Assembly: GCA_033812795.1 (NCBI GenBank)
Contig: JAPXSY010000008.1
Coordinates: 12,496 to 76,495 of the forward strand
Origin: Kiritimatiellia bacterium
GTDB taxonomy: Bacteria; Verrucomicrobiota; Kiritimatiellia; RFP12; UBA1067
Length of the DNA: 64,000 nt
Direction of reading: 5' to 3'
Notes under the pieces: model-generated
Database searches by the model: none
The model's input: the letters and a program-made list of their open reading frames with translations, nothing else
Told to the model about the DNA's origin: nothing
Program-made: the position numbers and the translations under genes
In this document: one piece after another, positions 1 through 64,000 of the stretch
Position numbering within the stretch: position 1 is the stretch's first letter
Layout: every line of letters starts with the position of its first letter

Positions 1-274
1 TCCCACATCGTGACGAGGCGAATCTCGTCGGGATTCACCGTCTCGCCGAAGTCGACCACGCAGTCGACCCATCCGGCACCCGACTGGATGTCCGCCATGG
101 ACGAGACAAGGAGCGGAGCCCGGCGCGCCCAGTCCGTGTTCCACCACGGACGCGTCGCCGCGCTTGACAGATACATCTTGTTCGTCACACCCGACACCGG
201 CACATCCAACGCGGTCTTCGCCTCAACCGAACCGGCGGCAAGAACGGCAGCGATCACCAACTGTTTCACCCTGC
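1..274 (-). CDS. 5' (N-terminal) portion of a fourth paralog of the giant GH42-like secreted protein; the gene continues beyond the window start
   Basis: The reverse complement of bp 1-274 reads MMKGRVKQLVIAAVLAAGSVEA...PWWN...VVDFGETVNPDEIRLVTMW. This is collinear with the N-termini of the paralogs at 299..4201, 6990..10820 and 41108..44950. A signal peptide is present. The start ATG lies at 274 (or 271), 24 bp downstream of the stop of the preceding paralog. Confidence 0.6.
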
Positions 275-298
275 CCTTCATCATCCTTTTCCTTTTCG

Positions 299-3200
299 TC
301 ATTTCACGCTCTCTCCGATGCCGCCGACGAAGAACCGCGCCTTCTTCGCGTGCTCGTCAACCGGCATACCGATGAACCACGAGAGGATCACGTTGCCGTA
401 GGTCTTCGTCTCGTACCAGTCGTTGAAGGAGCGGCTGTTCTGGTTGAAGACGACCTTGCCGGCGCCCAAAACCTTGTCCTGAATGACGAGTTCGGCCGCC
501 GACGGATCCCGCGCCGTGCGGAACGGCGCAAGCTGCGTTTGCGGATCCCACTTCGTGAAGGCGAGCGAATACTGCCCGCCGTCGGCCTCGAGCCGCTGGA
601 CGCCATAGCGCGGCTTTGTCTCGTTCGTCGCGTAGTACGGGTGGTTCGTCGGGAACGTCTCGTCCCACGCCGGTGCACCGTCGCCGATGCCGCGTTTCGC
701 CGTCGGGTACGGGTCGAAGACACCGATCTCGGCGAGGAACCGGCGCGCGGCGGGCCCCGTGCCGTTCCTGTCGAAGAGGAGACCGCCCCCGCGCCGGAGA
801 AGAGCCTTCAGTTCCTCGGCGCAGTCCGCGAACGCCGCGTCGCAGTCCTTCGGATTGGCGCTGAAGTGGACGTAATGCGCCGTCTTGAGCGCTGCGGCAA
901 ATGCCTGCGCCGAATAGGTCTTCACATCCGTGTTGTTCGAGCGCCACACATCGAGGTCGTCGACCTTGAGTGTGCGGCAGAGCGTCGCCTCGTCCGTGAC
1001 GAAGCGCCGGCGTTCGATACCCGCCAGGCGCGAGCGCGTGATGCCGGCCGCCTTTGCCTTCGCGCCCTCGCCGCGGACGGACGTGAACTCGACCGCCACG
1101 TACGGCCGGAACGCGGGATCGGGATTCTCCGGCGGCTTCTGACCCGCCGGCCGGACGCTCGCGAGCGCCGCCCCCATCCACGCAGCCTCCTGCGCGGCAG
1201 GAATCGCCGTGAACGCGTCGCCGCCGATCAGGTAGAAGCCGCACTGCCGTGGCCCAACCGCAATCTCGAAGCCATTGGTGAAGGGGAAGCGCACGCCCTT
1301 CTTCACGTCGAGAACATACGACGGACTGCCGACGTAAAGCGTCACCTTCCCCCTGTCTTCGGTCTTGCCCTTGTTGTAAACGCCGAGGAACATCCCCTCT
1401 TCACCTGCCTGAAGGATGCCGTCGAGAGACTTCGACGCAATCTCGAACGGAGCGACGCCGCCGACGGACGCGACGAGCGCCTTCACACGCGCGATCGCCT
1501 TCGCATCGCCCTTCATCATCGGATCGGTGAGAACCTCCTTCGTCCAGACGATCCGGCCCTTGCCGAGTTCGATGACCTTCCCGTCCTCCCAGCCTTTCAC
1601 CTCCTCAACGTTCAGTCTTTCACCCGTACTCCCCTCGATCACCGCGCCGCCGCCTGCCTTCACGTAGGCGACGAGCTCTGCCGCGAGGGCTTCCGGGAGA
1701 ACCTCATCGTCGGTGAGATAGACGGCCTTGTAGCGAGCGAGCGAGCCGGCCTTGAAATGCGGATTGATGACGACATCGTAGTTGTAGCTCAAGATCTCCG
1801 CGAACGCATTGACGCGCGCGTCGTGGCGCGAGGCATGCCACCAGTCGCGCGGCATCGTACGGTACTTGCGGCAGTCCTCCTCGAAGCAGGCCATGTCGCG
1901 CAGGACGGCGAGGTTCTTCACCGGGGCCATCTTCGCGACCTTCGGCCCGAGCTTCGTGTAGAGCGCGAAGCGGTTGAAGTCGGCCGTGATCTCGAAGAGG
2001 TCGCGGTCGAAGTTTTCGTACGTCATCGACTCCTGCGAGAACCCGTTGATCCCGCAGATGAACGGCATCTCAAGCTGACCGATGCGGTGGGCGTAGTCCT
2101 TTGTCATGTTGTAGTAGTGGGCGTGAATCGTGTGTCCGTCACGGTTGTCGAAATAGCCCCTCAGGCGTTTGGCCGTGTGCTTGATCTTCGAGAGATTCAT
2201 GCCCGCGACGAATTCACAGAAGAGCGTGTCCATGACGCCGGGGTAGTAACCCATGCACATGTCGCGTTCAAGCTCGCTGTTCTCGGAGTTGAAGACCATC
2301 ACCTTCGTGCCGGGATTGACCTTGTGCGAATACTCGTAGAACGCCTTCATGTATTCGCCGCTCAGACGGCGCGAGGCGAAGAACGGCTCGGGGTCCGGCC
2401 ACTTCCAATAGGCCCTGCCGAACTTCTTGAGGTCGTCGTCCGGGAACTCGACGCCTTCGCCGCCGCCGAGCGCGTTGAAGGTCGAATCGACGCCGCACAT
2501 CGGGTAGAGGGCCTGCATCTCGCGGCAGAGGGCCTGCTCCTCGGCGTCGAACTTGCCGCCGTAACTGAAGCCCGGCAACGCGTCGTGCCATGTGCAGACG
2601 GCCAGTCCGTTCGAGTGGGCCTCGGCGCAGATGCGCTTCAGAAGCCGCCCGTCGTAACCGCCCTTCCATTCGGGAGCCTTCCATGACGGGTTGCGCGCCT
2701 TCTTGTGTGCGCAGAGTCGGTCGAAGAGGTCCTTCGAGATCGGGAGCGACGTCCAACTGTAGTCCGTCAACTGCCCCAGAAGGATCGTGTTCGCGCCAAG
2801 TGCGCGGATGTGCGCGATGATGTTCGGCGCCCACTCGTCGCCGGGAAGCGGCGTGGACGAACGCCAGCCGCCGACGTTGACGTTGACGCAGAAGTCACGG
2901 TCCAGAACCGGAACCTTCACGGGGATCTCTCGGTACGACTCGGCTTTCGCGACGAAGACCTTCGGCGGATGCGTGAGCCAGGCGTAGAGGGTGGCGACCG
3001 TCCGCGCCTCGCCGACTGTCGCGACGAGCGCGCCCGATCCCGTGACGGGCGTCTTCCCCTTCGGCGCGTGGTTGAAGTTCAGCGAAACATACTCGCCGCT
3101 CGACTGCCCCTGCCCGATGTAGGAGACGCCGCCCAGAGCCCGGCGGTCGAAGACCATACCGACGACATCGCGATTCCGACGGTCAGTGATCGCGTACCAG

Positions 3201-4201
3201 CCTTCCGAGAGCCACGGGAAGCGGTAGTATTCGGGCTGCGGCATACAGTCCGTCACATGATCGAGCGCCGCGCGGAACGTGAGGAGCTGGCCCGAAAGGC
3301 CACGGTAGGTGAAGTCATCGTGGCCACAGTCGCCGCCGCACGCCCACGAAACATCGATGCGCGCGTTGTGGAGACCGTCCTTCAGACGGTAGACATAGTC
3401 GACACGCGGCTGGCCCGCGTAAAACGTGAAGTCGAGCACGGCGTCCTCGTTCGTGAAGGTCACGGTTTTCCTGAAGGCGTTGTCGGCGGTGATCACCGCC
3501 TTCGACCACGGTTTCGGGGCCCTTCCGGCAGAGAACTCAAAGCCCCGCCAGGCGAAGCCCGTCGTGCGCCACAGGAGTTCGCTCGGTGCCTGCGAGGCAT
3601 TCACCTTCAGCTTCTTCATGAGGCCGTCCGTGCGGCGGAGGTTGTCGAAGACGACCTCGATGATGCCGTTGTTGACACGCACCTCGTCCTCGCGGCACGA
3701 GAGCGTCATCGGCGAGTCGATCCCCTGCGTCGGCGCGTCGGGATTGCCCCAGTAGATGAAGAACGGCCTGTTCTCGCGTTCGCGGAGCGACGTCTCGAAG
3801 AGGAGCCGGAGCGCGGTTGGCGCGACCAGGGCGGGGACGTCCCGGCTACGTGCTGTGATCAGCGCGCCCTCGCCCTGACGCACCGGTTCGGCGACGCACG
3901 GCACCGCGGTCCCCCACGGCGTCACCACGCGGACGGACTTCGCTTCAACCGCCTCGCTGACGTCGAAGATGAAATCGATCATCGCGCGCTCCTCGCGGAC
4001 ATCCGACATGTTCGAGACGAGAATCGCCGCACGGCGTTTCCAGGCCCTGTTCCACCAGGGGCGCTCCGGCATGTCGGCGAGGTAGACCCTGTTCGAGACC
4101 GCCGCGACCGGCACATCGAGAATGTCAAGCGCGGACGCGGACGCCCCGATCAGAATCGTCGACAACGCAAGAACGGCATGACTGAAGTTGAAACTTCTCA
4201 T
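299..4201 (-). CDS. giant secreted multidomain protein, paralog A; putative glycoside hydrolase with GH42-like architecture (TIM barrel plus beta-galactosidase-trimerisation/GATase1-like domains)
   Basis: Uninterrupted ~1300-codon ORF. The likely start is the internal Met (MRSFNFSHAVLALSTILIGASASA signal peptide) with an AAAGGA RBS. Conserved blocks are shared with three other paralogs (PWWNRAWKRR, VVTPWGT, IYWGNPDA, QPRVDY, ITADFNRFALYTKLG, NDWYE). The 'YKAVYLTDDEV..VKAGGGAVIEG' block resembles the GH42 trimerisation domain. Family assignment is by motif recall only. Confidence 0.6.
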   Translation of the reverse strand: MRSFNFSHAVLALSTILIGASASALDILDVPVAAVSNRVYLADMPERPWWNRAWKRRAAILVSNMSDVREERAMIDFIFDVSEAVEAKSVRVVTPWGTAVPCVAEPVRQGEGALITARSRDVPALVAPTALRLLFETSLRERENRPFFIYWGNPDAPTQGIDSPMTLSCREDEVRVNNGIIEVVFDNLRRTDGLMKKLKVNASQAPSELLWRTTGFAWRGFEFSAGRAPKPWSKAVITADNAFRKTVTFTNEDAVLDFTFYAGQPRVDYVYRLKDGLHNARIDVSWACGGDCGHDDFTYRGLSGQLLTFRAALDHVTDCMPQPEYYRFPWLSEGWYAITDRRNRDVVGMVFDRRALGGVSYIGQGQSSGEYVSLNFNHAPKGKTPVTGSGALVATVGEARTVATLYAWLTHPPKVFVAKAESYREIPVKVPVLDRDFCVNVNVGGWRSSTPLPGDEWAPNIIAHIRALGANTILLGQLTDYSWTSLPISKDLFDRLCAHKKARNPSWKAPEWKGGYDGRLLKRICAEAHSNGLAVCTWHDALPGFSYGGKFDAEEQALCREMQALYPMCGVDSTFNALGGGEGVEFPDDDLKKFGRAYWKWPDPEPFFASRRLSGEYMKAFYEYSHKVNPGTKVMVFNSENSELERDMCMGYYPGVMDTLFCEFVAGMNLSKIKHTAKRLRGYFDNRDGHTIHAHYYNMTKDYAHRIGQLEMPFICGINGFSQESMTYENFDRDLFEITADFNRFALYTKLGPKVAKMAPVKNLAVLRDMACFEEDCRKYRTMPRDWWHASRHDARVNAFAEILSYNYDVVINPHFKAGSLARYKAVYLTDDEVLPEALAAELVAYVKAGGGAVIEGSTGERLNVEEVKGWEDGKVIELGKGRIVWTKEVLTDPMMKGDAKAIARVKALVASVGGVAPFEIASKSLDGILQAGEEGMFLGVYNKGKTEDRGKVTLYVGSPSYVLDVKKGVRFPFTNGFEIAVGPRQCGFYLIGGDAFTAIPAAQEAAWMGAALASVRPAGQKPPENPDPAFRPYVAVEFTSVRGEGAKAKAAGITRSRLAGIERRRFVTDEATLCRTLKVDDLDVWRSNNTDVKTYSAQAFAAALKTAHYVHFSANPKDCDAAFADCAEELKALLRRGGGLLFDRNGTGPAARRFLAEIGVFDPYPTAKRGIGDGAPAWDETFPTNHPYYATNETKPRYGVQRLEADGGQYSLAFTKWDPQTQLAPFRTARDPSAAELVIQDKVLGAGKVVFNQNSRSFNDWYETKTYGNVILSWFIGMPVDEHAKKARFFVGGIGESVK

Positions 4202-4269
4202 GATGAATCCTTTGGTTCCCGCAATGAAGATTTCCATTGCGGGCGATGTGATACCGAGACCACCCGGGA

Positions 4270-6975
4270 TCAGTGCACACGCAAGATGAATCCGTTCACC
4301 GCCTGATATTCGGCGCAACCGATGTCGGGCAGACCGTTCTGCGGGCTAATGCGCGGTTGCGCATTGTTGCGCGTGACGATCACGCCGACGTCCATCGTTT
4401 TGCCGCGCACGGAAATCGTCGCCGCCGGCGCTTCGCTCCAGGTTCCGTCGCCCATGTCGAGCGGCCCGTCCTTCGCTCCGTCGCCCATCCAGTCCAACTT
4501 CAGGCCGTTGTCGACCAGAACGCTCGCTTTCCTGCCGATGCGCCATTCGCCGTTTTCCGCATCCGCATAGAACGGCTCGCCGTTCGCCGCCGTCAGGTTA
4601 TGGTAGTCGCCCGGCGTGAGGCCCGTGCCGATCTCGTCGTAGCAGTACGATACCTTCGTCGAGACGTTCTTGAACTTGTCCGGAATACCGGGCTTGTCCT
4701 CGTTCTCGCCGTTCTTCCAGAAGACGCAGTTCGTGAAGGCCATCTTTTGAACCGTCCCCGGAACCGAATAGTCGAGCGCCGTGCACCAGACCGCCCCGCG
4801 CGACACATGGTTCTTCACGAACGTGCAGGCCTCCGCCACACAGTCGGCCTTGTTCGTCTCGATCGAGCCGCCGAGGACGCACGCGCCCGTGTTATTTGCA
4901 AAGAAACAATTTTGCAACACGCTGCCGGTGTCGTAGGACCCGTAGAAGACCGTTCCGTAGCTGTTGTTGGCGTTGTCGCCCCCGATGTTGCGGACAAACC
5001 AGCAGTCACGGACGACAGCGCCGCCACCGCGGAACTCGATCGCGCCAGACCCGCACCGATCACTACTGTCCGTTGACCAGTTCGCGTCGAAGACGACGTT
5101 GGAGACGAGGCATGCACCGTTCAGGAAGAAGCCGCCTCCGTGGGTGTTGTACGACCCGTTACCGCGCACGACGCCGCCAAGGAACACCCCCGCTTCGATC
5201 ACGCCCGCGCCGCCGCCCGCGTCCCAGTAGGTCCCCAGATTCCGGTTGCCCTCCAGAAGGCAGTTGACAGCCCGTTGCGACGCGTTTCGCAGGTAGAGGC
5301 CGCCACCCGGATACGCGCCCGACCAGGCGAAGAACACCGTATTGCTGGAGATCGTGCAGTCAATGACGGCCGACGCCGACTCCAAGTTGACGCCTGCGGC
5401 AGAGCACGGGGCGGAATTGCCCGTGACGAGCGAGCGGGAAAGCGTCGACGCACCCATTAGCGCGACGCCAGCGCCATGGCTGACGTTGCAGCTCGACGTC
5501 TGCTTCGGCCCGTTCGTGATCATATTGTTGTGAATGTAGCAGTCGGTCGCCGACGATTCGTTGAGCATCAGGCCGCCGCCACGGAAAGCGCCGGTCGCCC
5601 ACCACATCGATTCGCACATCTGGTTGTTGACCGCGAGGCAGCCGCTGACCTCAAGGCGCGAAACGGTCGAGCGCTCGGCGTAGACGCCGCCGCCGTAGAA
5701 CGCCGTCTTGCCCGTTGTGTCCATGTCGTTCGAGATGACGCAATCCTTCACGAGCGCGTCGACGAGCGTCGACTTGTAAAGATAGACCCCGCCGCCGCGC
5801 AGAGCCTTCTCCACGCCGCCGTTGACGCAGCCGCAGACGATCATGTTGCTCGCGACCGAACCCTCCGCGATGAGCGCGAGGCCGCCGCCGCAGTACGTCG
5901 TTCCGTTCACGTAGTTGGTCGCGTTCCTCACCGTCAGCCCCGAAACGGAGATGCCGGAGCCCTTCACAACGACGCCCGCCGATGTTCCGCCCGCGTCGAT
6001 CACCGTCGCCTCGGCATCGTCCGAGTCGCCGAAGAGCCGGGTGTTCGTCATCTCCATCAGGAGGGGCGAGGTGATCCGGTAGACGTGCGGCGCGGCCTTC
6101 GTCCCGCCCGTCACCTTGATCCGGTCGGTCGGGAACGCGGCGGCAACCGTCGCGACGAGCGCCGTGCCCGCCTCCTCGTCTGTATCGTAATCGGCGCGGT
6201 CGACGACACGCACGTTGGACGGTACGGAAGGATCGGTCGCGAACGCCGTCGCGCCACAGTTCGGCCAGAATTTGGCGTCCACCGTATCATAAAAGCCGAA
6301 GTACTTCGTCGGCACCATCGCGTTGTCATCGCGCGCCGGCACAAATTCGTGGATCAGCGTTCCGTTCGCGTCGTACGCGCGCAGGTAGTAGATGCGGCCC
6401 GCCATGCAGTTGTTGGCGCCGAAGGTCGAAGAAGGCGAAAGCGAGTTGCCCAGCTCGTGCCTGCAGAAGATCGCGAGCGGGCTCCCCGCCGTGAACGAAG
6501 TGTGCTCGCGCGTGTTCCAGCGTTCCCCGTCATCGACGCACCACTTCTTGAGTTCAACGTTGACGTCGACCTCGTAGTCGGTCAGAAGATCGGGATAGAA
6601 AAACGGCGCGGAGGACGGCGCGGCCCAGCCGCCCGTCCAACACTGAAGGGCGCCCGGGAGATTCACGCGGTTGTTGCCGCCCTGCCCGAAGCTGAGACAG
6701 TAACCTTTGTCATTGGTCGCTGTGCCGCGTGCGCAGAAGACACCGGGCGAGTTCCAAGTGCCGACCTGATTGACGCGGAACTTGCAAACGATACGGTGAT
6801 TCCATTCCGGCACATAGTCCGTATAGACCCACTGGCCGCCGTTGTAAGTCGATTCGACATACGGCAGCTCGGTGTAGCCGCCCGGCAAGGCCGCAGGCGT
6901 CACATCACCGAAAGCTGGCAGAAGACGAGCCCCTGTCAACGCACAAGCCGTCAGCAACAACATGTGTTTCATCAT
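4270..6975 (-). CDS. secreted parallel beta-helix protein with Pmp-type repeats (GGG[LV]...FxxN) and an N-terminal lectin/LamG-like domain; C-terminal 'PDIGCAE' tail
   Basis: 907-codon ORF with signal peptide MMKHMLLLTACALTGARLLPAFG. It contains more than 10 repeats of GGG[LVAF] followed by [FL]xxN, the pattern of polymorphic-membrane-protein/right-handed beta-helix repeats. The first ATG (6993) overlaps the stop of the upstream gene as ATGA, while the RBS (GAAAGGAAG) favours the downstream ATGs at 6975/6972. Confidence 0.55.
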   Translation of the reverse strand: MMKHMLLLTACALTGARLLPAFGDVTPAALPGGYTELPYVESTYNGGQWVYTDYVPEWNHRIVCKFRVNQVGTWNSPGVFCARGTATNDKGYCLSFGQGGNNRVNLPGALQCWTGGWAAPSSAPFFYPDLLTDYEVDVNVELKKWCVDDGERWNTREHTSFTAGSPLAIFCRHELGNSLSPSSTFGANNCMAGRIYYLRAYDANGTLIHEFVPARDDNAMVPTKYFGFYDTVDAKFWPNCGATAFATDPSVPSNVRVVDRADYDTDEEAGTALVATVAAAFPTDRIKVTGGTKAAPHVYRITSPLLMEMTNTRLFGDSDDAEATVIDAGGTSAGVVVKGSGISVSGLTVRNATNYVNGTTYCGGGLALIAEGSVASNMIVCGCVNGGVEKALRGGGVYLYKSTLVDALVKDCVISNDMDTTGKTAFYGGGVYAERSTVSRLEVSGCLAVNNQMCESMWWATGAFRGGGLMLNESSATDCYIHNNMITNGPKQTSSCNVSHGAGVALMGASTLSRSLVTGNSAPCSAAGVNLESASAVIDCTISSNTVFFAWSGAYPGGGLYLRNASQRAVNCLLEGNRNLGTYWDAGGGAGVIEAGVFLGGVVRGNGSYNTHGGGFFLNGACLVSNVVFDANWSTDSSDRCGSGAIEFRGGGAVVRDCWFVRNIGGDNANNSYGTVFYGSYDTGSVLQNCFFANNTGACVLGGSIETNKADCVAEACTFVKNHVSRGAVWCTALDYSVPGTVQKMAFTNCVFWKNGENEDKPGIPDKFKNVSTKVSYCYDEIGTGLTPGDYHNLTAANGEPFYADAENGEWRIGRKASVLVDNGLKLDWMGDGAKDGPLDMGDGTWSEAPAATISVRGKTMDVGVIVTRNNAQPRISPQNGLPDIGCAEYQAVNGFILRVH

Positions 6976-6989
6976 CCGCTTCCTTTCTG

Positions 6990-9900
6990 TCATTCCGATA
7001 AAGCAACGCCGATGCCGCCGGCACGTTGCAAGGACTTCTTAGCGTGTTCTTCGATCGGCCGGCCAACGATCCAGCCGAGCAGCGCATCTCCGAACGCGCG
7101 GTTCTCGTACCAATCGGAGAACGCGAACCTGTTCTCGAGGAAGACGACGCGGCCCGTGCCGAGGACGTTCTCCTGAAGGACGAAGACGGCCACATCGTGA
7201 TTGCGTACCATCCGGACGGGGGCGACCTGACGCGCGGCATCCCACTTCGCGAATGAGCGCTCGGTGGCCTGAAACCGGCCGAAGCCGCCCTTCTTCACGG
7301 CGAGATTCCCGGCGAACGGATGGTTCGTCTCCGATGTCCAGACCGTGTTCTCGTCGCCCAGCTTCGGCGCGGGATGCGCGTACGGGTCGAAGACGCCGAT
7401 CTCCTTCAGAAACGCGCGCGTCTGCGGTCCGGCCGGGGAGCGGTCGAAGAGGATCGTCCCGCCGCGCTTCAGGAGCGCTTTCAGCTCGTCGGCGCAACTG
7501 ACGAAGACGTCGTCGACGGTCTTCTTTTCATCTGCGGAAAGCGTGCCGAGCGAGGAGAAATGGATGTAGGTCGCTGTTGAGAGGGCCCGGGCGAGGACGG
7601 GCGGATAGCAGTCGGCCGGCGTCACGGGCGTCACATCGATCATCGCCTCGCGCGAACGGCGGATCGCGGTCGGGTTTCCCTTCCCATCGCCGCGCGTGAA
7701 TTCGACAGCCTTCGCCGGGACGAACGAAGGGTCATCGTTCACCTGGGCCGGGATTCCGTTCGGACGCGCGGCGGCAACCGCAGGGCCGTTCCAGACGGCC
7801 GTCTTCGTTTCGGGAACCGCCGTGAACGTTTCATCGCCGATCAGGTAGAAGCCGCACTGTCGCGGCCCGATCGCGATGTCGAAACCGTTCGTGTAGGGGA
7901 AGCGCACACCCGTCTTCACGTCGAGGACGTAGAGAGAAGGTCCCGACCTCAACGCTTTCGCGATCGTCACCCGTCCCGCGTCGGCCTTGTCGCCCGCATT
8001 GTGGACACCGAGCAGCATTCCGTCGGAACCGGACTGCAACACACCGTCGAGCGACGAAGCGCCGTCTATGCGGTGCGGCATCGGCCCGGCCAGAGCCTCG
8101 ATGGCGGCGGCAACCTCGCGAATCGTCTTCTCATCCCGTTTCGCAAGTCCGTCCGTCCGGACTTTCTCATACCAGAGGATCTTACCCTTGCCGAGCGGCG
8201 TGATCACGCCGTCCTTGAGGCCAAGCGACTTGATGACGGTGTTCCCGGCGGTTTTCGCTTCGAGAATGGCCGTTCCGCCAGCCTTCACGTAGGCGACAAG
8301 TTCCTTGGCGAGCGCGTCCGAGAAGACGTCGTCCTCCGGCACGTAGACGATCCGGTACTTCGCCAGCGCCTTCGCCGTGAAGAACGGGTTCATCACAAAG
8401 TCGAAGTCGAGGTTGCGGATCTCGCCCAGTGCGCGGCAGCGGCCATCCTGCTCGGCACGGTTGAAGTAGGGCCGGTCTTTTGGCTGTCCGTGACGGCCCT
8501 TGCGGATGTCCTCGCGGTAGCAGACGGAATCGCGGAAGACGCCGAGGTAACGGACGGGCGCCATCCGCGCGGCCTTCTCGCCGAGGCGCGTATACTCGGC
8601 GAAGCGGTAGAAGTCGGCCGCGATCTCGCTCTGTTCGCGCGAGAAGTTCTCGTAGCTCTGGTTCTCGTGGCTGAAGCCGTTCACGCCGCATATGAACGGC
8701 AGCTCGATCTCCTTGATGCGGTGCATCGCGTCCGGCTTCATGAAGTAATAGTGGTGATGGACCGTCCGCCCCGCTTCGTTGTCGAAGAGCGCACGCATGC
8801 GCTTGGCGACGTGCTTGCAGCGCGAGAAGTCGAGCCCCGAGAGCATCTCGACGACGACCGTGTCGAAACTGCCGATCTGCTCGGACATGAAGATCTCACG
8901 GCTCAGTTCGCCGTTCTCCGAATTGTAGACGAGAACCGGGAGGTCCGGCCGCGCCTTCTTCGCCGCGTCGTAGAACGCCTTGACGAGCACGCGGGCCTTG
9001 TCCTGCCAGGCGAAGAATTCGTCTGGGTCCTTCCAGTTCCAGTAGTCGTTGTGCTTCTCGCGCTTCACGTCCTGGGGCAGGATGACCTGCTCCTGGCCCT
9101 CGAAGTTGTTGTAGATGACGTCCACGCCGCCGACCTCGGCCATCCGGAGGTGCAGATCGAGCGCCGTCCTCTGGATATCGGCGTCGAACTTGGTGTCGAA
9201 CTCGCGCCCGTACATACCGGGGATGAAGTCACCGCACTGCTTGACGACGAGTCCCTTCGCGTGCGCGGCGTTCGCCATCTCGAGGAAGTCCGTGCCGCGA
9301 TACTGATCCGGATCCCAGCCCGTGAAACGCTTGCGGCAGTCCGGTGCGACGAGCGGACGGTTCGCCTGCCGCTCGAGGTCGCGGTAGAGCTTCTCCGTCA
9401 GCGGCATGTCCCACCAAAAGTACCCGCCGACGCGGATACCCGTCACCCCGTACGACCGCAGGTGGTCGACGATGTTCGACGCCCACGCCGGATCCGGCAG
9501 CGGCTTGCCCGACCGCCAGCCGTGGCCCGAATCCTTGCCACAGTTGATATCCGCGATGAAGTCGCGGTCGAGGCGCGGCCGCACGTACGGATATTCCGCG
9601 TACGGCTGCGCCGCACCGACGGACACCGTCAGCGGCGTTTTCCGCCGCAGGTATTCGCGCCGCACGTCGAGCGCCTGGCCCGGAAGCGCCACGAGCGAAC
9701 CCGAACCGGTCACCGGCGCGTCCTTCCGCGCCTTGTGCGCAAAGGTAAGGCGCGTCCATTCGCCGAAGGCCTGTCCGCTGCCGTTATACCAGAGCCCCTG
9801 CAGCGCGGGACGGTCGAAGAGAAGCCCGCAGACGCTGGGCGACCGCTTCGAGGCGATCGCGTACCAACCTTCGCCGAACCACGGCGCCATCTCGAAGCGG

Positions 9901-10820
9901 GGCTGCGGGATCGAGTCGGTCGGGCTGTCCAGCGCAGCATCGAACGTGAGGAGCCTGCCGGTCGCGCCCGGATAGACGAACTTGTCGTAGGCGACGCCGC
10001 CGCCCACCGCCCAGGCGACGTTGAGTTCGCAGCGGTCGCCCTTCTTCAGCGCGTACGCCCAGTCGACGCGCGGCTGGTCAGCGTAGACCGAAAGCGTGAC
10101 CGCGCCGTTCGTCCCCTCGAAGCGGACGCGCTTCACGAAGGCGTTGTCCTCGGTGACGACGCCGTCGGACCAGTCCGTCGCGCCGCCCAACGTCATCTCA
10201 AGCCCGTTCCACGCCCACTGGGTCGCACGCTCGAGCAGCTCATTCGAGGCGTCCGTGCCCATGATGCGCAGCTTCCTGAGGAATCCGCCCGTCACATGCT
10301 TCTTGTCGATCGTGACATCCAGCACGCCATTCAGAATGCGCACCTCGTTCGCAGTCTCGGACATCATCAGCGCCGTTACCGGTGTCTCGCGCTTCGCCGC
10401 CGGATTGCCCCAGTAGACGAGGAACGGCTTGTTCTCGTGGATCCTGAGCGGCGTCTGGAAAAGCAGCCTGACGGCCGCAGGTTCTTGGCCTTGACCTTCC
10501 GCTTTGCCCTTCTCGCAAACGCACGGCACGACCGTCTCCCAAGGCGTCACCACGCGCACTTCGTCCGGGTTCACCTTCTCGCCGAAGTCGACCACGCAAT
10601 CGACGACCGCCTTCGGCTCCGGGACATCCGCATGGGAAGAGACGAGAATCGGCGCGCGGCGCTTCCAGGCCGCGTTCCACCACGGGCGGGAGGCCATGCC
10701 CGTCAGATACGCCGTGTTCGTGACGCCCGCGACCGGCACGTCGAGAATCGTTTTCATCCCCGCTTCGACGCACGGCAGAACAGCCGCGAGCGCCAGCCCC
10801 ATCGCCAGACTTCTCTTCAC
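6990..10820 (-). CDS. giant secreted multidomain protein, paralog B (GH42-like architecture)
   Basis: ~1320-codon ORF. The probable start is GTG 10820 or ATG 10802 (signal peptide (V)KRSLAMGLALAAVLPCVEAG). The annotated ATG at 10961 would overlap the upstream gene. It carries the same conserved blocks as paralogs A, C and D. Confidence 0.6.
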   Translation of the reverse strand: MKRSLAMGLALAAVLPCVEAGMKTILDVPVAGVTNTAYLTGMASRPWWNAAWKRRAPILVSSHADVPEPKAVVDCVVDFGEKVNPDEVRVVTPWETVVPCVCEKGKAEGQGQEPAAVRLLFQTPLRIHENKPFLVYWGNPAAKRETPVTALMMSETANEVRILNGVLDVTIDKKHVTGGFLRKLRIMGTDASNELLERATQWAWNGLEMTLGGATDWSDGVVTEDNAFVKRVRFEGTNGAVTLSVYADQPRVDWAYALKKGDRCELNVAWAVGGGVAYDKFVYPGATGRLLTFDAALDSPTDSIPQPRFEMAPWFGEGWYAIASKRSPSVCGLLFDRPALQGLWYNGSGQAFGEWTRLTFAHKARKDAPVTGSGSLVALPGQALDVRREYLRRKTPLTVSVGAAQPYAEYPYVRPRLDRDFIADINCGKDSGHGWRSGKPLPDPAWASNIVDHLRSYGVTGIRVGGYFWWDMPLTEKLYRDLERQANRPLVAPDCRKRFTGWDPDQYRGTDFLEMANAAHAKGLVVKQCGDFIPGMYGREFDTKFDADIQRTALDLHLRMAEVGGVDVIYNNFEGQEQVILPQDVKREKHNDYWNWKDPDEFFAWQDKARVLVKAFYDAAKKARPDLPVLVYNSENGELSREIFMSEQIGSFDTVVVEMLSGLDFSRCKHVAKRMRALFDNEAGRTVHHHYYFMKPDAMHRIKEIELPFICGVNGFSHENQSYENFSREQSEIAADFYRFAEYTRLGEKAARMAPVRYLGVFRDSVCYREDIRKGRHGQPKDRPYFNRAEQDGRCRALGEIRNLDFDFVMNPFFTAKALAKYRIVYVPEDDVFSDALAKELVAYVKAGGTAILEAKTAGNTVIKSLGLKDGVITPLGKGKILWYEKVRTDGLAKRDEKTIREVAAAIEALAGPMPHRIDGASSLDGVLQSGSDGMLLGVHNAGDKADAGRVTIAKALRSGPSLYVLDVKTGVRFPYTNGFDIAIGPRQCGFYLIGDETFTAVPETKTAVWNGPAVAAARPNGIPAQVNDDPSFVPAKAVEFTRGDGKGNPTAIRRSREAMIDVTPVTPADCYPPVLARALSTATYIHFSSLGTLSADEKKTVDDVFVSCADELKALLKRGGTILFDRSPAGPQTRAFLKEIGVFDPYAHPAPKLGDENTVWTSETNHPFAGNLAVKKGGFGRFQATERSFAKWDAARQVAPVRMVRNHDVAVFVLQENVLGTGRVVFLENRFAFSDWYENRAFGDALLGWIVGRPIEEHAKKSLQRAGGIGVALSE

Positions 10821-10848
10821 CCCATTCCGCGTCCCTGTTTCCCGATTC

Positions 10849-12837
10849 CTACTTGATATACATGACGTCGGCCGTACCGTAATGCTCGAACGCGCCGATG
10901 TCGGGAGCGTCCGCGCCGCCCGTGTAGCGCGGGTAACGTCGGCCGAATCTGACCGCGACACCGTAGTCTGCGACCTTTTCGATCATATAGGTGCCCGCAC
11001 CCGCATCGCACGCCGTCCAGTCAGCCGAACCGTCCTGGGTCTTCATCCAGTCGAGGACGAGCCCCTTCCCCCGGAGCGGCGACGCCCCGCGGAGCGTCAG
11101 GTTCGTCTCAGCGAGATTCCGGAACCCCGGCTCGCCGACGATCGTTCCCGCGAGGTTGCCGTTGAGGATGTTGCCGTCCCCGTCCTTCGGGAGCGTCGTC
11201 GCGACCTGATCGTAGCAGTTCGAGACATGCTCCGGCTTGTCGGTCGCGAAGGCCGGCGGGAGGCCGCCGTTCTTGTAACCGTGGAAAAGCGTGTTGCGGA
11301 CGACGACATTCGTCTCGCGCTTACTCCCCGCTCCGATGGCGTAGTATTCCGTGTCCGAGGCGACAAAGGTGCAGTTGTCGATCTCCGGCCCGGTGGCGGT
11401 GTAAGACGAATAGAACGGGCACGACCCCGTGTTCCCGACGAAGACGCAGTTGCGGATGTGCGCGCGGTAGGTTGGAAGAGGCGAACCGTCGAACTGAAGG
11501 ACCGCCTTGCCGTCCGTCACCGTGTGATTGACGAACCAGCAGCTTTCGAACACGAACGGGGTCGAACCGCCGCGCTGGACACGCGCGGCCTTCCCCTCGC
11601 CCCACTTTCCCGTCGCATTCGCCTCGAAGACGCAGTTCGAGAACCAGCCCGCCGAACCGCCCGTGAGCCATCCTCCTCCGCCGCCGCCGGAGGTGTTCCG
11701 GTGGAAGACGCACCCCGTCGCCGCAGGCCCCCCCGTGCCGGCGCCGCCCGATCCGACGGCTTCGTTGTCAATGATCAACGAGTCGCGCAGACCGCCCGAG
11801 GGATAGTTGATGTGGAAGACTCCGCCGGCATCGCCGTACGAATAGTTGTTCGAAACGGTCGATGTGCAGAAAAGTCCGGCGCCCTCGATCGCCACGCCGC
11901 CGCCGGAGGCGTTGCCGCTCGTGTTCGTCACGCATTTTTGGCATGTGTTCAGGTAAACGAGCGAATTGCTGACGATTCCACCGGTTCCCACGTAGAGCCC
12001 CCCGCCATAGCAGCGGGAGCTGTCATCCGTCGGCCGGACCCAGTTGTGGTGGACGCGGCAATTGTCGACGATGCCCGCGTCGCTCACATACAGGCCGCCG
12101 CCCACGAGTGCTCCCGTACCGCCGCCGACCGACATTGTCTCGGTCGAACAGTTCCGCACCTCGCAACGATAAGCGCGCGATGGCGTATCGGTGCCCCAGG
12201 CTTTGCCACCGATGAAAAGTCCGGCGCCGGCGCCCGTGACCTTCTGCTTCCTATCGTTGAACATCCAGCAGTTCTCGATCAGTGTGTCGAGGACGAGCGA
12301 GCTGCCGTTCGCGTAAACGCCCGCACCGCCGAACGCGGTCATCTCGGCGACGGCTGTGCCCGTGAGGTAGTCGGTACGCGTATCGAAGTGGCAGCCGGTC
12401 ACGACGCAGTTCGAGACAACGGCCGAGCTGCCGTTCACATGGATCCCGCCGCCGCGGTACCACTTGCGGGAATCGACCAGATAGGAGAGCCCGTTCGTCA
12501 CCGTGAGGTTGCAGGCGAGCGTATCGGTGCCGCCCACATAGAGGATATTGGTCATGCCGTTGCCCGTGAGGACCGTGTCGCGCGGATTCTCCGTCGAGCC
12601 CCTCAGCGTCAGCGAGCGCGTGAGCCTGATCGGCCCGAGGCCGTCGGCCGAGACATCGTAGTGCGTCGGGGACGCCTGCAGGACGATGGTCGAGCCATCC
12701 GGCACGTTCACCGTATCGGCGATCGCCGCGCGCAGATCGGTGACCGACGCCACGTTTATTTCGACCGCCGAAGCGGCGAAGGCGAGCAATCCGCAGCCGA
12801 GCGCCGGAAGAACACGAATCACGTTTGTCTCTTTCAT
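10849..12837 (-). CDS. secreted Pmp-repeat parallel beta-helix protein; C-terminal 'PDIGAFE' tail
   Basis: The ORF has an internal start at MKETNVIRVLPALGCGLLAFAASAVE (signal peptide) with an AGGAG RBS 7 nt upstream. It has GGG[IV]...N repeat periodicity throughout. It is paralogous to 4270..6975, 20623..22704 and 22718..24646. Confidence 0.55.
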   Translation of the reverse strand: MKETNVIRVLPALGCGLLAFAASAVEINVASVTDLRAAIADTVNVPDGSTIVLQASPTHYDVSADGLGPIRLTRSLTLRGSTENPRDTVLTGNGMTNILYVGGTDTLACNLTVTNGLSYLVDSRKWYRGGGIHVNGSSAVVSNCVVTGCHFDTRTDYLTGTAVAEMTAFGGAGVYANGSSLVLDTLIENCWMFNDRKQKVTGAGAGLFIGGKAWGTDTPSRAYRCEVRNCSTETMSVGGGTGALVGGGLYVSDAGIVDNCRVHHNWVRPTDDSSRCYGGGLYVGTGGIVSNSLVYLNTCQKCVTNTSGNASGGGVAIEGAGLFCTSTVSNNYSYGDAGGVFHINYPSGGLRDSLIIDNEAVGSGGAGTGGPAATGCVFHRNTSGGGGGGWLTGGSAGWFSNCVFEANATGKWGEGKAARVQRGGSTPFVFESCWFVNHTVTDGKAVLQFDGSPLPTYRAHIRNCVFVGNTGSCPFYSSYTATGPEIDNCTFVASDTEYYAIGAGSKRETNVVVRNTLFHGYKNGGLPPAFATDKPEHVSNCYDQVATTLPKDGDGNILNGNLAGTIVGEPGFRNLAETNLTLRGASPLRGKGLVLDWMKTQDGSADWTACDAGAGTYMIEKVADYGVAVRFGRRYPRYTGGADAPDIGAFEHYGTADVMYIK

Positions 12838-13065
12838 GTCTTTGCTCCTGTTTTTATTTCCTCTTTTACCCCCCCGCCAGCCAGCAGCCAGCGTTGCGGT
12901 TGTCATTCCGCATTCCCCCTCTTAAGCAGATTGAATTTTACAGTTTACACCATTCGCAACACAAGTCAAACAGCCAACCTGCGGGTGCCTCGGAGAGACG
13001 TCGTTTTGGTTTCATGAAGTTTCATGTGCTTCATGGTTCGAACCCCGAGACCCAGATTCGCGCAC

Positions 13066-14967
13066 TCAATCGCCGTCAACCGGAAACATCGAGATGCGCA
13101 GCTTCGCGTCCCCATATGGCACAAGCTTGAGGCTGTTTCCCTTCGAATCCGGGATCGTCAACATGCGCATCGCATCGCCAACCCTGACCGACGCGGCATC
13201 GAAACCGGCCGAGACCAATGGGACGTGCACATCACCTTCGGGATTGTTGTCGTCCTTTGAAGAGATCGGCAACGCATAGAGGATTGGCCCGACCGACACG
13301 CTGGCGTACTCGCGTCCTCGCGGCTCGTTGTAGTTGAACATCTTCTCCACCGTCGGTTTCATCGGCAGCCTCAACGTCACCACGTCGCCAGCACGCCAGA
13401 TGCGCGTGATTGCCGCGAACCCGTTCTGTGCGGCGATCACCGTTTGTCTGCCGTTGACTTGCAGTTCTGGATTGGCGCACCATCCGGGAAATCGCACATG
13501 AAACGGGAACGCCGCATTCGGTGATTTGACGATCTTGAAGGTGATCGTATCGCTGTACGGATAGTCTGTGTGTTCCTCCACCTCAAACGAGCCGCTTGAC
13601 AGTTCCGCGGCAAACCGGCACGGGCCGTAAAGTGTCGCCGCGACCCCGCCGTCCGCAGGCAGCATCCACATCGACGCGACGTAGTTGGGGAGAATACGGT
13701 TGAGCGCCGCCGTACAGCAAAGCGGCCAATGTTTCGTGTCGTAACGCGCCAGCCGGTCGCCGCGGGCACCCGTAAACGAACAGCGCGTGACATCGCTTGC
13801 CGTAAGGCGGTTCGGTTGTTGCAGGTAGACGTGCCGACGGTAATCCTCCGTCATGCAGTTCCGTCCGGCGTTAAAGAAATTTCGTTCGACGTCATCGCCC
13901 CAACATCCTTCGCCCAGTGCCGCCAGAAGGTTGATACGCGTCCAGCCCTCTGCCGCCACGACGCAGGTCTCCGTACCCCGTTCCGGCCCGGGATGCCCCC
14001 ACTCCTCGTCCATCGTGGTGACACCGTAGGGTTGCCGCATGTGCCGGTCGAAAAAGGCGTACCAGCCGCGGACCGCGTTCAGGAGATTGGTATTGCCGGT
14101 CCATAGGTATCCGTCGAAAATCGACAGCAGGGCCTCCGAGGCGATGACACCGTGACGCGTAGGGATCTTCAGTAAACGCTCGTGAAGGCGACGGATGTTT
14201 AGCGTCTCCTCCAAATGCGCGGGGGGCGGCGTCAAATATTGGCTGAAAACCGCCGGAAGCTGACCGGGCTGGTGAAGCGCCTTTTTCCAGAATTCATCGA
14301 GCGCCCGGGCAATACGCTCGCTCCGCGTCACCTGATAACCGGCATATGCACCGGAGGGCAACGTAGGAAACTTGCCGTAGGAAAAAGCGTGTTCGTCAAG
14401 CGCGAAGTCAAGCGCCTTGAGCGCCCGGGCATCCCCGCTGACCTCGTGCCAAGCGCAAACCGGACGCGCAAACATCCCCGTCACCCAGATCAACCACGCA
14501 TCCGAAATTTTCATCTCCAAAACCTGCTGGGGATCGTTGCGATCCAGCCACCAGCAAAATCCGATGGCATGCGGGTTCATCTCCGAGAGAACGGTATCCA
14601 GACGATTGGATGCGAGAGCCTTCAACGACGGATCATCCAACTGATACGCGAGCTTCACCAGCCCGTCAAACCAGTACGCCCCGCCCTCACAACTCCAGGC
14701 TCCGGGATCGGATACCCAGAGGAGATCCTTTCCGCGCGGCCTGGTTTCATTTCTCCAAGAGCGTGAGAACTGAACGTCCACCGCGTCCATGTGACCGGTG
14801 TATCCGTCGCGCGCTTTCCGCGCCATGTCCAAAAGCCAGCCCTCGGGTCTTACCGCCCCCGGCCTCGTTCTTTCCATGAACGGCGTCACGACCGGTCCGG
14901 CGAAACACCTGACGTGCGCAACGAACGAAACCGTCAACAGCAACCTCACAATCGCATCAAGACGCAT
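13066..14967 (-). CDS. GH127-like (DUF1680) glycoside hydrolase, putative beta-L-arabinofuranosidase-type Cys/Zn enzyme
   Basis: 633-aa ORF with a signal peptide. An 'ETCVVAAEGW' motif precedes 'HWPLCCTAALNRI', the same order as the Glu-x-Cys ... Cys-Cys Zn/catalytic motifs of GH127 HypBA1. It is paralogous to the ORF at 61793. Confidence 0.45.
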   Translation of the reverse strand: MRLDAIVRLLLTVSFVAHVRCFAGPVVTPFMERTRPGAVRPEGWLLDMARKARDGYTGHMDAVDVQFSRSWRNETRPRGKDLLWVSDPGAWSCEGGAYWFDGLVKLAYQLDDPSLKALASNRLDTVLSEMNPHAIGFCWWLDRNDPQQVLEMKISDAWLIWVTGMFARPVCAWHEVSGDARALKALDFALDEHAFSYGKFPTLPSGAYAGYQVTRSERIARALDEFWKKALHQPGQLPAVFSQYLTPPPAHLEETLNIRRLHERLLKIPTRHGVIASEALLSIFDGYLWTGNTNLLNAVRGWYAFFDRHMRQPYGVTTMDEEWGHPGPERGTETCVVAAEGWTRINLLAALGEGCWGDDVERNFFNAGRNCMTEDYRRHVYLQQPNRLTASDVTRCSFTGARGDRLARYDTKHWPLCCTAALNRILPNYVASMWMLPADGGVAATLYGPCRFAAELSSGSFEVEEHTDYPYSDTITFKIVKSPNAAFPFHVRFPGWCANPELQVNGRQTVIAAQNGFAAITRIWRAGDVVTLRLPMKPTVEKMFNYNEPRGREYASVSVGPILYALPISSKDDNNPEGDVHVPLVSAGFDAASVRVGDAMRMLTIPDSKGNSLKLVPYGDAKLRISMFPVDGD

Positions 14968-15271
14968 TTAACCCCGATTCCTTTCCGCGATCACTCGACC
15001 GCAACCCCATCGTCGTGCCGATGACTATACTATACAAGGTATTAACTTGCCAGACTAGGGTATGGGATTGACAAGGTTTGCGGCAAGCAAAATTGTTGCA
15101 AAACTCTTCAAGCTTGCCATGCCGCTGCAAAGTTGCAATCTTACCGCATGGATAACGCGATGGCGGACGGATCGGTCCCGGAGCCGATGGCGGTCAAGCG
15201 GGCGGTCAGGTCGATGCGGGTCTGACTGCGGCGTCACGGCGCTCGCTTATGTTTGTTTAAGGGGAAAGACG

Positions 15272-17158
15272 ATGGGCAGGTTAACGGTTGCGGCGGTGTC
15301 GGTTTGGGTGGCGGGCGTGTGCATTTCTGCGCAATGTTCCAGCGCGCTTTACGGTGCGGACGCGGGGAGTTCTCCGCGCGGAGGCGGTGGGTGTGACGCC
15401 TGGTATTATCCGCAGATGAGCATGGAGTTGTACCGGCTCGAAGAACTGAAACGGAATGCGCAGGCCGCCGGGATGTATGTGGGATATCCGGGCAGCGTGC
15501 CCCCGTACGCGGCAGCCGTAGAGTTCCGGCGTCGTTTCAAGCCAGGCGAAACGCGCGAATATTTCACGCACGGACGCGCGTTCAGCGAAAACTTCGACGA
15601 AAAGACCGGCATGCTCCGTGTCTCGGTGAGCGCACGGTATCTCGACACGCCGGCATTGCGCAGTCCGCTCAAGGGTTGGGAGGCGAGGGTGTCCGGTCCG
15701 CAACGGGACGACACGTGGCGCGCTGCCGCGCGTTATTCCGGCGGCGAGGTGCCGCCGCATTTAAGGTGGCTTGAAGAAGATCACGACTATCGGGATTTGA
15801 AGAAAATCGGGGATTATTACGACACGCAAAGGGAATTGCTTGCCTATGTGCAGACAAGTGGGGAAAAGCCGCCGAAACTTTTTGTCGGCGAATCCGTGCC
15901 GGAAATGAGGAATACGGTCCCGGTCGATTCAGAGCAGGCGACAGACATGGTGTTGGTCGCCAACGACACGTGGCGATCCAGGTCCGCGCTCGCGCTCAGA
16001 TATTTTCGCTTTGAGGGAAAAGCCGAAAAGGTCAAGGTGATCCCGCTGTGGTGGCCGGGCATGGAGGAAAAAGGAACGTTTTCCGCGAAGGATAAACGTC
16101 ACGAGAAAATGCGCGAGGTGGGGGTCCACACGCTCAAGCTTTGCTGCCACGACTTTTTGATCGACGGCATCAAACGCGACCGTCTGCCGTGGGGAGGTGA
16201 TCTCACGGTGTCGCTGATGGCGAATGCGTATGTTCTGGGTGACCCGGAAATCTCCCGGCGCTCGCTTTCTGTGCTGGACGCATACACAACGGACGTGAAC
16301 GGCATCGTGACCTATTCGATGTGGCTGATCATCGCGCACGATCTGCATCAGCTTTATTTCGCGGACCGCGAATTTCTGGAGGCGCGTTGGTGGCGGATCA
16401 AGCAACGCATCGAAGACCTGATTTCCCGCACCGATGAAAACGGCTTTGTCGCAAGAGGGCTCGACTGGGTGTTCATCGATTGGGCTGGTCCAAGGTCCGC
16501 TACCGCACTAGGGATGATATGGACAGGAGCACTTGACGCGGCGGCGAAGCTCGCCGGGCGCATAAACGACCCGCGTGCCGCTGAGTACCGTGCGCTTTGC
16601 GACAAAGTGAAAGCGAACCTCAACCGTCTCGCGTGGGACGAAGGGCGCAAACTTTACCGCGTCGATCCGTTTGAGAAGAATTCGGGGTTTGCGCGTCAGG
16701 CCAATATTTACGCGGTGATCTTCGGCGTGGCCCAGAATGAACGGGCGCAGGCGATCGGCGACGAACTCGCCAAAGATGACTTGCCGGCGGTAGGCACGCC
16801 TTACGTGTTCGGATGGGAACTTGTGGCCTTGGCGCGCACCGGACACCATAAGGAGTTTTTCACGGGCATGGAAACCGTGTTCGGCGCGATGCTTGATGCG
16901 GGCGCGACGAGTTTCTGGGAAGGGTTTAACGCCAAACAGAAAGGCGATGAGCGATATCGTTTTTACGGGCGGCCGTGGGCGAAAAGCCTTTGCCACGCAT
17001 GGAGCGCGTGGCCCGCGTTCATTTTCGTTTCCGAGGCGATGGGGGTTAAGCCCACATCGGACGGCTGGAAAACGCACGAGGTAAAGCCCATTCCCGGAGC
17101 GGAGGGGATGAAGGCCGATATCCCCACGCCATCCGGGCGCACAAAGATAGGGCTCTGA
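15272..17158 (+). CDS. GH78-like alpha-L-rhamnosidase catalytic (alpha/alpha)6 domain protein
   Basis: The ATG at 15272 gives signal peptide MGRLTVAAVSVWVAGVCISAQ; the annotated upstream start adds an Arg-rich non-native extension. 'KRDRLPWGGDLTVS' and 'ATSFWEGFN...SLCHAWSAWPAFIF' correspond to the 'DCPxRE..GWTGD' and 'TTFWESW' blocks of the confident GH78 at 52373..55606. Confidence 0.5.
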   Translation: MGRLTVAAVSVWVAGVCISAQCSSALYGADAGSSPRGGGGCDAWYYPQMSMELYRLEELKRNAQAAGMYVGYPGSVPPYAAAVEFRRRFKPGETREYFTHGRAFSENFDEKTGMLRVSVSARYLDTPALRSPLKGWEARVSGPQRDDTWRAAARYSGGEVPPHLRWLEEDHDYRDLKKIGDYYDTQRELLAYVQTSGEKPPKLFVGESVPEMRNTVPVDSEQATDMVLVANDTWRSRSALALRYFRFEGKAEKVKVIPLWWPGMEEKGTFSAKDKRHEKMREVGVHTLKLCCHDFLIDGIKRDRLPWGGDLTVSLMANAYVLGDPEISRRSLSVLDAYTTDVNGIVTYSMWLIIAHDLHQLYFADREFLEARWWRIKQRIEDLISRTDENGFVARGLDWVFIDWAGPRSATALGMIWTGALDAAAKLAGRINDPRAAEYRALCDKVKANLNRLAWDEGRKLYRVDPFEKNSGFARQANIYAVIFGVAQNERAQAIGDELAKDDLPAVGTPYVFGWELVALARTGHHKEFFTGMETVFGAMLDAGATSFWEGFNAKQKGDERYRFYGRPWAKSLCHAWSAWPAFIFVSEAMGVKPTSDGWKTHEVKPIPGAEGMKADIPTPSGRTKIGL

Positions 17159-20100
17159 ATGAGGCATACCGCTCGTTGGTTTCCGGTTTCGTTATTCACT
17201 ATCCTAAAATAAGTTGTGGCGCAGCGGCGCGAAGCCAGCTCTCGCACACGGACCTGCCACAGGCCGCGCCGGTCATTCGAGGCCAGATCTAGCGTGAGCG
17301 CGAGTTGCCCGCGTTCGGCACCGTAATGCCCGCTCCACTCCGCTTGCGCGCCGGCCGGATCGAGAATCTCGACATGCAGCGGCACCACGGCATCGATCGG
17401 CTTTCCCTCTCGATCCATCACGGAAAATGTGCAGGGCAGACGGCTGCCGAGGCGCGCTTCTTGCGCGACGTCGATACGCACTGCATCAATGGCGCGTTCC
17501 GTGACCATCAGCACACAGCCGTCGCAAGGACCCAAGACGCGCGCAACAGTTAGCCGCCCGTCCTGCACATGCGCTTCCAAGGTGCGCCCTTCTGTCAGGT
17601 CGTACACATGACCCGAGGCGCGTGCCAACGACAGCACGGCCTCTGCCGGCAAGCCATTCTCCATCACCAGACCATGCTGCCCGACGTAATCGCCGAACTC
17701 ACGCCGGTCGTTGACGGCGAAGAGATAATCGGTGGAGCCGTATGAACGGCAGCGGGGCACGACGTCCGGCGTTGAGGCATCGCAATAACGCTGGTAACGC
17801 GTGTCGATCGCCGTACGCAGCTCGGCAGATTTAGCGATCAAAGCGGCGCGGTCTTTATCCGCTTTGCGCGTCCGCGTGTAATGCGCGATCGTGATGTCAG
17901 CGCGGATAGCCGGGCAGAGGCGTTCATCCCCCACCACCACCCCGCCCCGCGCCTGAAATGCCTTAACCGCAGCCACCACGCCGGCTGTCAACACATCGCA
18001 GTCCATCATGACCAGCACACGGTACTTGCCCAGTCCATGCGCCTTCACCGTTTCATCGTAGATGATCTCAGGCTGAAGATGCGCCCACAGCAGCATCTGA
18101 TAGGCGTCGCCGGTCCACCCGCCGCCCCAGCCGTAAGTTCCGCGCCGTGCGAACATCTGCGACGCGAAGCTCTCCAGAAACGCGACATCGCTGGGCCGGT
18201 CGGGGACTTGCAGCAAGGTGGGCCCCAGCGGCTCCACGACCTCTTTGATCAGGCGGCGCAACTCATGCTGTGTCTGCGGATGGGTGTAGCGGTAGGAGCC
18301 CTCACCGCTCTGCGGCACCAGCGATCCCCAGCCGTGATACATGATGCCGCGCACCGGTCTGGCCAGCTTGGTCCAGAACGCTTCGCGCAGATGCATGGGC
18401 GCAATAGTCGGGAATGCCGCGTCGGGATCGGTGTCCTCCCACGGCGAGGCGGGCGCTTTTCTGACCTCGTCCCCCTTGGCGATCGGTGCCGTCTGCGAGC
18501 GGTACCAGATGATTTGGGTCATCTTCATGACCTGCTGCGGCTGAGCGGCGCCGCGCGTCATGGCAAACAGTTCGTCGGTCGCCACTCCGATGCGGATCGG
18601 GTCGGGATAGGAGTAGGTCCACTGCGACAGGACATCCGCGCTCCCGCCGCTTCCGTAGACGCTCGCCACGCGTACCGCCGGATCGTGGAACGTCCAAAGC
18701 CCTTCCCGACCGGTCGACTGGAGTCCCCGGTGCAGTTCGGAGTTCATGCGGTTCCAGCCGTCGCCCTCTTTCCAGTACCAAGAGAGGAAACCCAAGAGCG
18801 GATGATCATCAGGGATCACTCTGTCGGACGGAAAATCGCTCAGCTTGGTGTAGTCCACGCCGTTTTTATTCGGTGCATTCGTTGGATAGTCAGAACCGGT
18901 CGCGCGCTGACACGCCTCGCGGTCATGCGCGTGCCAGCAGACGTTCGCACCGTCACGCACCTCGGTATGCAGCAGAGCCGCCTGCCAAGCCGGAAAGTCG
19001 CTGTAGGCCTGCGCCACCGATGCGCCCACGTTAAAGGCGAACGTCTGCATTTCGGGAAACGCCGCACAGAGCGTCGGTCTGTTATCGTTACTGACGCCCA
19101 GGCGATCCACACGCCGGAACTCCGGCTTGGCGTTGGCCACCCAGTGGCCGGGAGAAAGCGTCGCGATGATGCCGACATCATGCGCCAATGCCGTGTCCAG
19201 CATCCGCTTGACCTCCGCGACGTGCTCAGGTGTTCCGGGCGCGACCGGCTGTCCCGCTTCGAAGATACGCTTGCCATCCGCTCCGAACCCCAAACAGTGC
19301 GTGAACCCGATTTCCGTCAGGCGCGGCAACTCGCGAATGACGTTGCCCGCTCCGTAAAGGCCCCACATCACCACCGGCATGCGCGGCGGACGGCGCGGCA
19401 TCAAGGTGAACGTTACGCTCTCCTCGCTCACATAGGGGGCTGTCGTTTCTTTCAAGGGGGTCTCGACGCGCAGTCGCAGCGTGTAGCTACCGGGACGCAA
19501 CGCCGTGTCGACCGGCACCTCGATCGTCCGGCTCTCGCCCGACGCGAGTTCCGGGATCTGATGGCGCGCGGCTTCGCGTCCTTCGACCGTACAGAACACT
19601 GAGACGTTGCGCGCGGCTTCGCGTTGGGCATTGGCCAGCGTGAAACGTAAGGACGGCGTCTTTTCCATGCGCACAAACACGCTCCGGTCGGATGTCAGGG
19701 CCAATGTGACCGGACGGAACTCCAGCGCGCCTTGACACAGCCGCACCTGCGTCAGATACCCCGGAAAGCCGTGATAGTAGCTGCCGATGCGGTCACCGAT
19801 GGAGAGCGGATGACTGCCCGGCGCGATGCGCCCGCGTCCCGTCCGCGTGACCGTACCCTGCGCGGCGCCGTCCCTGAAAAACCGCACGGTGCCGGCGCCG
19901 TCATAGGTGACCGCGAGATGCGTCCAGATGTTCGTCGCAAACACCGAGGGCTCCGAACTATACACTTCCGAATCATCGCCGAAACCGAGCCGCAGGTAGG
20001 CGCGCCACTGGCCGCTTTTATCGGCGGCTCCCAGCGTCCATTGATAATCCGTGTGCGCCACGTACTTCTTGTCGGCCAAGAACGCTTCGGGATAATCGAC

Positions 20101-20454
20101 AAACTCAGGCTTCGGCTTGATCCACATCTCCAGCGTGAACGCATCCCGAGGCGAGAGCGAGGTGTGATTGGCGACAACAGCCGCGTGACGCTTGTCTTCC
20201 ACCGGCCAGCCGCAGAACGACTCCAGGCAGGAACCCCAACGGGCGTCCGGCACCAGCACGGCACCGTGCAGCACCGCGTCGCGTCCTCTACCCGATGCAT
20301 CCTTCAAGTCTGCGAAAGTCCACAGCCCCACCACCTTCTCGCCGGTCGCATCCGCGCCCGTGTAGGGCGACAGCCAATTCTCGCACGGCTGCTCCGCGTG
20401 CAGGATCCACGCCGGCATTGCCAGCGCACACACCAATCTGACACCGTCTTTCAT
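16963..20454 (-). CDS. large secreted protein with an N-terminal LamG/concanavalin-like domain followed by a GH42-like TIM barrel plus trimerisation-like domain
   Basis: 1168-codon ORF with signal peptide MKDGVRLVCALAMPAWILHA. The N-terminal ~250 aa end in 'GFPGYLTQVRLCQGAL', a LamG-type terminal strand. The central 'MPVVMWGLYGAGN...' block is TIM-barrel-like. 'KYRVLVMMDCDVLTAGVVAAVKAFQARGGVVVGDE' matches the trimerisation-like block of the giant paralogs. Its 3' end overlaps the convergent gene by ~196 bp. Confidence 0.5.
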   Translation of the reverse strand: MKDGVRLVCALAMPAWILHAEQPCENWLSPYTGADATGEKVVGLWTFADLKDASGRGRDAVLHGAVLVPDARWGSCLESFCGWPVEDKRHAAVVANHTSLSPRDAFTLEMWIKPKPEFVDYPEAFLADKKYVAHTDYQWTLGAADKSGQWRAYLRLGFGDDSEVYSSEPSVFATNIWTHLAVTYDGAGTVRFFRDGAAQGTVTRTGRGRIAPGSHPLSIGDRIGSYYHGFPGYLTQVRLCQGALEFRPVTLALTSDRSVFVRMEKTPSLRFTLANAQREAARNVSVFCTVEGREAARHQIPELASGESRTIEVPVDTALRPGSYTLRLRVETPLKETTAPYVSEESVTFTLMPRRPPRMPVVMWGLYGAGNVIRELPRLTEIGFTHCLGFGADGKRIFEAGQPVAPGTPEHVAEVKRMLDTALAHDVGIIATLSPGHWVANAKPEFRRVDRLGVSNDNRPTLCAAFPEMQTFAFNVGASVAQAYSDFPAWQAALLHTEVRDGANVCWHAHDREACQRATGSDYPTNAPNKNGVDYTKLSDFPSDRVIPDDHPLLGFLSWYWKEGDGWNRMNSELHRGLQSTGREGLWTFHDPAVRVASVYGSGGSADVLSQWTYSYPDPIRIGVATDELFAMTRGAAQPQQVMKMTQIIWYRSQTAPIAKGDEVRKAPASPWEDTDPDAAFPTIAPMHLREAFWTKLARPVRGIMYHGWGSLVPQSGEGSYRYTHPQTQHELRRLIKEVVEPLGPTLLQVPDRPSDVAFLESFASQMFARRGTYGWGGGWTGDAYQMLLWAHLQPEIIYDETVKAHGLGKYRVLVMMDCDVLTAGVVAAVKAFQARGGVVVGDERLCPAIRADITIAHYTRTRKADKDRAALIAKSAELRTAIDTRYQRYCDASTPDVVPRCRSYGSTDYLFAVNDRREFGDYVGQHGLVMENGLPAEAVLSLARASGHVYDLTEGRTLEAHVQDGRLTVARVLGPCDGCVLMVTERAIDAVRIDVAQEARLGSRLPCTFSVMDREGKPIDAVVPLHVEILDPAGAQAEWSGHYGAERGQLALTLDLASNDRRGLWQVRVRELASRRCATTYFRIVNNETGNQRAVCLIQSPIFVRPDGVGISAFIPSAPGMGFTSCVFQPSDVGLTPIASETKMNAGHALHAWQRLFAHGRP

Positions 20455-20591
20455 ATGTCCCTCCGTCAATCGATTCCACTCGCATTATGCGAAAGAGTAC
20501 AGTCGCCTGTCAAACGAGTTTCATTCGTTCCCCCTCCCCCTTTTTCGCCTGGCGCGGGCTTTCAGGATTGACTCTTTTCGCCCCTCCCCCA

Positions 20592-20625
20592 CATAATAGG
20601 TGGTGATGGGGGGAGATTCATCATG
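20592..20625 (+). promoter_or_regulatory. candidate anti-Shine-Dalgarno hairpin occluding the RBS of the 20623 beta-helix gene
   Basis: CCCTCCCCCA ... 15 nt ... TGGGGGGAGA, then ATTCATC and ATG. The C-rich arm is complementary to the G-rich SD. A second CCCCCTCCCCC run lies at 20528-20545. Confidence 0.35.
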
Positions 20626-22704
20626 AGAAATGTAGGGCTGGTTGTTGTTTTGAGTGTGTGCGCCCTCGCGGTGCGGGCCAGGACGGTGTACGTGGATCTG
20701 AACACTTCTGCGGTCATGCCCGACGGCATGACGTGGGAAACCGCGTATCCGACCATCGGCGAGGCTGTCAGCAATTTGCTTACGAATAATTATGAGAGCG
20801 GGAGCGCCATATACATCGCGCCCGGACACTATGCTTTGTCCGAGCCGATTCCTGCTATTCCCGGTTCAAACCCGGTCACGTTCTACGGTGTCACCAATGT
20901 CCTGCTGAAGGCGAACCCCGGGTTTGCCGAGCAGGTGATCATCGACGGGCAAAACGCCACCAATGCTTTTGAGGCGATTCAGGGGTATGCCAAAGGCTCG
21001 CAGTTTCACGGGCTCACCATCGTCAATTGCCGGAAAGATGTCTTTGCCGCAACCGGCCTGGAGCTCTATGGCGGTTCCGCCATCAACGCACGCAACTCTG
21101 ATGCGGTTATCTCGAATTGCATTATCCGGAACTGCTGGTCGGGCGGTTTCCGCGAAGGCGGTACGGCGGGGTGCATTTACGGCGGTGCGGTCGCTGTGGC
21201 GAACGGGTCGGTCGTCGACACCCTCTTCGAGGACAACGGCATCACCAACGCCTGTGCGTCCGCAGAGTCGCAAACCCTCACAGGCCTCCGTTTCCGCGGC
21301 GGAGCGATATGCGGCGGCGGCTACAAGGAGTTTCGCGGCAACATCTTCCGCCGCAACAGCATTGTCGATCCGACGGGGAAATGGGGGGACCTGGACGGCG
21401 GCGCAATGCATGGCGTCGGGACACTGACGGCGGATTGCCGGTTTGAGACCAACCGCGTTTGGAGCAGCAGAACCGACAAAGCGGCGGGAAGGGGCGGCGC
21501 CGTCTTTACCGAGGGGAGCGGCAAAGTTTTCTCCAATCTGGTTTTCGTCGGGAATTCGTCGGTCTCCCAACCGGTCTGTGTCAATGCCAGCGCTCCCGCG
21601 CTGTTTACGCATTGCACCTTTGTCGGCAACCGGACGGAGCGCTACGGCGCTTCTTTGACGACAAGCCTAAAACTTGGGGCAGGAAATGAAGCGGTTATCC
21701 GGCATTGCCTTTTTAAGGACAATTACTCGCCAGGCGGGGTTGCTGACGGTTCCGGCACAGCGGTTCACGCGCACCTGAATGATACGCAGGGGGGGTATCG
21801 GGGCCTCTTTATCCATGACTGCGCGTTTGTCGGAAACGTGAACAAAGACTTTGGCATGGCGGCTCTCTCCACTTGGTCTGGAAACGGCGGCGCGTACGTT
21901 TCCCTTTCGAACTGCTATTTTGAGGCCAACCTGAGCGCCACCAACAGCGGCACACACGCCCTCTTGGCGATTAACTCCGGCCTGAACTTCTCCCTTGTGG
22001 ATTGTTCGTTCATCGGCAACCAAAGCGGAAATAACGGGAATCAACCGCTTGTCAGGCAGAGCGGACGCGAAAACGAGGTCGGATCAACGACCAACTCCGT
22101 GGTGCGCAACTGCTTTTTTTACGATAACGCCTCTTCACGGGTTCTGGACATCTCCAATCCCGTCGCGGACATCGGGCAGGAGTTCCCCGGAACGCGGGTG
22201 GAGAGCTGCACGATCGCGGGCAACCGCCTGAGCGGCACGAGTGAAGCCATTCTTGCCCAAACGGGCAAGAAGTTTTACGTGTGCAACACGGCGGTGTGGG
22301 GAAATTATAAGGCCGGGACGGCTGACAACTATAACCTGAATGCGAGCATGGCGGCGCAGACTTCGCACTCGTATATCGGGCCGCAGGCGATCGCGGTCGA
22401 CGCGTTCACGACGAACGTGTTGAGCGGCAACATCACCGAGATCGACCCCGGGTTTGCCGATCCCGCCAAGGGCGATTTCCGTTTGAAGGGCCGCTCTCCG
22501 CTTAAAAACGCGGGTAAAGCGCAGCCGTGGATGGCCGGGGCGAACGATCTTTCCAATCAGGCGGTGGTGTGGGACGAAACGCTGACGCAAGGCGGATGCG
22601 ATGTGGTGCGCGTTCCTGCGTTGCCCCGCATCTTCCCGACCGTGCCGGATATCGGCTGTTTCGAATCCTGGGCGCCCTTAGGCACGGGCATGTATGTCAA
22701 GTGA
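20623..22704 (+). CDS. secreted Pmp-repeat parallel beta-helix protein; C-terminal 'PDIGCFE' tail
   Basis: 693-aa ORF with signal peptide MRNVGLVVVLSVCALAVRA. It has GG[AG]... repeats with an FxxN periodicity. The GGGGGGAGA SD can be occluded by an upstream C-rich complement. Confidence 0.55.
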   Translation: MRNVGLVVVLSVCALAVRARTVYVDLNTSAVMPDGMTWETAYPTIGEAVSNLLTNNYESGSAIYIAPGHYALSEPIPAIPGSNPVTFYGVTNVLLKANPGFAEQVIIDGQNATNAFEAIQGYAKGSQFHGLTIVNCRKDVFAATGLELYGGSAINARNSDAVISNCIIRNCWSGGFREGGTAGCIYGGAVAVANGSVVDTLFEDNGITNACASAESQTLTGLRFRGGAICGGGYKEFRGNIFRRNSIVDPTGKWGDLDGGAMHGVGTLTADCRFETNRVWSSRTDKAAGRGGAVFTEGSGKVFSNLVFVGNSSVSQPVCVNASAPALFTHCTFVGNRTERYGASLTTSLKLGAGNEAVIRHCLFKDNYSPGGVADGSGTAVHAHLNDTQGGYRGLFIHDCAFVGNVNKDFGMAALSTWSGNGGAYVSLSNCYFEANLSATNSGTHALLAINSGLNFSLVDCSFIGNQSGNNGNQPLVRQSGRENEVGSTTNSVVRNCFFYDNASSRVLDISNPVADIGQEFPGTRVESCTIAGNRLSGTSEAILAQTGKKFYVCNTAVWGNYKAGTADNYNLNASMAAQTSHSYIGPQAIAVDAFTTNVLSGNITEIDPGFADPAKGDFRLKGRSPLKNAGKAQPWMAGANDLSNQAVVWDETLTQGGCDVVRVPALPRIFPTVPDIGCFESWAPLGTGMYVK

Positions 22705-22717
22705 AATAAGAGGAGTG

Positions 22718-24646
22718 ATGATGAAAACAAAGGCGTTCAGGGCCACGGTCATCGTTGCCGCTACAATCTTGGGAGCGGCAGTTCAGGCGGCAGAGTGGTA
22801 TGTCGACAAAGACTCGACGGCCGACACGCACGACGGCGGCCAGGCGACGCCTTTTCTGACAATCCAAGAAGGACTCGACGCAGCCTCGGCGAATGATATC
22901 GTCCATGTCGCGAAGGGGTCGTATCTCATTTCAGCCCCCTTGACATTCAAGGCAGACGGTGTTTCGCTTGTCGGTGACGACGGGGTCGCCGCGAATACGG
23001 TCATTGACGCACAGCAACTCACGAACTGCGTGACGAGCACATATTTCAACTCGCACTTCCATAATCTGACCTTCACGAACGGCCGTTGCGAGGTGACGAG
23101 CGCCTATGGCGGCGGCGGCCTGTGCCTTACGAAGGGCGGCGCGGTCATATCAAACTGCATCGTCACCAGTTGCGCCGTTATCGGGACAGGCGAGATTGGA
23201 ATTGCCGGCGGCGGCATCAAAGCGAACGGGGGGGATCTCATTGATTCGCTCGTCGAGCACTGCTGCATCTCCAACACCGTGACAGAAGCCTACACGAATG
23301 CGACATCATGCAATGGCGGCGGTGTGCAAGGTCTCTCCACGGGACGCCGTTCGATCATCCGCAACTGTTCCGCAGTCTGCACCCGTGGTGTGGCCAGATA
23401 TAACTTTATGCAAGGCGGCGGCGCGCATGGCGGCAGTTGGTACGACTGCGCCTTTATCAGCAACCGACTCGTCAACCCGCTCGAGATTTACAACTGCCGC
23501 GGCGGCGGGTTGTTTACGGCCCTGACCACGGTCTCGAATTGCTATTTCGAAGGCAACTACATCACCGGCAAGGGCTCGGGCGCTTTCCTCGACAGGGTAT
23601 ACGCCTGCGGCAACAACTCCTTCATCGGCAACATCGGCAGCGCGCAGGCGGGCGCCGCAATGCATGGAATAGCGGCTTTCGACTGTTACTTCGAGGGCAA
23701 TGACCTGCCCGGCGGCGGCAACGAGTGCGGCAGCGGCGGTTTATACCTCGACCAAAACGGTGTCGCGCACGGTTGCGCGTTCCGGAACAACTCGGGGATA
23801 TTGGGCTCAGCGATGCAGAGCCACGGCGGAACCGTGGTCTCGAACTGCCTGTTCGACAGCAACCTGTGCACCTATGCCGGGAAATACGGTGGCGGTGTCG
23901 TTTATTATGGCAACCAGAGACTATCGACGTTTTTGTCGGACTGCGTGTTCATCAACAACAGCAGCACATCCGATGGCGCGGCGTTTTACGCGTTCGGCAC
24001 GTCGAACGCGACGGTACGGAGCTGTCTTTTCGTCAGCAATACGGTGAAACATGTGCTGTATATTTTGGAGTGGAATGTCGCCCAATCCGGGATTGCAGCG
24101 GGGGAGGGCGCTTGCGGGAGAGTCGAGAACTGCACGATCGCCGACAACACGCTTTTGGGTTCGTCGTATGCGCTTAAGGGCAGCCAATATGATCTTTTCC
24201 AGCGCAACAACCTTATCTACAACAACTGCCTTGAGGACACGACGACGAGCCGCGCGCTGGAGGACTGGTACGCGGGAACGAACGTGGTGCGGCACTGCTT
24301 TATCGATTCGCGCGCCTCGAATGCCGCGAGTTTCGACAAAGACGGGAATGTGATCGGGTCGGATCCGATGTTCAGGGACAGTGCGCAGGGCGATTACAGG
24401 CTTACGCGGCGTTCGGCGTGTTACAACGCAGGCACCAACCTTGCGTGGATGACGGAAGGGGCGCTGGACATGGGCAACGGTTTCCGGGAGACCCATCCAG
24501 CCACGATCACGGCGTTCGGCGAGACTTTCCCTGTGGGCGTGAAACTCGAAAAGATCGATCCGTGCGCGCGTGTTGAAGGCGGTAGGGTCGACATCGGCTG
24601 TTTCGAGCTTTTCCGCCCGCTTGTCTTTACGATGAGCGTCAAATGA
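22718..24646 (+). CDS. secreted Pmp-repeat parallel beta-helix protein; C-terminal 'VDIGCFE' tail
   Basis: The start is at MMKTKAFRATVIVAATILGAAVQA, with an AAGAGGAG RBS 13 bp after the upstream stop. It is paralogous to 20623..22704. A GC-rich hairpin follows the stop. Confidence 0.55.
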   Translation: MMKTKAFRATVIVAATILGAAVQAAEWYVDKDSTADTHDGGQATPFLTIQEGLDAASANDIVHVAKGSYLISAPLTFKADGVSLVGDDGVAANTVIDAQQLTNCVTSTYFNSHFHNLTFTNGRCEVTSAYGGGGLCLTKGGAVISNCIVTSCAVIGTGEIGIAGGGIKANGGDLIDSLVEHCCISNTVTEAYTNATSCNGGGVQGLSTGRRSIIRNCSAVCTRGVARYNFMQGGGAHGGSWYDCAFISNRLVNPLEIYNCRGGGLFTALTTVSNCYFEGNYITGKGSGAFLDRVYACGNNSFIGNIGSAQAGAAMHGIAAFDCYFEGNDLPGGGNECGSGGLYLDQNGVAHGCAFRNNSGILGSAMQSHGGTVVSNCLFDSNLCTYAGKYGGGVVYYGNQRLSTFLSDCVFINNSSTSDGAAFYAFGTSNATVRSCLFVSNTVKHVLYILEWNVAQSGIAAGEGACGRVENCTIADNTLLGSSYALKGSQYDLFQRNNLIYNNCLEDTTTSRALEDWYAGTNVVRHCFIDSRASNAASFDKDGNVIGSDPMFRDSAQGDYRLTRRSACYNAGTNLAWMTEGALDMGNGFRETHPATITAFGETFPVGVKLEKIDPCARVEGGRVDIGCFELFRPLVFTMSVK

Positions 24647-24651
24647 CCCCC

Positions 24652-24696
24652 CGTGAGTGACAAAAACCCCGCGCATGCGTTCAGGGAGGGCGCACG
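24652..24696 (+). terminator. GC-rich hairpin, possible terminator or attenuator after the 22718..24646 gene (no clean U-tract)
   Basis: CCCCGCGCATGCG-ttcagggaggg-CGCACGCGCGGGG, a 13-bp stem with one mismatch. It starts 6 nt after the stop codon. Confidence 0.35.
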
Positions 24697-24738
24697 CGCG
24701 GGGGTGTCCTTAAAATCAAACGGTATCCTTAGAAGAAC

Positions 24739-26838
24739 ATGAATGTTGAAAAAGTCCTGACACTGTCCGTTCTGGCGGCCGCTGTCTGCGCCTTGTCCGG
24801 GTTTGCCGCAGACGGTGCGCCGACGGCGAAAATCAAGCCGTGCGCAGGTTCCGAGATCCGTCAATTCGCACCCGGCGAGCGGCTGTTCTTCGACCGGCAT
24901 TTCGTCATTTCCAAAAAGGTTGCGCTGCAGCTCGTGGGCAAGTCCTTTGTCTACGCATCCATCAACGGCATCTCCTTCCGGGTGACGCAGTCCGGGGAAA
25001 TTTTGGCGCTGACGCCGCCTGCGGAGTTCACCGACAAGGGCGGCAAGCCTTCGCAAGAATCGGAACTGAAGAAGCTCGGGTTCGCGGAGGTGAATGACAT
25101 TCCCGTCTCGCAGCTCTTCAACACGTCCGACAAGGAGAAGGTCCGCGTCTGGCGCAAACAGGTGAAAGAGGGCGAACGCTACGAACTCGACTACTGGTGC
25201 GTCATCGCGGGGTTCGATCCCAAGCCGGCCGTAACCGTGAAGAAGGACGTCCCGCGCGAGACGCTGTATAACGGGATCGTCCTCGAGACGGATCCGCGTG
25301 ACCGGACTGATATGCGCAAGTACGGACGCTATCCGCTGCCCGTGCCGTATCTGGACAATCCCCCGGCAGTAATCCCCGTGGATGCCGGGCGTCAACTTTT
25401 CGTGGACGACTTCCTCATCGCCTCGACCACAATGGTGCGCACTTGGCATAAGGCGCAGAAGGATCCGAAGAACCCGGTGCTCCGTCCCGAGACCCCGCTC
25501 GAGCGCGGTGCGCTCGGGCCGATCAAAACGCCGATGGCAGCGCCCTTTTCCGGCGGCGTGTGGTTCGACGCGACGGACAGGCTCTACAAGTGCTGGTACT
25601 GCGCGGGCTGGTTCGACGGAACGGCGTACGCGTATTCCAAGGACGGCTACAACTGGGAGCGCCCGGTGCTCAAGGTGGACGGCAAGACAAACCGTATCGT
25701 GAAGCCCGAGACGCGGGACGGCAAGAACTGTCATCGCGACTCCGCCGCAGTCATCCTCGACCCGGACGCGACGGACGGCAACCGCTTCAAGGCGTTCATT
25801 TGGTCACGTCCCCAAGGCGGCGAGATTTTCACGTCCGCGAACGGCACGGACTGGGAGTGGCGCGCCGCCTGTGCCTGGAGCGGTGACCGCTCGACCCTCT
25901 TCTATAATCCGTTCCGTAAGGTATGGTGCTACTCGCTGCGCGACTTCTGGTCTGCCCGCTCGCGCCAGCTTGCCGAGAGCAAGGACTTTGTCGCGGGTGT
26001 CGCCTACACGAACCGCGTCTGCTGGCAACGCGCGGACTGCTGTGATCGGCGTGACATGCGCTGGGTCTACTGCGAGGAAGGCAACTACGAGAAGGAACCG
26101 CCCGAGCCGTCCCTCTATAACCTCGATTGTGTCGCCTACGAATCGTTGATGTTGGGCGTGTACGCGATCATGTCCGGAGCGGACAACAGCGAGTTCCAGC
26201 GTCGGGGCTCTCCCAAGCTCACCGAACTCCACCTCGGCTTCAGCCGCGACGGCTACCACTTCTCGCGTCCCGAAGACCGTTCGCCGTTCATACCCGCGTC
26301 CCGCACATACGGTGCGTGGGACCGCGCTTATCTGCATTCGAACGCGGCGATCTGCCTTGTGAAGGGCGACGAGCTGCTCTTCTATTACACGGGCTTTGCG
26401 GGACAGATCGGGGAGTGGAAAGACCATCCGGTCGGAGGGCTTTACACGCTCGCGCAGATGGGTATCGCGCGCCTGCGCCGGGACGGCTTCGCCTCAATGG
26501 ATGCCGGCCGTTGCGGAGGCGAACTCGTCACGCGTCCGATCCGCTTCACCCGGGGCGACCGCCTCTTCGTGAACGCGAATGCCGCGGGCGGCGAGCTTAA
26601 GGTCGAGATTCTGGATGAGGATGGCCAAGCTCTTGCGGCTTCCAAGCCATTCACGGCGAATGCCGTCAAATCGGAGATTCTCGGCGGACTTTCCTCTTAC
26701 GCGGGCAAAACCATTCGTCTTCGCTTCACCGCCCGCGATACGCAACTTTACGCATTCTGGTTCTCCGACGCCTCAGGCCGGTCCCGCGGTTATCTCGCCG
26801 GCGGCTCTCCCGAGGCGGACGGCCTCAAGGACGAGTGA
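24739..26838 (+). CDS. secreted protein with beta-propeller glycosidase-like features (GH43/GH32/GH117-like fold); function unknown
   Basis: 699 aa with signal peptide MNVEKVLTLSVLAAAVCALSGFA. The 'WFDATDRLYKCWYCAGWFDGTAYAYSKDGYNWERP' blocks are of the kind seen in 5-bladed propeller GHs. No diagnostic catalytic motif could be confirmed by eye. Confidence 0.3.
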   Translation: MNVEKVLTLSVLAAAVCALSGFAADGAPTAKIKPCAGSEIRQFAPGERLFFDRHFVISKKVALQLVGKSFVYASINGISFRVTQSGEILALTPPAEFTDKGGKPSQESELKKLGFAEVNDIPVSQLFNTSDKEKVRVWRKQVKEGERYELDYWCVIAGFDPKPAVTVKKDVPRETLYNGIVLETDPRDRTDMRKYGRYPLPVPYLDNPPAVIPVDAGRQLFVDDFLIASTTMVRTWHKAQKDPKNPVLRPETPLERGALGPIKTPMAAPFSGGVWFDATDRLYKCWYCAGWFDGTAYAYSKDGYNWERPVLKVDGKTNRIVKPETRDGKNCHRDSAAVILDPDATDGNRFKAFIWSRPQGGEIFTSANGTDWEWRAACAWSGDRSTLFYNPFRKVWCYSLRDFWSARSRQLAESKDFVAGVAYTNRVCWQRADCCDRRDMRWVYCEEGNYEKEPPEPSLYNLDCVAYESLMLGVYAIMSGADNSEFQRRGSPKLTELHLGFSRDGYHFSRPEDRSPFIPASRTYGAWDRAYLHSNAAICLVKGDELLFYYTGFAGQIGEWKDHPVGGLYTLAQMGIARLRRDGFASMDAGRCGGELVTRPIRFTRGDRLFVNANAAGGELKVEILDEDGQALAASKPFTANAVKSEILGGLSSYAGKTIRLRFTARDTQLYAFWFSDASGRSRGYLAGGSPEADGLKDE

Positions 26839-27002
26839 CATGCATTGACGGGAATATACAGCCAGCAATCAATAAAACCCAAAACAACGCTTTCAGACAG
26901 GATTACAGGATTCATTATGACTGGAATAAAACGGGCACATCATGTAAATCATGTAGTCATGTCCGAGTTTTTTTAGCAACACAGTGTACGAGGGGTATGG
27001 AC

Positions 27003-28481
27003 ATGAAACGACAAATGATGTTGATGACGGGGATCTGTCTGGCCGGTGCGGCGTGGGCGCAGGAGAAAGCGCCGCTGCCGCCGGCCGTGCAGGCGCAGAT
27101 GGCGGCGGAGTTCGCGAAGGCGAAGCTCGTGACCGAGGGGCTTTCGGATTATGAACGACCCTGGACGTTATCGGCCTATGTGCCGAACGACCGGATCGTC
27201 TGGGAGGTCGGCGAGCGGCCCGAGGCGGTTTTCGAGGTACGCGGGGCGGACGGCCGACTTCTCACGAAAGAGCAGCTCACGAACGTGACGATGTCGGTCT
27301 CGTGGTACCGGACACACGAGACGACGGTCGAGGATATCGTTCTTTCGCAGGAGGGAAACCCCGTGCGGCGCATCCTCACGCTGGACAAGCCCGGCGTTGT
27401 CGCCGTGACAGCGAAGCTCCGCGGCATTCCCGAACCGCTTAACGGACGCTATCCGAACGTGCGTGATCTCAGGCAGGCGCGCGTGGATGAGAAGGGCAAG
27501 CGCCATTCGCTCACGCTCAGCTATCGCGTGGGCGCGCTCTTCAACCCGCTGGAGATCAAGCCCGGCAAACCCATCCCCGAGGGTTTCGATGCGAAGTGGC
27601 GGGAGTTTCTCGAAGAAGACGCGAAATACTCCAACGTGCCAAAACACTTCCGGCGCCGCGGCACAAACGATGCGGAGAACGTGTGGGTATACGCGGGAGT
27701 GCTGGACTCGCCCGGCGGCGAGGTGCACTTTGACTGGGGCGTGCCGAAGGTGGTGCGCGAAGGCAAGGGAAAGCTGCCGATCCGCGTCTTTCTGCAGGCG
27801 TATGGAACCGGTTTCCACTTCGCCGAGACGTGGATCAGCGGCGAGCTGACGCTCGGCATCAACTGCCATTCGATCTCGAACCGCGCGTCGAACGCCTATT
27901 GGGACGAGGCGCGTAAGCGCCACGGCAACTTCGGCTTCCCGACGAACGAGAATGCGAAGGTCGAGACGTGTTATCACATTAACATGTTGCGGCGCGACAT
28001 TCGTGCGCTCCGCTGGGCGATGAGCCATCCGGGTTGGGACGGCACGAACCTCTATGTGCACGGCGACAGCCAGGGCGGATTCCAGACGTTCGCGCTCTCG
28101 GGCCTTTTCCCGCAGATCACGAAGGCGTGGTCGATGTGCCCGTGGTACGTCGACGTCGGCGGATCGCAAAAGCACTGGCGCCCCCTATGGCAGCCGGGCC
28201 CGGATTTCGCCGATCCCGTGCACCACATCACACGCACAAAAGCCCAGAACATCACATACACATTCGGCATCTGCGATTCTGCCGGGCCCGCAGACGGCAT
28301 GATGGCGATGTTCAACGGCATCCCGGACACAACCGCGTTCGCCGAGATCACGATCATCCAGAATCGCGGTCACGATGCGGGACATACGAGCAAGGACCTG
28401 TTCCCCCATTATGTGTTCACGAAGCGCTTCGGTAAGGTGACAGGCGCGTACCACTTGCCGACCGGAGAAACGAAGAGGTAA
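27003..28481 (+). CDS. alpha/beta-hydrolase carbohydrate esterase, AXE1/CE7-like (GDSQGG nucleophile motif)
   Basis: Start at MKRQMMLMTGICLAGAAWAQ (signal peptide). 'VHGDSQGGFQTFALSG' matches the GxSQG nucleophile elbow of acetyl-xylan-esterase/cephalosporin-C deacetylase-type enzymes. Confidence 0.45.
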   Translation: MKRQMMLMTGICLAGAAWAQEKAPLPPAVQAQMAAEFAKAKLVTEGLSDYERPWTLSAYVPNDRIVWEVGERPEAVFEVRGADGRLLTKEQLTNVTMSVSWYRTHETTVEDIVLSQEGNPVRRILTLDKPGVVAVTAKLRGIPEPLNGRYPNVRDLRQARVDEKGKRHSLTLSYRVGALFNPLEIKPGKPIPEGFDAKWREFLEEDAKYSNVPKHFRRRGTNDAENVWVYAGVLDSPGGEVHFDWGVPKVVREGKGKLPIRVFLQAYGTGFHFAETWISGELTLGINCHSISNRASNAYWDEARKRHGNFGFPTNENAKVETCYHINMLRRDIRALRWAMSHPGWDGTNLYVHGDSQGGFQTFALSGLFPQITKAWSMCPWYVDVGGSQKHWRPLWQPGPDFADPVHHITRTKAQNITYTFGICDSAGPADGMMAMFNGIPDTTAFAEITIIQNRGHDAGHTSKDLFPHYVFTKRFGKVTGAYHLPTGETKR

Positions 28482-28496
28482 GAGAGGCGGAATATC

Positions 28497-29978
28497 ATGA
28501 AAACGTGCATTGCGGTCATGTTGGGGCTCGCTGTAACGGTGACGTTCGCGGACGGGACCAAGGCCTATGCCAGACCCGGTTCGGATGGCGGGCCGTTGTA
28601 CACCGCGCGCGGGGATGCGCCGCGGATCGCAAAAATGATCACAGAAGCCCAAGCGGCGGGACGGCGCGAGGTGGTGATTCCATATCGCAATGACGCGGCC
28701 AACGACGACAAGTGGATCATCGAGGAGACCGTGCTGATCCCGTCTGGCATGAAAGTGATCCTGGACGGCGCGCGCCTCGTGCAGGCGGACGGGGTTTGTT
28801 GCAATCTTTTCGCGAACGAGCACGCCTGGACGGACGACCGGTGTACGGCGAAGGCCGAGGATCGCGATATCGCGATCGAGGGCCGCAACGGAGCCACGCT
28901 GGACGGCGGCAACTGGAACGGTCTGGGCGAGCGATCGAAGCCGCCCGAACTCGCCGGAAAGCGGCTTGTCCACAACTGCTTCGTCTACTTCCATAACGTT
29001 AAAGGGTTCAAGGTCTCGGGGCTCAAATGCCGCCATCAGCGCTACTGGGCAACCTGCTTCAGCTTCTGTGAACAGGGCGTCATCCGCGATCTGCGCTTCG
29101 AGGCGGACATCTCTTGGGTGAGCGAGGACGGCAGGGATCATCGACCCAACCGCTTGCCCGGTAAATACGTGAACCTTTGGGTGAAAAACGGTGACGGCGT
29201 CAATTTGCGCAAGGGCTGCCACGACATCGTTGTCGAGAACATCACCGGCTGGACAGAGGACGACGTGGTCGCGCTCACCAACCTCTGCGGCGAGGAGATG
29301 AAAGACATCGTCGAAGGCAAGTCGACCGACATCCATCACATCACCGTCCGCAACATCCGTGCGGGGACTTGGCTCTGGTTTAATCAGGTGCGGCTTCTCT
29401 GTTGCGACGGTGCGAAAGTGCATGACGTCGTCATCGACGGGGTGCATGACGAGTACGATCCGAGTTGGATGAACTGGCAACGCAACGCAAGCGCCGTGCA
29501 GATCAACGACAGCGCTGAAGAATACTACCGCAAACGCAACTGCGCGATGGGCGAGATGCGCGACATCGTCATCCGTAACGTCACCTCCGGCGCCGGGTTC
29601 CCAATCCGCCTGTTCTGTCCCATGCAGAACGTCACCATCGAGAACCTGCACCTCCTTCCCGGCGCGAAGGGCGCGCTGGCCGTGCAGTGTGACGCCGAGT
29701 TCGACAACGTGACCGTATCCGGGATCACTGCGGACGAGACGGTCCGCCTCTTCAGCTTCCTCAACTTCCATCAGGCGGAGGGCGCGATCACCGTCCGCAA
29801 TGCCCGGGTGCCGGAGGCGGAACACCTCATCCGCAACAGCGGCACGTGCCAGGTGACGCTCGAGAACGTTGAGATCGGCAAGCTGAACGGCGAACGCGAA
29901 ATCAAATCCTGCGGCGGACACTGGATCGGCGACAAGGTGCCCTTGTATCAAGACCTCAAGCCCGGGACGCGTCCGTGA
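28497..29978 (+). CDS. pectin-lyase-fold glycoside hydrolase, GH28-like
   Basis: 493 aa with a signal peptide. 'NGDGVNLRKGCHD' and 'GWTEDDVVALTN' resemble the GH28 NTDG / G(D)D / GHG motif order in a beta-helix context. Confidence 0.4.
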   Translation: MKTCIAVMLGLAVTVTFADGTKAYARPGSDGGPLYTARGDAPRIAKMITEAQAAGRREVVIPYRNDAANDDKWIIEETVLIPSGMKVILDGARLVQADGVCCNLFANEHAWTDDRCTAKAEDRDIAIEGRNGATLDGGNWNGLGERSKPPELAGKRLVHNCFVYFHNVKGFKVSGLKCRHQRYWATCFSFCEQGVIRDLRFEADISWVSEDGRDHRPNRLPGKYVNLWVKNGDGVNLRKGCHDIVVENITGWTEDDVVALTNLCGEEMKDIVEGKSTDIHHITVRNIRAGTWLWFNQVRLLCCDGAKVHDVVIDGVHDEYDPSWMNWQRNASAVQINDSAEEYYRKRNCAMGEMRDIVIRNVTSGAGFPIRLFCPMQNVTIENLHLLPGAKGALAVQCDAEFDNVTVSGITADETVRLFSFLNFHQAEGAITVRNARVPEAEHLIRNSGTCQVTLENVEIGKLNGEREIKSCGGHWIGDKVPLYQDLKPGTRP

Positions 29979-30044
29979 CCCTGATCGTTGCCCATCGCGG
30001 CGAACCCCCACATCCCCGGCCTGCACGGGAAGCGGATTCGCAAA

Positions 30045-30072
30045 CTCTAAGCCATGAACAAGAATGATCTGA
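30045..30072 (+). promoter_or_regulatory. conserved 28-nt element CTCTAAGCCATGAACAAGAATGATCTGA, copy 1; it contains the start of a 9-codon uORF (MNKNDLRRR) that ends in an ATGA overlap with the esterase start
   Basis: 26 of 28 nt are identical to 33458..33485. The ATG sits at 30054. The uORF stop TGA overlaps the ATG of the 30080 gene. Confidence 0.5.
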
Positions 30073-30079
30073 GGAGACG

Positions 30080-31738
30080 ATGAAGACATTGACGATCGTC
30101 GCGGCGGTGTGCGCGCCGGCCGTTCTGCTGGCGGGGCTCTCGGTCAGTCCCGTGTTCATGGACAACATGATCCTCCAGCGCGACAAGCCGATCCCCGTCT
30201 GGGGAAGGGGCGAGGCAGGGAAAGAGGTGACGGTCGACTTCGCGGGCGCGCGGGCACGGGCAACCGTGGACGCGGACGGGCGCTGGGCGGCGACGCTGCC
30301 GGCGCTCGGCGTGTCGAACGATGACCGGACGATGACCGTGACGATGGGCGAAAAACAAGGCTTCTTCGCAAGGCTCTTCGGCTGTGCGCCCGAAGGCGAG
30401 CGCGTCACGTTCGCGAACGTGCTCGTGGGCGATGTCTGGCTCTGCTCGGGCCAGTCCAACATGGAATACTCGTTCTGCTGGTGGCCGTACTCCATGGACC
30501 TCTCGAAGGCCTTCTGCACGAACACGCCGAACTTCCGCTATTTGCGCGTGGCGCGCCACAAAGCGCCCGTGCCGCGCGAAACGCCGGAGATACAGGGCAA
30601 GTGGAGTGTGCTGACGGGGCAGGTGTGGTTCACGGCCTCGTGCGTCGGCTGCTTCTTCGCGCAGACCGTCATGGAGAAAACCGGGAAAAAGATACCGATC
30701 GGGCTCATTGACTCGAGCTGGGGCGGCATGAACATCGAACCGTACATTGACCCGACGTGCCTCCGGGACGACGACCCGAAGGCGCTGAAGGCGATCAAGG
30801 ACCGCTACGACGAAAACGCGAACCCGGCGACCGCCAAGGGCCGGATGAAATGGGACGCGTACCTCGCCCGGCAGAAGGCGTTCGTCGCGGACATCGAGGC
30901 GGCGGTCGTCGACGGCCGGCCGCCGGCCGGCGATCCCGCCGAAGTCCCCGTCTCGCACACCTACTGGAACGGCTGCTACCAGGCGATGATCCATCCGTTC
31001 GCGAAGTATCCGGTCAAGGGCGCGCTCTGGTACCAAGGGTGCGGCAACTATCCGGATAACGAGAACTACCAGTATCTCCTGGAGGGCCTCGTGCGCGGCT
31101 GGCGCGAGGCGTGGGGGTACACGTTCCCGTTCTACTGGGTGCAGCTCTCGTCCTTCGACAACAAGGGTGTCGTCGACGACGCGCCGGCGGGCGGACTCGG
31201 GTTCACGCGCGTCCGCGAGGGCATGCGCCGCGCGATGGCGACCATTCCACACGGCGGCATGTGCGTGACCTTCGACCTTGGCGACCCCAAGGACATCCAT
31301 CCGCGGGAAAAGCTGCACGTCGGCCAGCGTCTCGCGCAGTGGGCGCTTAAGAACGAGTACGGCTTTGACGACATCGTGCCGTCGGGGCCGAATTACCGCG
31401 CGATGAAGATTGAGGGTGACAGAATCCGTCTCTCATTCGACTACGTCGGGTCGGGCCTCGCCGTCGGCTACAAGAACAACTTCGACGACAGGGACGTGAA
31501 ACTCATGCCCGAGGCGAAGTTGAGCGGATTTGCGATCGCAGGCGAGGACCGCACATGGTTCTTCGCCGACGCGGTCATCGACGGCGACACGGTTGTCGTT
31601 TCGTCGAAGGACGTGAAGAAGCCGGTCGCGGTGCGCTACGCTTATCGCACGTCGCCGATCGGCGCGAACCTCTACAACCGGGAGCTTCTTCCCGCTTCGC
31701 CGTTCTGTACGGACGATTGGGAGAGGGAGAAGAAGTGA
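30080..31738 (+). CDS. SASA-domain (sialate O-acetylesterase-like, SGNH) carbohydrate esterase
   Basis: Signal peptide MKTLTIVAAVCAPAVLLAG. 'VGDVWLCSGQSNMEYSF' is the GQSNM catalytic-Ser block of the DUF303/SASA family. A GGAGA RBS is present. A 9-codon uORF ends in an ATGA overlap with the start. Confidence 0.7.
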   Translation: MKTLTIVAAVCAPAVLLAGLSVSPVFMDNMILQRDKPIPVWGRGEAGKEVTVDFAGARARATVDADGRWAATLPALGVSNDDRTMTVTMGEKQGFFARLFGCAPEGERVTFANVLVGDVWLCSGQSNMEYSFCWWPYSMDLSKAFCTNTPNFRYLRVARHKAPVPRETPEIQGKWSVLTGQVWFTASCVGCFFAQTVMEKTGKKIPIGLIDSSWGGMNIEPYIDPTCLRDDDPKALKAIKDRYDENANPATAKGRMKWDAYLARQKAFVADIEAAVVDGRPPAGDPAEVPVSHTYWNGCYQAMIHPFAKYPVKGALWYQGCGNYPDNENYQYLLEGLVRGWREAWGYTFPFYWVQLSSFDNKGVVDDAPAGGLGFTRVREGMRRAMATIPHGGMCVTFDLGDPKDIHPREKLHVGQRLAQWALKNEYGFDDIVPSGPNYRAMKIEGDRIRLSFDYVGSGLAVGYKNNFDDRDVKLMPEAKLSGFAIAGEDRTWFFADAVIDGDTVVVSSKDVKKPVAVRYAYRTSPIGANLYNRELLPASPFCTDDWEREKK

Positions 31739-31783
31739 GAATGGGAATTGGGAAACAGGAATAAGGAAACGAGGAGATTCAGG

Positions 31784-33382
31784 ATGAAGAAGACATGGAT
31801 TATTGGTTGTTCGATGGCAGCGTTCGCGGCGATGGCGAACGTGAAACCGGCGAATGTGTTCTCGAGCAACATGGTGCTCCAGCGCGATAAGGTCGTCCCG
31901 GTGTGGGGCACGGCCGATGCTGGCGAAGAGGTCAAGGTCTCGTTCGCGGGGCAGTCCGTTGCGGCGAAGGCCGATGCCGACGGCAGGTGGGAGGTGAAAC
32001 TCCAGCCGATGCCGGCCTCGAAGGAGAACCGGACGATGGTGATCGAGGGCAAGAACAAGATCGAGTTCAAGGACATCCTCGTCGGCGATGTGTGGCTCTG
32101 CTCGGGGCAGTCGAACATGGAGATGAGCTTCAACTGGGGCATCTACGACGGCGAGGCCTTCAAGAAGGAGGCGGCCGAGAAGTTCGACCCGATCCGCTGC
32201 GTGAAGGTCTCGAAGATCCACTCAACGTGGCCCAAAGCCGATGTGAAGCTCGATCATCCTTGGGCCCGTACCACCGCGAACGGCGGCATCGCCAACTGGA
32301 CGGCGACCGGCTATTTTTTCGCGCGCAGGCTTGTCCAAGAGTTGGACATCCCCATCGGCATCCTTGACGACAACTGGAGCGGTTGCCGGATCGAGCCGTT
32401 CATCCCGCTCTCGTCGTTCAAGAACTACAGCGCAACGAACGGCGCGTACGCCAAGCAGGTTAAGAGCTTTCTGGAGCTTCAGGAGAAGACCGATCCGCGC
32501 ACGGAGGCGGGCCGGAAGGTGTTCGCGAAGTACGCCGCAGAGATGAAGGCGTTTCTCGCGGCGGTCGAAGCGGCCGTCGCGGAGGGGAAGCTCCCCGAGG
32601 CCGACATGCCGGTGCTGCCGAGTGTCAGCGCGACCTCGCAGTACAACGCGATGATTGCGCCGATCGTGCGTTTTCCGATCGCCGGCGCGATCTGGTATCA
32701 GGGTTGCTCGAACGGGCAGGAGGGCGAGTCCTACACCGAGAAGACCGAGATGCTCGTCAAGGGCTGGCGCGAGGCGTGGGGTTATGAGTTCCCGTTCTAC
32801 TGGGTGCAGCTCGCGTCTTTCACGGCGAAGACAGACGATCCGAAGGGCGGCAACGGCTATGCGCTCATCCGTGACGCGCAACGCCTTGCGCTCAAGCGTC
32901 TGGAAAAGACGGGCATGGCGGTCACGATTGACGTCGGCAACGACAAGGACATCCATCCGAAGGCCAAGGTGTTCGTGGGCGAGCGTCTCGCGGCGTGGGC
33001 ACTCAAAGGCGCGTATGGCCGGGACGTCGTCCCCTCGGGTCCGCTTTTCAGGAAAGCGGAGGGGCTCGGCACGGCCGAGGTGACGCTGTCATTCGACTAC
33101 GTCGGCGGCGGTCTCACGGCGGGTGAGAAGGACAATCTCTCCAACGCGCCCGTCAAGCTCCTCCCCGACGCGAAGCTCGTCGGCTTCGCGGCCGAGGTCG
33201 AGGGCGGACAGTTCGTCTGGGCCGATGCGAAGATCGCGGGTGACAAGGTCGTCGTGACGGCCGGCGGCAAGACGATCCGGAACGTCCGCTACGGCTATCG
33301 CGCCAACGCGACGGGTCTTGCCAATCTCTACAACCGTGAAGCGTTGCCGGCTTCGCCATTTGCCACTGAAAACAAATGGTAA
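31784..33382 (+). CDS. SASA-domain carbohydrate esterase (paralog)
   Basis: Start at MKKTWIIGCSMAAFAAMA with RBS AGGAAACGAGGAG. 'VGDVWLCSGQSNMEMSF' is present. ~45% identity by eye to 30080..31738. Confidence 0.7.
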   Translation: MKKTWIIGCSMAAFAAMANVKPANVFSSNMVLQRDKVVPVWGTADAGEEVKVSFAGQSVAAKADADGRWEVKLQPMPASKENRTMVIEGKNKIEFKDILVGDVWLCSGQSNMEMSFNWGIYDGEAFKKEAAEKFDPIRCVKVSKIHSTWPKADVKLDHPWARTTANGGIANWTATGYFFARRLVQELDIPIGILDDNWSGCRIEPFIPLSSFKNYSATNGAYAKQVKSFLELQEKTDPRTEAGRKVFAKYAAEMKAFLAAVEAAVAEGKLPEADMPVLPSVSATSQYNAMIAPIVRFPIAGAIWYQGCSNGQEGESYTEKTEMLVKGWREAWGYEFPFYWVQLASFTAKTDDPKGGNGYALIRDAQRLALKRLEKTGMAVTIDVGNDKDIHPKAKVFVGERLAAWALKGAYGRDVVPSGPLFRKAEGLGTAEVTLSFDYVGGGLTAGEKDNLSNAPVKLLPDAKLVGFAAEVEGGQFVWADAKIAGDKVVVTAGGKTIRNVRYGYRANATGLANLYNREALPASPFATENKW

Positions 33383-33457
33383 GGCGTTCGCATCGCACTC
33401 CTGTCTGTGTATTGCGGCAGAGCGATGGCCGCATGGATACTCAACCACTGAAACAAT

Positions 33458-33485
33458 CTCAAAGCCATGAACAAGAACGATCTGA
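33458..33485 (+). promoter_or_regulatory. conserved 28-nt element CTCAAAGCCATGAACAAGAACGATCTGA, copy 2; here the ATG is fused in frame to the downstream gene
   Basis: Same element as copy 1. The ATG at 33467 is the only available start of the 33467..35353 ORF. Confidence 0.5.
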
Positions 33486-35353
33486 CAAATGCAGCACACC
33501 GGATTTGCAACGCTGACACCTTCGGCACCGGTCACAAGACGATTCGGCTTGCCGTTTTCGCGGTATCGGTTCTGACGGCGGCCGCACCCTGCGTACAGGC
33601 GGCTGAAGTCACGCTTGACTACACGTATATCGACGGACGTACCCGTCGCGAGAAAATGCCGCTCGATAGCGAGAACCGGCTCGTCGTCAAGGCAGACCAT
33701 ATCGGACCGGGCGTGAAGACACTTGATGTCGCGCCCGATTTCGCGACGGCGAAAAAGGGCGAAGACGGCTACTTCCTCATGCCGGACGGCCTTTACGGTA
33801 CGTTCCGTGCGGACAACGGAAAATTCTATCCTGCCGCGCGCAACTACCATCCGCTCTTCATCATGAAGACACCGCGCGTGAATTTCATGGCGCATGCGAC
33901 GGGTCTGGCCTATTCGTACGAGACGCATGTTGTCGCGAAGAACGGCGGATACCGTCTCTTCAACCGCTACAACTTCAACGGCGATCCCCCCTATGAGGAT
34001 CTTGTCATCCGCTTCCGTTTCGGCGCGGCGGATGTGTCTTGGTGCGCGTTCGCGCGCGAATACCGCGATGATCAACTGAAGCGTGGCGCATGCAGACCGA
34101 TTAACGAGCGCATGAAAGACTTCCCCGCGCTCGCGTACGCCGCGACGAACATCGAGGTGCGGCTGCGGCTGGGCTGGAAACCCGTGCCCGCGAAAGTGCG
34201 TGACCAGACGCCGTTCACCGAACCGCCCGTCAAGGTGGCGATTACATTCGACCGTTGCCGCGACATTATGCGGGAATTCAAGCGGCAGGGCATTCCCGAG
34301 GCCGAGTTTTGCCTTGTCGGTTGGAACAAGGGTGGACACGACGGGGCCTATCCGCAGCTCTTCCCTGTCGAACCGAAGATGGGCGGCGAGACGAAGCTCC
34401 GCGCGCTGTTGAAGGATGCGAAGACAATGGGCTTCCAGACCGTCGCGCACAACAACTATTCGGACGCATACCTGATCGCGGACTGCTTCGACGAGGAGTT
34501 CACGCTAAAAAAGAAGGACGGATTGCCCAAAACGGCTGGAACGTGGGGCGGCGGCTTCCAGTACCTGACGTGTCCGCAACGGATGTGTGAGCGCTTCCTC
34601 GTGAAGGATCTGGAGATGATGCGTGATCTCGGGTTCTTCGGACTCCACTATACCGACGTCATCGCGTCCCAGCCGCTCAGGAAATGTTACGACCCGAGGC
34701 ATGCGATCAACGAGGCCGACTGCATAAAATGGTACGCGCGCATCCAGTCCGAAACGAAGAAGCGTCTCGGGGGCTTTGCGTCAGAGGGCATCTTCGACTA
34801 CTGTGTCGGCGACCTCGACTATTGCCTATACGCCTACTTCTACAAGCTCGTACCGGGCGAACTGAACAAGATGGTAGACCGGCACGTGCCGCTCGCCCAG
34901 ATCATCTACAACGGCATCGTTCTCATCAATCCTTTCTGCGGCACGGTCAACTATACGATCAAGGACAACGTGAAGCGCCTCAAGCTTGTCGAGTTCGGCG
35001 GACGTCCGATTTTCTATTTCTATACGAACTTCGTCGAAGGCTTCCGCTGGATGGGTGATGAGGACTTCACGTGTGCGACCGACGCGGAACTGACGGCGTC
35101 AGTCGCCAAGATCAAGCAAGGATATGACGAGTTCTGCCGTCTTTCCGATCTGCAGTTCGTCTTCATGGACGAACACGAGTATCTCGCGTCGAATGTGACT
35201 TGCACGACCTACGCGAACGGGACGAAGGTGATCGTCAATCACGGAACGGCTGATTTCCCTTACAAAGGTGAGGTCGTTCCGGCTGGCGACTGGCGTCGGT
35301 TTGATTCAACAGAAGGGAACCCCGTCGCTTCCCTTCTGCGGTCAGATCGTTAG
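33467..35353 (+). CDS. secreted hypothetical protein, possibly a TIM-barrel glycosidase-like fold
   Basis: 628 aa. The only in-frame start is the ATG inside the conserved 28-nt element, giving an unusually long N-region before the hydrophobic core (..IRLAVFAVSVLTAAAPCVQA). No family motif was recognised. Confidence 0.35.
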   Translation: MNKNDLTNAAHRICNADTFGTGHKTIRLAVFAVSVLTAAAPCVQAAEVTLDYTYIDGRTRREKMPLDSENRLVVKADHIGPGVKTLDVAPDFATAKKGEDGYFLMPDGLYGTFRADNGKFYPAARNYHPLFIMKTPRVNFMAHATGLAYSYETHVVAKNGGYRLFNRYNFNGDPPYEDLVIRFRFGAADVSWCAFAREYRDDQLKRGACRPINERMKDFPALAYAATNIEVRLRLGWKPVPAKVRDQTPFTEPPVKVAITFDRCRDIMREFKRQGIPEAEFCLVGWNKGGHDGAYPQLFPVEPKMGGETKLRALLKDAKTMGFQTVAHNNYSDAYLIADCFDEEFTLKKKDGLPKTAGTWGGGFQYLTCPQRMCERFLVKDLEMMRDLGFFGLHYTDVIASQPLRKCYDPRHAINEADCIKWYARIQSETKKRLGGFASEGIFDYCVGDLDYCLYAYFYKLVPGELNKMVDRHVPLAQIIYNGIVLINPFCGTVNYTIKDNVKRLKLVEFGGRPIFYFYTNFVEGFRWMGDEDFTCATDAELTASVAKIKQGYDEFCRLSDLQFVFMDEHEYLASNVTCTTYANGTKVIVNHGTADFPYKGEVVPAGDWRRFDSTEGNPVASLLRSDR

Positions 35354-35397
35354 AAGGTGCTGGCGGAGAACGATTGCGACGGCTTCGGGGAGGTAAA

Positions 35398-37884
35398 ATG
35401 ATGGGCATTCGAATGAAAAGCGGGATCGTTTTAATGGGTGCGGTGTTTTTCACCTTTTCTGCCGCATTCGGCGGGGTTTGGGAAAAATACGCCGGGAATC
35501 CAGTATTAGGCAATGCGAAGCTCGGAACCTGTTTCGACGTTAACGTGGTTACGAACGGTCCGGCCCCGTACACGATGTACTTCTCGTGGCGACCGAAGAA
35601 GGCGATCGCGCTCGTGCGGAGCGATGATGCGCTGTCGTGGACACAGGAGCCGGAGATCTGCCTCGAGGCTGACCCGACGAGCGGCTGGGAGGACGATTTG
35701 AACCGTAGCTGCACCGTCTTTAAAGACGGCAAATGGCACATGTGGTATACCGGCCAGGCAAAAGGCGGTTCGAAGATCGGCTATGCGACAAGCGCGGATG
35801 GCGTGAAATTTGTCCGCGTCCGCAAGGATCCGGTGATGGTTCCCGAGAATGATTTTGAAAAAAAGTCTGTGATGAACCCCTACGTCCGCTGGGACGCGCA
35901 ACGCGGGGTCTGGCGCATGTGGTACGCCGCCGGCGAGACCTACGAGCCGAACGTCCTCTGCTACGCCGAATCGAAGGATGGGGTCGATTGGAAAAAGTGG
36001 GAGAAAAACCCGATGTTCGGCAAGGGCGCTGCGGAATCGTGGGACCGCGACCGCGTCGGCGGGTGCGAGACGCATCCGCTTCCCGACGGGCGCTGGGCGA
36101 TGTTCTACATCGGCTATTCCGACATCGACACCGCGCGCATCGGTTGCGCGATCTCGCCTGACGGCGTCAGCGACTGGAAGCGTATCGCGCAAAATCCGAT
36201 CATCGCCCCGGATCTCTGCACCTGGGATGCGAGCGCGTGCTACAAGCCGAGCGTCCTGCGTGACGAGAAGAACAATCGCTGGATGCTCTGGTACAACGGC
36301 CGCAACGGCTGGTCCGAATACGTCGGCATGGCGCTGCACGAGGGACTTGACCTTGAGGCGCCATCCTCGAAAGTGCCTGACACGAAGGCGCTCCTGTCGA
36401 CCTATGTGCGCGGATTCAACAAGTTTGACAACGAATGCGTGACGAATGCCATTCCGAACAGCGACGCGGAGCGCTTCTTGTCTGAGAACGTGCCGCTCTT
36501 CGCCTGCCCTGATAAGGACATTGAGCGCACGTACTACTTCCGCTGGTGGACCTTCCGCAAACACCTGCGTCACGGCACGGGCGTCTGGACGGTGTCGGAA
36601 TTCCTGCCGAAGGTCGGCTGGAGCGGCAAGGACAACACGATCGTCTGTCCCGCTGGCCACCATTTCCTCGAGGGCCGCTGGCTCCGCGATCCGAAATACA
36701 TGACGGACCTTGCGCGCTTCTGGTTAACAGACAAGGAGTGCACTCACCGCTGGCAGTATTCGAGCTGGCTCTATACGGGCGTCTGCAAATTCGCGGCAGT
36801 CGCCGGGAAGGAGGCGTTGGCGGACGAACTTCTGGATGCGGCTGTCGCATACTTCGAGCGCTGGGAGAAAGGCTTTGACCGCCGGAAGTGGGACGAGGAG
36901 GGCAAGGGCTCGATCCGCATGGGCGGCGACGGCAAGGGACGCTTCCTTTCGGCCCGCACGAACGAAGGCACCGAATTCACCCTGACGCCGAGCGGATACC
37001 GTCCGCTCTTCAACGCGGCGATGTGGAGCGAGGCGCATGCGATTTCCGAGGTCGCCGCGCGTCTCGGCCGCTCGGACCTCGCCACGCGCTACGCCGAAAA
37101 AGCCGCGGTCATCCGCCGCGGGCTCGAGGAGATCTGCTGGAGCCCCGAGATCGCGTTTTTCGTCGCGGCCGACACCAACCGCACGCGTTGCGCCGTCCGT
37201 GAACTCCACGGCTATGCGCCGTGGTATTTCGGCGTGCCGACGGACAAGAAGGCCGATTGGTCGCAGCTTTCGGATCCGCAGGGATTCGCGGCGAAGTACG
37301 GCCTCACGTTCCCCGAGCGCCGCGCAAAAGGTTTTGTCCTCGCTTACAGCGGACACGAGTGTCAGTGGAACGGTCCGAGTTGGCCCTTTGCGACATCAAT
37401 CGCGCTCACAGCCCTCATCAACGACCTGCACGCTCGTCCCTCAATCCCCAATCCTCAACGCTCCACGTTCAACTTCTGCCTTTGGCAATATGCCGCGCAA
37501 CAGAAGCTCATCAAGGGTATCGCTGTCCCCTGGATCGATGAGAACGCGAATCCGGACAAGCCGGACTGGATTTCACGCACGATCCTGCACAAGCGTTCGA
37601 AGGAGAAAGTCAAGTTCGAGCGCGGCAAGGACTACAACCACTCGACGTTCTGCGACCTCGTGATTTCGGGGCTCGTAGGCATCATCCCAGAAGGTGCGAA
37701 GGGTTTTACGGTCAATCCGCTCGCGCCAGCGGCATGGGACTATTTCATGCTTGAGCGCCTCAATTATCGCGGACACGAGGTTTCGGTCGTCTGGCGCCGC
37801 GGCCACGGCGGACTGACCGTCACGGTGGACGGCAAGGTCGCCGCGCGGCGTGACGATCTCGGGCGTCTGGCGATCAGGTTCTGA
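35398..37884 (+). CDS. two-domain glycosidase-like protein: N-terminal 5-bladed beta-propeller (GH43/GH130/DUF377-like) fused to a C-terminal (alpha/alpha)6-barrel (GH63/trehalase-like) domain
   Basis: Start at MMGIRMKSGIVLMGAVFFTFSAAFG with a GGGGAGG RBS. N-terminal blocks 'KWHMWYTGQ...IGYATSADG' and 'WRMWYAAGE' are propeller-like. The C-terminal part has 'YYFRWWTFRKHL' and 'HECQWNGPSWPFATSIALTAL', which are six-hairpin glycosidase-like. Confidence 0.4.
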   Translation: MMGIRMKSGIVLMGAVFFTFSAAFGGVWEKYAGNPVLGNAKLGTCFDVNVVTNGPAPYTMYFSWRPKKAIALVRSDDALSWTQEPEICLEADPTSGWEDDLNRSCTVFKDGKWHMWYTGQAKGGSKIGYATSADGVKFVRVRKDPVMVPENDFEKKSVMNPYVRWDAQRGVWRMWYAAGETYEPNVLCYAESKDGVDWKKWEKNPMFGKGAAESWDRDRVGGCETHPLPDGRWAMFYIGYSDIDTARIGCAISPDGVSDWKRIAQNPIIAPDLCTWDASACYKPSVLRDEKNNRWMLWYNGRNGWSEYVGMALHEGLDLEAPSSKVPDTKALLSTYVRGFNKFDNECVTNAIPNSDAERFLSENVPLFACPDKDIERTYYFRWWTFRKHLRHGTGVWTVSEFLPKVGWSGKDNTIVCPAGHHFLEGRWLRDPKYMTDLARFWLTDKECTHRWQYSSWLYTGVCKFAAVAGKEALADELLDAAVAYFERWEKGFDRRKWDEEGKGSIRMGGDGKGRFLSARTNEGTEFTLTPSGYRPLFNAAMWSEAHAISEVAARLGRSDLATRYAEKAAVIRRGLEEICWSPEIAFFVAADTNRTRCAVRELHGYAPWYFGVPTDKKADWSQLSDPQGFAAKYGLTFPERRAKGFVLAYSGHECQWNGPSWPFATSIALTALINDLHARPSIPNPQRSTFNFCLWQYAAQQKLIKGIAVPWIDENANPDKPDWISRTILHKRSKEKVKFERGKDYNHSTFCDLVISGLVGIIPEGAKGFTVNPLAPAAWDYFMLERLNYRGHEVSVVWRRGHGGLTVTVDGKVAARRDDLGRLAIRF

Positions 37885-37906
37885 CAAAAGGACATTCTTG
37901 AAAGTC

Positions 37907-39412
37907 ATGACTATTTCGAAAAACGGCCTGCTGGCAATTGTCGTCGGTTCGATGTTGTCTGGCGTTGCCGCGACAGGCGATTCTGGCCGCGTCGAGGTGA
38001 CGCTCGACCGCTCGCCGGATCGCGTCGAGACGCCGCTCAATCCGCCGCTTGTGCGCATCGGCACGCTGGTCGCGCGCGAAAAACCCGACCCGTCGGACGA
38101 CCGCTGGCAGATCGGATGCGAGGTGCTTGACCGCGACTTCGCGAATTTCGACGAGTACAAGGGATTCCTCGTGCCGCTCGGCATCCGCAACGTACGCTTC
38201 CAGGGCGGCTGGGCGAAGTGCGAGAGGACGAAGGGCGTCTACGACTTCTCCTGGCTCGACGCACAAGTTGACTGGGTTCTGGCGCATGGACTCAACCCGC
38301 TCATCGAGACCAGCTACGGCAATCCGATTTACAACGACGTGCGGGCGGATCTCGGCGGGGGATTCCCGTCCGGCGAGAAGGCTCTTGCGGCGTGGGACGC
38401 TTGGGTCGACGCGCTGACGCGGCATTTCAAGGGCCGTGTGCGTGATTGGGGGATGTGGAACGAGCCGGACAACAATCCGCAGCACACGCCCGAAAGGGTC
38501 GCCGCGTTCAATGTCCGGACGGCGAGGATCGTGAAGCGCAACATTCCCGACGCGCGTGTCGCGGGGCTTGTCTTCAACCATCCGGACACGAACCGCTTCG
38601 ACCGTGCCCTCAAGGCGATGGGGCCGGACACGGCACTCTTCTGGCGATTCGTCTACCACAGCTACGAGTATAATCCCGAGTCGTCGTATGGCGATGTCGC
38701 GCACTGTCAGGCTCTGGTGAAAAAGTATGCGCCCCATGCCGTGCTCTGGCAGGGCGAAAACGGCGCGCCGAGCGAGACGGTGTATACGCTCGCGCTGCTT
38801 GGCCGGCCGTGGAGCGAGTATTCGCAGGCCAAATACAACCTGCGGCGTATGCTTGGCGACCTTGGACGGAGCATCCCGTCAAGCGTCTTCACCATCTGCG
38901 ACTACAATCATGTGGGGCGCGAACTCGGGACATTCGGACTGCTGCGGGCCAACAAGAGCCATGAGGTCATCGGCGTCAAGCGCGCGTTCTATGCCGTGCA
39001 GAACGTCGCGACGCTTTTCGACTCGCGTACGAAGCTTGTCGCCCGCCGCAATTATTCCAAGGACGGAACGATTGAAATCTGGGAATACCGGCGCGACGGG
39101 AAGCGGCTTTACGTTTTCTGGGACCATAAGGACGGGAAAAGCGTGCCGCCGTCCGAGTCGTTCGAGCTGCGTCCATTCGTGATGGACGTCCCGAAAGGCG
39201 CCGAAGCGCTCGAGACCCCCGTCTGGATTGACTTGCTTACAGGGCGCATCTATGAATTCCCGAAAGAACGTGTGCTGCGGCATTCGGACGGCATCACCTA
39301 TACGGACATCCCGCTTTACGATTCGCCGTGTGTGCTGACGGAACGGCTCGTGGTCGATGCGGCGATGCTCGCGCCGACGCAGTCAAACGTGCGGACGCGG
39401 GCATCCCATTAA
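37907..39412 (+). CDS. clan GH-A TIM-barrel glycoside hydrolase (GH39/GH5-like)
   Basis: Start at MTISKNGLLAIVVGSMLSGVAATG. 'RNVRFQGGWAKCE', 'MWNEPD' and 'WQGENGAPS' match the conserved Asn-Glu-Pro acid/base and nucleophile-region patterns of clan GH-A enzymes. Confidence 0.4.
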   Translation: MTISKNGLLAIVVGSMLSGVAATGDSGRVEVTLDRSPDRVETPLNPPLVRIGTLVAREKPDPSDDRWQIGCEVLDRDFANFDEYKGFLVPLGIRNVRFQGGWAKCERTKGVYDFSWLDAQVDWVLAHGLNPLIETSYGNPIYNDVRADLGGGFPSGEKALAAWDAWVDALTRHFKGRVRDWGMWNEPDNNPQHTPERVAAFNVRTARIVKRNIPDARVAGLVFNHPDTNRFDRALKAMGPDTALFWRFVYHSYEYNPESSYGDVAHCQALVKKYAPHAVLWQGENGAPSETVYTLALLGRPWSEYSQAKYNLRRMLGDLGRSIPSSVFTICDYNHVGRELGTFGLLRANKSHEVIGVKRAFYAVQNVATLFDSRTKLVARRNYSKDGTIEIWEYRRDGKRLYVFWDHKDGKSVPPSESFELRPFVMDVPKGAEALETPVWIDLLTGRIYEFPKERVLRHSDGITYTDIPLYDSPCVLTERLVVDAAMLAPTQSNVRTRASH

Positions 39413-39448
39413 TCTCTGGCAAGGTATTCAAAACAACGTATTGGGAGT

Positions 39449-41041
39449 ATGGCAATGAACGTTAAACCGGGTGCCGTTTTTGTTCCGTGCCTGTTGGCGG
39501 CGGGCGTCTTGTTGGCGGCGGAACCGTTTTGCGAGGAGGCGAAGGGGTGGAAACGGGTGCCCGCCGTGAGCGATGAGTTTGACGGCAAGGCGCTGGACAA
39601 GTCCAAGTGGGACGATTGGTGCGCGTCGTTTCCCGGACGCGTGGCGGCCGGGATGCGCGGCGAGCCTTGCGTTAACGGCTTCAGGTTCGCGCCCGACAAC
39701 GTCTCTGTAGAGGACGGCGAACTCGTCCTCACTGCGCGGCTCCTCACCGATGAGGAGCGGAAGTCTCATCATCAGGAGCACCTGCGGCATGGCCCCTACG
39801 CCACCTCGATCGTCAAGAGCCGCAAAAAGCAGGTCTACGGCTACTTTGAGATCCGCGCGAAAACAATGAAGGCGTGCGTCTCCAATGCGTTCTGGCTCTA
39901 TGACCCCCACTCGGACGATCCGCGGGTAAAGTACACGGCGGGCGATGTTTCTGAAGAGATCGATATCTTCGAAGTGACGGGGCGTCCCGACAGCCGCGGA
40001 CGAAATCCGGACTGCTCGCGCAAGTACTACAACACCTTCCATCTCTACTGTACGCCATACCTTGAAGGTGTCATCAACGCGAAGAAGATTAATCCGCCGG
40101 ACCGTGCCTTCGTGACGAAGGTGGACTTCGATTTCTGCGACGACTACCATGTGTACGGACTCCTCTGGACGCCGGAGAAACTCGTGTGGTATCTGGACGG
40201 CAAGCCGGTGAAGGAGCGGAAGAACGACGGACTCTTCCACCGTCCGTTGCATGTCACACTCGACAGCGAGGTGTTCGTCAGTTGGTTCGGTGTGCCCGAT
40301 CCAAAGGATCTGCCTGCGAAGTTCCGCATCGACTACGTGCGCGTCTGGGAATGTCCCGTCTCCGGCAACGTCGCGCTCCGCCCACGCATGAAGATCGAAA
40401 AGGATTCCTATGACTGGTTCGAGCGACACAACGAGGCGATGGCCTGTGCCCGCGCACGCAAGCCCGAGATCGTGTTCGTCGGCGACTCCATCACCCACTT
40501 CTGGGCAGGTGGACGCACTCTCGGCGGCGAGGCGGCGCATCCGCGCTGGAAGCAGAAGTTCGGCGCGTACCGTACGCTGAACCTCGGCTACGGCTGGGAC
40601 CGTACGGGCAACGTCCTGTGGCGTCTCGACCATGGTGAGATGGACGGACTGGATCCCAAGCTCGTTGTCCTGCACATCGGCGGCAACAACTTCTCCGCGA
40701 CGAAGAACTATCCCGGCAACAACGCCGAGGAGACGGCCGAAGGCGTTCTCGCGGTGCTGGATAAAATTCGCACGAAGGTGCCGCAAGCGCGCATCGTCAC
40801 GATGGCCATCTTCCCGTTCGGCGAAAAGCCCGACGCTCCGCATCGTGTCAAAGCACGCGCGGCCAACAAGATTCTTGCCGTGGAAGTGCCGAAGCGTCCG
40901 AACACGGTCTTCCTCGACATCACGGACAAGCAGGTCGGTGCAGACGGGATCTATCCCAAGTCTCGCGCCAACGACTTCGTTCATCCTACGGACGCGGGCT
41001 ACGACATCTGGTACGAGGCGCTCAAACCCTATTTGCCGTAA
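39449..41041 (+). CDS. bifunctional GH16 (beta-glucanase-like jelly-roll) plus C-terminal SGNH/GDSL esterase fusion
   Basis: Signal peptide present. 'GDVSEEIDIFEVTG' is the GH16 catalytic ExDxxE motif. The C-terminal half has SGNH blocks 'VFVGDSITHFW', 'LHIGGNN' and 'DFVHPTDAGYD'. Confidence 0.7.
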   Translation: MAMNVKPGAVFVPCLLAAGVLLAAEPFCEEAKGWKRVPAVSDEFDGKALDKSKWDDWCASFPGRVAAGMRGEPCVNGFRFAPDNVSVEDGELVLTARLLTDEERKSHHQEHLRHGPYATSIVKSRKKQVYGYFEIRAKTMKACVSNAFWLYDPHSDDPRVKYTAGDVSEEIDIFEVTGRPDSRGRNPDCSRKYYNTFHLYCTPYLEGVINAKKINPPDRAFVTKVDFDFCDDYHVYGLLWTPEKLVWYLDGKPVKERKNDGLFHRPLHVTLDSEVFVSWFGVPDPKDLPAKFRIDYVRVWECPVSGNVALRPRMKIEKDSYDWFERHNEAMACARARKPEIVFVGDSITHFWAGGRTLGGEAAHPRWKQKFGAYRTLNLGYGWDRTGNVLWRLDHGEMDGLDPKLVVLHIGGNNFSATKNYPGNNAEETAEGVLAVLDKIRTKVPQARIVTMAIFPFGEKPDAPHRVKARAANKILAVEVPKRPNTVFLDITDKQVGADGIYPKSRANDFVHPTDAGYDIWYEALKPYLP

Positions 41042-41107
41042 ACGGTGCCGCCATTTTTTACCCCGGCGAGGATTGTGCACCGGGATGGAGAATGGTAACA
41101 TTATTCG

Positions 41108-44100
41108 ATGAATGTCGAAAAGGTCGTGGCGACCGTGGCGATTGCCGCGGGTGTGTGCTTTGCGGCGAATGCCGCAGAATGGAAGACGCTTCGGGACCTG
41201 CCGGTTTCGGCGGTAGGGAATGCGGCGTATCTGACGTCGATGACGGAGCGGCCGTGGTGGAACAAGGCGTGGACGCGGCGGACACCGATTCTGGTGTCGT
41301 CCGCGGCAAAAGCGTCGTGCGGCAAGATCGTGGTGGACGCTGTCGTCGACTTCGGGGAACAGGTGAACCCCGCCGAGGTGCGTTTGGTCACGCCCTGGGA
41401 AACCGAGGTTCCGTGTTGGGTCGAGGCGAAGGAAGGGACGAAACTCGAACTCTACTTCGAGACCGACCTGCGCATCGAGGAGAACCGCCCCTTCCTCGTC
41501 TACTGGGGCAATCCCGCGGCAAAGGCGCCGGACTTGTGGCCGACGATGACGATGCGGGTGAATGACGAAGAGGTGCGCATCGCGAACGGCGTCCTTGACG
41601 TCACCTTCGATAACCTTCACCGCACCAGCGGTCTTCTGAAGAAAATCCGCGTTCTGGCGTCCCAGACGCCGAATGAACTCCTCGACCGCGCCTCCGGTTT
41701 TGCTTGGGACGGTTTTTCGCTCCGTTCCGGCGCCGCCGAACCGTGGTCGAAGGCCAAGGTCGTTGCGGACAATCCCTTCAAGAAGCAGATCCGCTTCGAC
41801 AGCAAGAAGGTTACGCTGGACTTCACGCTTTACGCCAATCAACCGCGTGTGGACTACGCCTACACGCTCAAGCCAGGCAATGAACAGGCGAACATCAGCA
41901 TCTCATGGGCCTGTGGCGACGGGACGGGGGAGGACGATCTTTTCTATCCCGGCCTCGCGGGCAAGGTGCTGTCGCTCCGCGCTTCGCTCGACCATGCGAC
42001 GGACTGCATTCCCAACCCCCACTACGAGGGGCTGGGGAAGTATCTGGCGGAGGGCTGGTACGCGATCCGTGACCGCAAGCAGCATGAGGTCGTTGGCATG
42101 ATCTTCGACCGCCCCACTCTCGCATCCTTCGATTACAGCGGCGCGGGACAGTACGCGGGCGAGCGCTCGGTCATGACCTTCCGCCACCAAACCGAAAAGG
42201 ACAGGCCCGTCGGCGGTTCGGGTGCGCTCGTCGCGCTGATGGGCGGGGTGGACGATGTGCGGAATGAGTACCTGCGCTACTGTAAAGCGCCGATCATCTC
42301 CGTCGGCAAAACCGAGGCATACCGCGAAATCGCGGTGCGGCGTCCGCGGATTGACCGCGACTTCTGTGCGGACTATAACATCGGCAAGGGCGCAGGCGCG
42401 GGATGGGAGTCCGGCGAGCCGCTCGAAGGTGGCGAGTGGTGTTCGAACATCGTCGACCGCGTCCGTTCGCTCGGCGGCAACATCGTGCGCATCGGCGGCT
42501 ACGGGTGGCAGGATCTGGCGATCACGAAGGAACTTTACGACCGGATCGCGAAGGTGTGGGCCCTCCCGACCTCGCGCTCCAGGAATCGGAAGATGCCCGA
42601 GTGGCAGGAGGGTCAGTACACCGGTGAGAAGTTCCGCCAACATTGCGCGGCCGCGCATGCGAAGGGCGTGGCGGTCAGCCTGTGGTCCGGCTTCGTCCCC
42701 GGCGTCGGCTTCGACAATGACATGCTCTGGGACAAGGATGCGCAGGAGCTCGATACCGAGCTTCAGTGCCTTTACGCCGACCTCGGGGCGGACATCATAT
42801 ACAACGCCATGGCGTGCCGCGAGGGCGCGCATATTCCAACGGACGTCATAAAGGGACGCGGTACCTCGTGGTGGCTCTGGGACGATCCGCGCGACTTCTT
42901 TAAGACCGAGGATATCCGCACCGAGGCTATCAAAAAGTTCTACCGCGATTGCAAGCGGCGTCATCCGGACACGCCGGTCGTCGTCATGAACTCCGAATGC
43001 TCGATCATCGAGCGCGAGACCATGATGACGGATCAGGTCGGCGCGTTCGACTCCGTCTATTGTGAGATGCTCCCGCTCTGTGACAATCCGCGCACTCTGC
43101 CGCATACGAAGATGGCGGTGAAACGCCTGCGGGCGCTTTACGACAACGAGGCGGGACGGACCGTCCACGCTCATTTCTACTACTACGGACACGATTGCGT
43201 GCAACGCATCCTGCAGGTCGAGCTTCCCTACGTCTGGGGCATCAACGGCTTCACCTTCGAGAACCTCACCTACGAGAACTTCGGTAAGGAGCAGCCGAAT
43301 ATCACGGCGGACGCCTACCGCTTCCTAGAATACACCAAGCTCGGCGACAAGGTCGCAAGGATGGCGCCCGTGAAGGATCTCGCCGTCTTCCGCGACAACC
43401 GCGCTTACGTTGACGACGTCATCAACCACCGCCGCGGCAAGCCGTATGCCTACAGTACGCAGCAGGACGGACGCGCCAACGCCATCGCGGAGATCCGCAA
43501 CTGCGTCTATGACATCGTGATCGATCCGTTTTTCACCGCCAAGGCGCTCGCGAAATACCGCGCCGTCTACGTGCCCGAAGACCTTTCCTTTGGCGAAGAC
43601 CGCGCGAAGGAGCTGATCGGGTACGTGCAGGCCGGCGGCGGTGCCATTGTCGAGGGCCGGACCGTCGAGGGTAACGGTCTGTCGAAGCTCGGGCTTACGG
43701 ACGGGAAGGTGACGGATCTCGGCAAGGGCAAAATCGTCTGGCTCAAAGACGTTCTCACCGACCGCCTTGCGCGTCGCGACGCGAAGGCGTTCGCGCAGGC
43801 AAAGGAGCTGATGGCGTCTGTCGGCTGCCTCGCGCCGTTCACGCTTCCGTCCAAGACGCTCGATGCCAACCTTCAGATTTCCGAAGAAGGCATGTTCCTC
43901 GGCGTCTTCAACGATGGCAAGGAGGAAGACAAGGGGAGGGCGACCCTAAACCTCTCACACCTTCCAAACTTCTCGCACCTCTCAAACCCGCTTTACGTTC
44001 TCGACGTGAAGCGCGGCGTGCGTTTCCGCTATACGAATGGCTTCGAGGTTGTGGTGGGACCGGAGCAGTGCGGCTACTACCTCATCGGCGATGAGAAGTT

Positions 44101-44950
44101 CACAGCGCTGCCGGAGACGTCCGGCGGAGCATGGTTTGGCGCTTCCGCCTCACATGTCGGCGAACCTGGGAGGGGCTGCAAGATGCCGGTGCTCGACCGT
44201 TCCGAAGCGTTCCCGCGCGTCCATGCGCTGGAGTATGTGCGCGGTTCGGAGAAGAAGCCGACGATGATCCGCAGATCGATGCTGGCGGCGTTCGACATCA
44301 AGCAGGTCACACCCGATGCCTACGATCCCTCGCTGTTCGCCGCAGCCATCCGCAAGGCGACGTACCTGCACCTCTGCGCCAATGCCAAAGGCGCGGACCG
44401 GGCGTTCGCAGACTGCCCGGAGGAACTGAAGGCGATGCTCAAGCGCGGCGGAGCGATCCTTTTCGATCGTACGCGTCCAGGACCGAACGCGCAGAAGTTC
44501 CTGAAAGAGATCGGCGTTTTCGACCCCTATCCGTCCGCCAAGACCAAGATCGGCGACGGGAAATCCGTATGGGACGAGACCTTTCCGTCCAACCACCTCC
44601 TCTCGGCCTTCAACCGTGTTAAGGAGGGTTATTTCGGCAACGATTTCATCCGTCGGCTCGGCAGGGACGGCGGCCGTTACAATCTGGCGTTCGGCCAGTG
44701 GGATGCGGAGACACAACTCACGCCATTCCGCGCCGCGCTCAACAAGGATTACACGCACCTTATCATTCAGGAGCACGTGCTCGGCGCAGGCAAGGTTGCC
44801 TTCAACGAGAACGCGCGCTCGTTCAACGACTGGTACGAGTCGAAGATGTATGGCGACGCGCTCCTGTCGTGGCTCATCGGGATGCCGGTCAAGGACTATA
44901 AGGACAAGGCCGAACGCTACAATGGCGGACCCGGGAAAGCGGTGGAGTGA
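41108..44950 (+). CDS. giant secreted multidomain protein, paralog C (GH42-like architecture)
   Basis: 1280 aa with signal peptide MNVEKVVATVAIAAGVCFAANA. It has the same conserved blocks as paralogs A, B and D. 'YRAVYVPEDLSFGEDRAKELIGYVQAGGGAIVEG' is the trimerisation-like block. Confidence 0.6.
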   Translation: MNVEKVVATVAIAAGVCFAANAAEWKTLRDLPVSAVGNAAYLTSMTERPWWNKAWTRRTPILVSSAAKASCGKIVVDAVVDFGEQVNPAEVRLVTPWETEVPCWVEAKEGTKLELYFETDLRIEENRPFLVYWGNPAAKAPDLWPTMTMRVNDEEVRIANGVLDVTFDNLHRTSGLLKKIRVLASQTPNELLDRASGFAWDGFSLRSGAAEPWSKAKVVADNPFKKQIRFDSKKVTLDFTLYANQPRVDYAYTLKPGNEQANISISWACGDGTGEDDLFYPGLAGKVLSLRASLDHATDCIPNPHYEGLGKYLAEGWYAIRDRKQHEVVGMIFDRPTLASFDYSGAGQYAGERSVMTFRHQTEKDRPVGGSGALVALMGGVDDVRNEYLRYCKAPIISVGKTEAYREIAVRRPRIDRDFCADYNIGKGAGAGWESGEPLEGGEWCSNIVDRVRSLGGNIVRIGGYGWQDLAITKELYDRIAKVWALPTSRSRNRKMPEWQEGQYTGEKFRQHCAAAHAKGVAVSLWSGFVPGVGFDNDMLWDKDAQELDTELQCLYADLGADIIYNAMACREGAHIPTDVIKGRGTSWWLWDDPRDFFKTEDIRTEAIKKFYRDCKRRHPDTPVVVMNSECSIIERETMMTDQVGAFDSVYCEMLPLCDNPRTLPHTKMAVKRLRALYDNEAGRTVHAHFYYYGHDCVQRILQVELPYVWGINGFTFENLTYENFGKEQPNITADAYRFLEYTKLGDKVARMAPVKDLAVFRDNRAYVDDVINHRRGKPYAYSTQQDGRANAIAEIRNCVYDIVIDPFFTAKALAKYRAVYVPEDLSFGEDRAKELIGYVQAGGGAIVEGRTVEGNGLSKLGLTDGKVTDLGKGKIVWLKDVLTDRLARRDAKAFAQAKELMASVGCLAPFTLPSKTLDANLQISEEGMFLGVFNDGKEEDKGRATLNLSHLPNFSHLSNPLYVLDVKRGVRFRYTNGFEVVVGPEQCGYYLIGDEKFTALPETSGGAWFGASASHVGEPGRGCKMPVLDRSEAFPRVHALEYVRGSEKKPTMIRRSMLAAFDIKQVTPDAYDPSLFAAAIRKATYLHLCANAKGADRAFADCPEELKAMLKRGGAILFDRTRPGPNAQKFLKEIGVFDPYPSAKTKIGDGKSVWDETFPSNHLLSAFNRVKEGYFGNDFIRRLGRDGGRYNLAFGQWDAETQLTPFRAALNKDYTHLIIQEHVLGAGKVAFNENARSFNDWYESKMYGDALLSWLIGMPVKDYKDKAERYNGGPGKAVE

Positions 44951-44952
44951 AA

Positions 44953-47900
44953 ATGATGAACAAAATCATGGCGGCCCTTGCGGTCGCCTTTGGGGTTTTC
45001 TCCGCCCTCGCGGCGGAGACGGTCGAACTCAAGGCGAAGCCGACGGTGACGCCGGTTGAACTCAACTTCGGTGACACCGTGAAGTTCACGCTCTTGAACG
45101 GAGAGACGCGGACGATCCGGCTTGTCGACACCTCCGCGCAGATCATCGAGATCCCGACTGTGGAAGGGCTCGTTTTCATGTTCGACGTGACGCTCGAGGT
45201 CGATGGCCACCGCGTCAAGATCGACCGCTATACTGCGACGCAACAGGCGTTCTACGAGCCGATTGTCATCAACGGCATGCGTATCTGGGCGGATATGGCG
45301 CTCAGTGTCTACGATGTGATCCCGATGCGTTATCCCGGCACCGGCAACCAGCGGCAGCGTCCGTGGAAGGATATGCGCCTTGCCCTGCAGGATGCGACAA
45401 TCGAGGATTGTCCGGTCAAACTCTCGAAGTGGTTCGACTACCGGCACCCCTCGATCTTCATCGGCGACTGCTATCACGGCGGCGATTGCTGGATGGGATC
45501 CTTCGGTGCTGGCGTTGCGCATGGCGGCCTCGACGTGAACCAGCGCGAGGGCGACCCGCTCTGGGCACCGATGGACTTCGACGATCAGGGCTACTTCCAG
45601 TCGCTCGCCACAGGCAGCAACAACAACCGTTGGCGCGGCTGGCGCACCTGGCCGGACGGTTCGATCTGGGCGTTCCAGTGTCACCATGTCATCACGCAAT
45701 ACGTCGCGCAGGGTATGAGCGTCAAGCAGGGGACGCATCTTTTCGACGGTGCCGGCGTCTGGGTCGGCTGGTATAACCACAACCACTACGAGTTCAAGGT
45801 CGCCAACGGCAAGATGCCGGATTGGAATGCGGGCGGAAGGAATAGCGCGGATGGACGCGGCGGCCGTGCGCTCGAACACGGGCAGCCCGAGGTCTACCAT
45901 CTTGATCCGTGGATCTACTTCCGCCAGATCTTCCGTAACGAACGCGAAAAGACGGGCTACGTCTATCCTGAGATGGCGCCGCCCGGTCCAGCGAAGACGG
46001 CCGAGGCGGTCGTTTTCGAACTGACGAAGGGCGGATCGGATGATGTCTATTGGGACTTTGGCGACGGCGCGTTCGGACGCGGCGCGAAAGTGACGCACCG
46101 ATATGCGAAGCCCGGCCTCTATGCGGCACGCGCAGTCATCGTGCGTGAAGACGGCTCACTCGATGAGGTGATCCGCCATCTGACTGTGAACGGTGCGGCA
46201 AGTCTGCTGCCGTCGCTGATCGTCCAGTCGGACGACCATCGCTTCCGCCCCTGGCCGACGGGAACGCAATACGCTTTCGGTTACGATCTCGTCAACTACC
46301 GCCCGGGCGGTTTCGAAATCAAGGCACCGATCGGACAACGCAATCTTCCGACGGAATCGCGCACGTTCCGCTTCGCGAACGCTGGCGGCGGCGTGTTGCC
46401 CCCTATCGCCGCGGCACTTTCCGAGCCGTGTGACTGGATCGTCCTCCAGCCGACTGCGGACGGCGTCACGTTCACGGTCGATCCGATGAAGGCGAAGGAC
46501 GGCGTCAACGAGGCGGCGATCGTGCTCAAGGGTGAAGGACTCCTGAACGGTGAGGTCACCGTGCCGGTACGGCTCGCTAAAGTGAAGTGCGGTTACTACA
46601 CCGGAAGTTTCCGTCTCGATAGCAATGCGCATACGTGCTTTTACGCTACGCCCGGTTTTTGGTGTTCGCACCGATTGAGCGGAAGCAAGCGGTATTACAA
46701 GATGTCCGGCAACCGTCCCGAATCGGACGCCATCGCGCGTTTCATCCCCGAACCGATGGCAGCGGGCACCTATCGTGTACGCGTGGACGGTGATGCGCCC
46801 TGGGCGGCCGGCAGCAAATGTTGGGTGGATGTCAAGGATGCGGCCGGCCTTCATCGCGTCCGCTTCGAGCCCGCGAAGTCCTGGACGGTCGGCACTTTCC
46901 GGTTTGCGGCGGGCGGCGGCAATTACGTCGAGTTCCGCACGCAAGACAGCGTCGGCAGCGTCGCCGTGAACCATCTCGCGTTTGATCGCCTGCCCGACAC
47001 CCCGCCGGTCGCCAAGGCGCCGTACGTTCCTGAAACGATCGAGCTGAAGGCGAAACCGACGGTGACGCCCGTTGAAATGAACTGCGGCGATGTAGTGAAA
47101 TTCACGCTCCTCAATGGTGCGACACGCACACTCACGCTCATTGGCACCTCGGCGCGCATGGCCGCATGTACGACCACGGAGACGATCCTGGGCTTCGATG
47201 CGACGCTGGAGATCGACGGACACCGCGTGACATTCCAACGCAACACATGCGAGCCCGAGGCGTTCTATGAGCCGTTCGTCGTGAACGGACTGCGTATCTG
47301 GCCCGATATGGCGCTTAAGATTTTCGACGTCATGCCGATGCGGCAGGCATGCGAAGGCAACGGCCGGCGGCGTCCGTGGAAGGATCTGCGCCTTGCCCTG
47401 CAGGATGCGACGATCGAAGACTGTCCGGTCAAACTCTCGAAGTGGCTCGAGTATCCGCGTCTGGCGCCGAGTGTCAACGATGGGCGTGTCGGCGGCATGT
47501 GCTGGATGGGTTCCTTCGAGGGGCATCACATCCATGGCGGTCTCGACATCCGTCAGCAGCCGGACAAGACGGCGCTTTCGGCACCGCTTGATCTGGACGA
47601 TCAGGCACCGTTGCCGGAAAGGACGAAACATTCGCGCGAGGGCCGCTGGCGTGGCATCCGGAAATGGGACGATGGATCGGTCTGGGCGTTCGAGTGCCAT
47701 CACATCGTGACGCAGTCCGTCCCCGCGCATGTGAGCGTCAAGCAGGGAACGACGTTCCTGACAGGCGGCAAGCCGCATCCCGGCCACCATATGCACACGC
47801 ATTTCGAGTTCCGTGTCGCCAACAACGGAATGCCCGACTGGGACGCGAGCACCTATGCGCGTGACGGCGGAGCGGGGACGCGCGCGCTCGAACACGGCCA

Positions 47901-49008
47901 GCCCGCTGTGTATCACCTTGATCCGTGGATTTATTTCCGCCAGATCTTCCGCAACGAACGCGAGCGGACGGGCTATGAATATCCCGAGTTGGCCCCGATC
48001 GGTCCCGCGAAGACCGGCGAGGCGGTGGCGTTTGAAGTGTTGAGGGGATGTGGCACCGCGACGAATCGCGCGGAGGTCTGCTGGGATTTCGGTGACGGAG
48101 CCTTCGGCCGCGGAGAAAAGGTGACGCACCGCTATGCGAAACCGGGGATTTACGCGGCGCGGGCGGTGTTTGCACGTCCTGACGGCACGTTCGACGAGGT
48201 CGTCCGCCACCTGACGGTGGACGGGACAAGGATTGCGGTTCCCGATCTCGTTGTGAAGTCCGACGAACCCGCTTTCTTCCCGCATCCGGCGGGAGTTCCA
48301 CAGGCGTTTGCATACGGACGCGTCAATCTGCGCCCTGGTCAGTTCGCTTTCATAACGGACGAGAAGCGGCCCAGTGCCGAGACGCGCACATTGCGTTTTG
48401 CGAACGCGGGCGGTGGCGTGCTGCCGAAGGTGACGGCGACGTTGAAAACGCCGTGCGACTGGCTGACGTTGGCGTCGGTGGCGGAGGGTGTCGTCCTGAC
48501 GGCGGACGGCACGAAAGCGCCCGCAGGGGTTTCGGAGGCGGTGATCGTCCTCGCCGGCGACAACCTGCTGAACGGAGCGGTTGAGGTTCCGGTGCGTTTC
48601 GATGTCGGGGCGCACACCTTAATCAAACGTGACCGCCTCAACCTCGATGCGTCCGGTGTCGGCTTCTATGCGACGCCGGGGGGATGGCTTGGTCTTGCGG
48701 GCGGTGCATTCACGTCCGGCGGACGCAATCGTCCGGGTGAAGTCGCGCGCTTCACACCGCAAATGCTGGAGGCGGGCGAGTACACGGTGTGCATACCGCT
48801 CAACACGCCCTGGCCAATGGGCCATCAATGCAACGTTCGCGTACGGGATGCCGGGGGTGTGCAGACGGTGCGGTTCGATCCGGCGAAGTCAATGACGCTC
48901 GGGGCCTTCCGTTTCGCCGCAGGCGGCGGCAACTACATCGAGTTCGAAAGTGCCGGGGCCACGGGTGAAGTCGTCGTGCGCAAGGTGCGTCTGATTCCCA
49001 ATCGTTAA
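44953..49008 (+). CDS. internally duplicated secreted protein: each ~670-aa half carries an M23-metallopeptidase-like motif set plus a PKD domain and a C-terminal beta-sandwich
   Basis: Start ATG 44953 with a GGAG SD; a GTG at 44947 would overlap the upstream stop as GTGA. The halves are about 55-60% identical by eye (ETVELKAKPTVTPVELNFGDTVKFTLLNG vs ETIELKAKPTVTPVEMNCGDVVKFTLLNG). M23-like motifs are 'HGGLD' (HxxxD) and 'HNHYEFKV' / 'HTHFEFRV' (HxH, cf. PHLHFEV). PKD motifs are 'WDFGDGAFGRG.KVTHRYAKPG.Y'. Confidence 0.55.
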   Translation: MMNKIMAALAVAFGVFSALAAETVELKAKPTVTPVELNFGDTVKFTLLNGETRTIRLVDTSAQIIEIPTVEGLVFMFDVTLEVDGHRVKIDRYTATQQAFYEPIVINGMRIWADMALSVYDVIPMRYPGTGNQRQRPWKDMRLALQDATIEDCPVKLSKWFDYRHPSIFIGDCYHGGDCWMGSFGAGVAHGGLDVNQREGDPLWAPMDFDDQGYFQSLATGSNNNRWRGWRTWPDGSIWAFQCHHVITQYVAQGMSVKQGTHLFDGAGVWVGWYNHNHYEFKVANGKMPDWNAGGRNSADGRGGRALEHGQPEVYHLDPWIYFRQIFRNEREKTGYVYPEMAPPGPAKTAEAVVFELTKGGSDDVYWDFGDGAFGRGAKVTHRYAKPGLYAARAVIVREDGSLDEVIRHLTVNGAASLLPSLIVQSDDHRFRPWPTGTQYAFGYDLVNYRPGGFEIKAPIGQRNLPTESRTFRFANAGGGVLPPIAAALSEPCDWIVLQPTADGVTFTVDPMKAKDGVNEAAIVLKGEGLLNGEVTVPVRLAKVKCGYYTGSFRLDSNAHTCFYATPGFWCSHRLSGSKRYYKMSGNRPESDAIARFIPEPMAAGTYRVRVDGDAPWAAGSKCWVDVKDAAGLHRVRFEPAKSWTVGTFRFAAGGGNYVEFRTQDSVGSVAVNHLAFDRLPDTPPVAKAPYVPETIELKAKPTVTPVEMNCGDVVKFTLLNGATRTLTLIGTSARMAACTTTETILGFDATLEIDGHRVTFQRNTCEPEAFYEPFVVNGLRIWPDMALKIFDVMPMRQACEGNGRRRPWKDLRLALQDATIEDCPVKLSKWLEYPRLAPSVNDGRVGGMCWMGSFEGHHIHGGLDIRQQPDKTALSAPLDLDDQAPLPERTKHSREGRWRGIRKWDDGSVWAFECHHIVTQSVPAHVSVKQGTTFLTGGKPHPGHHMHTHFEFRVANNGMPDWDASTYARDGGAGTRALEHGQPAVYHLDPWIYFRQIFRNERERTGYEYPELAPIGPAKTGEAVAFEVLRGCGTATNRAEVCWDFGDGAFGRGEKVTHRYAKPGIYAARAVFARPDGTFDEVVRHLTVDGTRIAVPDLVVKSDEPAFFPHPAGVPQAFAYGRVNLRPGQFAFITDEKRPSAETRTLRFANAGGGVLPKVTATLKTPCDWLTLASVAEGVVLTADGTKAPAGVSEAVIVLAGDNLLNGAVEVPVRFDVGAHTLIKRDRLNLDASGVGFYATPGGWLGLAGGAFTSGGRNRPGEVARFTPQMLEAGEYTVCIPLNTPWPMGHQCNVRVRDAGGVQTVRFDPAKSMTLGAFRFAAGGGNYIEFESAGATGEVVVRKVRLIPNR

Positions 49009-49030
49009 AGGGGAGAACAGGACAAGGAAT

Positions 49031-50143
49031 ATGAAAAGCAGAATACTGATGGTGGCGATATTGGCTGCGGTCAGTAAGGGAATGGCGGCTAGGACATCGC
49101 GTGTCTTCGGCGATAACATGGTCCTTCAAAGCGGTCGTCCGATACCCGTGTGGGGCACGGGCGAGGTCGACGAGACCGTATCCGTCGCGTTCGGCGGCAA
49201 CACCGCATCATGCCGGGTCGGTGCGGATGGCAAATGGCAGGTCGTCCTCAAGGCCGAGAGCCCTGCGGTGGCACCGCGCGAACTGACGATCACCGCGGCA
49301 TCGGGTGCGCAGACGTTCAAAAATGTGCGCGTCGGCGATGTCTATATCATTATGGGCGACCGACATGTTGGCTGGCCGTTCTGGTCGGTCGGCGCGGAGA
49401 TCAAGACGGATCTCGATCGCTACGCCGACACAAACCTCTGCTACTTCATTTCGCCCATCCAGCGGCGCGCGTCGTATCCGCTCGATGACCTCGAACCGCC
49501 GACGCCGCATGCCGGCTTCTGGCGCAGTGTCGTCAACAAGGATCGGCTTAGCTCTTTCGCCTACTTCTATGCGCGCGAACGCGCCGTGAAGACGAAGATG
49601 CCCGTTGGCGTCATCGTTGTGACCGGCGGGGCGTACGATCGTTGTGATGCGCGTATGTTCATGCGCCCCGAGGCCTATGCGGCCAGTCAGAACGACAAGG
49701 GCAATCCGCAGGCATATGACGCGCTCAACCCGACATCCGAGAAGGGGCTCGCCGCGCTCAAGGAGGCGGCCGCCCGCATTCAAACGTGGGCCGATGACGC
49801 GCTCGCGCTTCCACAGGGTGAATATCCCGCTTCCAACATGCCTGAGTTGCCGAATCTGGAGAAGTATGGACAAGTCACTACGCATTACAACTACCAGATG
49901 TCGCCATTCGCCAAGACGCCGATCAAGGGCGCGGTGTTCTATGCGGGCTACGGATGGGGATACGACCCGAAAGAAGCGCCGCTCGCCGAAGAACTGAAAA
50001 CCGACATGCGCCGTGTCTGGGGCGACGACATCGCGTTCACCATCGTTCCGGTACCGGAGAAGACCGTGATGGAAGGGGATTGTCCCTCAGAATGCAACAA
50101 GCCGCTGGAAGTCGTCCGCAATCTGGACGCGTCGAACAAATGA
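49031..50143 (+). CDS. truncated, degenerate SASA-like protein lacking the catalytic GQSNM motif (likely pseudoenzyme)
   Basis: 370 aa with signal peptide MKSRILMVAILAAVS. The N-terminal 'VFGDNMVLQSGRPIPVWGTGE..' is homologous to the SASA paralogs. At the catalytic position, 'VGDVYIIMGDRHVGW' replaces 'VGDVWLCSGQSNM'. AGGGGAGAACAGGACAAGGAA RBS region. Confidence 0.5.
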   Translation: MKSRILMVAILAAVSKGMAARTSRVFGDNMVLQSGRPIPVWGTGEVDETVSVAFGGNTASCRVGADGKWQVVLKAESPAVAPRELTITAASGAQTFKNVRVGDVYIIMGDRHVGWPFWSVGAEIKTDLDRYADTNLCYFISPIQRRASYPLDDLEPPTPHAGFWRSVVNKDRLSSFAYFYARERAVKTKMPVGVIVVTGGAYDRCDARMFMRPEAYAASQNDKGNPQAYDALNPTSEKGLAALKEAAARIQTWADDALALPQGEYPASNMPELPNLEKYGQVTTHYNYQMSPFAKTPIKGAVFYAGYGWGYDPKEAPLAEELKTDMRRVWGDDIAFTIVPVPEKTVMEGDCPSECNKPLEVVRNLDASNK

Positions 50144-50162
50144 CAGGAGATCGAGGAAGACG

Positions 50163-51776
50163 ATGAGGTCAATGGTTGCGGTGTTTTTGGGGTGCCTCGC
50201 GCTCGGTGCGCAGGCGTTTACGGTGTCAACGATCTATTCGGACAACATGATGCTCCAGCGCGGCAAGCCGATCAAGGTGACGGGGTCGGGCGCGCCGAAC
50301 GAGACCGTGGAGGTCACGTTTGACGGCGAGACGGTGAAGGCGGCGGCGAACGCGCACGGACGATGGCTCGCGACACTCGCGCCGCGTGAGGCGTGTAAGG
50401 TGCCGAAGACGTTGACCGTCACGGGCGGCGGCAAGACTGTCACTTTCAAGAACGTTCTCGTCGGTGACGTGTGGGTCTGCTCGGGGCAGTCGAACATGCA
50501 CTGGAACATCGCCTGGGGCGGATGCTACCATCAGGAGGATGTCAAGGCCGAGGCCGAGACGAACGCACCGTATTTCCGCGGGATCGACCTGAGGCGCGGA
50601 TCACTCCTCTTTCCTGCGGCTGAGGTACGCCTCGACGGTTGCAGTTACAAGAAGTGGGTGAAAATGGGCAAGCGTCCTGGCGAGGTCTCGGCGCTCGGCT
50701 TCATGTTCGGGCTTAAGCTCTCGAAGGCTTGTCCTGACGTGCCGATGGCGATCATCTCGCTCGCTCAAGGCGGCAGTCGCATCGAACCGTGGATCCCGCT
50801 AGACGGCTATGATGGAATCAAAGGCCTTGAGGAAGAGGCCGCTGCGGCGGAACTTTACGACTTCGGCAAGCCGCAGGGACGCGCGGTGCTGAATGGGGTA
50901 CTCAAGGACATCTCCGGTTGGGCAAAGGGCTTTGCGGCGCTTTCAACGAACGACTTCCCGTATGCGCCGCAGCCGATGCTGCCGCGTCCTCTCAAAGGAC
51001 ACGCGGGACTCTACAACCACATGATGGCGCCACTGGAGACATTCCCGTTCAAGGGCGTGATCTGGTATCAGGGTGAGTCCAACGAGGACGATGCGAAATA
51101 CGGCATCAAGCAGCGCGCGCTCATCACCTCCTGGCGCAGGCGTTTCGACACGGACATGCCGTTTTACTTCGTTCAACTTCCTAACTTCGGCGAGAAGAAC
51201 AAGCCCGGTGATTTCAGGATGCGAAAGTACTCCGCAATCCGTATTCTCCAGGCCGAATCGCTGGATCTGCCGCTGACCGGCATGGCCGTCACGACTGACA
51301 CGGCGGACGACAACCAGTTACATCCCAAGAACAAGCTTGACGTCGCCGACCGCCTTGCGCGCATGGCGCTGAATGACCTCTACGGTCAGAAACAGCCGAA
51401 CGAGGGTCGCTCTCCCGTATTCCGTGCCGCGGCGCTTTCGGCTGACGGCAAGGAGATCGTCATTCACTTCAAATATGCCGAAGGCGGTCTCGCCAATGGA
51501 ACGCGCGAGATCGAGAAAGCGCCGGTGCTAACGGATGCGAAGGATGTCAAGGGCGTCGTCGTCACGCTTGCGAACGGACGCGAGGTCGCACCGGAGTCAG
51601 CAGTGATTGACGGTGAGGTTTTCCGCATTTCCGTTGACGGCGACCAACCGATTGCCGCCGTGCGCTACAACTGTTTTGCCTACCCCGAGCACCACGTCTG
51701 GTCAAAGACAACCGGACTGCCGCTTGCCCCGTTCAAGACAGCATCCCTTGTTACCTGTAGTGCGATACCGAAATGA
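50163..51776 (+). CDS. SASA-domain carbohydrate esterase (paralog)
   Basis: Signal peptide MRSMVAVFLGCLALGAQA. 'VGDVWVCSGQSNMHWNIAWG' is present. GAGGAAG RBS. Confidence 0.7.
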   Translation: MRSMVAVFLGCLALGAQAFTVSTIYSDNMMLQRGKPIKVTGSGAPNETVEVTFDGETVKAAANAHGRWLATLAPREACKVPKTLTVTGGGKTVTFKNVLVGDVWVCSGQSNMHWNIAWGGCYHQEDVKAEAETNAPYFRGIDLRRGSLLFPAAEVRLDGCSYKKWVKMGKRPGEVSALGFMFGLKLSKACPDVPMAIISLAQGGSRIEPWIPLDGYDGIKGLEEEAAAAELYDFGKPQGRAVLNGVLKDISGWAKGFAALSTNDFPYAPQPMLPRPLKGHAGLYNHMMAPLETFPFKGVIWYQGESNEDDAKYGIKQRALITSWRRRFDTDMPFYFVQLPNFGEKNKPGDFRMRKYSAIRILQAESLDLPLTGMAVTTDTADDNQLHPKNKLDVADRLARMALNDLYGQKQPNEGRSPVFRAAALSADGKEIVIHFKYAEGGLANGTREIEKAPVLTDAKDVKGVVVTLANGREVAPESAVIDGEVFRISVDGDQPIAAVRYNCFAYPEHHVWSKTTGLPLAPFKTASLVTCSAIPK

Positions 51777-52372
51777 AGGACCACAAAACCTTCGACGCGC
51801 ATCGCCGTTCCCAGATCAACGGTAACTTCAGTACCACCGTCGACATCCTCGGAAGGGAACGGGTGGGGGCATGGGAATTTCGCCCCGTGTCCCTCCCACA
51901 CCATCGAACATGCGGTTTTCCGCGTCCCATGAATGACGCCATTCCCCGAGGCACGTCATGTTGCCGTCGGCATCATAGGTGGGGAGAGTTTGGACAGGAT
52001 TAACAGGATTTACAGGATTGGAGATCAGGGTGTATTGGTTGAGGCTGTTGGCGGTGTAGGTGTTGGTGGCGGCGTAGATGCAGAGGGCGGCGACGAGAAT
52101 TAGGAAAACCGCCCGGTCGACGCCAGACAGGGCGCGGAGGATGCGCCGAAGGCGGGCAGGGATGCCCGCGTTCGGGACTTTTCACCTCTGGTTTCAAAGT
52201 CATCCTTTGGTTTTCGCCCGGTGCCCGGGCAGCCGGCTTAACATCATCTGAGTTCCAGGCGCGCGCCGTCCGCGGCGATCGCTACGTATGCGGCGCGTTT
52301 CATTTTTCGTTCCCTTCCCCGGTTTTCCGGGAACTTCGCAACCGTTTTTTTAGCCCCGCCGATGATCGATAA

Positions 52373-55300
52373 TCAGCGTGCGCAGAAGCGATAACGGCCG
52401 GAGCCGACACGGAATGCCATGCGGTCGCGGTCTGACGTGACAGGCGCCACATCGGCGGTCACGTTCTTCGCGTCGGGTTTGACCGGCAGATAGATGGTTG
52501 CTTCGGTGTTGACCGGAACCTCGACTTCCAGCACAAACGCGCCGTTCTCGCGCCGCCATTCGCTGCGGATGAGACCGTAGGGCGAATCGTGTTCAGCCTT
52601 GACCCAATCCAAGTCCGCCACCGGCTCCGGCGCGATGATAAAACGCTTGAAGGCCACGGCCTGCGGATCGGCGTCCACGGCGATGGCGGAGACGTTGTCG
52701 GCCAAGCGGATACCGCCAAGATATTGGTAAAACCAGGCGGAAAGGTCGCCGAACATGATGTGGTTACGCGACGAGCCTCCTTTCCAGCTTTCCCAGAAGG
52801 TGGTGGCGCCGCGCTTGATCCAGTTGCCGAAGGAAGGGTATTCTTCTCGCGTGGCCATGGTGAAGGCGAGGTCGGTGCGGCCAGCTTCGCTCAGTGCGCG
52901 AAACACGTACTTCGAGCCAAGAATACCGAAGTCCGGGAAAGCGTTGTTCTTTTGTACGGCCTCGACCAGCCGTGCTTCGACGGTAGAACGTTCGGTTGCC
53001 GGAACCAACCCCTGGTGTAGCGCACAGCTCTGCGCGGTCTGACTGCCGATCGAGTAGACGCCGTTGCCTTTGTAGAGGTGGCGCGTGTAAGCCTCGCGGA
53101 TCGAACGCGCGAGCGCGGCGTATTTCTGGGCGTCGGCAGTCTTGCCGAGCCGTTCGGCAACACGCGCTACGATCTGCGCGTCAAGATAGTAGTAGCCGGT
53201 GGAGGTCACCTCGATCGGCGTCTTGGTTTTGACCGGGACCCAGTCGCCGAGACCGTGCGAGACAATTCCGTCCTTGGCGCGGGAGGTCATGTAATCGACA
53301 TACTTCGTCATAGCCGGATAGGCGGTTTCCAGCACACGGGTGTCGCCTTGGTAGACGTACAGCATCCACGGAATAATGACGAGCGCGCTGTCCCAAGCCG
53401 GACCGTTACCCCACTGGTACCCCCATCCACTGGTTGGCACAATGCCCGGCAGGTTGCCGTCGGGACGCTGCTCGTCGATCAGGTCCTGCACCCATTTCTC
53501 ATAAGCCGCCGTATTTTGAAAATTGTACATCGCGAGTTCCGAGGCCAACGACGCATCGCCGGTCCAGCCGTTTTTTTCGCGGTGCGGGCAGTCGGTGGGA
53601 TACCCGTTGACGAAGTTGCCGCGATAGGCCCAGAGGATGGCGTGCTGGAGCTTGTTCAGCAGTTCGTTCGAGCAGGTAAAGCGACCGGCGTCTTTAAAAT
53701 CAGTGTGGACCACGCAGGCCTCGATGCTTGAGGCGTCCGGCGGGCGCGTCAGGCCGCTGATCTGCACATACTGGAAGCCGTTATAGGTAAAGCGTGGCTC
53801 ATACACCTGAGTGCGGCTGCCGTCACACACGAAACGGTCTGTCTGGAACCAGCCGCCCGGCAGTGTTCCGAACGACGCGGGATAACGGAAGTGTTCGTCG
53901 GTGCCTTTCATGTTGAGGCTCCCGTCATCGTTGCGTTTTTCACCGTATTGGATCGTGACCACGTCGCCAGCGCACTGTCCGGCGATCTTGAGCTTGACCC
54001 ATCCTGCGGCGTTCTGGCCGAAATCGACCAGCCATGTGCCGGGTGTGATCGCGCGCACGGCGACCGGTTGCAGGCGCTGCGCCACCACACTCGGCGGCAG
54101 CGCGGAGGCGGCGAGGCGTCCGGCGGGCGCGGGGACCACGTCGGCCATCAACACCCGCTTTTCAAGGTCGGGCGCGCCCTTCGGCGCCTTGCCGAGCACC
54201 TCGCCTTCGCGAATGCAGTCGAAGCCGACGGGGCTCGCGACTTGACGCCAGGTGTCGTCGGACACCACCATCATGCGCGTACCGTCATCGTACGTGATCT
54301 CAAGCTGCGCCAGCATGCGCGGGAAATCGCGCCACGGGGCATTGTCGAAGTTCCAGACGGCGACGCTGCGCACGTCGTACCAGCCGTGTCCCAGTAGCAC
54401 ATGCAACCGGTTTTCGCCGCGCGTGAGCCTCTCGGTCATGTCGTAGGTGGAGTAGAGCACGCGCCGGTCGTAGCGGGTGGGAACAGGGTCCAGCACCTTG
54501 CGGCCGATACGCTGCCCATTGAGGCTCGCCTCATAAAAGCCGAGGCCGGTGATGTGCAGCGTAGCCTCGCGCACCGGGCGAGTAACCGTGAAACGCTTTT
54601 CAAAGGCAGGCGAAACGAGTTCCCTGCGCCGTTCGATCTTACCCCAAGGCGCACCGTCCACGGGGCCGGCTATCACAGCGGCTTTCCATGCGTCATGCGC
54701 GAAACCATCGGCCTTTTCTTTCCAGCCGTCCACAGCTTGCGCTGAGGAGCTCCAAGTGGTGTCGGTCGGCACGGCTTGGCCGTCGGCGAATTTCAGCACG
54801 GCGAGCAGGGCGGTGGGCCCCGGCGCCTTGTTTTTGACGGTGGCGGCGATCAGGTTGCGACCGGGCTTGATCAAGGCCGAAACATCCTGAAAACGCATCC
54901 AGCGCGATTCGTTGAAGTGGCCCCAGGTTTTGGCGGCGCGCTTGCCGTTGATGAACACCTCATATTCGTCATCCGCCGTGAGAGCCAGCAGCACGGGGGC
55001 GTCTTGTGCGCCACGCGGGGCGTCGAACACTCTGCGGAAGTAGCGGACACCTTGCGCCGCCTGCTCCAGTGAGGGGGCATCGCCGGTCCAAATCCACTGT
55101 GCGCCGGCCAGATCGCAGTCCGGACGCGTGGCGGCATTCGCGCCGATCCAGCGGGCCTGCCAATCGTTCGGACGCATCACGCCCATGATCCAGCGTCCCG
55201 TTGCACTCCAGGCGGTGGGCGCATCGCTTTGGTTGTCCCAGACGCGTACCTTCCAATAACAGCGCTGCGACGTTACGAGCGGCTTTCCGACGTAAACCAC

Positions 55301-55606
55301 ATTCAACGATTGATCGGAAACCACACGGCCGCTATCCCAGAGATCGCCTTGATTGTCACGCAGCCGTTCCGGCGAAGATGCCACCAAGATCTGGTAGGCG
55401 ACCTGGCGCAGGTCACGCGCCGACCGACGCGCGGCGATCAGTTTCCAACTCAGACGCGGGGCCGCATGGTCGAGTCCCACAGGGTCTTGCAGATAATCGA
55501 CCGTCAGAGCCTGCGGGGCGGCGAGCGCACCGTGCTGCCCCCACATTTTTTGTGCGCAACCTGCAACAACCATCAAGCCCGCCAGCATACATAAAAACTG
55601 TCTCAT
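52373..55606 (-). CDS. alpha-L-rhamnosidase, glycoside hydrolase family 78
   Basis: 1077 aa with a signal peptide. GH78 hallmark blocks are 'PTDCPHREKNGWTGDA', 'HGLGDW' and 'TTFWESWKGG', with beta-sandwich N-terminal domains. Confidence 0.8.
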   Translation of the reverse strand: MRQFLCMLAGLMVVAGCAQKMWGQHGALAAPQALTVDYLQDPVGLDHAAPRLSWKLIAARRSARDLRQVAYQILVASSPERLRDNQGDLWDSGRVVSDQSLNVVYVGKPLVTSQRCYWKVRVWDNQSDAPTAWSATGRWIMGVMRPNDWQARWIGANAATRPDCDLAGAQWIWTGDAPSLEQAAQGVRYFRRVFDAPRGAQDAPVLLALTADDEYEVFINGKRAAKTWGHFNESRWMRFQDVSALIKPGRNLIAATVKNKAPGPTALLAVLKFADGQAVPTDTTWSSSAQAVDGWKEKADGFAHDAWKAAVIAGPVDGAPWGKIERRRELVSPAFEKRFTVTRPVREATLHITGLGFYEASLNGQRIGRKVLDPVPTRYDRRVLYSTYDMTERLTRGENRLHVLLGHGWYDVRSVAVWNFDNAPWRDFPRMLAQLEITYDDGTRMMVVSDDTWRQVASPVGFDCIREGEVLGKAPKGAPDLEKRVLMADVVPAPAGRLAASALPPSVVAQRLQPVAVRAITPGTWLVDFGQNAAGWVKLKIAGQCAGDVVTIQYGEKRNDDGSLNMKGTDEHFRYPASFGTLPGGWFQTDRFVCDGSRTQVYEPRFTYNGFQYVQISGLTRPPDASSIEACVVHTDFKDAGRFTCSNELLNKLQHAILWAYRGNFVNGYPTDCPHREKNGWTGDASLASELAMYNFQNTAAYEKWVQDLIDEQRPDGNLPGIVPTSGWGYQWGNGPAWDSALVIIPWMLYVYQGDTRVLETAYPAMTKYVDYMTSRAKDGIVSHGLGDWVPVKTKTPIEVTSTGYYYLDAQIVARVAERLGKTADAQKYAALARSIREAYTRHLYKGNGVYSIGSQTAQSCALHQGLVPATERSTVEARLVEAVQKNNAFPDFGILGSKYVFRALSEAGRTDLAFTMATREEYPSFGNWIKRGATTFWESWKGGSSRNHIMFGDLSAWFYQYLGGIRLADNVSAIAVDADPQAVAFKRFIIAPEPVADLDWVKAEHDSPYGLIRSEWRRENGAFVLEVEVPVNTEATIYLPVKPDAKNVTADVAPVTSDRDRMAFRVGSGRYRFCAR

Positions 55607-55703
55607 TCGACTCCCCCAACCTAAATTACCAACACGTTGACACTGTACACGACCGTTCGTGCAGGCTCAATCAAAAAGGAAACCATTCGAATGACGCCTC
55701 ACT

Positions 55704-55946
55704 TTGACACGTGAGGTTGAACGAAACGGAAAACTTCCGCGCTTCCCCTCCATACGCCGGATGTGCGATACTTCGCACCTGCCGAATTTCTGTTGGAATT
55801 CGTCGATGGAAGGATCGCGCGGTTTCAGCGGGTTACTCGACAACTTCCGCATCTACGGCCGGATCCTCAACGGGCAGGAGTTGCGGAACGTGATGCTGAC
55901 GGATGATTCGGATGTCTCGCGGAGGCTGAGCATCCGCATCCACTGA
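55704..55946 (+). pseudogene. probable remnant (C-terminal ~40 aa) of a LamG/concanavalin-like domain gene
   Basis: TTG-initiated 80-codon ORF. '...GSRGFSGLLDNFRIYGRILNGQELRNV' matches the characteristic terminal strand of LamG_3 domains (fdG.iDevRIYnraLsaaEi). It is far too short for a full domain. Confidence 0.3.
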
Positions 55947-55957
55947 AGGAGGACCAA

Positions 55958-57052
55958 GTGGAAAACTCTCTTCCCATCGTTGCGGTGGGGCTGAGCGGCG
56001 GCGTGGATTCAGCGGTCACGGCTTGGCTGCTCCAACAGCAAGGCCACCGTGTGATCGGCCTGACCATGAGCATCTGGGATCCGTCGTTCGGCGCGGCCAC
56101 CGCGAAACAGAGCGGCTGTTTCGGACCCGGCGAAGCGGAGAATCTCGCGGCGGCCCGCGCGATTGCCGAACGTCTCGGCATCCCCCACCACACCATGCAT
56201 CTGGCCCGCGAGTACGGGTGCGGGGTCTTGGACCCGTTCCGCGCACAGCATCTGGAGGGCCGCACGCCCAATCCCTGCGCCCTCTGCAATCCGATCATGA
56301 AATTCGGGCTCCTGCCCGCACGCGCCCGGGAGAAGGGAATCGGGTTCGACCGCTTCGCCACCGGCCATTACGCACGGATCGTCCAAGACGGGGAAACGGG
56401 GTTGTTCCGTCTGCTACGCGGCGTGGACCCCACCAAAGAGCAGTCCTATTTTCTCGCGCGCCTGACCCAGGCGCAACTGGCCCGAATCCTCTTTCCGATC
56501 GGCGCGATGGCCAAGTCTGAGGTGCGCGAGACCGCCCGACGCGCGGGGCTGGGTGATCTGACCGAAAAACCGGAGAGTCAGGATTTCTTCGAAGGTGAGG
56601 ACATCGCCGCGCTTTTCCACGGTGCGGGAACCGAGCCGGGACCGATCACGGATGAGGCGGGCCGGGTACTGGGCCAGCATCGCGGCATCATCCGCTACAC
56701 TGTCGGACAACGGGACGGCCTCGGCATCGCGGTCGGTCACAAGGTTTACGTGAAGACGATTCATGCTGACACCAACACGCTGGTGGTTGCCCCGCGCGAG
56801 GGGGTCTTTTCCGACAGGTGCCGCGTCAACGACTTCCACTGGATCGCGGGCGAACCGCCGCAACCGGAGCGCGCGCTCACCGCGCACCTACGTTACCGGC
56901 ACAAAGGGGTTTCGGTTCAAATCACGTTCGGGCCCCACCCCGAAACGTTCGACCTGCTTTTCGCGGAACCGCAGTTCGCCGTGACCCCGGGCCAGATGGC
57001 CGTGCTCTACGACGGTGATGAGGTGCTGGGCGGCGGTTGGATCGCAGTGTGA
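55958..57052 (+). CDS. mnmA: tRNA-specific 2-thiouridylase MnmA
   Basis: GTG start with a GAAGGAGGA RBS. PP-loop 'GLSGGVDSAV' and 'NPCALCN' Cys motif are present. Full-length collinearity with MnmA/TrmU. Confidence 0.8.
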   Translation: MENSLPIVAVGLSGGVDSAVTAWLLQQQGHRVIGLTMSIWDPSFGAATAKQSGCFGPGEAENLAAARAIAERLGIPHHTMHLAREYGCGVLDPFRAQHLEGRTPNPCALCNPIMKFGLLPARAREKGIGFDRFATGHYARIVQDGETGLFRLLRGVDPTKEQSYFLARLTQAQLARILFPIGAMAKSEVRETARRAGLGDLTEKPESQDFFEGEDIAALFHGAGTEPGPITDEAGRVLGQHRGIIRYTVGQRDGLGIAVGHKVYVKTIHADTNTLVVAPREGVFSDRCRVNDFHWIAGEPPQPERALTAHLRYRHKGVSVQITFGPHPETFDLLFAEPQFAVTPGQMAVLYDGDEVLGGGWIAV

Positions 57053-57189
57053 TGATCCGTTCGCAACAGGAGGGAGGAGACGTGCCGTGGAGGCGGTTGC
57101 CGTAATCGGTTTCCGAGCCGGACTTGACGAACGCCCGTCACCTGTGAGACAAAACGTGTGTTGGGATCCTTCGTTCAGGAATAAGCCTC

Positions 57190-57879
57190 ATGACATGTAA
57201 AGATATTCCCGCCGTTAACCGGCTGCTGAAAACCGCCTTCCACAGCATGCGCGCCCCGATTGTCGATCTGATCGCCGCGCAGACCCGCGACCCGTTCCGG
57301 GTACTGCTCGGCACCATCCTGAGCGCACGCACCCGAGACGCCTGCACCGCCGAGGCCTGCAAGCGTCTTTTCGCGCGGGTCACCACGCCGGACGCGTTGC
57401 GGCGCATTCCCCAAGACGAACTCGAACGGCTGATCTTTCCCGTGGGGTTCTATCGCGATAAAGCGCGCCACCTCAAAGCCCTGCCGCAAGTTCTGGAACA
57501 ACGGTTTGGCGGCGTACTGCCCGATACGGTCGAAGAACTCTGCGAACTGCCCGGCGTGGGGCGGAAGACCGCGAATCTGGTGGTGGCGCTGGGTTTCGAC
57601 AAGCCCGCGATCTGCGTGGACGTCCACGTCCACCGCATCACCAACCGGCTCGGTCTCGTAAACACGAAAACACCCTTCGAGACCGAGATGGCATTGCGCG
57701 CCTGCCTTCCCAAACGGTACTGGAAAACCTGGAACTCCTACCTTGTCGCGTTCGGGCAGACACGCTGCCTGCCCCGTAACCCGCGTTGTGACGGATGTCC
57801 GCTAGCGACGTTCTGCCCCTCTTACGCCGGAAAAAAAAGAGACGCCCCCGGTCTTCCGAAGGCGTCACGTCAGGGCTGA
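57190..57879 (+). CDS. nth: endonuclease III (DNA glycosylase/AP lyase), HhH-GPD with 4Fe-4S cluster loop
   Basis: HhH-GPD block 'LCELPGVGRKTANLVV'. C-terminal Cys-x6-Cys-x2-Cys-x5-Cys ('CLPRNPRCDGCPLATFC'). Confidence 0.75.
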   Translation: MTCKDIPAVNRLLKTAFHSMRAPIVDLIAAQTRDPFRVLLGTILSARTRDACTAEACKRLFARVTTPDALRRIPQDELERLIFPVGFYRDKARHLKALPQVLEQRFGGVLPDTVEELCELPGVGRKTANLVVALGFDKPAICVDVHVHRITNRLGLVNTKTPFETEMALRACLPKRYWKTWNSYLVAFGQTRCLPRNPRCDGCPLATFCPSYAGKKRDAPGLPKASRQG

Positions 57880-57889
57880 ACCCATTCGA

Positions 57890-58090
57890 TCAGAACATCT
57901 CGCGCGCTGCGCGGCGAGAGTTGTTCCGGATACGGGCGCGTGCCGATTTGCGGCGGGCCTTTTCGCACGGTTTCTCATAATAACGATTATTGCGGAGCTG
58001 CTTCAACAAGCCCTCCTTGTCCATAATCTTCTTCAACCGTTTGAGCGCACGCTCGACGGACTCGCCTTTTTTCAATCGGAGTTGGATCAC
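57890..58090 (-). CDS. rpsU: 30S ribosomal protein bS21
   Basis: 66-aa basic protein, '(M)IQLRLKKGESVERALKRLKK...YYEKPCEKARRK', typical of S21. The start is taken as the second GTG (58090), 8 nt after a GGGGG SD; the alternative GTG is at 58099. Confidence 0.75.
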   Translation of the reverse strand: MIQLRLKKGESVERALKRLKKIMDKEGLLKQLRNNRYYEKPCEKARRKSARARIRNNSRRAAREMF

Positions 58091-58174
58091 GCTGTTCACC
58101 CCCTTTCAACCCGACCTGCGGCGCGGTTCCGGCGGGTTTCCCCTCCATGACACAGCCGCTTGGTTAAAAGAAGT

Positions 58175-58204
58175 AAAATAACAGAATATGCTGCCTGCCG
58201 TCAA
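58175..58204 (-). promoter_or_regulatory. candidate sigma70-type promoter for rpsU (-35 TTGACG, -10 TATTTT)
   Basis: The minus-strand reading is TTGACG-N17/18-TATTTT, ~75 nt upstream of the rpsU start. It sits back-to-back with the tRNA-Tyr promoter. Confidence 0.4.
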
Positions 58205-58234
58205 TCCGTGACCGGGAAAAAAGCATTTGCCGCG

Positions 58235-58263
58235 TTGACATCCGCCCCGCTTTTTGCGATATT
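58235..58263 (+). promoter_or_regulatory. candidate sigma70-type promoter for tRNA-Tyr (-35 TTGACA, 17-nt spacer, -10 GATATT)
   Basis: Consensus -35 at 58235-58240, a 17-nt spacer, and GATATT at 58258-58263. This is ~19 nt upstream of the mature tRNA 5' end. Confidence 0.5.
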
Positions 58264-58281
58264 TCTGGAACTTTTTGTTGC

Positions 58282-58367
58282 GGTAGGGTACCGAAGTGGC
58301 CAAACGGGGCAGACTGTAAATCTGCTGGCGGACGCCTTCCTTGGTTCGAATCCAAGCCCTACCACCA
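58282..58367 (+). tRNA. tRNA-Tyr (anticodon GTA), long variable arm, encoded CCA
   Basis: The 7-bp acceptor stem GGTAGGG pairs with CCCTACC. The anticodon loop is CTGTAAA. A long variable arm and a T-arm GGTTCGAATCC are present. Discriminator A is followed by CCA. Confidence 0.85.
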
Positions 58368-58373
58368 TTTTGA

Positions 58374-58400
58374 AACCTTGGCGTTTGCCGAGGTTTTTCA
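58374..58400 (+). terminator. Rho-independent terminator after tRNA-Tyr
   Basis: Hairpin CCTTGGC-GTTT-GCCGAGG (7 bp including one G·U pair) followed by TTTTTCATTTTC. Confidence 0.5.
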
Positions 58401-58825
58401 TTTTCTCGGGCTGAACTCCTCCTTTTTGCCGCCCCCATCCCCCCGCTTCCCGTCTCCCGTCCCTTTCTACCCTCTCATTGCGTTCAGCCCAATAAGCATT
58501 GACTTTTGTTGAGAACCCCGCCGCACCTGTTTGGCGCAGGACGCGGCGGTGCGTCCGACGCTCTTTTTGAACTCTTAGTCCCGGCACTTTGTCGGTTGCA
58601 CTTCGTCGCAAGCGCAATCGACTGAGTTTTGGAGACCGGTGCGTATGCGGGACTAAGGCGTCCGCGGACGGTTCGGGGAACCGTCCCTACCAGCGGGCGG
58701 GGACACCCGCTTCTCCCGTCAGACCTTATGTCGCCCCGCGACCCGCGACGAGCGACCTGCGGTGTCGGAAACGCGGGTGTCCCTGTCGATCGTCGCGGGT
58801 CGAATGTCGCGGGTCGCGGGGCGAC

Positions 58826-58870
58826 GATCCCGATCCCGATACCGATACCGATAGCGATCCCGACCCCGAT
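58826..58870. repeat. hexanucleotide microsatellite (CCGATN)x7
   Basis: gatcccgatcccgataccgataccgatagcgatcccgaccccgat. Confidence 0.8.
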
Positions 58871-58876
58871 TTGGAT

Positions 58877-58914
58877 GAAACCCTGAAACCCTGAAACCCT
58901 GAAACCTTGAAACC
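58877..58914. repeat. octanucleotide tandem repeat (GAAACCCT)x3, then GAAACCTT, then GAAACC
   Basis: gaaaccctgaaaccctgaaaccctgaaaccttgaaacc, read directly from the sequence. Confidence 0.8.
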
Positions 58915-58948
58915 AAAGAGAGTTGAAGGTTCAACTGCTCTTTTTAGG
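58908..58948. terminator. probable bidirectional intrinsic terminator between convergent transcription units
   Basis: AAAGAGAGTTGAA-GG-TTCAACTGCTCTTT gives a ~12-bp stem with one bulge, flanked by TTTTTA on plus and a T-rich run on minus. It lies between the tRNA-side transcript and the minus-strand GH16 gene. Confidence 0.4.
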
Positions 58949-59139
58949 TTCAGCCCCCTGATCGCAATAACCCGCCTCCCCCTCTTTCCCTCCCTCCTAA
59001 AACCAACGTGGAGCCTGCAACCCATTTAGAATCACACAAGGACACAAAGGGGTTCCCATGACAATCTATTCCTCTTCGTGTCTTTGCGCGAGAAACAACT
59101 TGTTTTCATCTGCCTCATTTTAGCGCCTCTTCGAGGGAC

Positions 59140-60021
59140 TCATTTGCTGATCGGCACCCATCTGCGAAACCAGTCGACTTTTGCCGTCGCCGGCAATGTC
59201 CTGGCATCAAGTTCAGACACTTTTGCACCCGACCAGTCGTTGACTTCGGTGTCGAGGACGACGTGCAATGGACGCCGAAATCCGCCTTGGGCAAAGCTCC
59301 CCGTGGGCATACGGGCGCTTTCCACATTGTCCACATACCACACAAGTTCGTCTTTCGTCCAAAGGAGCCCGTAAACGTGATAATCGGCACTAGGGCAGAA
59401 CGCCAGCTCGCGCATGACGCCGAGCGGCACGTTCAGGTTATTACAGATGCCCTCATAATACGGCGTCAGATAATGATGAGTGTAATGTGACGTAACATAC
59501 GACTGGTTTTTGTCGCCTGGCTGGTGCTTGCCGAGAATTTCACAGATGTCGATCTCCTCCGACACATCGCCTGGCGAGTACTTTCTGTTCAAATCATCAC
59601 TTAGCGGGTCATAAAGCCAGAATGCATTTCGTATCGCGGCTGGCGTTGCCTTGATGCGCGCTTCAAAATAGCCGTATATCACTTTCTTTCGGCTTTTCAC
59701 AAGTGCGCACGTATACCCCTGCATGCCATCCATCCGGGCTTCATACGGGATCTCTGAATCCGGCACTTTATCGGTCGTCAACAAAAGGCATCCTTCCCGC
59801 TGCGAAACATTCCGAGCCAACGTCCGATAGACACCCGGCCGACCCGGCCAATGGGGCGCATAATCCCACCATTTCGTCTTGTCGAGCGAATCCGCGTCAA
59901 ACTCATCGCTTACGCTTGTATCCAATTCCCATTTCCCGGGCAACGGGCAGCGAAGATCTGCCGCATGAACCCCGGACAACGCGTACCAACCCACCGTTGC
60001 GATCAACATGTATTTCGTCAT
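59140..60021 (-). CDS. GH16 glycoside hydrolase (stand-alone paralog of the N-terminal domain of 39449..41041)
   Basis: 293 aa with signal peptide MTKYMLIATVGWYALSGVHA. 'GDVSEEIDICEILG' is the ExDxxE catalytic motif. Many blocks are identical with 39449..41041 (VKSRKK.IYGYFEARIK, NAFWLYDP, DYHVYGLLWT). AGGAGG RBS. Confidence 0.7.
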   Translation of the reverse strand: MTKYMLIATVGWYALSGVHAADLRCPLPGKWELDTSVSDEFDADSLDKTKWWDYAPHWPGRPGVYRTLARNVSQREGCLLLTTDKVPDSEIPYEARMDGMQGYTCALVKSRKKVIYGYFEARIKATPAAIRNAFWLYDPLSDDLNRKYSPGDVSEEIDICEILGKHQPGDKNQSYVTSHYTHHYLTPYYEGICNNLNVPLGVMRELAFCPSADYHVYGLLWTKDELVWYVDNVESARMPTGSFAQGGFRRPLHVVLDTEVNDWSGAKVSELDARTLPATAKVDWFRRWVPISK

Positions 60022-60326
60022 TTGCCTGTACCTCCTGTTCTCTCACCTTTGCATGCGTAGACACTCCTTCTTGAGAAGAAGTTTCTGAGCCCGCTCGACC
60101 TTGGCGCGGACAATCGGCGTGGGTAAATATGGTATCACAATCTTCAGAAGCAAACAGGATCGATTACGAAACAAATTCAGGAAAAACGAATTTTTTACCA
60201 CATAGAAAAAAGGTTTTCATTTTCTCGACCTCAACGCCTGAATCGCTTTTTCAAATTCCGCCCCACATGTGTAAATTGAAAACACCCGGTTTTACATTCC
60301 GTTACGGCTTTGCTACGCTCCCGGGC

Positions 60327-61787
60327 ATGTGTTCCCGGAGTTTCGTCCTCTTCTGCTTCCTGTTCGGAGGCCCCGTATGCGCGATGTCCGCCACGGAACC
60401 CCCGATCCGCATCGTCTTCCCGGCTGAAGGCGCGCGACTGGCATACACGGACCGCGTGTTTGTGATCGGCGCGGTGCGGCCTGCCGACGTGCCGCTGACG
60501 CTCGATGAACGCCCGATCACACCGCACCGCACCGGCGGATTCCTGCACATGGCTCCGGTCTCCCCCGGCACCAACACCCTGATCTTCAACGCGGGAGGGA
60601 CCGTGATCCGTCACACCTTCCGAATCGATCCGCCGCCCCAGAGTTGGGATGGCTGTTCCCTACGCGCGCAGGCTCCACTCCAACCGCTGGGGCTCTGTAC
60701 CGGCGAAACGGTCCGGCTCGCCTGCCTCGCGCCAGCGGACCGCACGGTCTTCGCCGCGGTGGGCGAACGGACCCTCGCACTCGTACCGCAACCCGGCCAC
60801 GCCACGCTTTACGCGGCCAAGCTCGCGTTTGACGTGCCGGTCGCCGACGTGCCGGTGACCTTTTTCGCCACCGGGTTGTTGGACGCCGCAGCAGCCCCGC
60901 TCACCGCACGCGCCGACTGGCCGGCCCTACGCACAACCGGCCCCCTCTTCGCAATGCGCGCGCGTAGCGAACCGGGCGGCGGCGAGACCGTGGCCTTTTT
61001 GCCTCCTGATCTGACCGTGCGGGGCGCCGGGTTCGTTGGCGCACACACCCGTTTCTGGCTGGCCGGCGAACGCCGGTTCATGGAGTCGCGTCATCTCACT
61101 TCCCTCGCGCCGGAACATCCCCTGCCGCCCTGCGACCTCCCGATTCCCGATCTCACGGCCGGATTCACCTTGAACCCGCCCGTGGGCCGCGCGCCAGACT
61201 CCATTTTGATTGTGCTGGACCCCGGACACGGCGGCGCTTCGACCGGCGCGGTAGGCCCTACCGGGCTGACAGAAAAAGAGGCCAATCTGATTCAGGCGCA
61301 CCGGGTGGCCGCCACGCTCCGCAAGGCCGGATTCCGCGTGTTGCTGACGCGTGAGGATGACAAGGATTTAGACCTGTATGCGCGTGTGCGGCTGGCCTAT
61401 GAGCGAAAGGCTGACGCCTTCATCTCGATCCATTATAACTCCTGCGGACCTGCGGGCAACCCCTCCGAAAGCCGACACATCGCCACCTACGCCTGGAATG
61501 CGATTGGCCTCCGTCTGGCCCGGGCCCTCCACCCGCATCTGGCTGCGGCGTCCCCTGCGGCTGACGGTGGTGTGCGCACCGCCAGCTTCGCGGTTTGCCG
61601 CAATCCCGTCGTCCCCGCCTGCCTGCTGGAACTCGATTTCATCACCTGCCCCCTCGGCGAGGAGTCGCTTCAACAACCCGATCAACGCGAACGCGTGGCC
61701 CACGCGGTTCTGGCCGGTCTGCGCGACTGGCTCACGCCTTCGCCACGTACCGAATCGGCCAATAACGCAACACCAAACAAGGAGTGA
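60327..61787 (+). CDS. N-acetylmuramoyl-L-alanine amidase (Amidase_3/AmiC-like) with N-terminal accessory domains
   Basis: The C-terminal domain has 'LIVLDPGHGG...GLTEKEANL...GFRVLLTREDD...ADAFISIHYNS', matching Amidase_3. The start is uncertain: ATG 60327 (MCSRSFVLFCFLFGGPVCA signal) versus upstream ATGs. Confidence 0.6.
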   Translation: MCSRSFVLFCFLFGGPVCAMSATEPPIRIVFPAEGARLAYTDRVFVIGAVRPADVPLTLDERPITPHRTGGFLHMAPVSPGTNTLIFNAGGTVIRHTFRIDPPPQSWDGCSLRAQAPLQPLGLCTGETVRLACLAPADRTVFAAVGERTLALVPQPGHATLYAAKLAFDVPVADVPVTFFATGLLDAAAAPLTARADWPALRTTGPLFAMRARSEPGGGETVAFLPPDLTVRGAGFVGAHTRFWLAGERRFMESRHLTSLAPEHPLPPCDLPIPDLTAGFTLNPPVGRAPDSILIVLDPGHGGASTGAVGPTGLTEKEANLIQAHRVAATLRKAGFRVLLTREDDKDLDLYARVRLAYERKADAFISIHYNSCGPAGNPSESRHIATYAWNAIGLRLARALHPHLAAASPAADGGVRTASFAVCRNPVVPACLLELDFITCPLGEESLQQPDQRERVAHAVLAGLRDWLTPSPRTESANNATPNKE

Positions 61788-61792
61788 AACCG

Positions 61793-64000
61793 ATGCGCAT
61801 TCCACCCCCCACCCGTCGCCTTTGTCTGGCTTTCGCACTCCTGTCCGCAGGCTCCGTGTTTGCGGCGGACTACGCCTACCAGCCCGCGCCGATCACGCGA
61901 GTGAGGCTGCTGGACGGTTTCTGGCTGTCGCGCGCGGAAACCAACCGGCTGGTTACGGTCTGGGCCAATTTCGGCAAGTGCGAGGAGACCGGACGTATCG
62001 CGAACTTCGCGCGCGCGGGCCAACTCGAGTCCGGTCCCTTTCAAGGCACGGCTTGGAATGATTCTGATGTCTTCAAGGTCATCGAGGGTGCGGCCCATAC
62101 TCTGGCCACACATCCCGACCCGAAGTTGGACGGATATCTCGACCGGCTGATCGTCCGCATCGCAGCCGCGCAGGAGCCCGACGGATATCTCTACACCGCG
62201 CGTACGCTCGGAGCCACAAATGAAATGACAGGTCCCGCGCGCTGGAGTAACGTGCAGTCCAGCCACGAACTCTATAACCTCGGGCACCTCTTCGAAGCCG
62301 CGGTCGCGCATCACGCCGCAACCGGCAAACGGATGTTGCTGGACGTGGCGTGCAAAAGCGCGGATCTCGTCTGCCGGGTGTTCGGTCCAGGACCGGAGCA
62401 ACGCAAAGATGTGCCGGGCCATGAGGAGATCGAGATCGGTCTCTGCAAACTCTATCGCGCCACCGGCGAACGCCGCTATCTCGATCTCGCCACATTTTTC
62501 GTCGCCATGCGCGGCCGCAAGGACTTGCGCGGACGGGTTTTCGGACCGACCTATCAGGACCACCTGCCGGTTCTCGAACAGAGCGAAGCCGTAGGGCACG
62601 CCGTACGGGCCGGTTACCTCTATGCGGGCATTGCCGACGTTGCGGCGTTGACCGGCGACACGGCCTATCTGGCCGCGATCGACCGCCTGTGGGAGAACAC
62701 GGTTTCAAAAAAGCTGCATCTCTCCGGCGGTATCGGTGCGCGCCGCAGTGGCGAGGCGTTCGGTGAGAACTACGAACTGCCGAACGAGACCGCCTATCTG
62801 GAGACCTGCGCCGCTATCGCCAACGCCCTCTGGAACCAGCGCATGTTTCTGCTGCACGGCGACGCCCGATATATCGATGTTCTGGAGCGCGTGATCTACA
62901 ACGGGTTCCTCTCGGGTATCAGCCTTTCCGGCGACACGTTCTTCTATCCCAACCCGCTCGAGAGCCGCGGCGGCTACGCGCGCTCCAAATGGTTCGGCTG
63001 CTCCTGCTGTCCCGTGAATATCGTGCGCTTCATCCCGCAGATCGCCACGTTCGCCTACGCGCAACGCGACGCCACCATCTTCGTGAATCTCTTCCTCGCC
63101 AGCGAGGCCCGGCTGACGACTCCAGCCGGCGACGTGACGCTGACGCAAAAGACCGACTACCCGTGGCGGGGCAAGGTACGGATTGAGGTTGCCCCCTCCC
63201 GTGACGGGCTCGCCTTCCCGCTCCGGATCCGCGTGCCGGGATGGGCCACGGGGCAGCCCGTACCCTCCGATCTCTATACACAGACCCGGCCCGCCACGCC
63301 GGAAGCGGTTTCCCTCTCCCTGAACGAATCGCCCGTGCCGGTGCGGATCGAGAGCGGGTACGTCACCCTCGACCGCGCATGGAAAAAAGGCGATGCCGTG
63401 ACCCTGACGCTCGCCATGCCCGTACGCCGGATCCGGGCTCATGACGCCGTGCGTGACAACCGCGGTCGGCTCGCGGTCGAACGCGGTCCGCTGCTGTACT
63501 GCGCCGAAGGTGTGGATAACAACGGCCGCGCACGATCGCTCACGCTCGCGCCGGAAGCGGTCTTTTCTGAAGCGTCCCTTAGCCTCTCCGAACACACGGT
63601 GACCGCCCTGCAGACCACCGGAAGCCGCGTGACCGCGAACCTGCGGGGTAAACGGACCGTGCAACCCGCAACGATAATCCTGATCCCCTACTATGCCTGG
63701 TGCCACCGTGGCGCGGGCGAGATGCAGACCTGGTTCCCGACCGGTGTGGCCGAGGCGGATCCGATGTCGGACTTCCACATCACCGCCTCGCACTGCTATG
63801 TGAAGGATTCGCCTGAAGCGGCCATAGACGGGGTGCTGCCCAAACATTCCCATGACAACACGATCAACCGCATGACCTGGTGGCCGCGTAAAGGAAGCGA
63901 AGAGTGGCTGCAGGTCGATTTTCCTGAGGAGGAGTCCGTCTGCGGAAGTCAGGTCTACTGGTTTGACGATACCGGCAAAGGCGCATGCCGCCTGCCCGTC
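61793..64000 (+). CDS. GH127 (DUF1680) beta-L-arabinofuranosidase-type glycoside hydrolase; the 3' end runs past the window
   Basis: Absent from the ORF table because no stop is reached. AAGGAG RBS 9 nt upstream, and a signal peptide is present. 'NETAYLETCAAIA' then 'WFGCSCCPVNIVRF' reproduce the GH127 Glu-x-Cys and Cys-Cys Zn/nucleophile motifs. Confidence 0.65.
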   Translation, partial: MRIPPPTRRLCLAFALLSAGSVFAADYAYQPAPITRVRLLDGFWLSRAETNRLVTVWANFGKCEETGRIANFARAGQLESGPFQGTAWNDSDVFKVIEGAAHTLATHPDPKLDGYLDRLIVRIAAAQEPDGYLYTARTLGATNEMTGPARWSNVQSSHELYNLGHLFEAAVAHHAATGKRMLLDVACKSADLVCRVFGPGPEQRKDVPGHEEIEIGLCKLYRATGERRYLDLATFFVAMRGRKDLRGRVFGPTYQDHLPVLEQSEAVGHAVRAGYLYAGIADVAALTGDTAYLAAIDRLWENTVSKKLHLSGGIGARRSGEAFGENYELPNETAYLETCAAIANALWNQRMFLLHGDARYIDVLERVIYNGFLSGISLSGDTFFYPNPLESRGGYARSKWFGCSCCPVNIVRFIPQIATFAYAQRDATIFVNLFLASEARLTTPAGDVTLTQKTDYPWRGKVRIEVAPSRDGLAFPLRIRVPGWATGQPVPSDLYTQTRPATPEAVSLSLNESPVPVRIESGYVTLDRAWKKGDAVTLTLAMPVRRIRAHDAVRDNRGRLAVERGPLLYCAEGVDNNGRARSLTLAPEAVFSEASLSLSEHTVTALQTTGSRVTANLRGKRTVQPATIILIPYYAWCHRGAGEMQTWFPTGVAEADPMSDFHITASHCYVKDSPEAAIDGVLPKHSHDNTINRMTWWPRKGSEEWLQVDFPEEESVCGSQVYWFDDTGKGACRLPV

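Follow-up and report, generated by a model that had tools for sequence, protein, structure and literature searches.

Starts without a Shine-Dalgarno sequence, lying on unstructured, A-rich regions, have been described for the Bacteroidota and for other taxa that rarely use Shine-Dalgarno sequences. The start of a DUF5696 gene in an uncultured Kiritimatiellia of anaerobic digesters resembles these in being predicted to be unpaired and A-rich, with the lowest folding of the starts in its neighborhood, but most genes there use a Shine-Dalgarno sequence and this start is the exception. It lies in a short element with a second copy upstream, and each copy invites comparison with other described systems. 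As in start-codon turnover by recruitment of an upstream in-frame ATG, the ancestral methionine site has neither ATG nor Shine-Dalgarno sequence and the n-region of the signal peptide has been lengthened; here, however, the recruited start is more than former 5' UTR, in that its first 32 nt copy a sequence found 3.4 kb upstream. The arrangement of the two copies recalls attL/attR, integron attC and Xer/pdif sites, with short direct repeats flanking a discrete promoterless module that has varied contexts in relatives, but there is no recombinase, dyad symmetry or site polymorphism here, and the repeats are not identical. The upstream copy opens a 9-codon uORF that overlaps the next gene as ATGA and contains that gene's Shine-Dalgarno sequence, much as in leader-peptide uORFs (ATGA coupling; the erm/cat type); these differ from the present case, which shows no alternative RNA structures and a uORF that is unconserved, has no Shine-Dalgarno sequence and has a geometry to be expected by chance, since 5 of the 26 starts in the window have it. 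Finally, the first six codons are like those of HU/IHF-family genes (MNKNDLI...), often in the same nucleotides, but there is no HU domain here and the upstream 13 nt are not shared, and the relationship is only a candidate one.

The window, by which we mean the whole 64,000-nt stretch of DNA that was analysed, carries a long series of secreted CAZyme genes. The features around the two copies are collected in Table 1.

Table 1. Features of the GH28 to DUF5696 region, in window coordinates.
Feature	Position	Strand	Remarks
GH28-like gene, upstream of copy 1	28497..29978	+	Pfam PF00295
Spacer after GH28, 62 nt, unique sequence	29979-30040	+	blastn-short: no other match
Copy 1 of the 32-nt element	30041..30072	+	CAAACTCTAAGCC ATG AAC AAG AAT GAT CTG A; directly abuts the SASA-1 Shine-Dalgarno sequence
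uORF MNKNDLRRR*, 9 codons, opened by the copy-1 ATG	30054..30083	+	TGA overlaps the SASA-1 ATG
GGAG, Shine-Dalgarno core of SASA-1	30073..30076	+	duplex dG -9.2 kcal/mol
SASA-1 esterase, 552 aa	30080..31738	+	Pfam PF03629; orthologues begin at the equivalent MKK... codon
SASA-2 esterase, 532 aa	31784..33382	+	42% identical to SASA-1
Spacer from SASA-2 stop to copy 2, 71 nt, unique	33383..33453	+	blastn-short
Copy 2 of the 32-nt element	33454..33485	+	CAATCTCAAAGCC ATG AAC AAG AAC GAT CTG A; holds the DUF5696 start codon
DUF5696 N-terminal extension, 24 codons, lineage-specific, orphan (MNKNDLTNAAHRICNADTFGTGHK)	33467..33538	+	
DUF5696 protein gene, 628 aa	33467..35353	+	Pfam PF18952, E 2.5e-40

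The preliminary description of this DNA had singled out a 28-nt element, CTCTAAGCCATGAACAAGAATGATCTGA at 30045-30072 and CTCAAAGCCATGAACAAGAACGATCTGA at 33458-33485, as nearly identical between unrelated flanks and as alike in its nucleotides, with no protein homology. Both statements were borne out: 26 of the 28 positions are identical, and the match runs 4 nt further upstream, giving 29/32. The element consists of a 13-nt A-rich leader, the ATG, five codons and one further base, 32 bp in all. The copies differ at three positions (30044 A/33457 T, 30048 T/33461 A and 30065 T/33478 C), the last of these being synonymous (AAT/AAC), and 11 of the 13 non-coding bases 5' of the ATG are identical. 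They stand in direct orientation, 3413 bp apart, bracketing the SASA-1/SASA-2 pair, and the gaps that they occupy, of 101 and 84 nt, are longer than any other between genes of the operon. Alignment of the flanking DNA and blastn-short searches with the spacers revealed no relation between the two surroundings, and the edges of similarity are sharp, within otherwise unrelated intergenic DNA. Because the flanks are unrelated, the copies do not belong to a larger recent duplication, the finding that the preliminary description had set against its own proposal.

None of 100 shuffles reproduced the match, none of 20 Markov shuffles yielded any 28-mer pair with two or fewer mismatches, and the pair is the only one of its kind in the window off the diagonals of paralogous genes. 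When 325 pairs of real gene starts were compared with the start codon as anchor, the best reached 20/28 (mean 12.5, sd 2.5), which places the element pair 5 sd above real start-region pairs. The reading in which two A-rich gene starts of the MNK type are alike by chance, MNK... being a common N-terminus, is effectively refuted by these results together with the matching upstream non-coding bases. An assembly artefact can likewise be dismissed, since both copies are present unchanged in independent assemblies of the same species (8, and later 10).

Of particular interest is the start of the DUF5696 gene. Its reading frame is bounded by an in-frame stop at 33449-33451 and has its next ATG only at codon 64; the ATG at 33467, initially called the only possible start, is more exactly the sole canonical in-frame start that keeps the signal peptide, whose h-region lies at residues ~26-45 with probable cleavage after VQA. 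The absence of a Shine-Dalgarno sequence before this ATG was correctly noted: its anti-Shine-Dalgarno duplex has a dG of +0.3 kcal/mol, as against -5 to -12 kcal/mol for most genes of the window. The region folds at -2.6 kcal/mol, the least structured of 27 starts, and is 45% A, and in these predicted properties (no pairing, low structure, A-richness) copy 2 has the make-up of an unstructured start without a Shine-Dalgarno sequence. The literature searched offered no relevant account of translation signals in the Kiritimatiellota. DUF5696 homologues are ~35 aa shorter, with a methionine that aligns to codons 22-25 of the present gene, and the orthologues carry a GAGGG or GGGGA Shine-Dalgarno sequence there, while the window gene has neither Shine-Dalgarno sequence nor ATG. 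Comparison with these relatives shows the loss of the ancestral Shine-Dalgarno sequence and ATG at codons ~22-25, and copy 2 is very probably the working translation start of DUF5696, by way of ATG 33467. The 24-codon extension has no relatives: an exhaustive HMMER search returned only low-complexity repeat proteins, and borrowing from another protein was rejected as its source. Nor is there a Pfam ESPR domain at the DUF5696 N-terminus, Pfam having found only DUF5696, GH101 and DUF6259.

In copy 1, the uORF has a geometry that would allow coupling to SASA-1. The overlap of its stop with the SASA-1 ATG (30080) as ATGA, pointed out at the outset, is evident from the sequence, and the position of the SASA-1 start is confirmed by the orthologue N-termini. 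The Shine-Dalgarno duplex of the uORF, however, reaches only -3.3 kcal/mol, and since SASA-1 has a strong Shine-Dalgarno sequence of its own, the uORF would be a by-product, or else couple weakly at most. It is probably incidental, and a leader peptide, as originally suggested, finds no support in it or in the frequency of its geometry. A longer former GH28 reading frame ending at the TAA within copy 1 was considered and discarded, as beyond its present stop the GH28 frame runs into another. A similar uORF of 8 codons is found in the SASA-4 leader, which scores 26 against the SASA-1 leader and is second among the 325 pairs; the score beats shuffles, but an unrelated real start pair scores 27, and homology of the two leaders is treated as borderline.

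SASA-1 and SASA-2 form a conserved two-gene module. They are in tandem in the related loci L156 and L157, with GH92 upstream and GH2 downstream, and both genes also occur in L154. The SASA-1 orthologues (69-75% identity) have different upstream genes and ordinary Shine-Dalgarno leaders, with neither the element nor a uORF, and the element is also absent upstream of the DUF5696 orthologues (72-80% identity), whose loci are not syntenic with this one. Both junctions, GH28/SASA-1 and SASA-2/DUF5696, were found in this species only, the relatives' SASA modules have no flanking repeats, and no third copy of the element is present in the ~84 kb of the species (~35 gene starts) or in the related loci. 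In one relative, L158, a leader similarity (CTAAG...AACAAGAA) was set aside as chance (p = 0.03, uncorrected for seven comparisons; its TAA is the stop of an unrelated upstream gene). Within the species, divergence in the population is at most 21 SNPs per 13.9 kb, as against 3/32 differences between the copies, from which the duplication would be older than the diversity of the sampled population; judging from the orthologous loci, it probably arose after the split from the relatives at 75-80% identity. No empty site or variant of alternative content with a breakpoint at the element was seen in ~24 population contigs from many samples. The one candidate for an empty site, L168, was rejected, being identical through the element and diverging ~720 nt inside SASA-1.

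Direct repeats around a conserved module, at two junctions specific to this species, point to an origin by rearrangement. The explanation that we favor, though at no better than even confidence, is that the element is a local duplication of ~32 bp, a rearrangement scar that contains a start without a Shine-Dalgarno sequence, and that its second copy has been reused as a start. The conserved SASA-1/SASA-2 pair would have arrived between GH28 and DUF5696 in this Kiritimatiellia lineage, in an event that left an identical 32 bp as a direct repeat on either side of it, while a breakpoint near the present codons 22-25 would have removed the Shine-Dalgarno sequence and ATG of DUF5696 itself. DUF5696 would now be translated from the ATG of the element, with 24 residues added before its signal peptide, and copy 1 would be a truncated duplicate of the DUF5696 start, its frame running for nine codons to the SASA-1 ATGA; the uORF would then be a by-product of the event, or a weak translational coupler at most. 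That one event produced the duplication, and that the DUF5696 copy is the original, is what the arrangement suggests. Counting against such a scar, the analysis identified no mechanism by which a 3.4-kb insert would come to be flanked by 32-bp direct repeats, neither a recombinase nor dyad symmetry nor, among the ~24 population contigs, an empty site having been found, and no intermediate relative (85-95% identity) is available for the ancestral arrangement.

The abruptness with which the similarity ends would be explained just as well if a functional 32-mer were preserved by selection. It is possible, though we think it rather unlikely, that the element is a functional shared start or regulatory module, either a portable initiation site lacking a Shine-Dalgarno sequence or a site recognized by a protein or an sRNA, which selection has kept ahead of both genes; copy 1 would load ribosomes onto the uORF coupled to SASA-1, copy 2 would start DUF5696, and the genes would be co-regulated in the long operon. 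Conservation at the nucleotide level amid unrelated intergenic DNA is what such a module would show, as are the placement of the copies in the operon's longest gaps, the A-rich, unstructured start region without a Shine-Dalgarno sequence, the overlap of uORF stop and SASA-1 start, and the score of the SASA-4 leader. Two other, unrelated genes of the window (at 24739 and 41108), with weak Shine-Dalgarno sequences, have their first six codons in common (MNVEKV), which hints that the sharing of start regions may recur and is possibly selected. The proposal of the preliminary description, a shared cis-regulatory module or regulator-binding site, is nevertheless unsupported by the wider evidence. 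The element is in no orthologous leader and has no further copies in the 84 kb; fold z-scores at the copies are 0.1-1.0, with no alternative hairpins; Rfam 15 recognized only one tRNA in the whole window and gave no match at E<=1 in 29900-30200 or 33300-33650; no promoter and no terminator-like site was found in the intergenic regions; and the window and its flanks hold CAZyme and housekeeping genes only, with no regulator gene near the element. The uORF geometry is common, an unrelated pair of starts scores at least as high as the SASA-1 and SASA-4 leaders, and SASA-1 already has its strong Shine-Dalgarno sequence. A broader form of the same idea, that Kiritimatiellia CAZyme operons contain short start cassettes without Shine-Dalgarno sequences, each made up of an A-rich leader, an ATG and some six codons, that are copied between unrelated genes, kept by selection and used to equip inserted or start-less genes, with the MNKNDL pair and possibly MNVEKV as instances, strikes us as speculative and unlikely.

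That the 32-mers are attL/attR-like sites of a mobilisable two-gene cassette (an att core, integron attC or Xer/pdif), served by a recombinase in trans, is improbable, even though direct repeats do flank a discrete module that begins at its own Shine-Dalgarno sequence and has other contexts in relatives. The element lacks dyad symmetry (its inverted arms reach 3 nt at best, just as in shuffled sequence, and complementarity in a dif-like 11-6-11 layout is at most 4/11), as well as the hairpin or terminal inverted repeats typical of REP, BIME or MITE elements. No recombinase is encoded in the window or within 10 kb on either side, and the element has no match in a collection of viral contigs. 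The lack of empty sites in the population and of repeats around the relatives' modules, the break of L168 inside SASA-1 and the three differences between the copies also speak against a cassette. Both copies might instead come from a third source, such as the 5' end of the organism's hup (HU) gene or a dispersed genomic repeat, a very improbable origin to which the usual start of HU-family genes, ATGAACAAGAAYGAYCTG(A), nonetheless lends some color. Of 116 metagenome matches to CCATGAAYAARAAYGAYCTG, in a collection that lies outside this species and whose returned loci do not include the window's own copies, 53 are HU-sized proteins starting MNKNDL[IVL]. None of these loci, however, shares the 13 nt upstream (over the 10 nt compared ahead of the pattern, the best of them agrees at 7), and neither reading frame at the present locus has an HU domain.

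The outcome favored here, a rearrangement scar, is unsurprising in principle, and would acquire greater weight only if the element, or six-codon cassettes like it, recur at many gene starts genome-wide. For annotation it would mean that the 24-residue extension is a real open reading frame and no miscall. If true, it would provide a clean small case of the reshuffling of a polysaccharide-breakdown gene cluster in an uncultured phylum, in which a borrowed ATG, itself lacking a Shine-Dalgarno sequence, rescued a gene that had lost its ribosome-binding site and start codon at a breakpoint.

The two 28-nt elements of the preliminary description were placed correctly and agree at 26 of 28 positions, and aligning the copies carries the match 4 nt further upstream, to 29/32 in total. 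Their flanks are indeed unrelated, neither resembling the other, the rest of the window or related loci. Shuffled sequences never reproduced the 26/28 match, and in what we judged a fairer null, the start-codon-anchored real start regions, 325 pairs average 12.5/28 (sd 2.5, maximum 20), against 26 for copy 1 and copy 2. These are also the sole 28-mer pair in the window (up to 2 mismatches) off the diagonals of paralogous coding sequence. Chance does not explain the match, and as a reading chance resemblance is extremely improbable. An assembly artefact is excluded, because independent assemblies (8, then 10, from JGI, ENA, NCBI and Logan) carry identical sequence for both copies. The repeat is real and, as proposed, does not reflect protein homology.

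Coordinates of the repeat and surrounding features (window positions unless a locus is named)
Feature	Position	Strand	Sequence or start
~1280-1300-aa family	299-4201	-	
~1280-1300-aa family	6990-10820	-	
~1280-1300-aa family	41108-44950	+	
~1280-1300-aa family	L160		
Start of 699-aa gene	24739-24756		MNVEKV
Start of 1280-aa gene	41108-41125		MNVEKV
Copy 1	30041-30072		CAAACTCTAAGCCATGAACAAGAATGATCTGA
Copy 2	33454-33485		CAATCTCAAAGCCATGAACAAGAACGATCTGA
1350-aa protein gene	44956-49008		
SASA-3/SASA-4 uORF	50140-50166		MTGDRGRR*
tRNA-Tyr	58282-58367		
Inverted repeat	58730-58825		
Restriction-modification pair	L159 17337-19207		
Starts of three L154 genes	2222, 3955, 7342		ATGAAGAAGGCAATGATGACG-like

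The sequence derives from uncultured Kiritimatiellia MAGs of anaerobic digesters (GC content ~61%), and the window holds a ~31-kb same-strand run of secreted carbohydrate-active enzyme genes: DUF5123/pectate-lyase-like, AXE1, GH28, four SASA esterases, DUF5696, GH32N/MGH1-like and GH16-GDSL, as well as large unannotated proteins. Most genes are preceded by a GA-rich Shine-Dalgarno sequence and encode a short signal peptide (MK...); the window includes no regulator, recombinase or transposase, and 28.4-35.5 kb contains no sigma-70-like promoter or terminator. Secreted proteins of ~1280-1300 aa lacking Pfam domains form a family of three or more members within the window plus two just beyond it, sharing blocks at 70-80% nucleotide identity, while the 1350-aa gene contains an internal ~2.0 kb tandem duplication (several repeat families, 2010-2031 nt spacing, 72-81% identity). 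Some 360 nt downstream of tRNA-Tyr sits a strong, GC-rich inverted repeat whose 32-nt arms are 88% complementary and enclose a 32-nt loop, possibly a terminator or repeat element, and a restriction-modification pair (N6_N4_Mtase and RE_XcyI) adjoins the CAZyme cluster ~5.7-7.5 kb past the window's right end.

Copy 2 starts 71 nt past the SASA-2 stop and includes ATG 33467, which had been called the only possible start of DUF5696 (628 aa). It is the sole start that retains the signal peptide, since an in-frame stop precedes it at 33449-33451 and no other canonical start occurs before codon 64. The reported lack of a Shine-Dalgarno sequence is borne out by the absence of anti-Shine-Dalgarno pairing (+0.3 kcal/mol); local folding energy is -2.6 kcal/mol (-30 to +30), the lowest among 27 starts tested, and the region is 45% A, all consistent with Shine-Dalgarno-independent initiation in an A-rich, unstructured region. 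We infer that copy 2 is the gene's working start. In the N-terminal alignment the homologues' Met falls at codons 22-25 of the present gene, where the DNA of one homologue, P0002, reads ATG ATA AGA (MIR) and the window ACG ATT CGG (TIR); orthologues have a GAGGG or GGGGA Shine-Dalgarno there and the window's gene has none. The ancestral start has been lost, and a breakpoint therefore lies at the extreme 5' end of DUF5696, the gene now probably starting within a foreign segment made up of the element and 53 unique nt. The MNKNDL extension is missing from all of ~120 DUF5696 homologues, which are ~35 aa shorter and begin with ordinary signal peptides, and an exhaustive protein search detected no relatives of the extension.

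Copy 1 lies within the 101-nt gap following GH28, its last base one base short of the SASA-1 GGAG. As described, ATG 30054 opens a uORF (MNKNDLRRR) whose TGA overlaps the SASA-1 ATG (30080). The SASA-1 start is secure because of its strong Shine-Dalgarno (duplex -9.2 kcal/mol) and three orthologues (69-75% identity) starting at the equivalent MKK... codon; the uORF has no Shine-Dalgarno of its own (-3.3 kcal/mol). Evidence of a role for copy 1 is weak. Upstream ATG-initiated ORFs ending in the main start's ATGA occur at 5/26 starts. Neither copy shows significant RNA structure (z = 0.1-1.0), and relaxing the Rfam search to E<=1 likewise brings up no match.

Set 3413 bp apart as direct repeats, the copies flank SASA-1 and SASA-2 (42% identity), an old two-gene module that is tandem in related loci L156 and L157, with both genes present in L154; its surroundings differ there, with GH92 on the upstream and GH2 on the downstream side in L156, whereas in L154 the neighbours are a carbohydrate kinase and a rhamnosidase. 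The leaders of SASA-1 orthologues are ordinary, with neither element nor uORF, and in L158 the gene upstream is unrelated to GH28. The closest DUF5696 homologues (72-80% identity) lack the motif and differ in gene context. Because orthologues differ in context and lack the element, both junctions (GH28/SASA-1 and SASA-2/DUF5696) are species-specific, and each carries one copy.

The shared cis-regulatory or initiation module originally proposed, here taken as maintained by selection, is retained as the main rival only and is rather unlikely. Some colour is lent to it by the borderline similarity of the SASA-4 leader to that of SASA-1 (its score of 26 ranks second among 325 pairs of start regions), and by two non-homologous genes with common first six codons, which form the window's second-best start-region pair (20/28). 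The similar SASA-4 sequence is an 8-codon uORF bridging SASA-3 and SASA-4: its ATG overlaps the stop of the former (ATGA), its TGA the ATG of the latter. In the two non-homologous genes the first 18 nt differ solely at synonymous sites, the signal peptides resemble each other weakly (14/27 aa), and Shine-Dalgarno sequences are weak or absent in both. Neither conservation nor multiplicity speaks for such a module, however: the element is absent from orthologous leaders, and no third copy (up to 11 mismatches in 32) was found in the window, ~20 kb of same-species sequence (L159/L160) or related Kiritimatiellia loci; a viral contig collection gave 0 matches to the element. On the related Kiritimatiellia contig L154, 26-29 nt of similar sequence recur at the starts (MKK.MM...) of three neighbouring genes for secreted enzymes that are otherwise unrelated, which may be signal-peptide convergence or 5'-end exchange.

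Because the repeats bracket a module, att, attC and pdif sites come to mind as parallels, but bracketing is the only likeness, every other compared feature failing. The 32-mer has no dyad symmetry, no recombinase lies nearby, relatives' SASA modules have no flanking repeats and ~24 population contigs include no empty site, so that a mobile cassette is improbable. Variant contig L168 (ERZ27249270 k141_845425) was rejected as an empty site: across GH28, the element and ~720 nt at the beginning of SASA-1 it is identical to the standard locus, and it diverges only inside that gene. Past ~30801 it carries an ADP-ribosylglycohydrolase and an MFS transporter; the contig is a chimeric assembly or else a genuine structural variant within SASA-1. 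That both copies came from an unseen third source, such as a hup gene, seems quite improbable. HU-family genes usually start with ATGAAYAARAAYGAYCTG and account for 53 of 116 matches to it in a metagenome collection (neither this nor the genome collection scanned includes the species), but in none of the HU-type loci does the similarity take in the 13 nt that precede the ATG.

The most economical account, which we hold with about even confidence, is a short local duplication. A lineage-specific rearrangement would have placed the SASA pair ahead of DUF5696 and left the duplication behind, the downstream copy being reused as the new DUF5696 start and the upstream copy persisting as a truncated relic that forms an incidental uORF. 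The copies differ at 3/32 positions and the population by at most 0.15%, and the event is therefore older than the sampled population's diversity but younger than the split from relatives of 75-80% identity.

Follow-up and report, generated by a model that had tools for sequence, protein, structure and literature searches.

A two-module protein with M23/LytM-fold domains in a glycan-degrading gene neighbourhood of a Kiritimatiellia bacterium

The gene at positions 44953 to 49008 of the 64,000-nucleotide stretch of Kiritimatiellia DNA analysed here (the window) is, with high confidence, a genuine duplicated gene with M23-fold modules. Its product, a rare fusion of two anciently duplicated modules, comes from a small family that has no name and lies at the outer margin of the M23 superfamily. 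Taken as a whole, the evidence is best explained by a two-module secreted M23-fold enzyme cutting a peptide link in a glycoconjugate, a reading in which we place slightly more belief than doubt.

From the ATG at 44953 the open reading frame (44953-49008, plus strand) encodes 1351 aa and a stop codon, and from a GTG at 44947 it encodes 1353 aa; residues are numbered here from the methionine at 44953. The start region contains GGAG at 44944-44947 and ATG codons at 44953 and 44956, and the upstream gene ends at the TGA in 44948-44950, so that the two genes either lie 2 nt apart or overlap at GTGA, depending on the start codon. In each module a beta-sandwich is followed by an M23/LytM-fold domain and then by PKD, Ig-like and CBM6/35-like (Golvesin_C) domains, five parts in all. 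The features of the gene and its immediate neighbours are as follows.

41108..44950, +: upstream 1280-aa protein, 2 nt from the target gene
44953..49008, +: whole open reading frame, with signal peptide, module 1, 17-aa linker and module 2; alternative GTG start at 44947
44953..45015, +: predicted Sec signal peptide MMNKIMAALAVAFGVFSALAA, read from the sequence, with a cleavage site of the ALA-A/E type (slash at the cut) and no lipobox Cys
45016..45462 (boundary approximate), +: module 1 N-terminal beta-sandwich subdomain, aa 22-170, family-specific, from structure models and conserved motifs
45463..45957, +: module 1 M23/LytM-fold domain, aa 171-335, with predicted Zn ligands H190, D194 and H278 and predicted catalytic H245 and H276
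46000..46191, +: module 1 PKD domain, aa ~350-413
46210..46590, +: module 1 Ig-like beta-sandwich, aa ~420-546, no Pfam model match
46591..46980, +: module 1 C-terminal CBM6/35-like beta-sandwich, aa ~547-676, weak Golvesin_C match
46981..47031, +: inter-module linker FDRLPDTPPVAKAPYVP
47032..47478, +: module 2 N-terminal beta-sandwich subdomain, aa 694-842
47479..47985, +: module 2 M23/LytM-fold domain, aa 843-1011, with H861, D865, H917, H948 and H950 kept
48025..48228, +: module 2 PKD domain, aa ~1025-1092, best Pfam PKD_4 stretch 1019-1072
48244..48618, +: module 2 Ig-like beta-sandwich, aa ~1098-1222, by alignment to module 1
48619..49005, +: module 2 CBM6/35-like (Golvesin_C) domain, aa ~1223-1351, Pfam Golvesin_C at 1261-1342
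49031..51776, +: two downstream genes, for a 370-aa protein and a 537-aa SASA-type carbohydrate esterase, at gaps of 22 and 19 nt

The module repeat starts exactly at the mature N-terminus, with ET(V/I)ELKAKPTVTPVE. An earlier note on this DNA had read the protein as a tandem internal duplication and proposed aligning its halves; the alignment confirmed it, with residues 22-676 and 694-1351, two modules of about 670 aa each, sharing 55% identity over 662 aa (363 identical, E=0) and 69% identity over 1213 nt of DNA, in register at an offset of 2013-2016 nt. The near-identical repeat described in both halves was also recovered, at 45370-45432 and 47383-47445, where 59 of 63 bases are shared and the product is D(M/L)RLALQDATIEDCPVKLSKW. 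The suggestion that the duplication is an assembly artefact, in favour of which there is nothing except that a repeat exists, is rejected on two grounds: at the DNA level the halves have diverged to 69% identity, and an orthologue (P0177) shows the same two-module fusion on three independent metagenome contigs from three samples. The intact reading frame and clean linker also count against it, as does a tree of both proteins in which each module groups with its counterpart in the other protein; the duplication took place before the source organism and that of the orthologue separated. An artefact can thus be regarded as practically out of the question.

The relationship of each half to M23 peptidases, claimed in the same note from motifs, is supported by the more sensitive tests. 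Pfam Peptidase_M23 (PF01551) matched neither half, even at E<=10, nor the whole protein, but a profile built from 58 relatives and searched against the PDB found LytM (2b44, 2b0p) as the best solved structure (E=0.0025), a marginal yet specific result in that five of the six matches listed are M23 entries. This profile aligns all five active-site residues to those of LytM. The HGGLD and HxHFEF-type blocks described in each half are present as HGGLD at residues 190-194 and 861-865 and as HNHYEF at 276-281 (module 1) and HTHFEF at 948-953 (module 2), providing the HxxxD and HxH zinc-ligand motifs as H190-GGL-D194 and H276-N-H278, and as H861-GGL-D865 and H948-T-H950. The additional catalytic histidines, H245 and H276 in module 1 and H917 and H948 in module 2, align to their LytM counterparts, which we take to be H260 and H291. 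All five residues (H, D, H, H, H) are invariant in alignments of 58 and 76 relatives. The characteristic M23 beta-sheet fold was found, with LytM, lysostaphin, Csd1-3, DipM and EnvC as the closest structural matches at 10-21% sequence identity to solved M23 domains. Both halves therefore carry an M23/LytM-fold domain with a complete predicted set of metal-binding and catalytic residues. Weak matches to PF01551 in 18 of the 58 relatives (best E=3.2e-6; one of the relatives, P0081, has a precomputed match) also speak for the M23 relationship. Since the window protein itself does not match this model, the placement holds at the level of superfamily and fold, outside the Pfam family as now delimited.

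Several features set this family apart from M23/LytM enzymes such as LytM, lysostaphin, LasA, Csd3 and MepM. It adds invariant DCW.G, NNRWRG and LDPWI motifs of its own and a beta-sandwich of about 150 aa that is always present; SFYEPW and RLALQDA..CP are conserved in this sandwich, which in module 1 is modelled with pLDDT mostly above 90. Its partners in the chain are PKD, Ig-like and CBM6/35-like domains and its genes lie in glycan-utilisation loci, whereas canonical M23 domains come with SH3b, LysM or coiled-coil partners and serve in cell division or as autolysins, and the window protein carries two catalytic-type modules per chain. The PKD domains that had been noted in both halves, alongside beta-sandwich modules that were likewise found there, belong to the PKD domain group (PF00801/PF18911): both score above the Pfam gathering threshold (PKD_4, 67.6 bits) and carry the WDFGDG signature at residues 367 and 1044. 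The C-terminal domain shows a beta-sandwich CBM fold and, at residues 1261-1342, a match to Golvesin_C (PF25275; 32.9 bits, cut-off 31.6), a domain classed as CBM6/35/36-like (PMC9166713). Its closest systems are CBM6/CBM35-type modules, the carbohydrate-binding module of a Paenibacillus xanthan lyase (6f2p) and Golvesin_C itself; here it is joined to an M23-fold domain, whereas CBM6/CBM35 and 6f2p-type modules are joined to a glycosidase or lyase. The target protein matched no glycoside hydrolase or polysaccharide lyase catalytic domain.

No Pfam or NCBIfam model covers the family, the members of which are annotated only as "PKD domain-containing". Its profile retrieves 271 clusters among 1.84 billion representative proteins, essentially the family itself, mostly from Planctomycetota, Lentisphaerota, Verrucomicrobiota and Bacteroidota. 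The usual full-length form has one module and about 650-750 aa. Long-form relatives have 20-60 extra residues before the domain and short forms have none; roughly every second relative is a 300-aa form that lacks a signal peptide, and for the family as a whole this sits badly with a role in degrading polymers outside the cell.

The glycan-degrading setting described in the earlier note was corroborated, the target gene being part of a long series of carbohydrate-active genes on one strand, spaced 2-66 nt apart. Neighbours of this type in the window include GH16+GDSL, three SASA esterases, GH78, a GH28-like protein and AXE1, together with DUF5696, MGH1-like and GH127 middle domain proteins; the downstream 370-aa protein has a weak Ca_tandemer repeat match. 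The description of the giant upstream protein as GH42-like found no support: sequence searches of Pfam, NCBIfam and the PDB gave no match for it, and of its two paralogues, at 299-4318(-) and 6990-10961(-), only the latter matches Glyco_hydro_42M, below threshold (E=2.8e-4, 20.9 bits, cut-off 25.8). A 90.7%-identical orthologue of the upstream protein is encoded in a Lentisphaeraceae MAG (L020) closely related to the source organism (90% DNA identity in the flank), where the target gene is absent from the corresponding place and is, hence, dispensable.

Among relatives, the family tends toward carbohydrate-utilisation loci. SASA, GH130 and sulfatase genes adjoin some members, an MFS transporter with GFO_IDH_MocA genes or a GH16 gene adjoins others, and GH36 and GH2 genes occur nearby. 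In Bacteroidota the order is ECF sigma, FecR, SusC, SusD, the module gene and a PF12831 gene, and in minimal SusC/SusD loci, such as those of cultured Dyadobacter strains, the module protein and one or two PF12831 flavoproteins are the only enzymes. This context is heterogeneous and has no universal neighbour, the commonest being PF12831 (7 of the 125 neighbours scanned), and at some loci all the surrounding genes are housekeeping genes. It lends soft support to the idea, raised in the earlier note, that the M23-like fold may have been repurposed to cleave glycans or glycopeptides.

Following secretion, which would proceed via the Sec signal peptide, the CBM-like and PKD/Ig domains could anchor the enzyme on a glycan-bearing polymer. 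A water activated by zinc in the M23 site would then cleave an amide (peptide) link of a glycoconjugate, candidates being a glycoprotein, a proteoglycan or a peptide-cross-linked polysaccharide, and thereby give the glycosidases and esterases of the neighbouring genes access to the substrate. Tentatively, at somewhat under even confidence, we place the cut at a peptide link of a glycoconjugate, and not at one in peptidoglycan or at a non-peptide bond. Polysaccharide utilisation loci (PULs) encode M60-like (BT4244-type) and OgpA-type enzymes, secreted zinc peptidases with carbohydrate-binding and Ig-like modules that lie among glycosidase or SusC/D genes and cleave the peptide backbone of glycoconjugates. 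The resemblance to these enzymes, among them the O-glycopeptidase OgpA (PMC7518263), would be one of concept only, a functional analogy and not family membership: they are HEXXH gluzincins, whereas the window protein has an M23 fold with HxxxD/HxH, an unrelated active site, matches no gluzincin family in Pfam and shows no HEXXH motif with gluzincin fold.

To our knowledge, the targets of all characterised M23 enzymes are cross-links in peptidoglycan or peptides of a Gly-rich or elastin-like kind, and a glycoprotein substrate would be without precedent. The protein might accordingly be a classical M23 peptidoglycan endopeptidase cutting cell-wall peptide cross-links, used to feed on dead or neighbouring bacteria or to remodel the cell's own wall, and placed in a glycan locus since peptidoglycan is a glycan-peptide polymer. 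Every closest structural match is a peptidoglycan hydrolase or its regulator, the full catalytic residue set is kept, the CBM-like domain could bind glycan strands, and an Amidase_3 gene is present in the window (60129-61787). That gene, however, lies 11 kb away, past a convergent GH78 gene and mnmA, and the rhamnosidase, GH28-like, GH16, GH127-like and acetyl-esterase types in the window point instead to plant, algal or microbial heteroglycans. Peptidoglycan enzymes (muramidase, amidase, transglycosylase, L,D-/D,D-peptidase) are absent from the 25 commonest families among the 125 scanned neighbours, and the number of clusters retrieved by the profile places the family sharply apart from canonical M23; we consider a peptidoglycan substrate rather unlikely. 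Less likely again is a repurposing of the M23 fold for a non-peptide bond, acting alongside the PF12831 flavoprotein on an amide- or ester-linked polysaccharide substituent (such as an N-acyl, lactyl or amino-acid decoration) or on the glycan itself, and amounting to a new carbohydrate-active enzyme family. The fusion to a CBM6/35-like domain, the recurrence in CAZyme-rich loci, the minimal Bacteroidota loci in which no other enzymes occur, and the invariant NNRWRG and LDPWI beyond the M23 core together with the extra N-terminal subdomain would all suit such a role. Yet the catalytic residues are exactly those of peptidases, so that the sequence does not call for new chemistry; SusC/D-like systems can import peptides too, as RagAB does; and non-peptidase chemistry is not known to us for any M23-fold enzyme, nor did literature searches find an example. 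A broader reading, in our view doubtful and intermediate in probability between these two, takes the family as a novel group of enzymes that act on glycans or glycoconjugates with an M23 fold, forming a self-sufficient two-enzyme system with a secreted PF12831 flavoprotein. ECF sigma, anti-sigma, SusC, SusD, the M23-like module and PF12831 would serve an unrecognised polymer with no glycoside hydrolase, and the two-headed window version would have arisen as a specialised offshoot taken into a large operon for heteroglycan degradation. The familiar roles of M23 enzymes are to cut cell walls, to regulate cell division and to serve as antibacterial tools; the branch seen here is sharply set off from the rest of the superfamily, carries a CBM-type fusion and recurs in glycan-utilisation loci across four phyla. 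If the family cuts glycoconjugate peptide links or does new chemistry, a blind spot in CAZyme-centred PUL annotation would be filled, and the family would point to a substrate class invisible to current pipelines. Experiments on the family are feasible, the minimal locus being available in cultured Dyadobacter strains.

Loss of the metal ligands is what defines degenerate LytM factors, which act as regulators; EnvC, NlpD, SpoIIQ and DipM are top structural neighbours of the window modules, the second of which is partly degenerate. One or both M23 domains could be non-catalytic LytM-type domains (EnvC, NlpD, SpoIIQ) in a surface glycan-binding or scaffold protein, which is very improbable given that the five residues are invariant family-wide and present in both modules and that the catalytic region of module 1 shows a dN/dS of 0.06-0.10 against the orthologue. 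Assignment as a regulator of the EnvC/NlpD type was rejected, both window modules retaining all metal ligands, which EnvC, NlpD, SpoIIQ and DipM lack. We judge it likely that module 1, at least, is an active metallohydrolase. Module 2 is the more degenerate copy: its N-terminal beta-sandwich has a dN/dS of 0.27, versus 0.06 for the module 1 counterpart, and its beta-subdomain and C-terminal domains 0.27-0.34; it keeps 47 of 70 family-conserved positions, compared with 56 of 70 in module 1 and 65-70 of 70 in typical members. In its M23 domain the five catalytic residues are kept and many family-conserved positions around them are gone. Module 1 would thus be the strongly constrained working head, and module 2, apparently drifting despite its five catalytic residues, possibly a second, weaker or more binding-oriented head. 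The M23 part of module 2 is deleted in the orthologue, and the window protein and this orthologue minus one head constitute a natural experiment on the contribution of a second catalytic module.

The open reading frame under study runs on the forward strand from GTG 44947 to 49008 (1353 aa), or encodes 1351 aa if read from ATG 44953, and it is internally duplicated, as the earlier note had claimed from the sequence alone. Aligned end to end, residues 22-676 and 694-1351 are tandem duplicates with 55% identity (363/662, E=0); the repeat copies lie in register at a spacing of 2013-2016 nt, and the halves are 69% identical at the DNA level over 1213 nt. The near-identical stretch reported from both halves was recovered, with 59 of 63 bases the same between 45370-45432 and 47383-47445. 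An assembly artefact, which had been offered as an alternative, is ruled out: a collapse or duplication error is impossible because the copies differ at 31% of nucleotides, and the same fusion is found in an orthologue, P0177, on three contigs from three assemblies. The GTGA arrangement with the upstream 1280-aa gene is also present. The stop of that gene (TGA 44948-44950) lies between a GGAG at 44944-44947 and ATG codons at 44953 and 44956, and the two genes overlap if GTG is the start and are otherwise 2 nt apart. The 63-nt stretch, 94% identical between halves versus 69% overall, encodes the family-conserved segment RLALQDA..CP..L..W, and the high identity there is due either to gene conversion at this site or to an unusually strong constraint that includes synonymous positions.

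The protein is secreted and consists of two modules, each with an M23 fold, an intact set of active-site residues, and PKD, Ig-like and CBM6/35-like domains. The motifs HGGLD, H(N/T)H(Y/F)EF and WDFGDG occur once per half, as first noticed, and Pfam finds the two expected PKD domains together with a C-terminal Golvesin_C domain. The proposal that both halves carry an M23 domain holds through the family profile, and not through a direct Peptidase_M23 match in Pfam, which neither half gives. When the catalytic regions (the first 328 aa of each half) were scanned at E<=10, no Pfam model matched at all, M23 included; phmmer with the full-length protein as query retrieved nothing but PKD matches from the PDB sequences, and NCBIfam holds no model for this M23-like family or for its Dyadobacter homologue. 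A database search yielded 86 relatives, nearly all without annotation. The alignment of 58 of these has 15 invariant columns, including H169, G171, D173, H224, H255 and H257 (domain numbering), which, judged from the alignment, make up the HxGxD ... H ... HxH pattern of M23 peptidases. The best solved structure for the profile built from this alignment is LytM (E=0.0025), and the profile aligns all five active-site residues (the four histidines and the aspartate) to zinc ligands and catalytic histidines of LytM. Individually, 18 of the 58 relatives match Pfam Peptidase_M23 (best E=3.2e-6), and the alignment also gave a confident AlphaFold model, with a pLDDT of 88.7 and a pTM of 0.89. The window protein is thus a member of the M23/LytM superfamily at the level of fold and active site; the Pfam model PF01551 itself does not match it, and its family is set apart from M23 by invariant motifs of its own and by an obligatory extra subdomain. 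Membership in a glycoside hydrolase or polysaccharide lyase family was considered and rejected.

Predicted catalytic residues (protein numbering) and the insertion that follows HxH
Module 1, catalytic set: H190, D194, H245, H276, H278
Module 2, catalytic set: H861, D865, H917, H948, H950
45805-45890 (+), insertion in module 1, aa about 285-313
47820-47906 (+), insertion in module 2, aa about 957-985

The insertion, of about 25 aa and rich in Gly, Asp and Arg (MPDW...GRALEHGQP), directly follows HxH in both halves and in P0177, is absent from the rest of the family, and is the sole low-confidence stretch inside the models.

P0177 (1209 aa; L089 1923-5552, also L090 and L091, metagenome assemblies of which one is labelled bovine) is the only other protein in which fused double modules were seen. 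In the tree, the first modules of the window protein and P0177 group together (70% identity), as do their second modules (55% identity), and the duplication therefore predates the split of the two organisms. A clean deletion in P0177 has taken out the M23 part (~165 aa) of module 2 and spared the beta-subdomain, PKD, Ig-like and CBM-like parts of that module. The modules of the window protein are likewise unequal. Against P0177, dS is saturated and only the ranking of dN/dS values is meaningful: 0.06 for the beta-subdomain and 0.10 for the M23 domain of module 1, 0.27 for the beta-subdomain of module 2, and 0.23 and 0.34 for the C-terminal Ig-like and CBM-like domains of modules 1 and 2, respectively. 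Of 70 positions kept in at least 90% of other family members, module 1 retains 56 and module 2 retains 47, compared with 65-70 in typical members. Module 2 lacks the NN of NNRWRG, the GAGV loop and the N.P.GTP loop, and has all five catalytic residues. Catalysis would accordingly fall mainly to module 1, with module 2 as a second head that is drifting. Unfused tandem pairs also exist: a Bacillota MAG carries two module genes of 700 aa (L057 9851-14114) and a Tepidisphaeraceae MAG two genes of the short form (L058 8855-10900), indicating that tandem duplication of the family gene recurs.

The target gene sits in a CAZyme operon, and the glycan-degrading neighbourhood described in the earlier note is borne out by carbohydrate-active genes that form a long run on one strand.

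Carbohydrate-active genes around the target
GH16+GDSL
Three SASA-type esterases: 30080-31738, 31748-33382 and 50163-51776, all in the same strand run
GH28-like, AXE1 and DUF5696
MGH1-like protein, GH127 middle domain and GH78 rhamnosidases

The three SASA-type genes (sialate or carbohydrate O-acetylesterase, ~540 aa) are paralogous and hint at a heavily O-acetylated target glycan. Scans of 39.0-52.6 kb for promoters and terminators found about as many as chance would give and are uninformative on operon structure. The description of the upstream giant as GH42-like did not survive, as it has no match in Pfam, NCBIfam or PDB sequences. It is one of three paralogous giants of about 1300 aa, at 299-4318 (-), 6990-10961 (-) and 41108-44950 (+), which share this lack of matches; a sub-threshold hit to the GH42 trimerisation domain (GH42M) is confined to one paralogue of the upstream giant, and one giant is matched by an orthologue of 90.7% identity in L020, a locus of a Lentisphaeraceae MAG. 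The three have the look of an unclassified family that has expanded in a glycan-degrading genome.

On the profile evidence, the M23-like family is small and sharply bounded: a search of 1.84 billion representatives returned 271 clusters (50% identity) at E<=1e-3 and 106 at E<=1e-30, and the profile stops short of the very large canonical M23 family. Scanning of species-representative genomes gave 289 loci, the majority in Planctomycetota, with others in Lentisphaerota, Kiritimatiellia, Verrucomicrobiota, Armatimonadota, Hydrogenedentota, Acidobacteriota, Bacillota and Bacteroidota, the last including cultured Dyadobacter strains. Two architectures dominate, one of ~300 aa that begins right at the domain without a signal peptide, and one of about 650-750 aa that carries a leader at its N-terminus and is equivalent to one module of the window protein. 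The ~300-aa forms make up about half of the family (P0003-P0080; loci L001, L004, L005, L058, L065, L066 and others), and their sequences suggest a cytoplasmic location, odd for an M23-fold enzyme. At least 90% of members share the cysteines C114, C132, C152 and C158 (domain numbering), and the domain also occurs inside Planctomycetales proteins of more than 1900 aa (P0203, 1920 aa; L009 3-5744, residues 1247-1680). Public annotation calls members just "hypothetical" or "PKD domain-containing protein", and literature searches on M23 peptidases, PF12831 and PULs turned up no description of the family.

The neighbourhoods of relatives lean, loosely, to carbohydrate-type loci. Depending on the locus, members lie beside SASA, GH130 and sulfatase genes, beside an MFS transporter with GFO_IDH_MocA genes, beside GH16, near GH36 and GH2, or, in at least one case, with housekeeping genes only. 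When 365 neighbours from 60 loci were clustered, no partner gene proved universal, and the largest clusters were sulfatase and the FAD_oxidored flavoprotein PF12831 (8 loci each). The commonest neighbour is PF12831, immediately downstream, and a Pfam scan of 125 flanking proteins counted it 7 times, followed by GFO_IDH_MocA (6), SusD (4) and sulfatase (3-4). With two queries, tblastn located PF12831 at 5 of 91 loci at E<=1e-10 and nowhere in the window. Given these counts (5/91 by tblastn, 7/125 by Pfam), the pairing is lineage-restricted rather than defining, and we treat it as limited to Bacteroidota, one Lentisphaeraceae locus and a few others. The Bacteroidota order is ECF sigma, FecR-type anti-sigma, SusC (STN domain), SusD, module and one or two PF12831 genes; such minimal SusC/D loci, free of any glycoside hydrolase, were found in Dyadobacter, Chitinophagaceae and Bacteroidales, at about 2.2-14 kb within each of L068, L074, L077 and L082. 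Among these, L077 and L068 belong to Dyadobacter bucti QTA69 and Dyadobacter sp. CY323. L020 encodes an ECF sigma, an anti-sigma, a 708-aa module and a PF12831-like product, the last apparently with a signal peptide.

The reading that we favour, by a little, is that the CBM-like domain would anchor the enzyme on a glycan-bearing polymer, in which the zinc site would hydrolyse an amide (peptide) link, and that this cut would open the polymer to the neighbouring glycosidases and esterases. Its main rival, classical peptidoglycan cleavage, has perhaps one chance in four in our estimation. To our knowledge, that is the sole chemistry documented for the M23 fold; however, the 25 most frequent families in the 125 proteins flanking family members include none that metabolises peptidoglycan, and the neighbours in the window are plant- or algal-type enzymes. 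A repurposed, non-peptidase chemistry on the M23 fold is rather improbable, more so than peptidoglycan cleavage, and would be the most interesting outcome if true. A purely non-catalytic role, as a degenerate LytM regulator, is unlikely, since the metal ligands are invariant. For cleavage of a glycoconjugate, the nearest functional analogue may be the PUL-encoded, CBM-bearing glycoprotein peptidases (M60-like, OgpA-type), whose fold is unrelated. The fused domains and the genomic context are new among M23 proteins, without amounting to a categorically new system.

The L020 locus (contig CAYZQL010000005.1) matches window 41046-44989 at 90.5% DNA identity and then runs straight into the match of window 51414-51549, so that window 44990-51413 is absent (L020 2430-2418). 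Of the target gene L020 retains 37 nt at the start, and of the SASA gene the 3' end. A deletion of 6.4 kb thus seems to have removed the two-module gene, a 370-aa gene and the greater part of the SASA gene from this lineage, which shows that the target gene is dispensable.

Follow-up and report, generated by a model that had tools for sequence, protein, structure and literature searches.

The spacer described here lies in a 64,000-nucleotide stretch of DNA (the window) from an uncultured Kiritimatiellia bacterium, with samples coming from anaerobic digesters; together with a contig (L111) that matches the window without a single difference over an overlap of 13,872 nt and runs 7.7 kb past its end, 72 kb of the genome could be examined. 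The spacer fills the 772 bp between the end of a tRNA-Tyr gene (58367) and a convergent GH16 gene (59140), and most of it is taken up by a 403-bp element built from inverted repeats, short tandem arrays and a terminator-like hairpin (Table 1). The tRNA gene is followed directly by an intrinsic terminator of its own, an arrangement that recurs in six other species, and then by a C-rich, G-poor tract (58417-58475), which by composition is ‘rut-like’ and may act as such on read-through transcripts. The C/G ratio is 2.0 in the arrays, as compared with 6.6 and 3.6 in the flanking tracts.

Table 1. Features of the spacer between tRNA-Tyr and GH16, in window coordinates.
Feature	Position	Strand	Evidence or remark
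tRNA-Tyr promoter, near-consensus TTGACA-17-GATATT	58235-58263	+	promoter scan
tRNA-Tyr (GTA)	58282-58367	+	ARAGORN; Rfam tRNA, 57 bits
tRNA-Tyr intrinsic terminator, 11-bp stem, then U-rich tail	58372-58406 (shorter bounds: 58372-58397)	+	terminator scan; fold -16 kcal/mol, z -5.2
C-rich, G-poor tract (56% C, C/G 6.6)	58417-58475	+	composition
Second terminator-like hairpin, then UCUUUUUG; straddles left end of element	58533-58568	+	fold -18.9 kcal/mol, z -2.8
Repeated element, 403 bp	58546-58948	+	bounded by homology to locus-2 copies (BLAST and nhmmer against L110 and L111; alignment)
Left part of element, almost invariant among strains, locus-specific	58546-58656	+	alignments
10-bp inverted repeat in left part	58574-58583 / 58648-58657	+	hairpin degraded in locus-2 copies
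Small hairpin GGACGGTTC-GGG-GAACCGTCC, 9-bp stem	58666-58686		
25-bp present/absent unit, GTAG plus 21-nt perfect palindrome, REP-like	58666-58690	-	indel in alignments
Second inverted repeat, 11 nt	58700-58710 / 58773-58783		extended, 17 nt at 88%: 58700-58716 / 58767-58783
Long inverted repeat, perfect 20 nt	58730-58749 / 58806-58825		extended, 32 nt at 88%: 58730-58761 / 58794-58825
Low-complexity ORF, 101 codons	58589-58894		
Hexamer array (CGATNC)	58825-58870	+	7.7 copies here, 7.7-9.7 across alleles (TRF, alignments)
Linker CCGATTTGGATGAAACC joining the arrays, conserved	58866-58882	+	in nearly every module at both loci
Octamer array (TGAAACCN)	58876-58914	+	4.9 copies here, about 4-7 in other full copies, up to 8 in locus-2 modules (TRF)
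T module: hairpin AGAGAGTTGAA-GG-TTCAACTGCTCT (58917-58941), then T5; AAA before	58917-58948	both possible	-14.5 kcal/mol (+), -15.6 kcal/mol (-)
C-rich, G-poor tract of the right flank, not part of the repeated element, same in all strains	58949-58998	+	C/G about 3.6 (composition); alignments
Convergent GH16 gene	59140-60021	-	lies between the inverted full copies

An earlier note, made from the letters of this DNA alone, had drawn attention to the inverted repeats, the small hairpin, the arrays, the terminator hairpin, the ORF and the length of the gap, and all of these were found again, no coordinate being more than one base out; the 20-nt inverted repeat, for instance, is real and perfect, its left arm sitting at 58730-58749 and not at 58731-58750. 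The order of parts within a module is a (CGATNC)n array, the linker, a (TGAAACCN)n array and the hairpin with its T5 (hereafter the T hairpin), to which the full 403-bp form adds a left arm and a palindromic core. Within that core the two inverted repeats (58700-58783 and 58730-58825) are interleaved, giving a topology compatible with a pseudoknot, and the arms of the longer one are themselves opposed 7-mer arrays, identified by TRF as 3.9 copies of CCCGCGA (58735-58761) and 4.1 copies of GTCGCGG (58792-58820). On the minus strand, the 25-bp unit at 58666-58690 reads GTAG and then GGACGGTTC-CCC-GAACCGTCC. Short cores (CGAT, GAAACC and CCGCGAC) are conserved inside array units that otherwise vary. 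Written as probes, the 6-mer and 8-mer arrays take the forms (CGATCC)8 and (TGAAACCC)6.

This organisation is far from what chance would give: the repeat arm has two matches at three or fewer mismatches where 0.19 would be expected, and the hexamer and octamer arrays never arise in dinucleotide shuffles. Folding of the segment, which the earlier note had recommended, likewise returned stabilities far better than chance for 58500-58950 (z -4.9 on the plus strand and -5.1 on the minus strand), and more so for 58690-58830 (z -7.4), with the arrays left unpaired in the predicted centroid fold. As the scores are equal on the two strands, however, this symmetry belongs to the DNA, and does not identify a transcribed strand.

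A scan of metagenome contigs with an invariant ‘anchor’ sequence returned three contigs, one of which (L110) exposed a second locus, carrying a copy of 58546-58948 that is 91.6% identical, inverted, and placed upstream of a gene for an FGGY kinase. Copies upstream of FGGY are carried by L110/L116 and by L111/L112, and the window’s own genome, to which L111 belongs, has this second locus too: it is the 1.75-kb spacer between FGGY and an XcyI-type restriction-modification pair, about 7.5 kb from the first locus and just past the end of the window. Here a full copy (L111, 16289-16652), again inverted, is 85% identical to that of the window, and is accompanied by at least five partial modules, each comprising a hexamer array, the linker and an octamer array, followed by either the terminator hairpin or a short junction; among these modules a tandem repeat of higher order, with a unit of about 128 bp, can be recognised. 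The two inverted full copies thus flank GH16, an amidase, GH127 and FGGY. The locus-2 arrays stop about 55 bp upstream of the -35 box of the methyltransferase gene. In the window’s own strain the genes on either side of locus 2 diverge; in the strain represented by L116, the T hairpins of this locus are turned towards an upstream gene of the same orientation.

Synteny breaks at both loci, one of which adjoins a restriction-modification island. In many samples, contigs run from a start in locus 2 to an end in locus 1, as is expected if assemblies break at a repeat, and this explains why so many contig ends fall inside the spacer. Inversion of the 7.5-kb segment between the two copies was considered and set aside, with all bridging contigs being in one orientation. 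Judged by its sequence, the spacer is one copy of a repeated, non-coding, modular element specific to this Kiritimatiellia species. The earlier note had allowed that the region might turn out to match a family of repetitive extragenic elements, which would tell against its functional proposals, and in substance this is what we find, even though the family carries no name in any library searched.

From the digester-metagenome loci that were fetched, 28 full-length matches reduce to 11 distinct sequences, eight of them alleles of locus 1 and three from locus 2. Across seven full-length locus-1 alleles, nucleotide diversity (pi) in the core (58657-58915) is 0.047, with indels in 67 of 286 columns, as compared with 0.006 and indels in 1 of 638 columns for the flanks; a roughly eightfold excess in diversity. 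The terminator hairpin has a pi of 0 and no indel columns. The indels come in whole units: the hexamer array changes by 6 or 12 nt, the octamer array by 7-8 nt and the left palindrome arm by a single heptamer, and the 25-bp palindrome unit is either present or absent. Unit-sized changes of this kind are a signature of slipped-strand mispairing, and the head-to-tail arrays with their unit-sized differences between strains have the form of a VNTR or minisatellite. The suggestion of a slippage-prone tract in the earlier note is in this respect borne out, since the comparison of copy numbers that it proposed gives, across metagenome alleles, 7.7-9.7 hexamers, about 4-7 octamers and heptamers that differ by plus or minus one unit. 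The perfect outer 20 nt of the long inverted repeat occur only in A-type alleles, which are those with the extra heptamer.

A second process is also apparent. Over its left 110 columns, the common B-type allele of locus 1 has 1 substitution relative to the window allele, as against 8 substitutions and 1 indel relative to locus 2; over the next 180 columns the relationship is reversed, with 11 substitutions and 3 indels relative to the window allele and only 2 substitutions and 1 indel relative to locus 2. Both loci, moreover, share the 25-bp indel and a number of point variants. This incongruence between left part and core, together with the variants that the loci have in common, points to non-allelic gene conversion across at least some 170 bp, which in turn accounts for the clustered ‘substitutions’ and for the mosaic alleles. 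As the aligned copies present it, the core and arrays are hypervariable through slippage, and sequence is exchanged between the loci by gene conversion.

The element appears to be private to this species. Of 80 Nth-anchored loci from other Kiritimatiellia, the first 40 were scanned for tRNAs; six species among these keep the order Nth-S21-tRNA-Tyr, and all six diverge directly after the tRNA terminator; homologues of the GH16 gene (69-83% identity) sit in unrelated GH20 operons, without the spacer. Searches of 120 loci and the window by BLAST, and with an nhmmer profile built from the 11 copies, gave matches only at the two loci of this species, the one exception being a weak match to a (CGATNN)n tract in L051. 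Comparison of the element with plasmids, phages and viral contigs gave no match, and a literature search returned nothing on repeats in this bacterial group.

We then have to ask whether the element encodes anything. No ORF stays in frame across alleles, with indels of 25, 5-7 and 8 nt shifting every frame, and the hexamer array varies at what would be codon positions 1 and 2; a protein-coding gene is rejected on both counts, that is, frames are not kept and variation does not lie mainly at third positions. A six-frame ‘polyprotein’, meant to pick up spurious ORFs annotated in other copies, likewise found no match in a protein database, in a search whose sensitivity was low (8,000 candidates sharing short words with a query many of whose words are of low complexity). 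Two other candidates were discarded: a replication origin, as GC skew tracks gene orientation, a dnaA context is lacking and the DnaA-box-like strings are weak; and a minus-strand G-quadruplex, as conservation within the octamer does not fall on the G3 runs.

The earlier note had also raised a structured small RNA, a 3′-UTR element of GH16 and phase variation, none of which holds up well. An Rfam scan of both loci, as the note had advised, returned nothing but tRNA at or above the gathering threshold, so that no other Rfam family is matched by the region; the next-best matches at locus 1 were to hairpin models of eukaryotic miRNAs, at 32 bits against a gathering threshold of 86, and were alike on both strands. 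A consensus scan found no sigma-70-like promoter upstream of any module, on the relevant strand, at either locus, which leaves a would-be independent sRNA gene with a terminator and no promoter of its own. In the alignment of 11 copies 94% of cells pair, most pairs being invariant; of 75 pairs just one covaries, a result that 48 of 500 shuffles match. That sole pair (58705/58778) is A-T, G-C or A-C, the last in three copies. Furthermore, the left hairpin (helix 1) is degraded in the locus-2 copies and the 20-nt repeat is allele-specific. A GH16 3′-UTR element fits poorly since, read from GH16, the arrays lie past the hairpin. As for phase variation, copy number is indeed polymorphic among strains, as it is at contingency loci, but the arrays of locus 1 sit between convergent 3′ ends, outside promoters and outside any ORF conserved between alleles, where contingency repeats would be expected within an ORF or in or near a promoter.

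What sets the T hairpin apart is its constancy: it does not change in any of the 11 full copies or in three copies at locus 2, and shows 0 differences in 33 nt where the remainder of two full copies has diverged by 15%. In sequence terms it has what an intrinsic (Rho-independent) terminator needs, a stable hairpin followed by a U-run (58917-58941 plus T5, -14.5 kcal/mol). A simple terminator scan did not call it, on account of its 2-nt loop and bulged stem. As this hairpin is the only part of the element that behaves as if constrained, and as its U-tract is turned towards incoming transcription, we infer a role in termination or insulation; going by the sequence, this is probably the only function of the element that is under selection.

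Synthesising these observations, we propose a model in which the T hairpin terminates or insulates transcription, within a lineage-specific modular extragenic repeat whose variable arrays are by-products of slippage; we hold this reading to be somewhat better than an even bet. At locus 1, the U-tract would face read-through from the strong tRNA-Tyr promoter, with the two upstream hairpins and the C-rich, G-poor tracts backing up the T hairpin, such that the convergent GH16 gene might be shielded from antisense transcription; the same hairpin may, in addition, mark the end of the GH16 mRNA. On this view, neither the arrays nor the long inverted repeat would be a structured RNA or a switch; they would be unstable by-products. 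Saying this, several observations count against the model: in the window’s own strain, locus 2 offers no obvious job for terminators, lying as it does between divergent genes; the linker and the CGAT and GAAACC cores are not explained by slippage alone; and the invariance of the T hairpin could stem from recent homogenisation by gene conversion, instead of from selection.

A rival view is that the whole element is neutral ‘junk’, a local duplication in decay, its arrays resembling satellites and its hairpin doing no work and kept uniform only by recent gene conversion. We regard this as unlikely, if worth taking seriously. It would sit comfortably with the lack of conservation beyond this species, the loss of structures between paralogues, the conversion demonstrated between copies, the good terminator that the tRNA already possesses and the presence of a decayed T copy (L110, 1289-1347); it accounts less readily for a hairpin free of differences in copies that have otherwise drifted apart, or for a U-tract turned towards incoming transcription both at locus 1 and, in L116, at locus 2. 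A multi-copy family of sRNAs, in which plus-strand modules end at the T hairpin and the unstructured C-rich repeats either offer an RNA-binding protein multivalent docking sites or supply anti-Shine-Dalgarno CCCU motifs, strikes us as rather improbable. The perfectly conserved Rho-independent terminator at the 3′ end of each intact module, arrays predicted to be unpaired and tandem modules at locus 2 that resemble tandem clusters of sRNA genes are what such a family might look like; yet promoters of sigma-70 type are wanting at every module, although that of the adjoining tRNA fits the consensus well, neither an Rfam match nor significant covariation emerged, a terminator-like hairpin stands at the element’s own 5′ end, and copy number and structure vary freely among strains.

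Mobile DNA offers another route to two copies, in the form of a remnant of a MITE, of an IS200/IS605-type palindrome-associated element or of a REP/RAYT-type element that inserted next to tRNA-Tyr and upstream of FGGY, which we consider very unlikely. The two dispersed full copies do have sharp homology boundaries and hairpins close to both ends, both loci break synteny (one beside the restriction-modification island), and the 25-bp indel corresponds exactly to GTAG plus a palindrome, as in REP units, which are defined as palindromes of 20-40 bp headed by GTAG or CGTC (PMC3733652). The minus strand of 58666-58690, a discrete 25-bp indel, indeed has the palindrome form of a REP or BIME, but the many dispersed copies that would go with it are absent from the 72 kb: the GTAG palindrome has no other copy in the window at up to three mismatches, no family of perfect hairpins is present in the 72 kb, and a REP family was rejected on the uniqueness of this palindrome. 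A MITE was rejected too, the ends of the element (GCGGTGCG... and ...TTTTTAGG) not being inverted repeats, the flanks bearing no target-site duplication and those of the two full copies being unrelated. Nor does the 72 kb hold a further copy of the element beyond those described, or a gene for a transposase, RAYT or integrase, and the plasmid, phage and viral sequences searched are equally devoid of it.

Short tandem boxes bound by proteins have precedents in the 8-bp met boxes, the 7-bp omega heptads and the 8-bp-periodic ParG sites. On this pattern the 6-, 7- and 8-bp boxes might be bound cooperatively (by a protein of ribbon-helix-helix type or similar, in the manner of an operator or centromere), or form a phase-variable tract that tunes the FGGY or methyltransferase promoters at locus 2. 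The conserved cores within variable units, the 7-mers in both direct and inverted runs, the position of the locus-2 arrays just upstream of the methyltransferase promoter and the polymorphic copy number all lean this way; no candidate binding protein or partition gene lies nearby, however, and locus 1, between convergent 3′ ends, has no promoter to control, and we give the idea hardly any weight. More speculatively, the modules could be functional, multivalent ‘platforms’, either as a small family of terminator-capped RNAs whose unstructured tracts, with periods of 6 and 8 nt, titrate a ring-shaped or multimeric RNA-binding protein or as DNA arrays for a small repressor or partition protein, with array length tuning the dose and slippage and conversion diversifying it; a related thought is that the inverted 400-bp copies invert the 7.5-kb cassette of GH16, amidase, GH127 and FGGY. 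We see only a slim chance of this.

Returning to the reading that we favour, of a modular extragenic repeat with a terminating or insulating hairpin, there are instructive parallels among known systems. The BIME/REP elements of Enterobacteria and Pseudomonas are likewise extragenic and multi-copy, mosaics of palindromic units and linkers in variable combinations that often lie between convergent genes and have been linked to termination and to protection of mRNA 3′ ends, and the GTAG-plus-palindrome sub-unit on the minus strand (58666-58690) resembles their units; here, by contrast, the 72 kb contains neither a dispersed high-copy palindrome nor a RAYT gene, most of the element consists of micro- and minisatellite arrays of a kind absent from BIMEs, and there is no sequence similarity. 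The BOX elements of Streptococcus pneumoniae (boxA-boxB(n)-boxC) are also modular, intergenic and non-coding, with a variable number of internal modules, a predicted stable structure and copy numbers that differ among strains, but they exceed 100 copies per genome and have conserved end modules suggestive of mobility, whereas our element is known from two loci; their boxes, at 45 nt, are also far longer than its 6- to 8-nt units, and it ends in an intrinsic terminator.

Intergenic VNTR/MLVA loci (e.g. MIRU in Mycobacterium) share with it the tandem arrays between conserved flanks, whose copy number changes between close strains by slippage or unequal recombination; our element differs in packing together four types of array (6-, 7- and 8-mers and the unit of about 128 bp), in adding a large palindrome and a conserved terminator, and in being duplicated as a whole, with gene conversion between the loci. 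The contingency loci of Neisseria, Haemophilus and Campylobacter have in common with it short tandem repeats and strain-to-strain length polymorphism through slipped-strand mispairing, but place those repeats inside an ORF or between promoter elements, so as to switch a gene, whereas its locus-1 arrays lie between two 3′ ends, with no frame kept.

The element thus belongs with classes that are already known, namely loci of variable tandem repeats and repetitive extragenic elements. None of the results shows it to act as a regulatory RNA or as a genetic switch, and the readings as non-coding RNA and as phase variation are not supported; were the arrays to prove to be binding platforms, the element would be a tunable and hypermutable regulatory device, although nothing yet demands that reading. 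What had appeared to be a candidate for either a non-coding RNA or a phase switch is now documented as a modular repeat private to one species of the Kiritimatiellia, a group that has been little studied. The element accounts for the breaking of this organism’s assemblies at two fixed points in many metagenomes and, with at least eight alleles at one locus, provides a natural marker for strain typing. Finally, it illustrates that arrays of micro- and minisatellite type can move together with a palindrome and a terminator and be reshuffled by gene conversion.

The tRNA-Tyr gene and its terminator hairpin mark a synteny breakpoint: the Nth-S21-tRNA-Tyr order is retained in loci from six other Kiritimatiellia species (L021, L024, L025, L026, L027 and L033), and the sequence downstream of tRNA-Tyr differs in each of them. 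Pyrimidine-rich, G-poor tracts flank the 403-bp element on both sides, the tRNA-side tract carrying a C5/C6 length variant among strains at 58432; by their composition, both tracts resemble Rho-utilisation sites that might serve tRNA read-through.

Further features of the window and of related loci
Feature	Source	Position	Remark
tRNA-Tyr and terminator hairpin	Window	58282-58406	
Pyrimidine-rich, G-poor tracts	Window	58417-58475; 58949-58998	+ strand
GH16 gene	Window	59140-60021	
Amidase gene	Window	60129-61787	552-codon ORF
ACAGGAT(T/G)A sites	Window	26897-26911; 51995-52020	
ACAGGAT(T/G)A sites	L111	15917-15962; 16266-16280; 16724-16738	
N4/N6 methyltransferase and XcyI-type restriction enzyme	L111	17337-19207	window-equivalent ~67.5-69.3 kb, beyond window end
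(CGATNN)n tract, then GATTTCGAAGAG	L051	1267-1311	another Kiritimatiellia species

Several intergenic spacers of the genome also contain the short motif ACAGGAT(T/G)A, in two or three tandem copies. At locus 2, the second site of the element, it always adjoins the terminator hairpin and in one instance itself forms a hairpin with a 19-bp stem; the motif might represent a second short dispersed repeat, or else a binding motif. The L051 tract, which lies directly upstream of a 454-aa kinase-like gene, gave a weak nhmmer match to the hexamer-linker module (E = 1.5e-4), and could be either a chance likeness or a distant relative.

The amidase gene as called varies in length by strain (467, 486, 506 or 552 codons); the start of the window's ORF has probably been called too far upstream, the true one likely sitting near the signal-peptide-like MCSRSFVLFCFLF.

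In L111, a contig that overlaps the window and extends past its end, the methyltransferase/XcyI-type pair lies within a low-GC (0.53) segment directly adjoining the locus-2 arrays. Because this restriction-modification pair is replaced on that side by a Met_synt_B12-like gene in another strain (L116), locus 2 is a strain-level breakpoint. The window's GH16 is a standalone gene between the two repeat copies, whereas its nearest homologues (69-83% identical) sit inside GH20-GH16 operons of other species, a difference in placement which suggests that the gene has been relocated.
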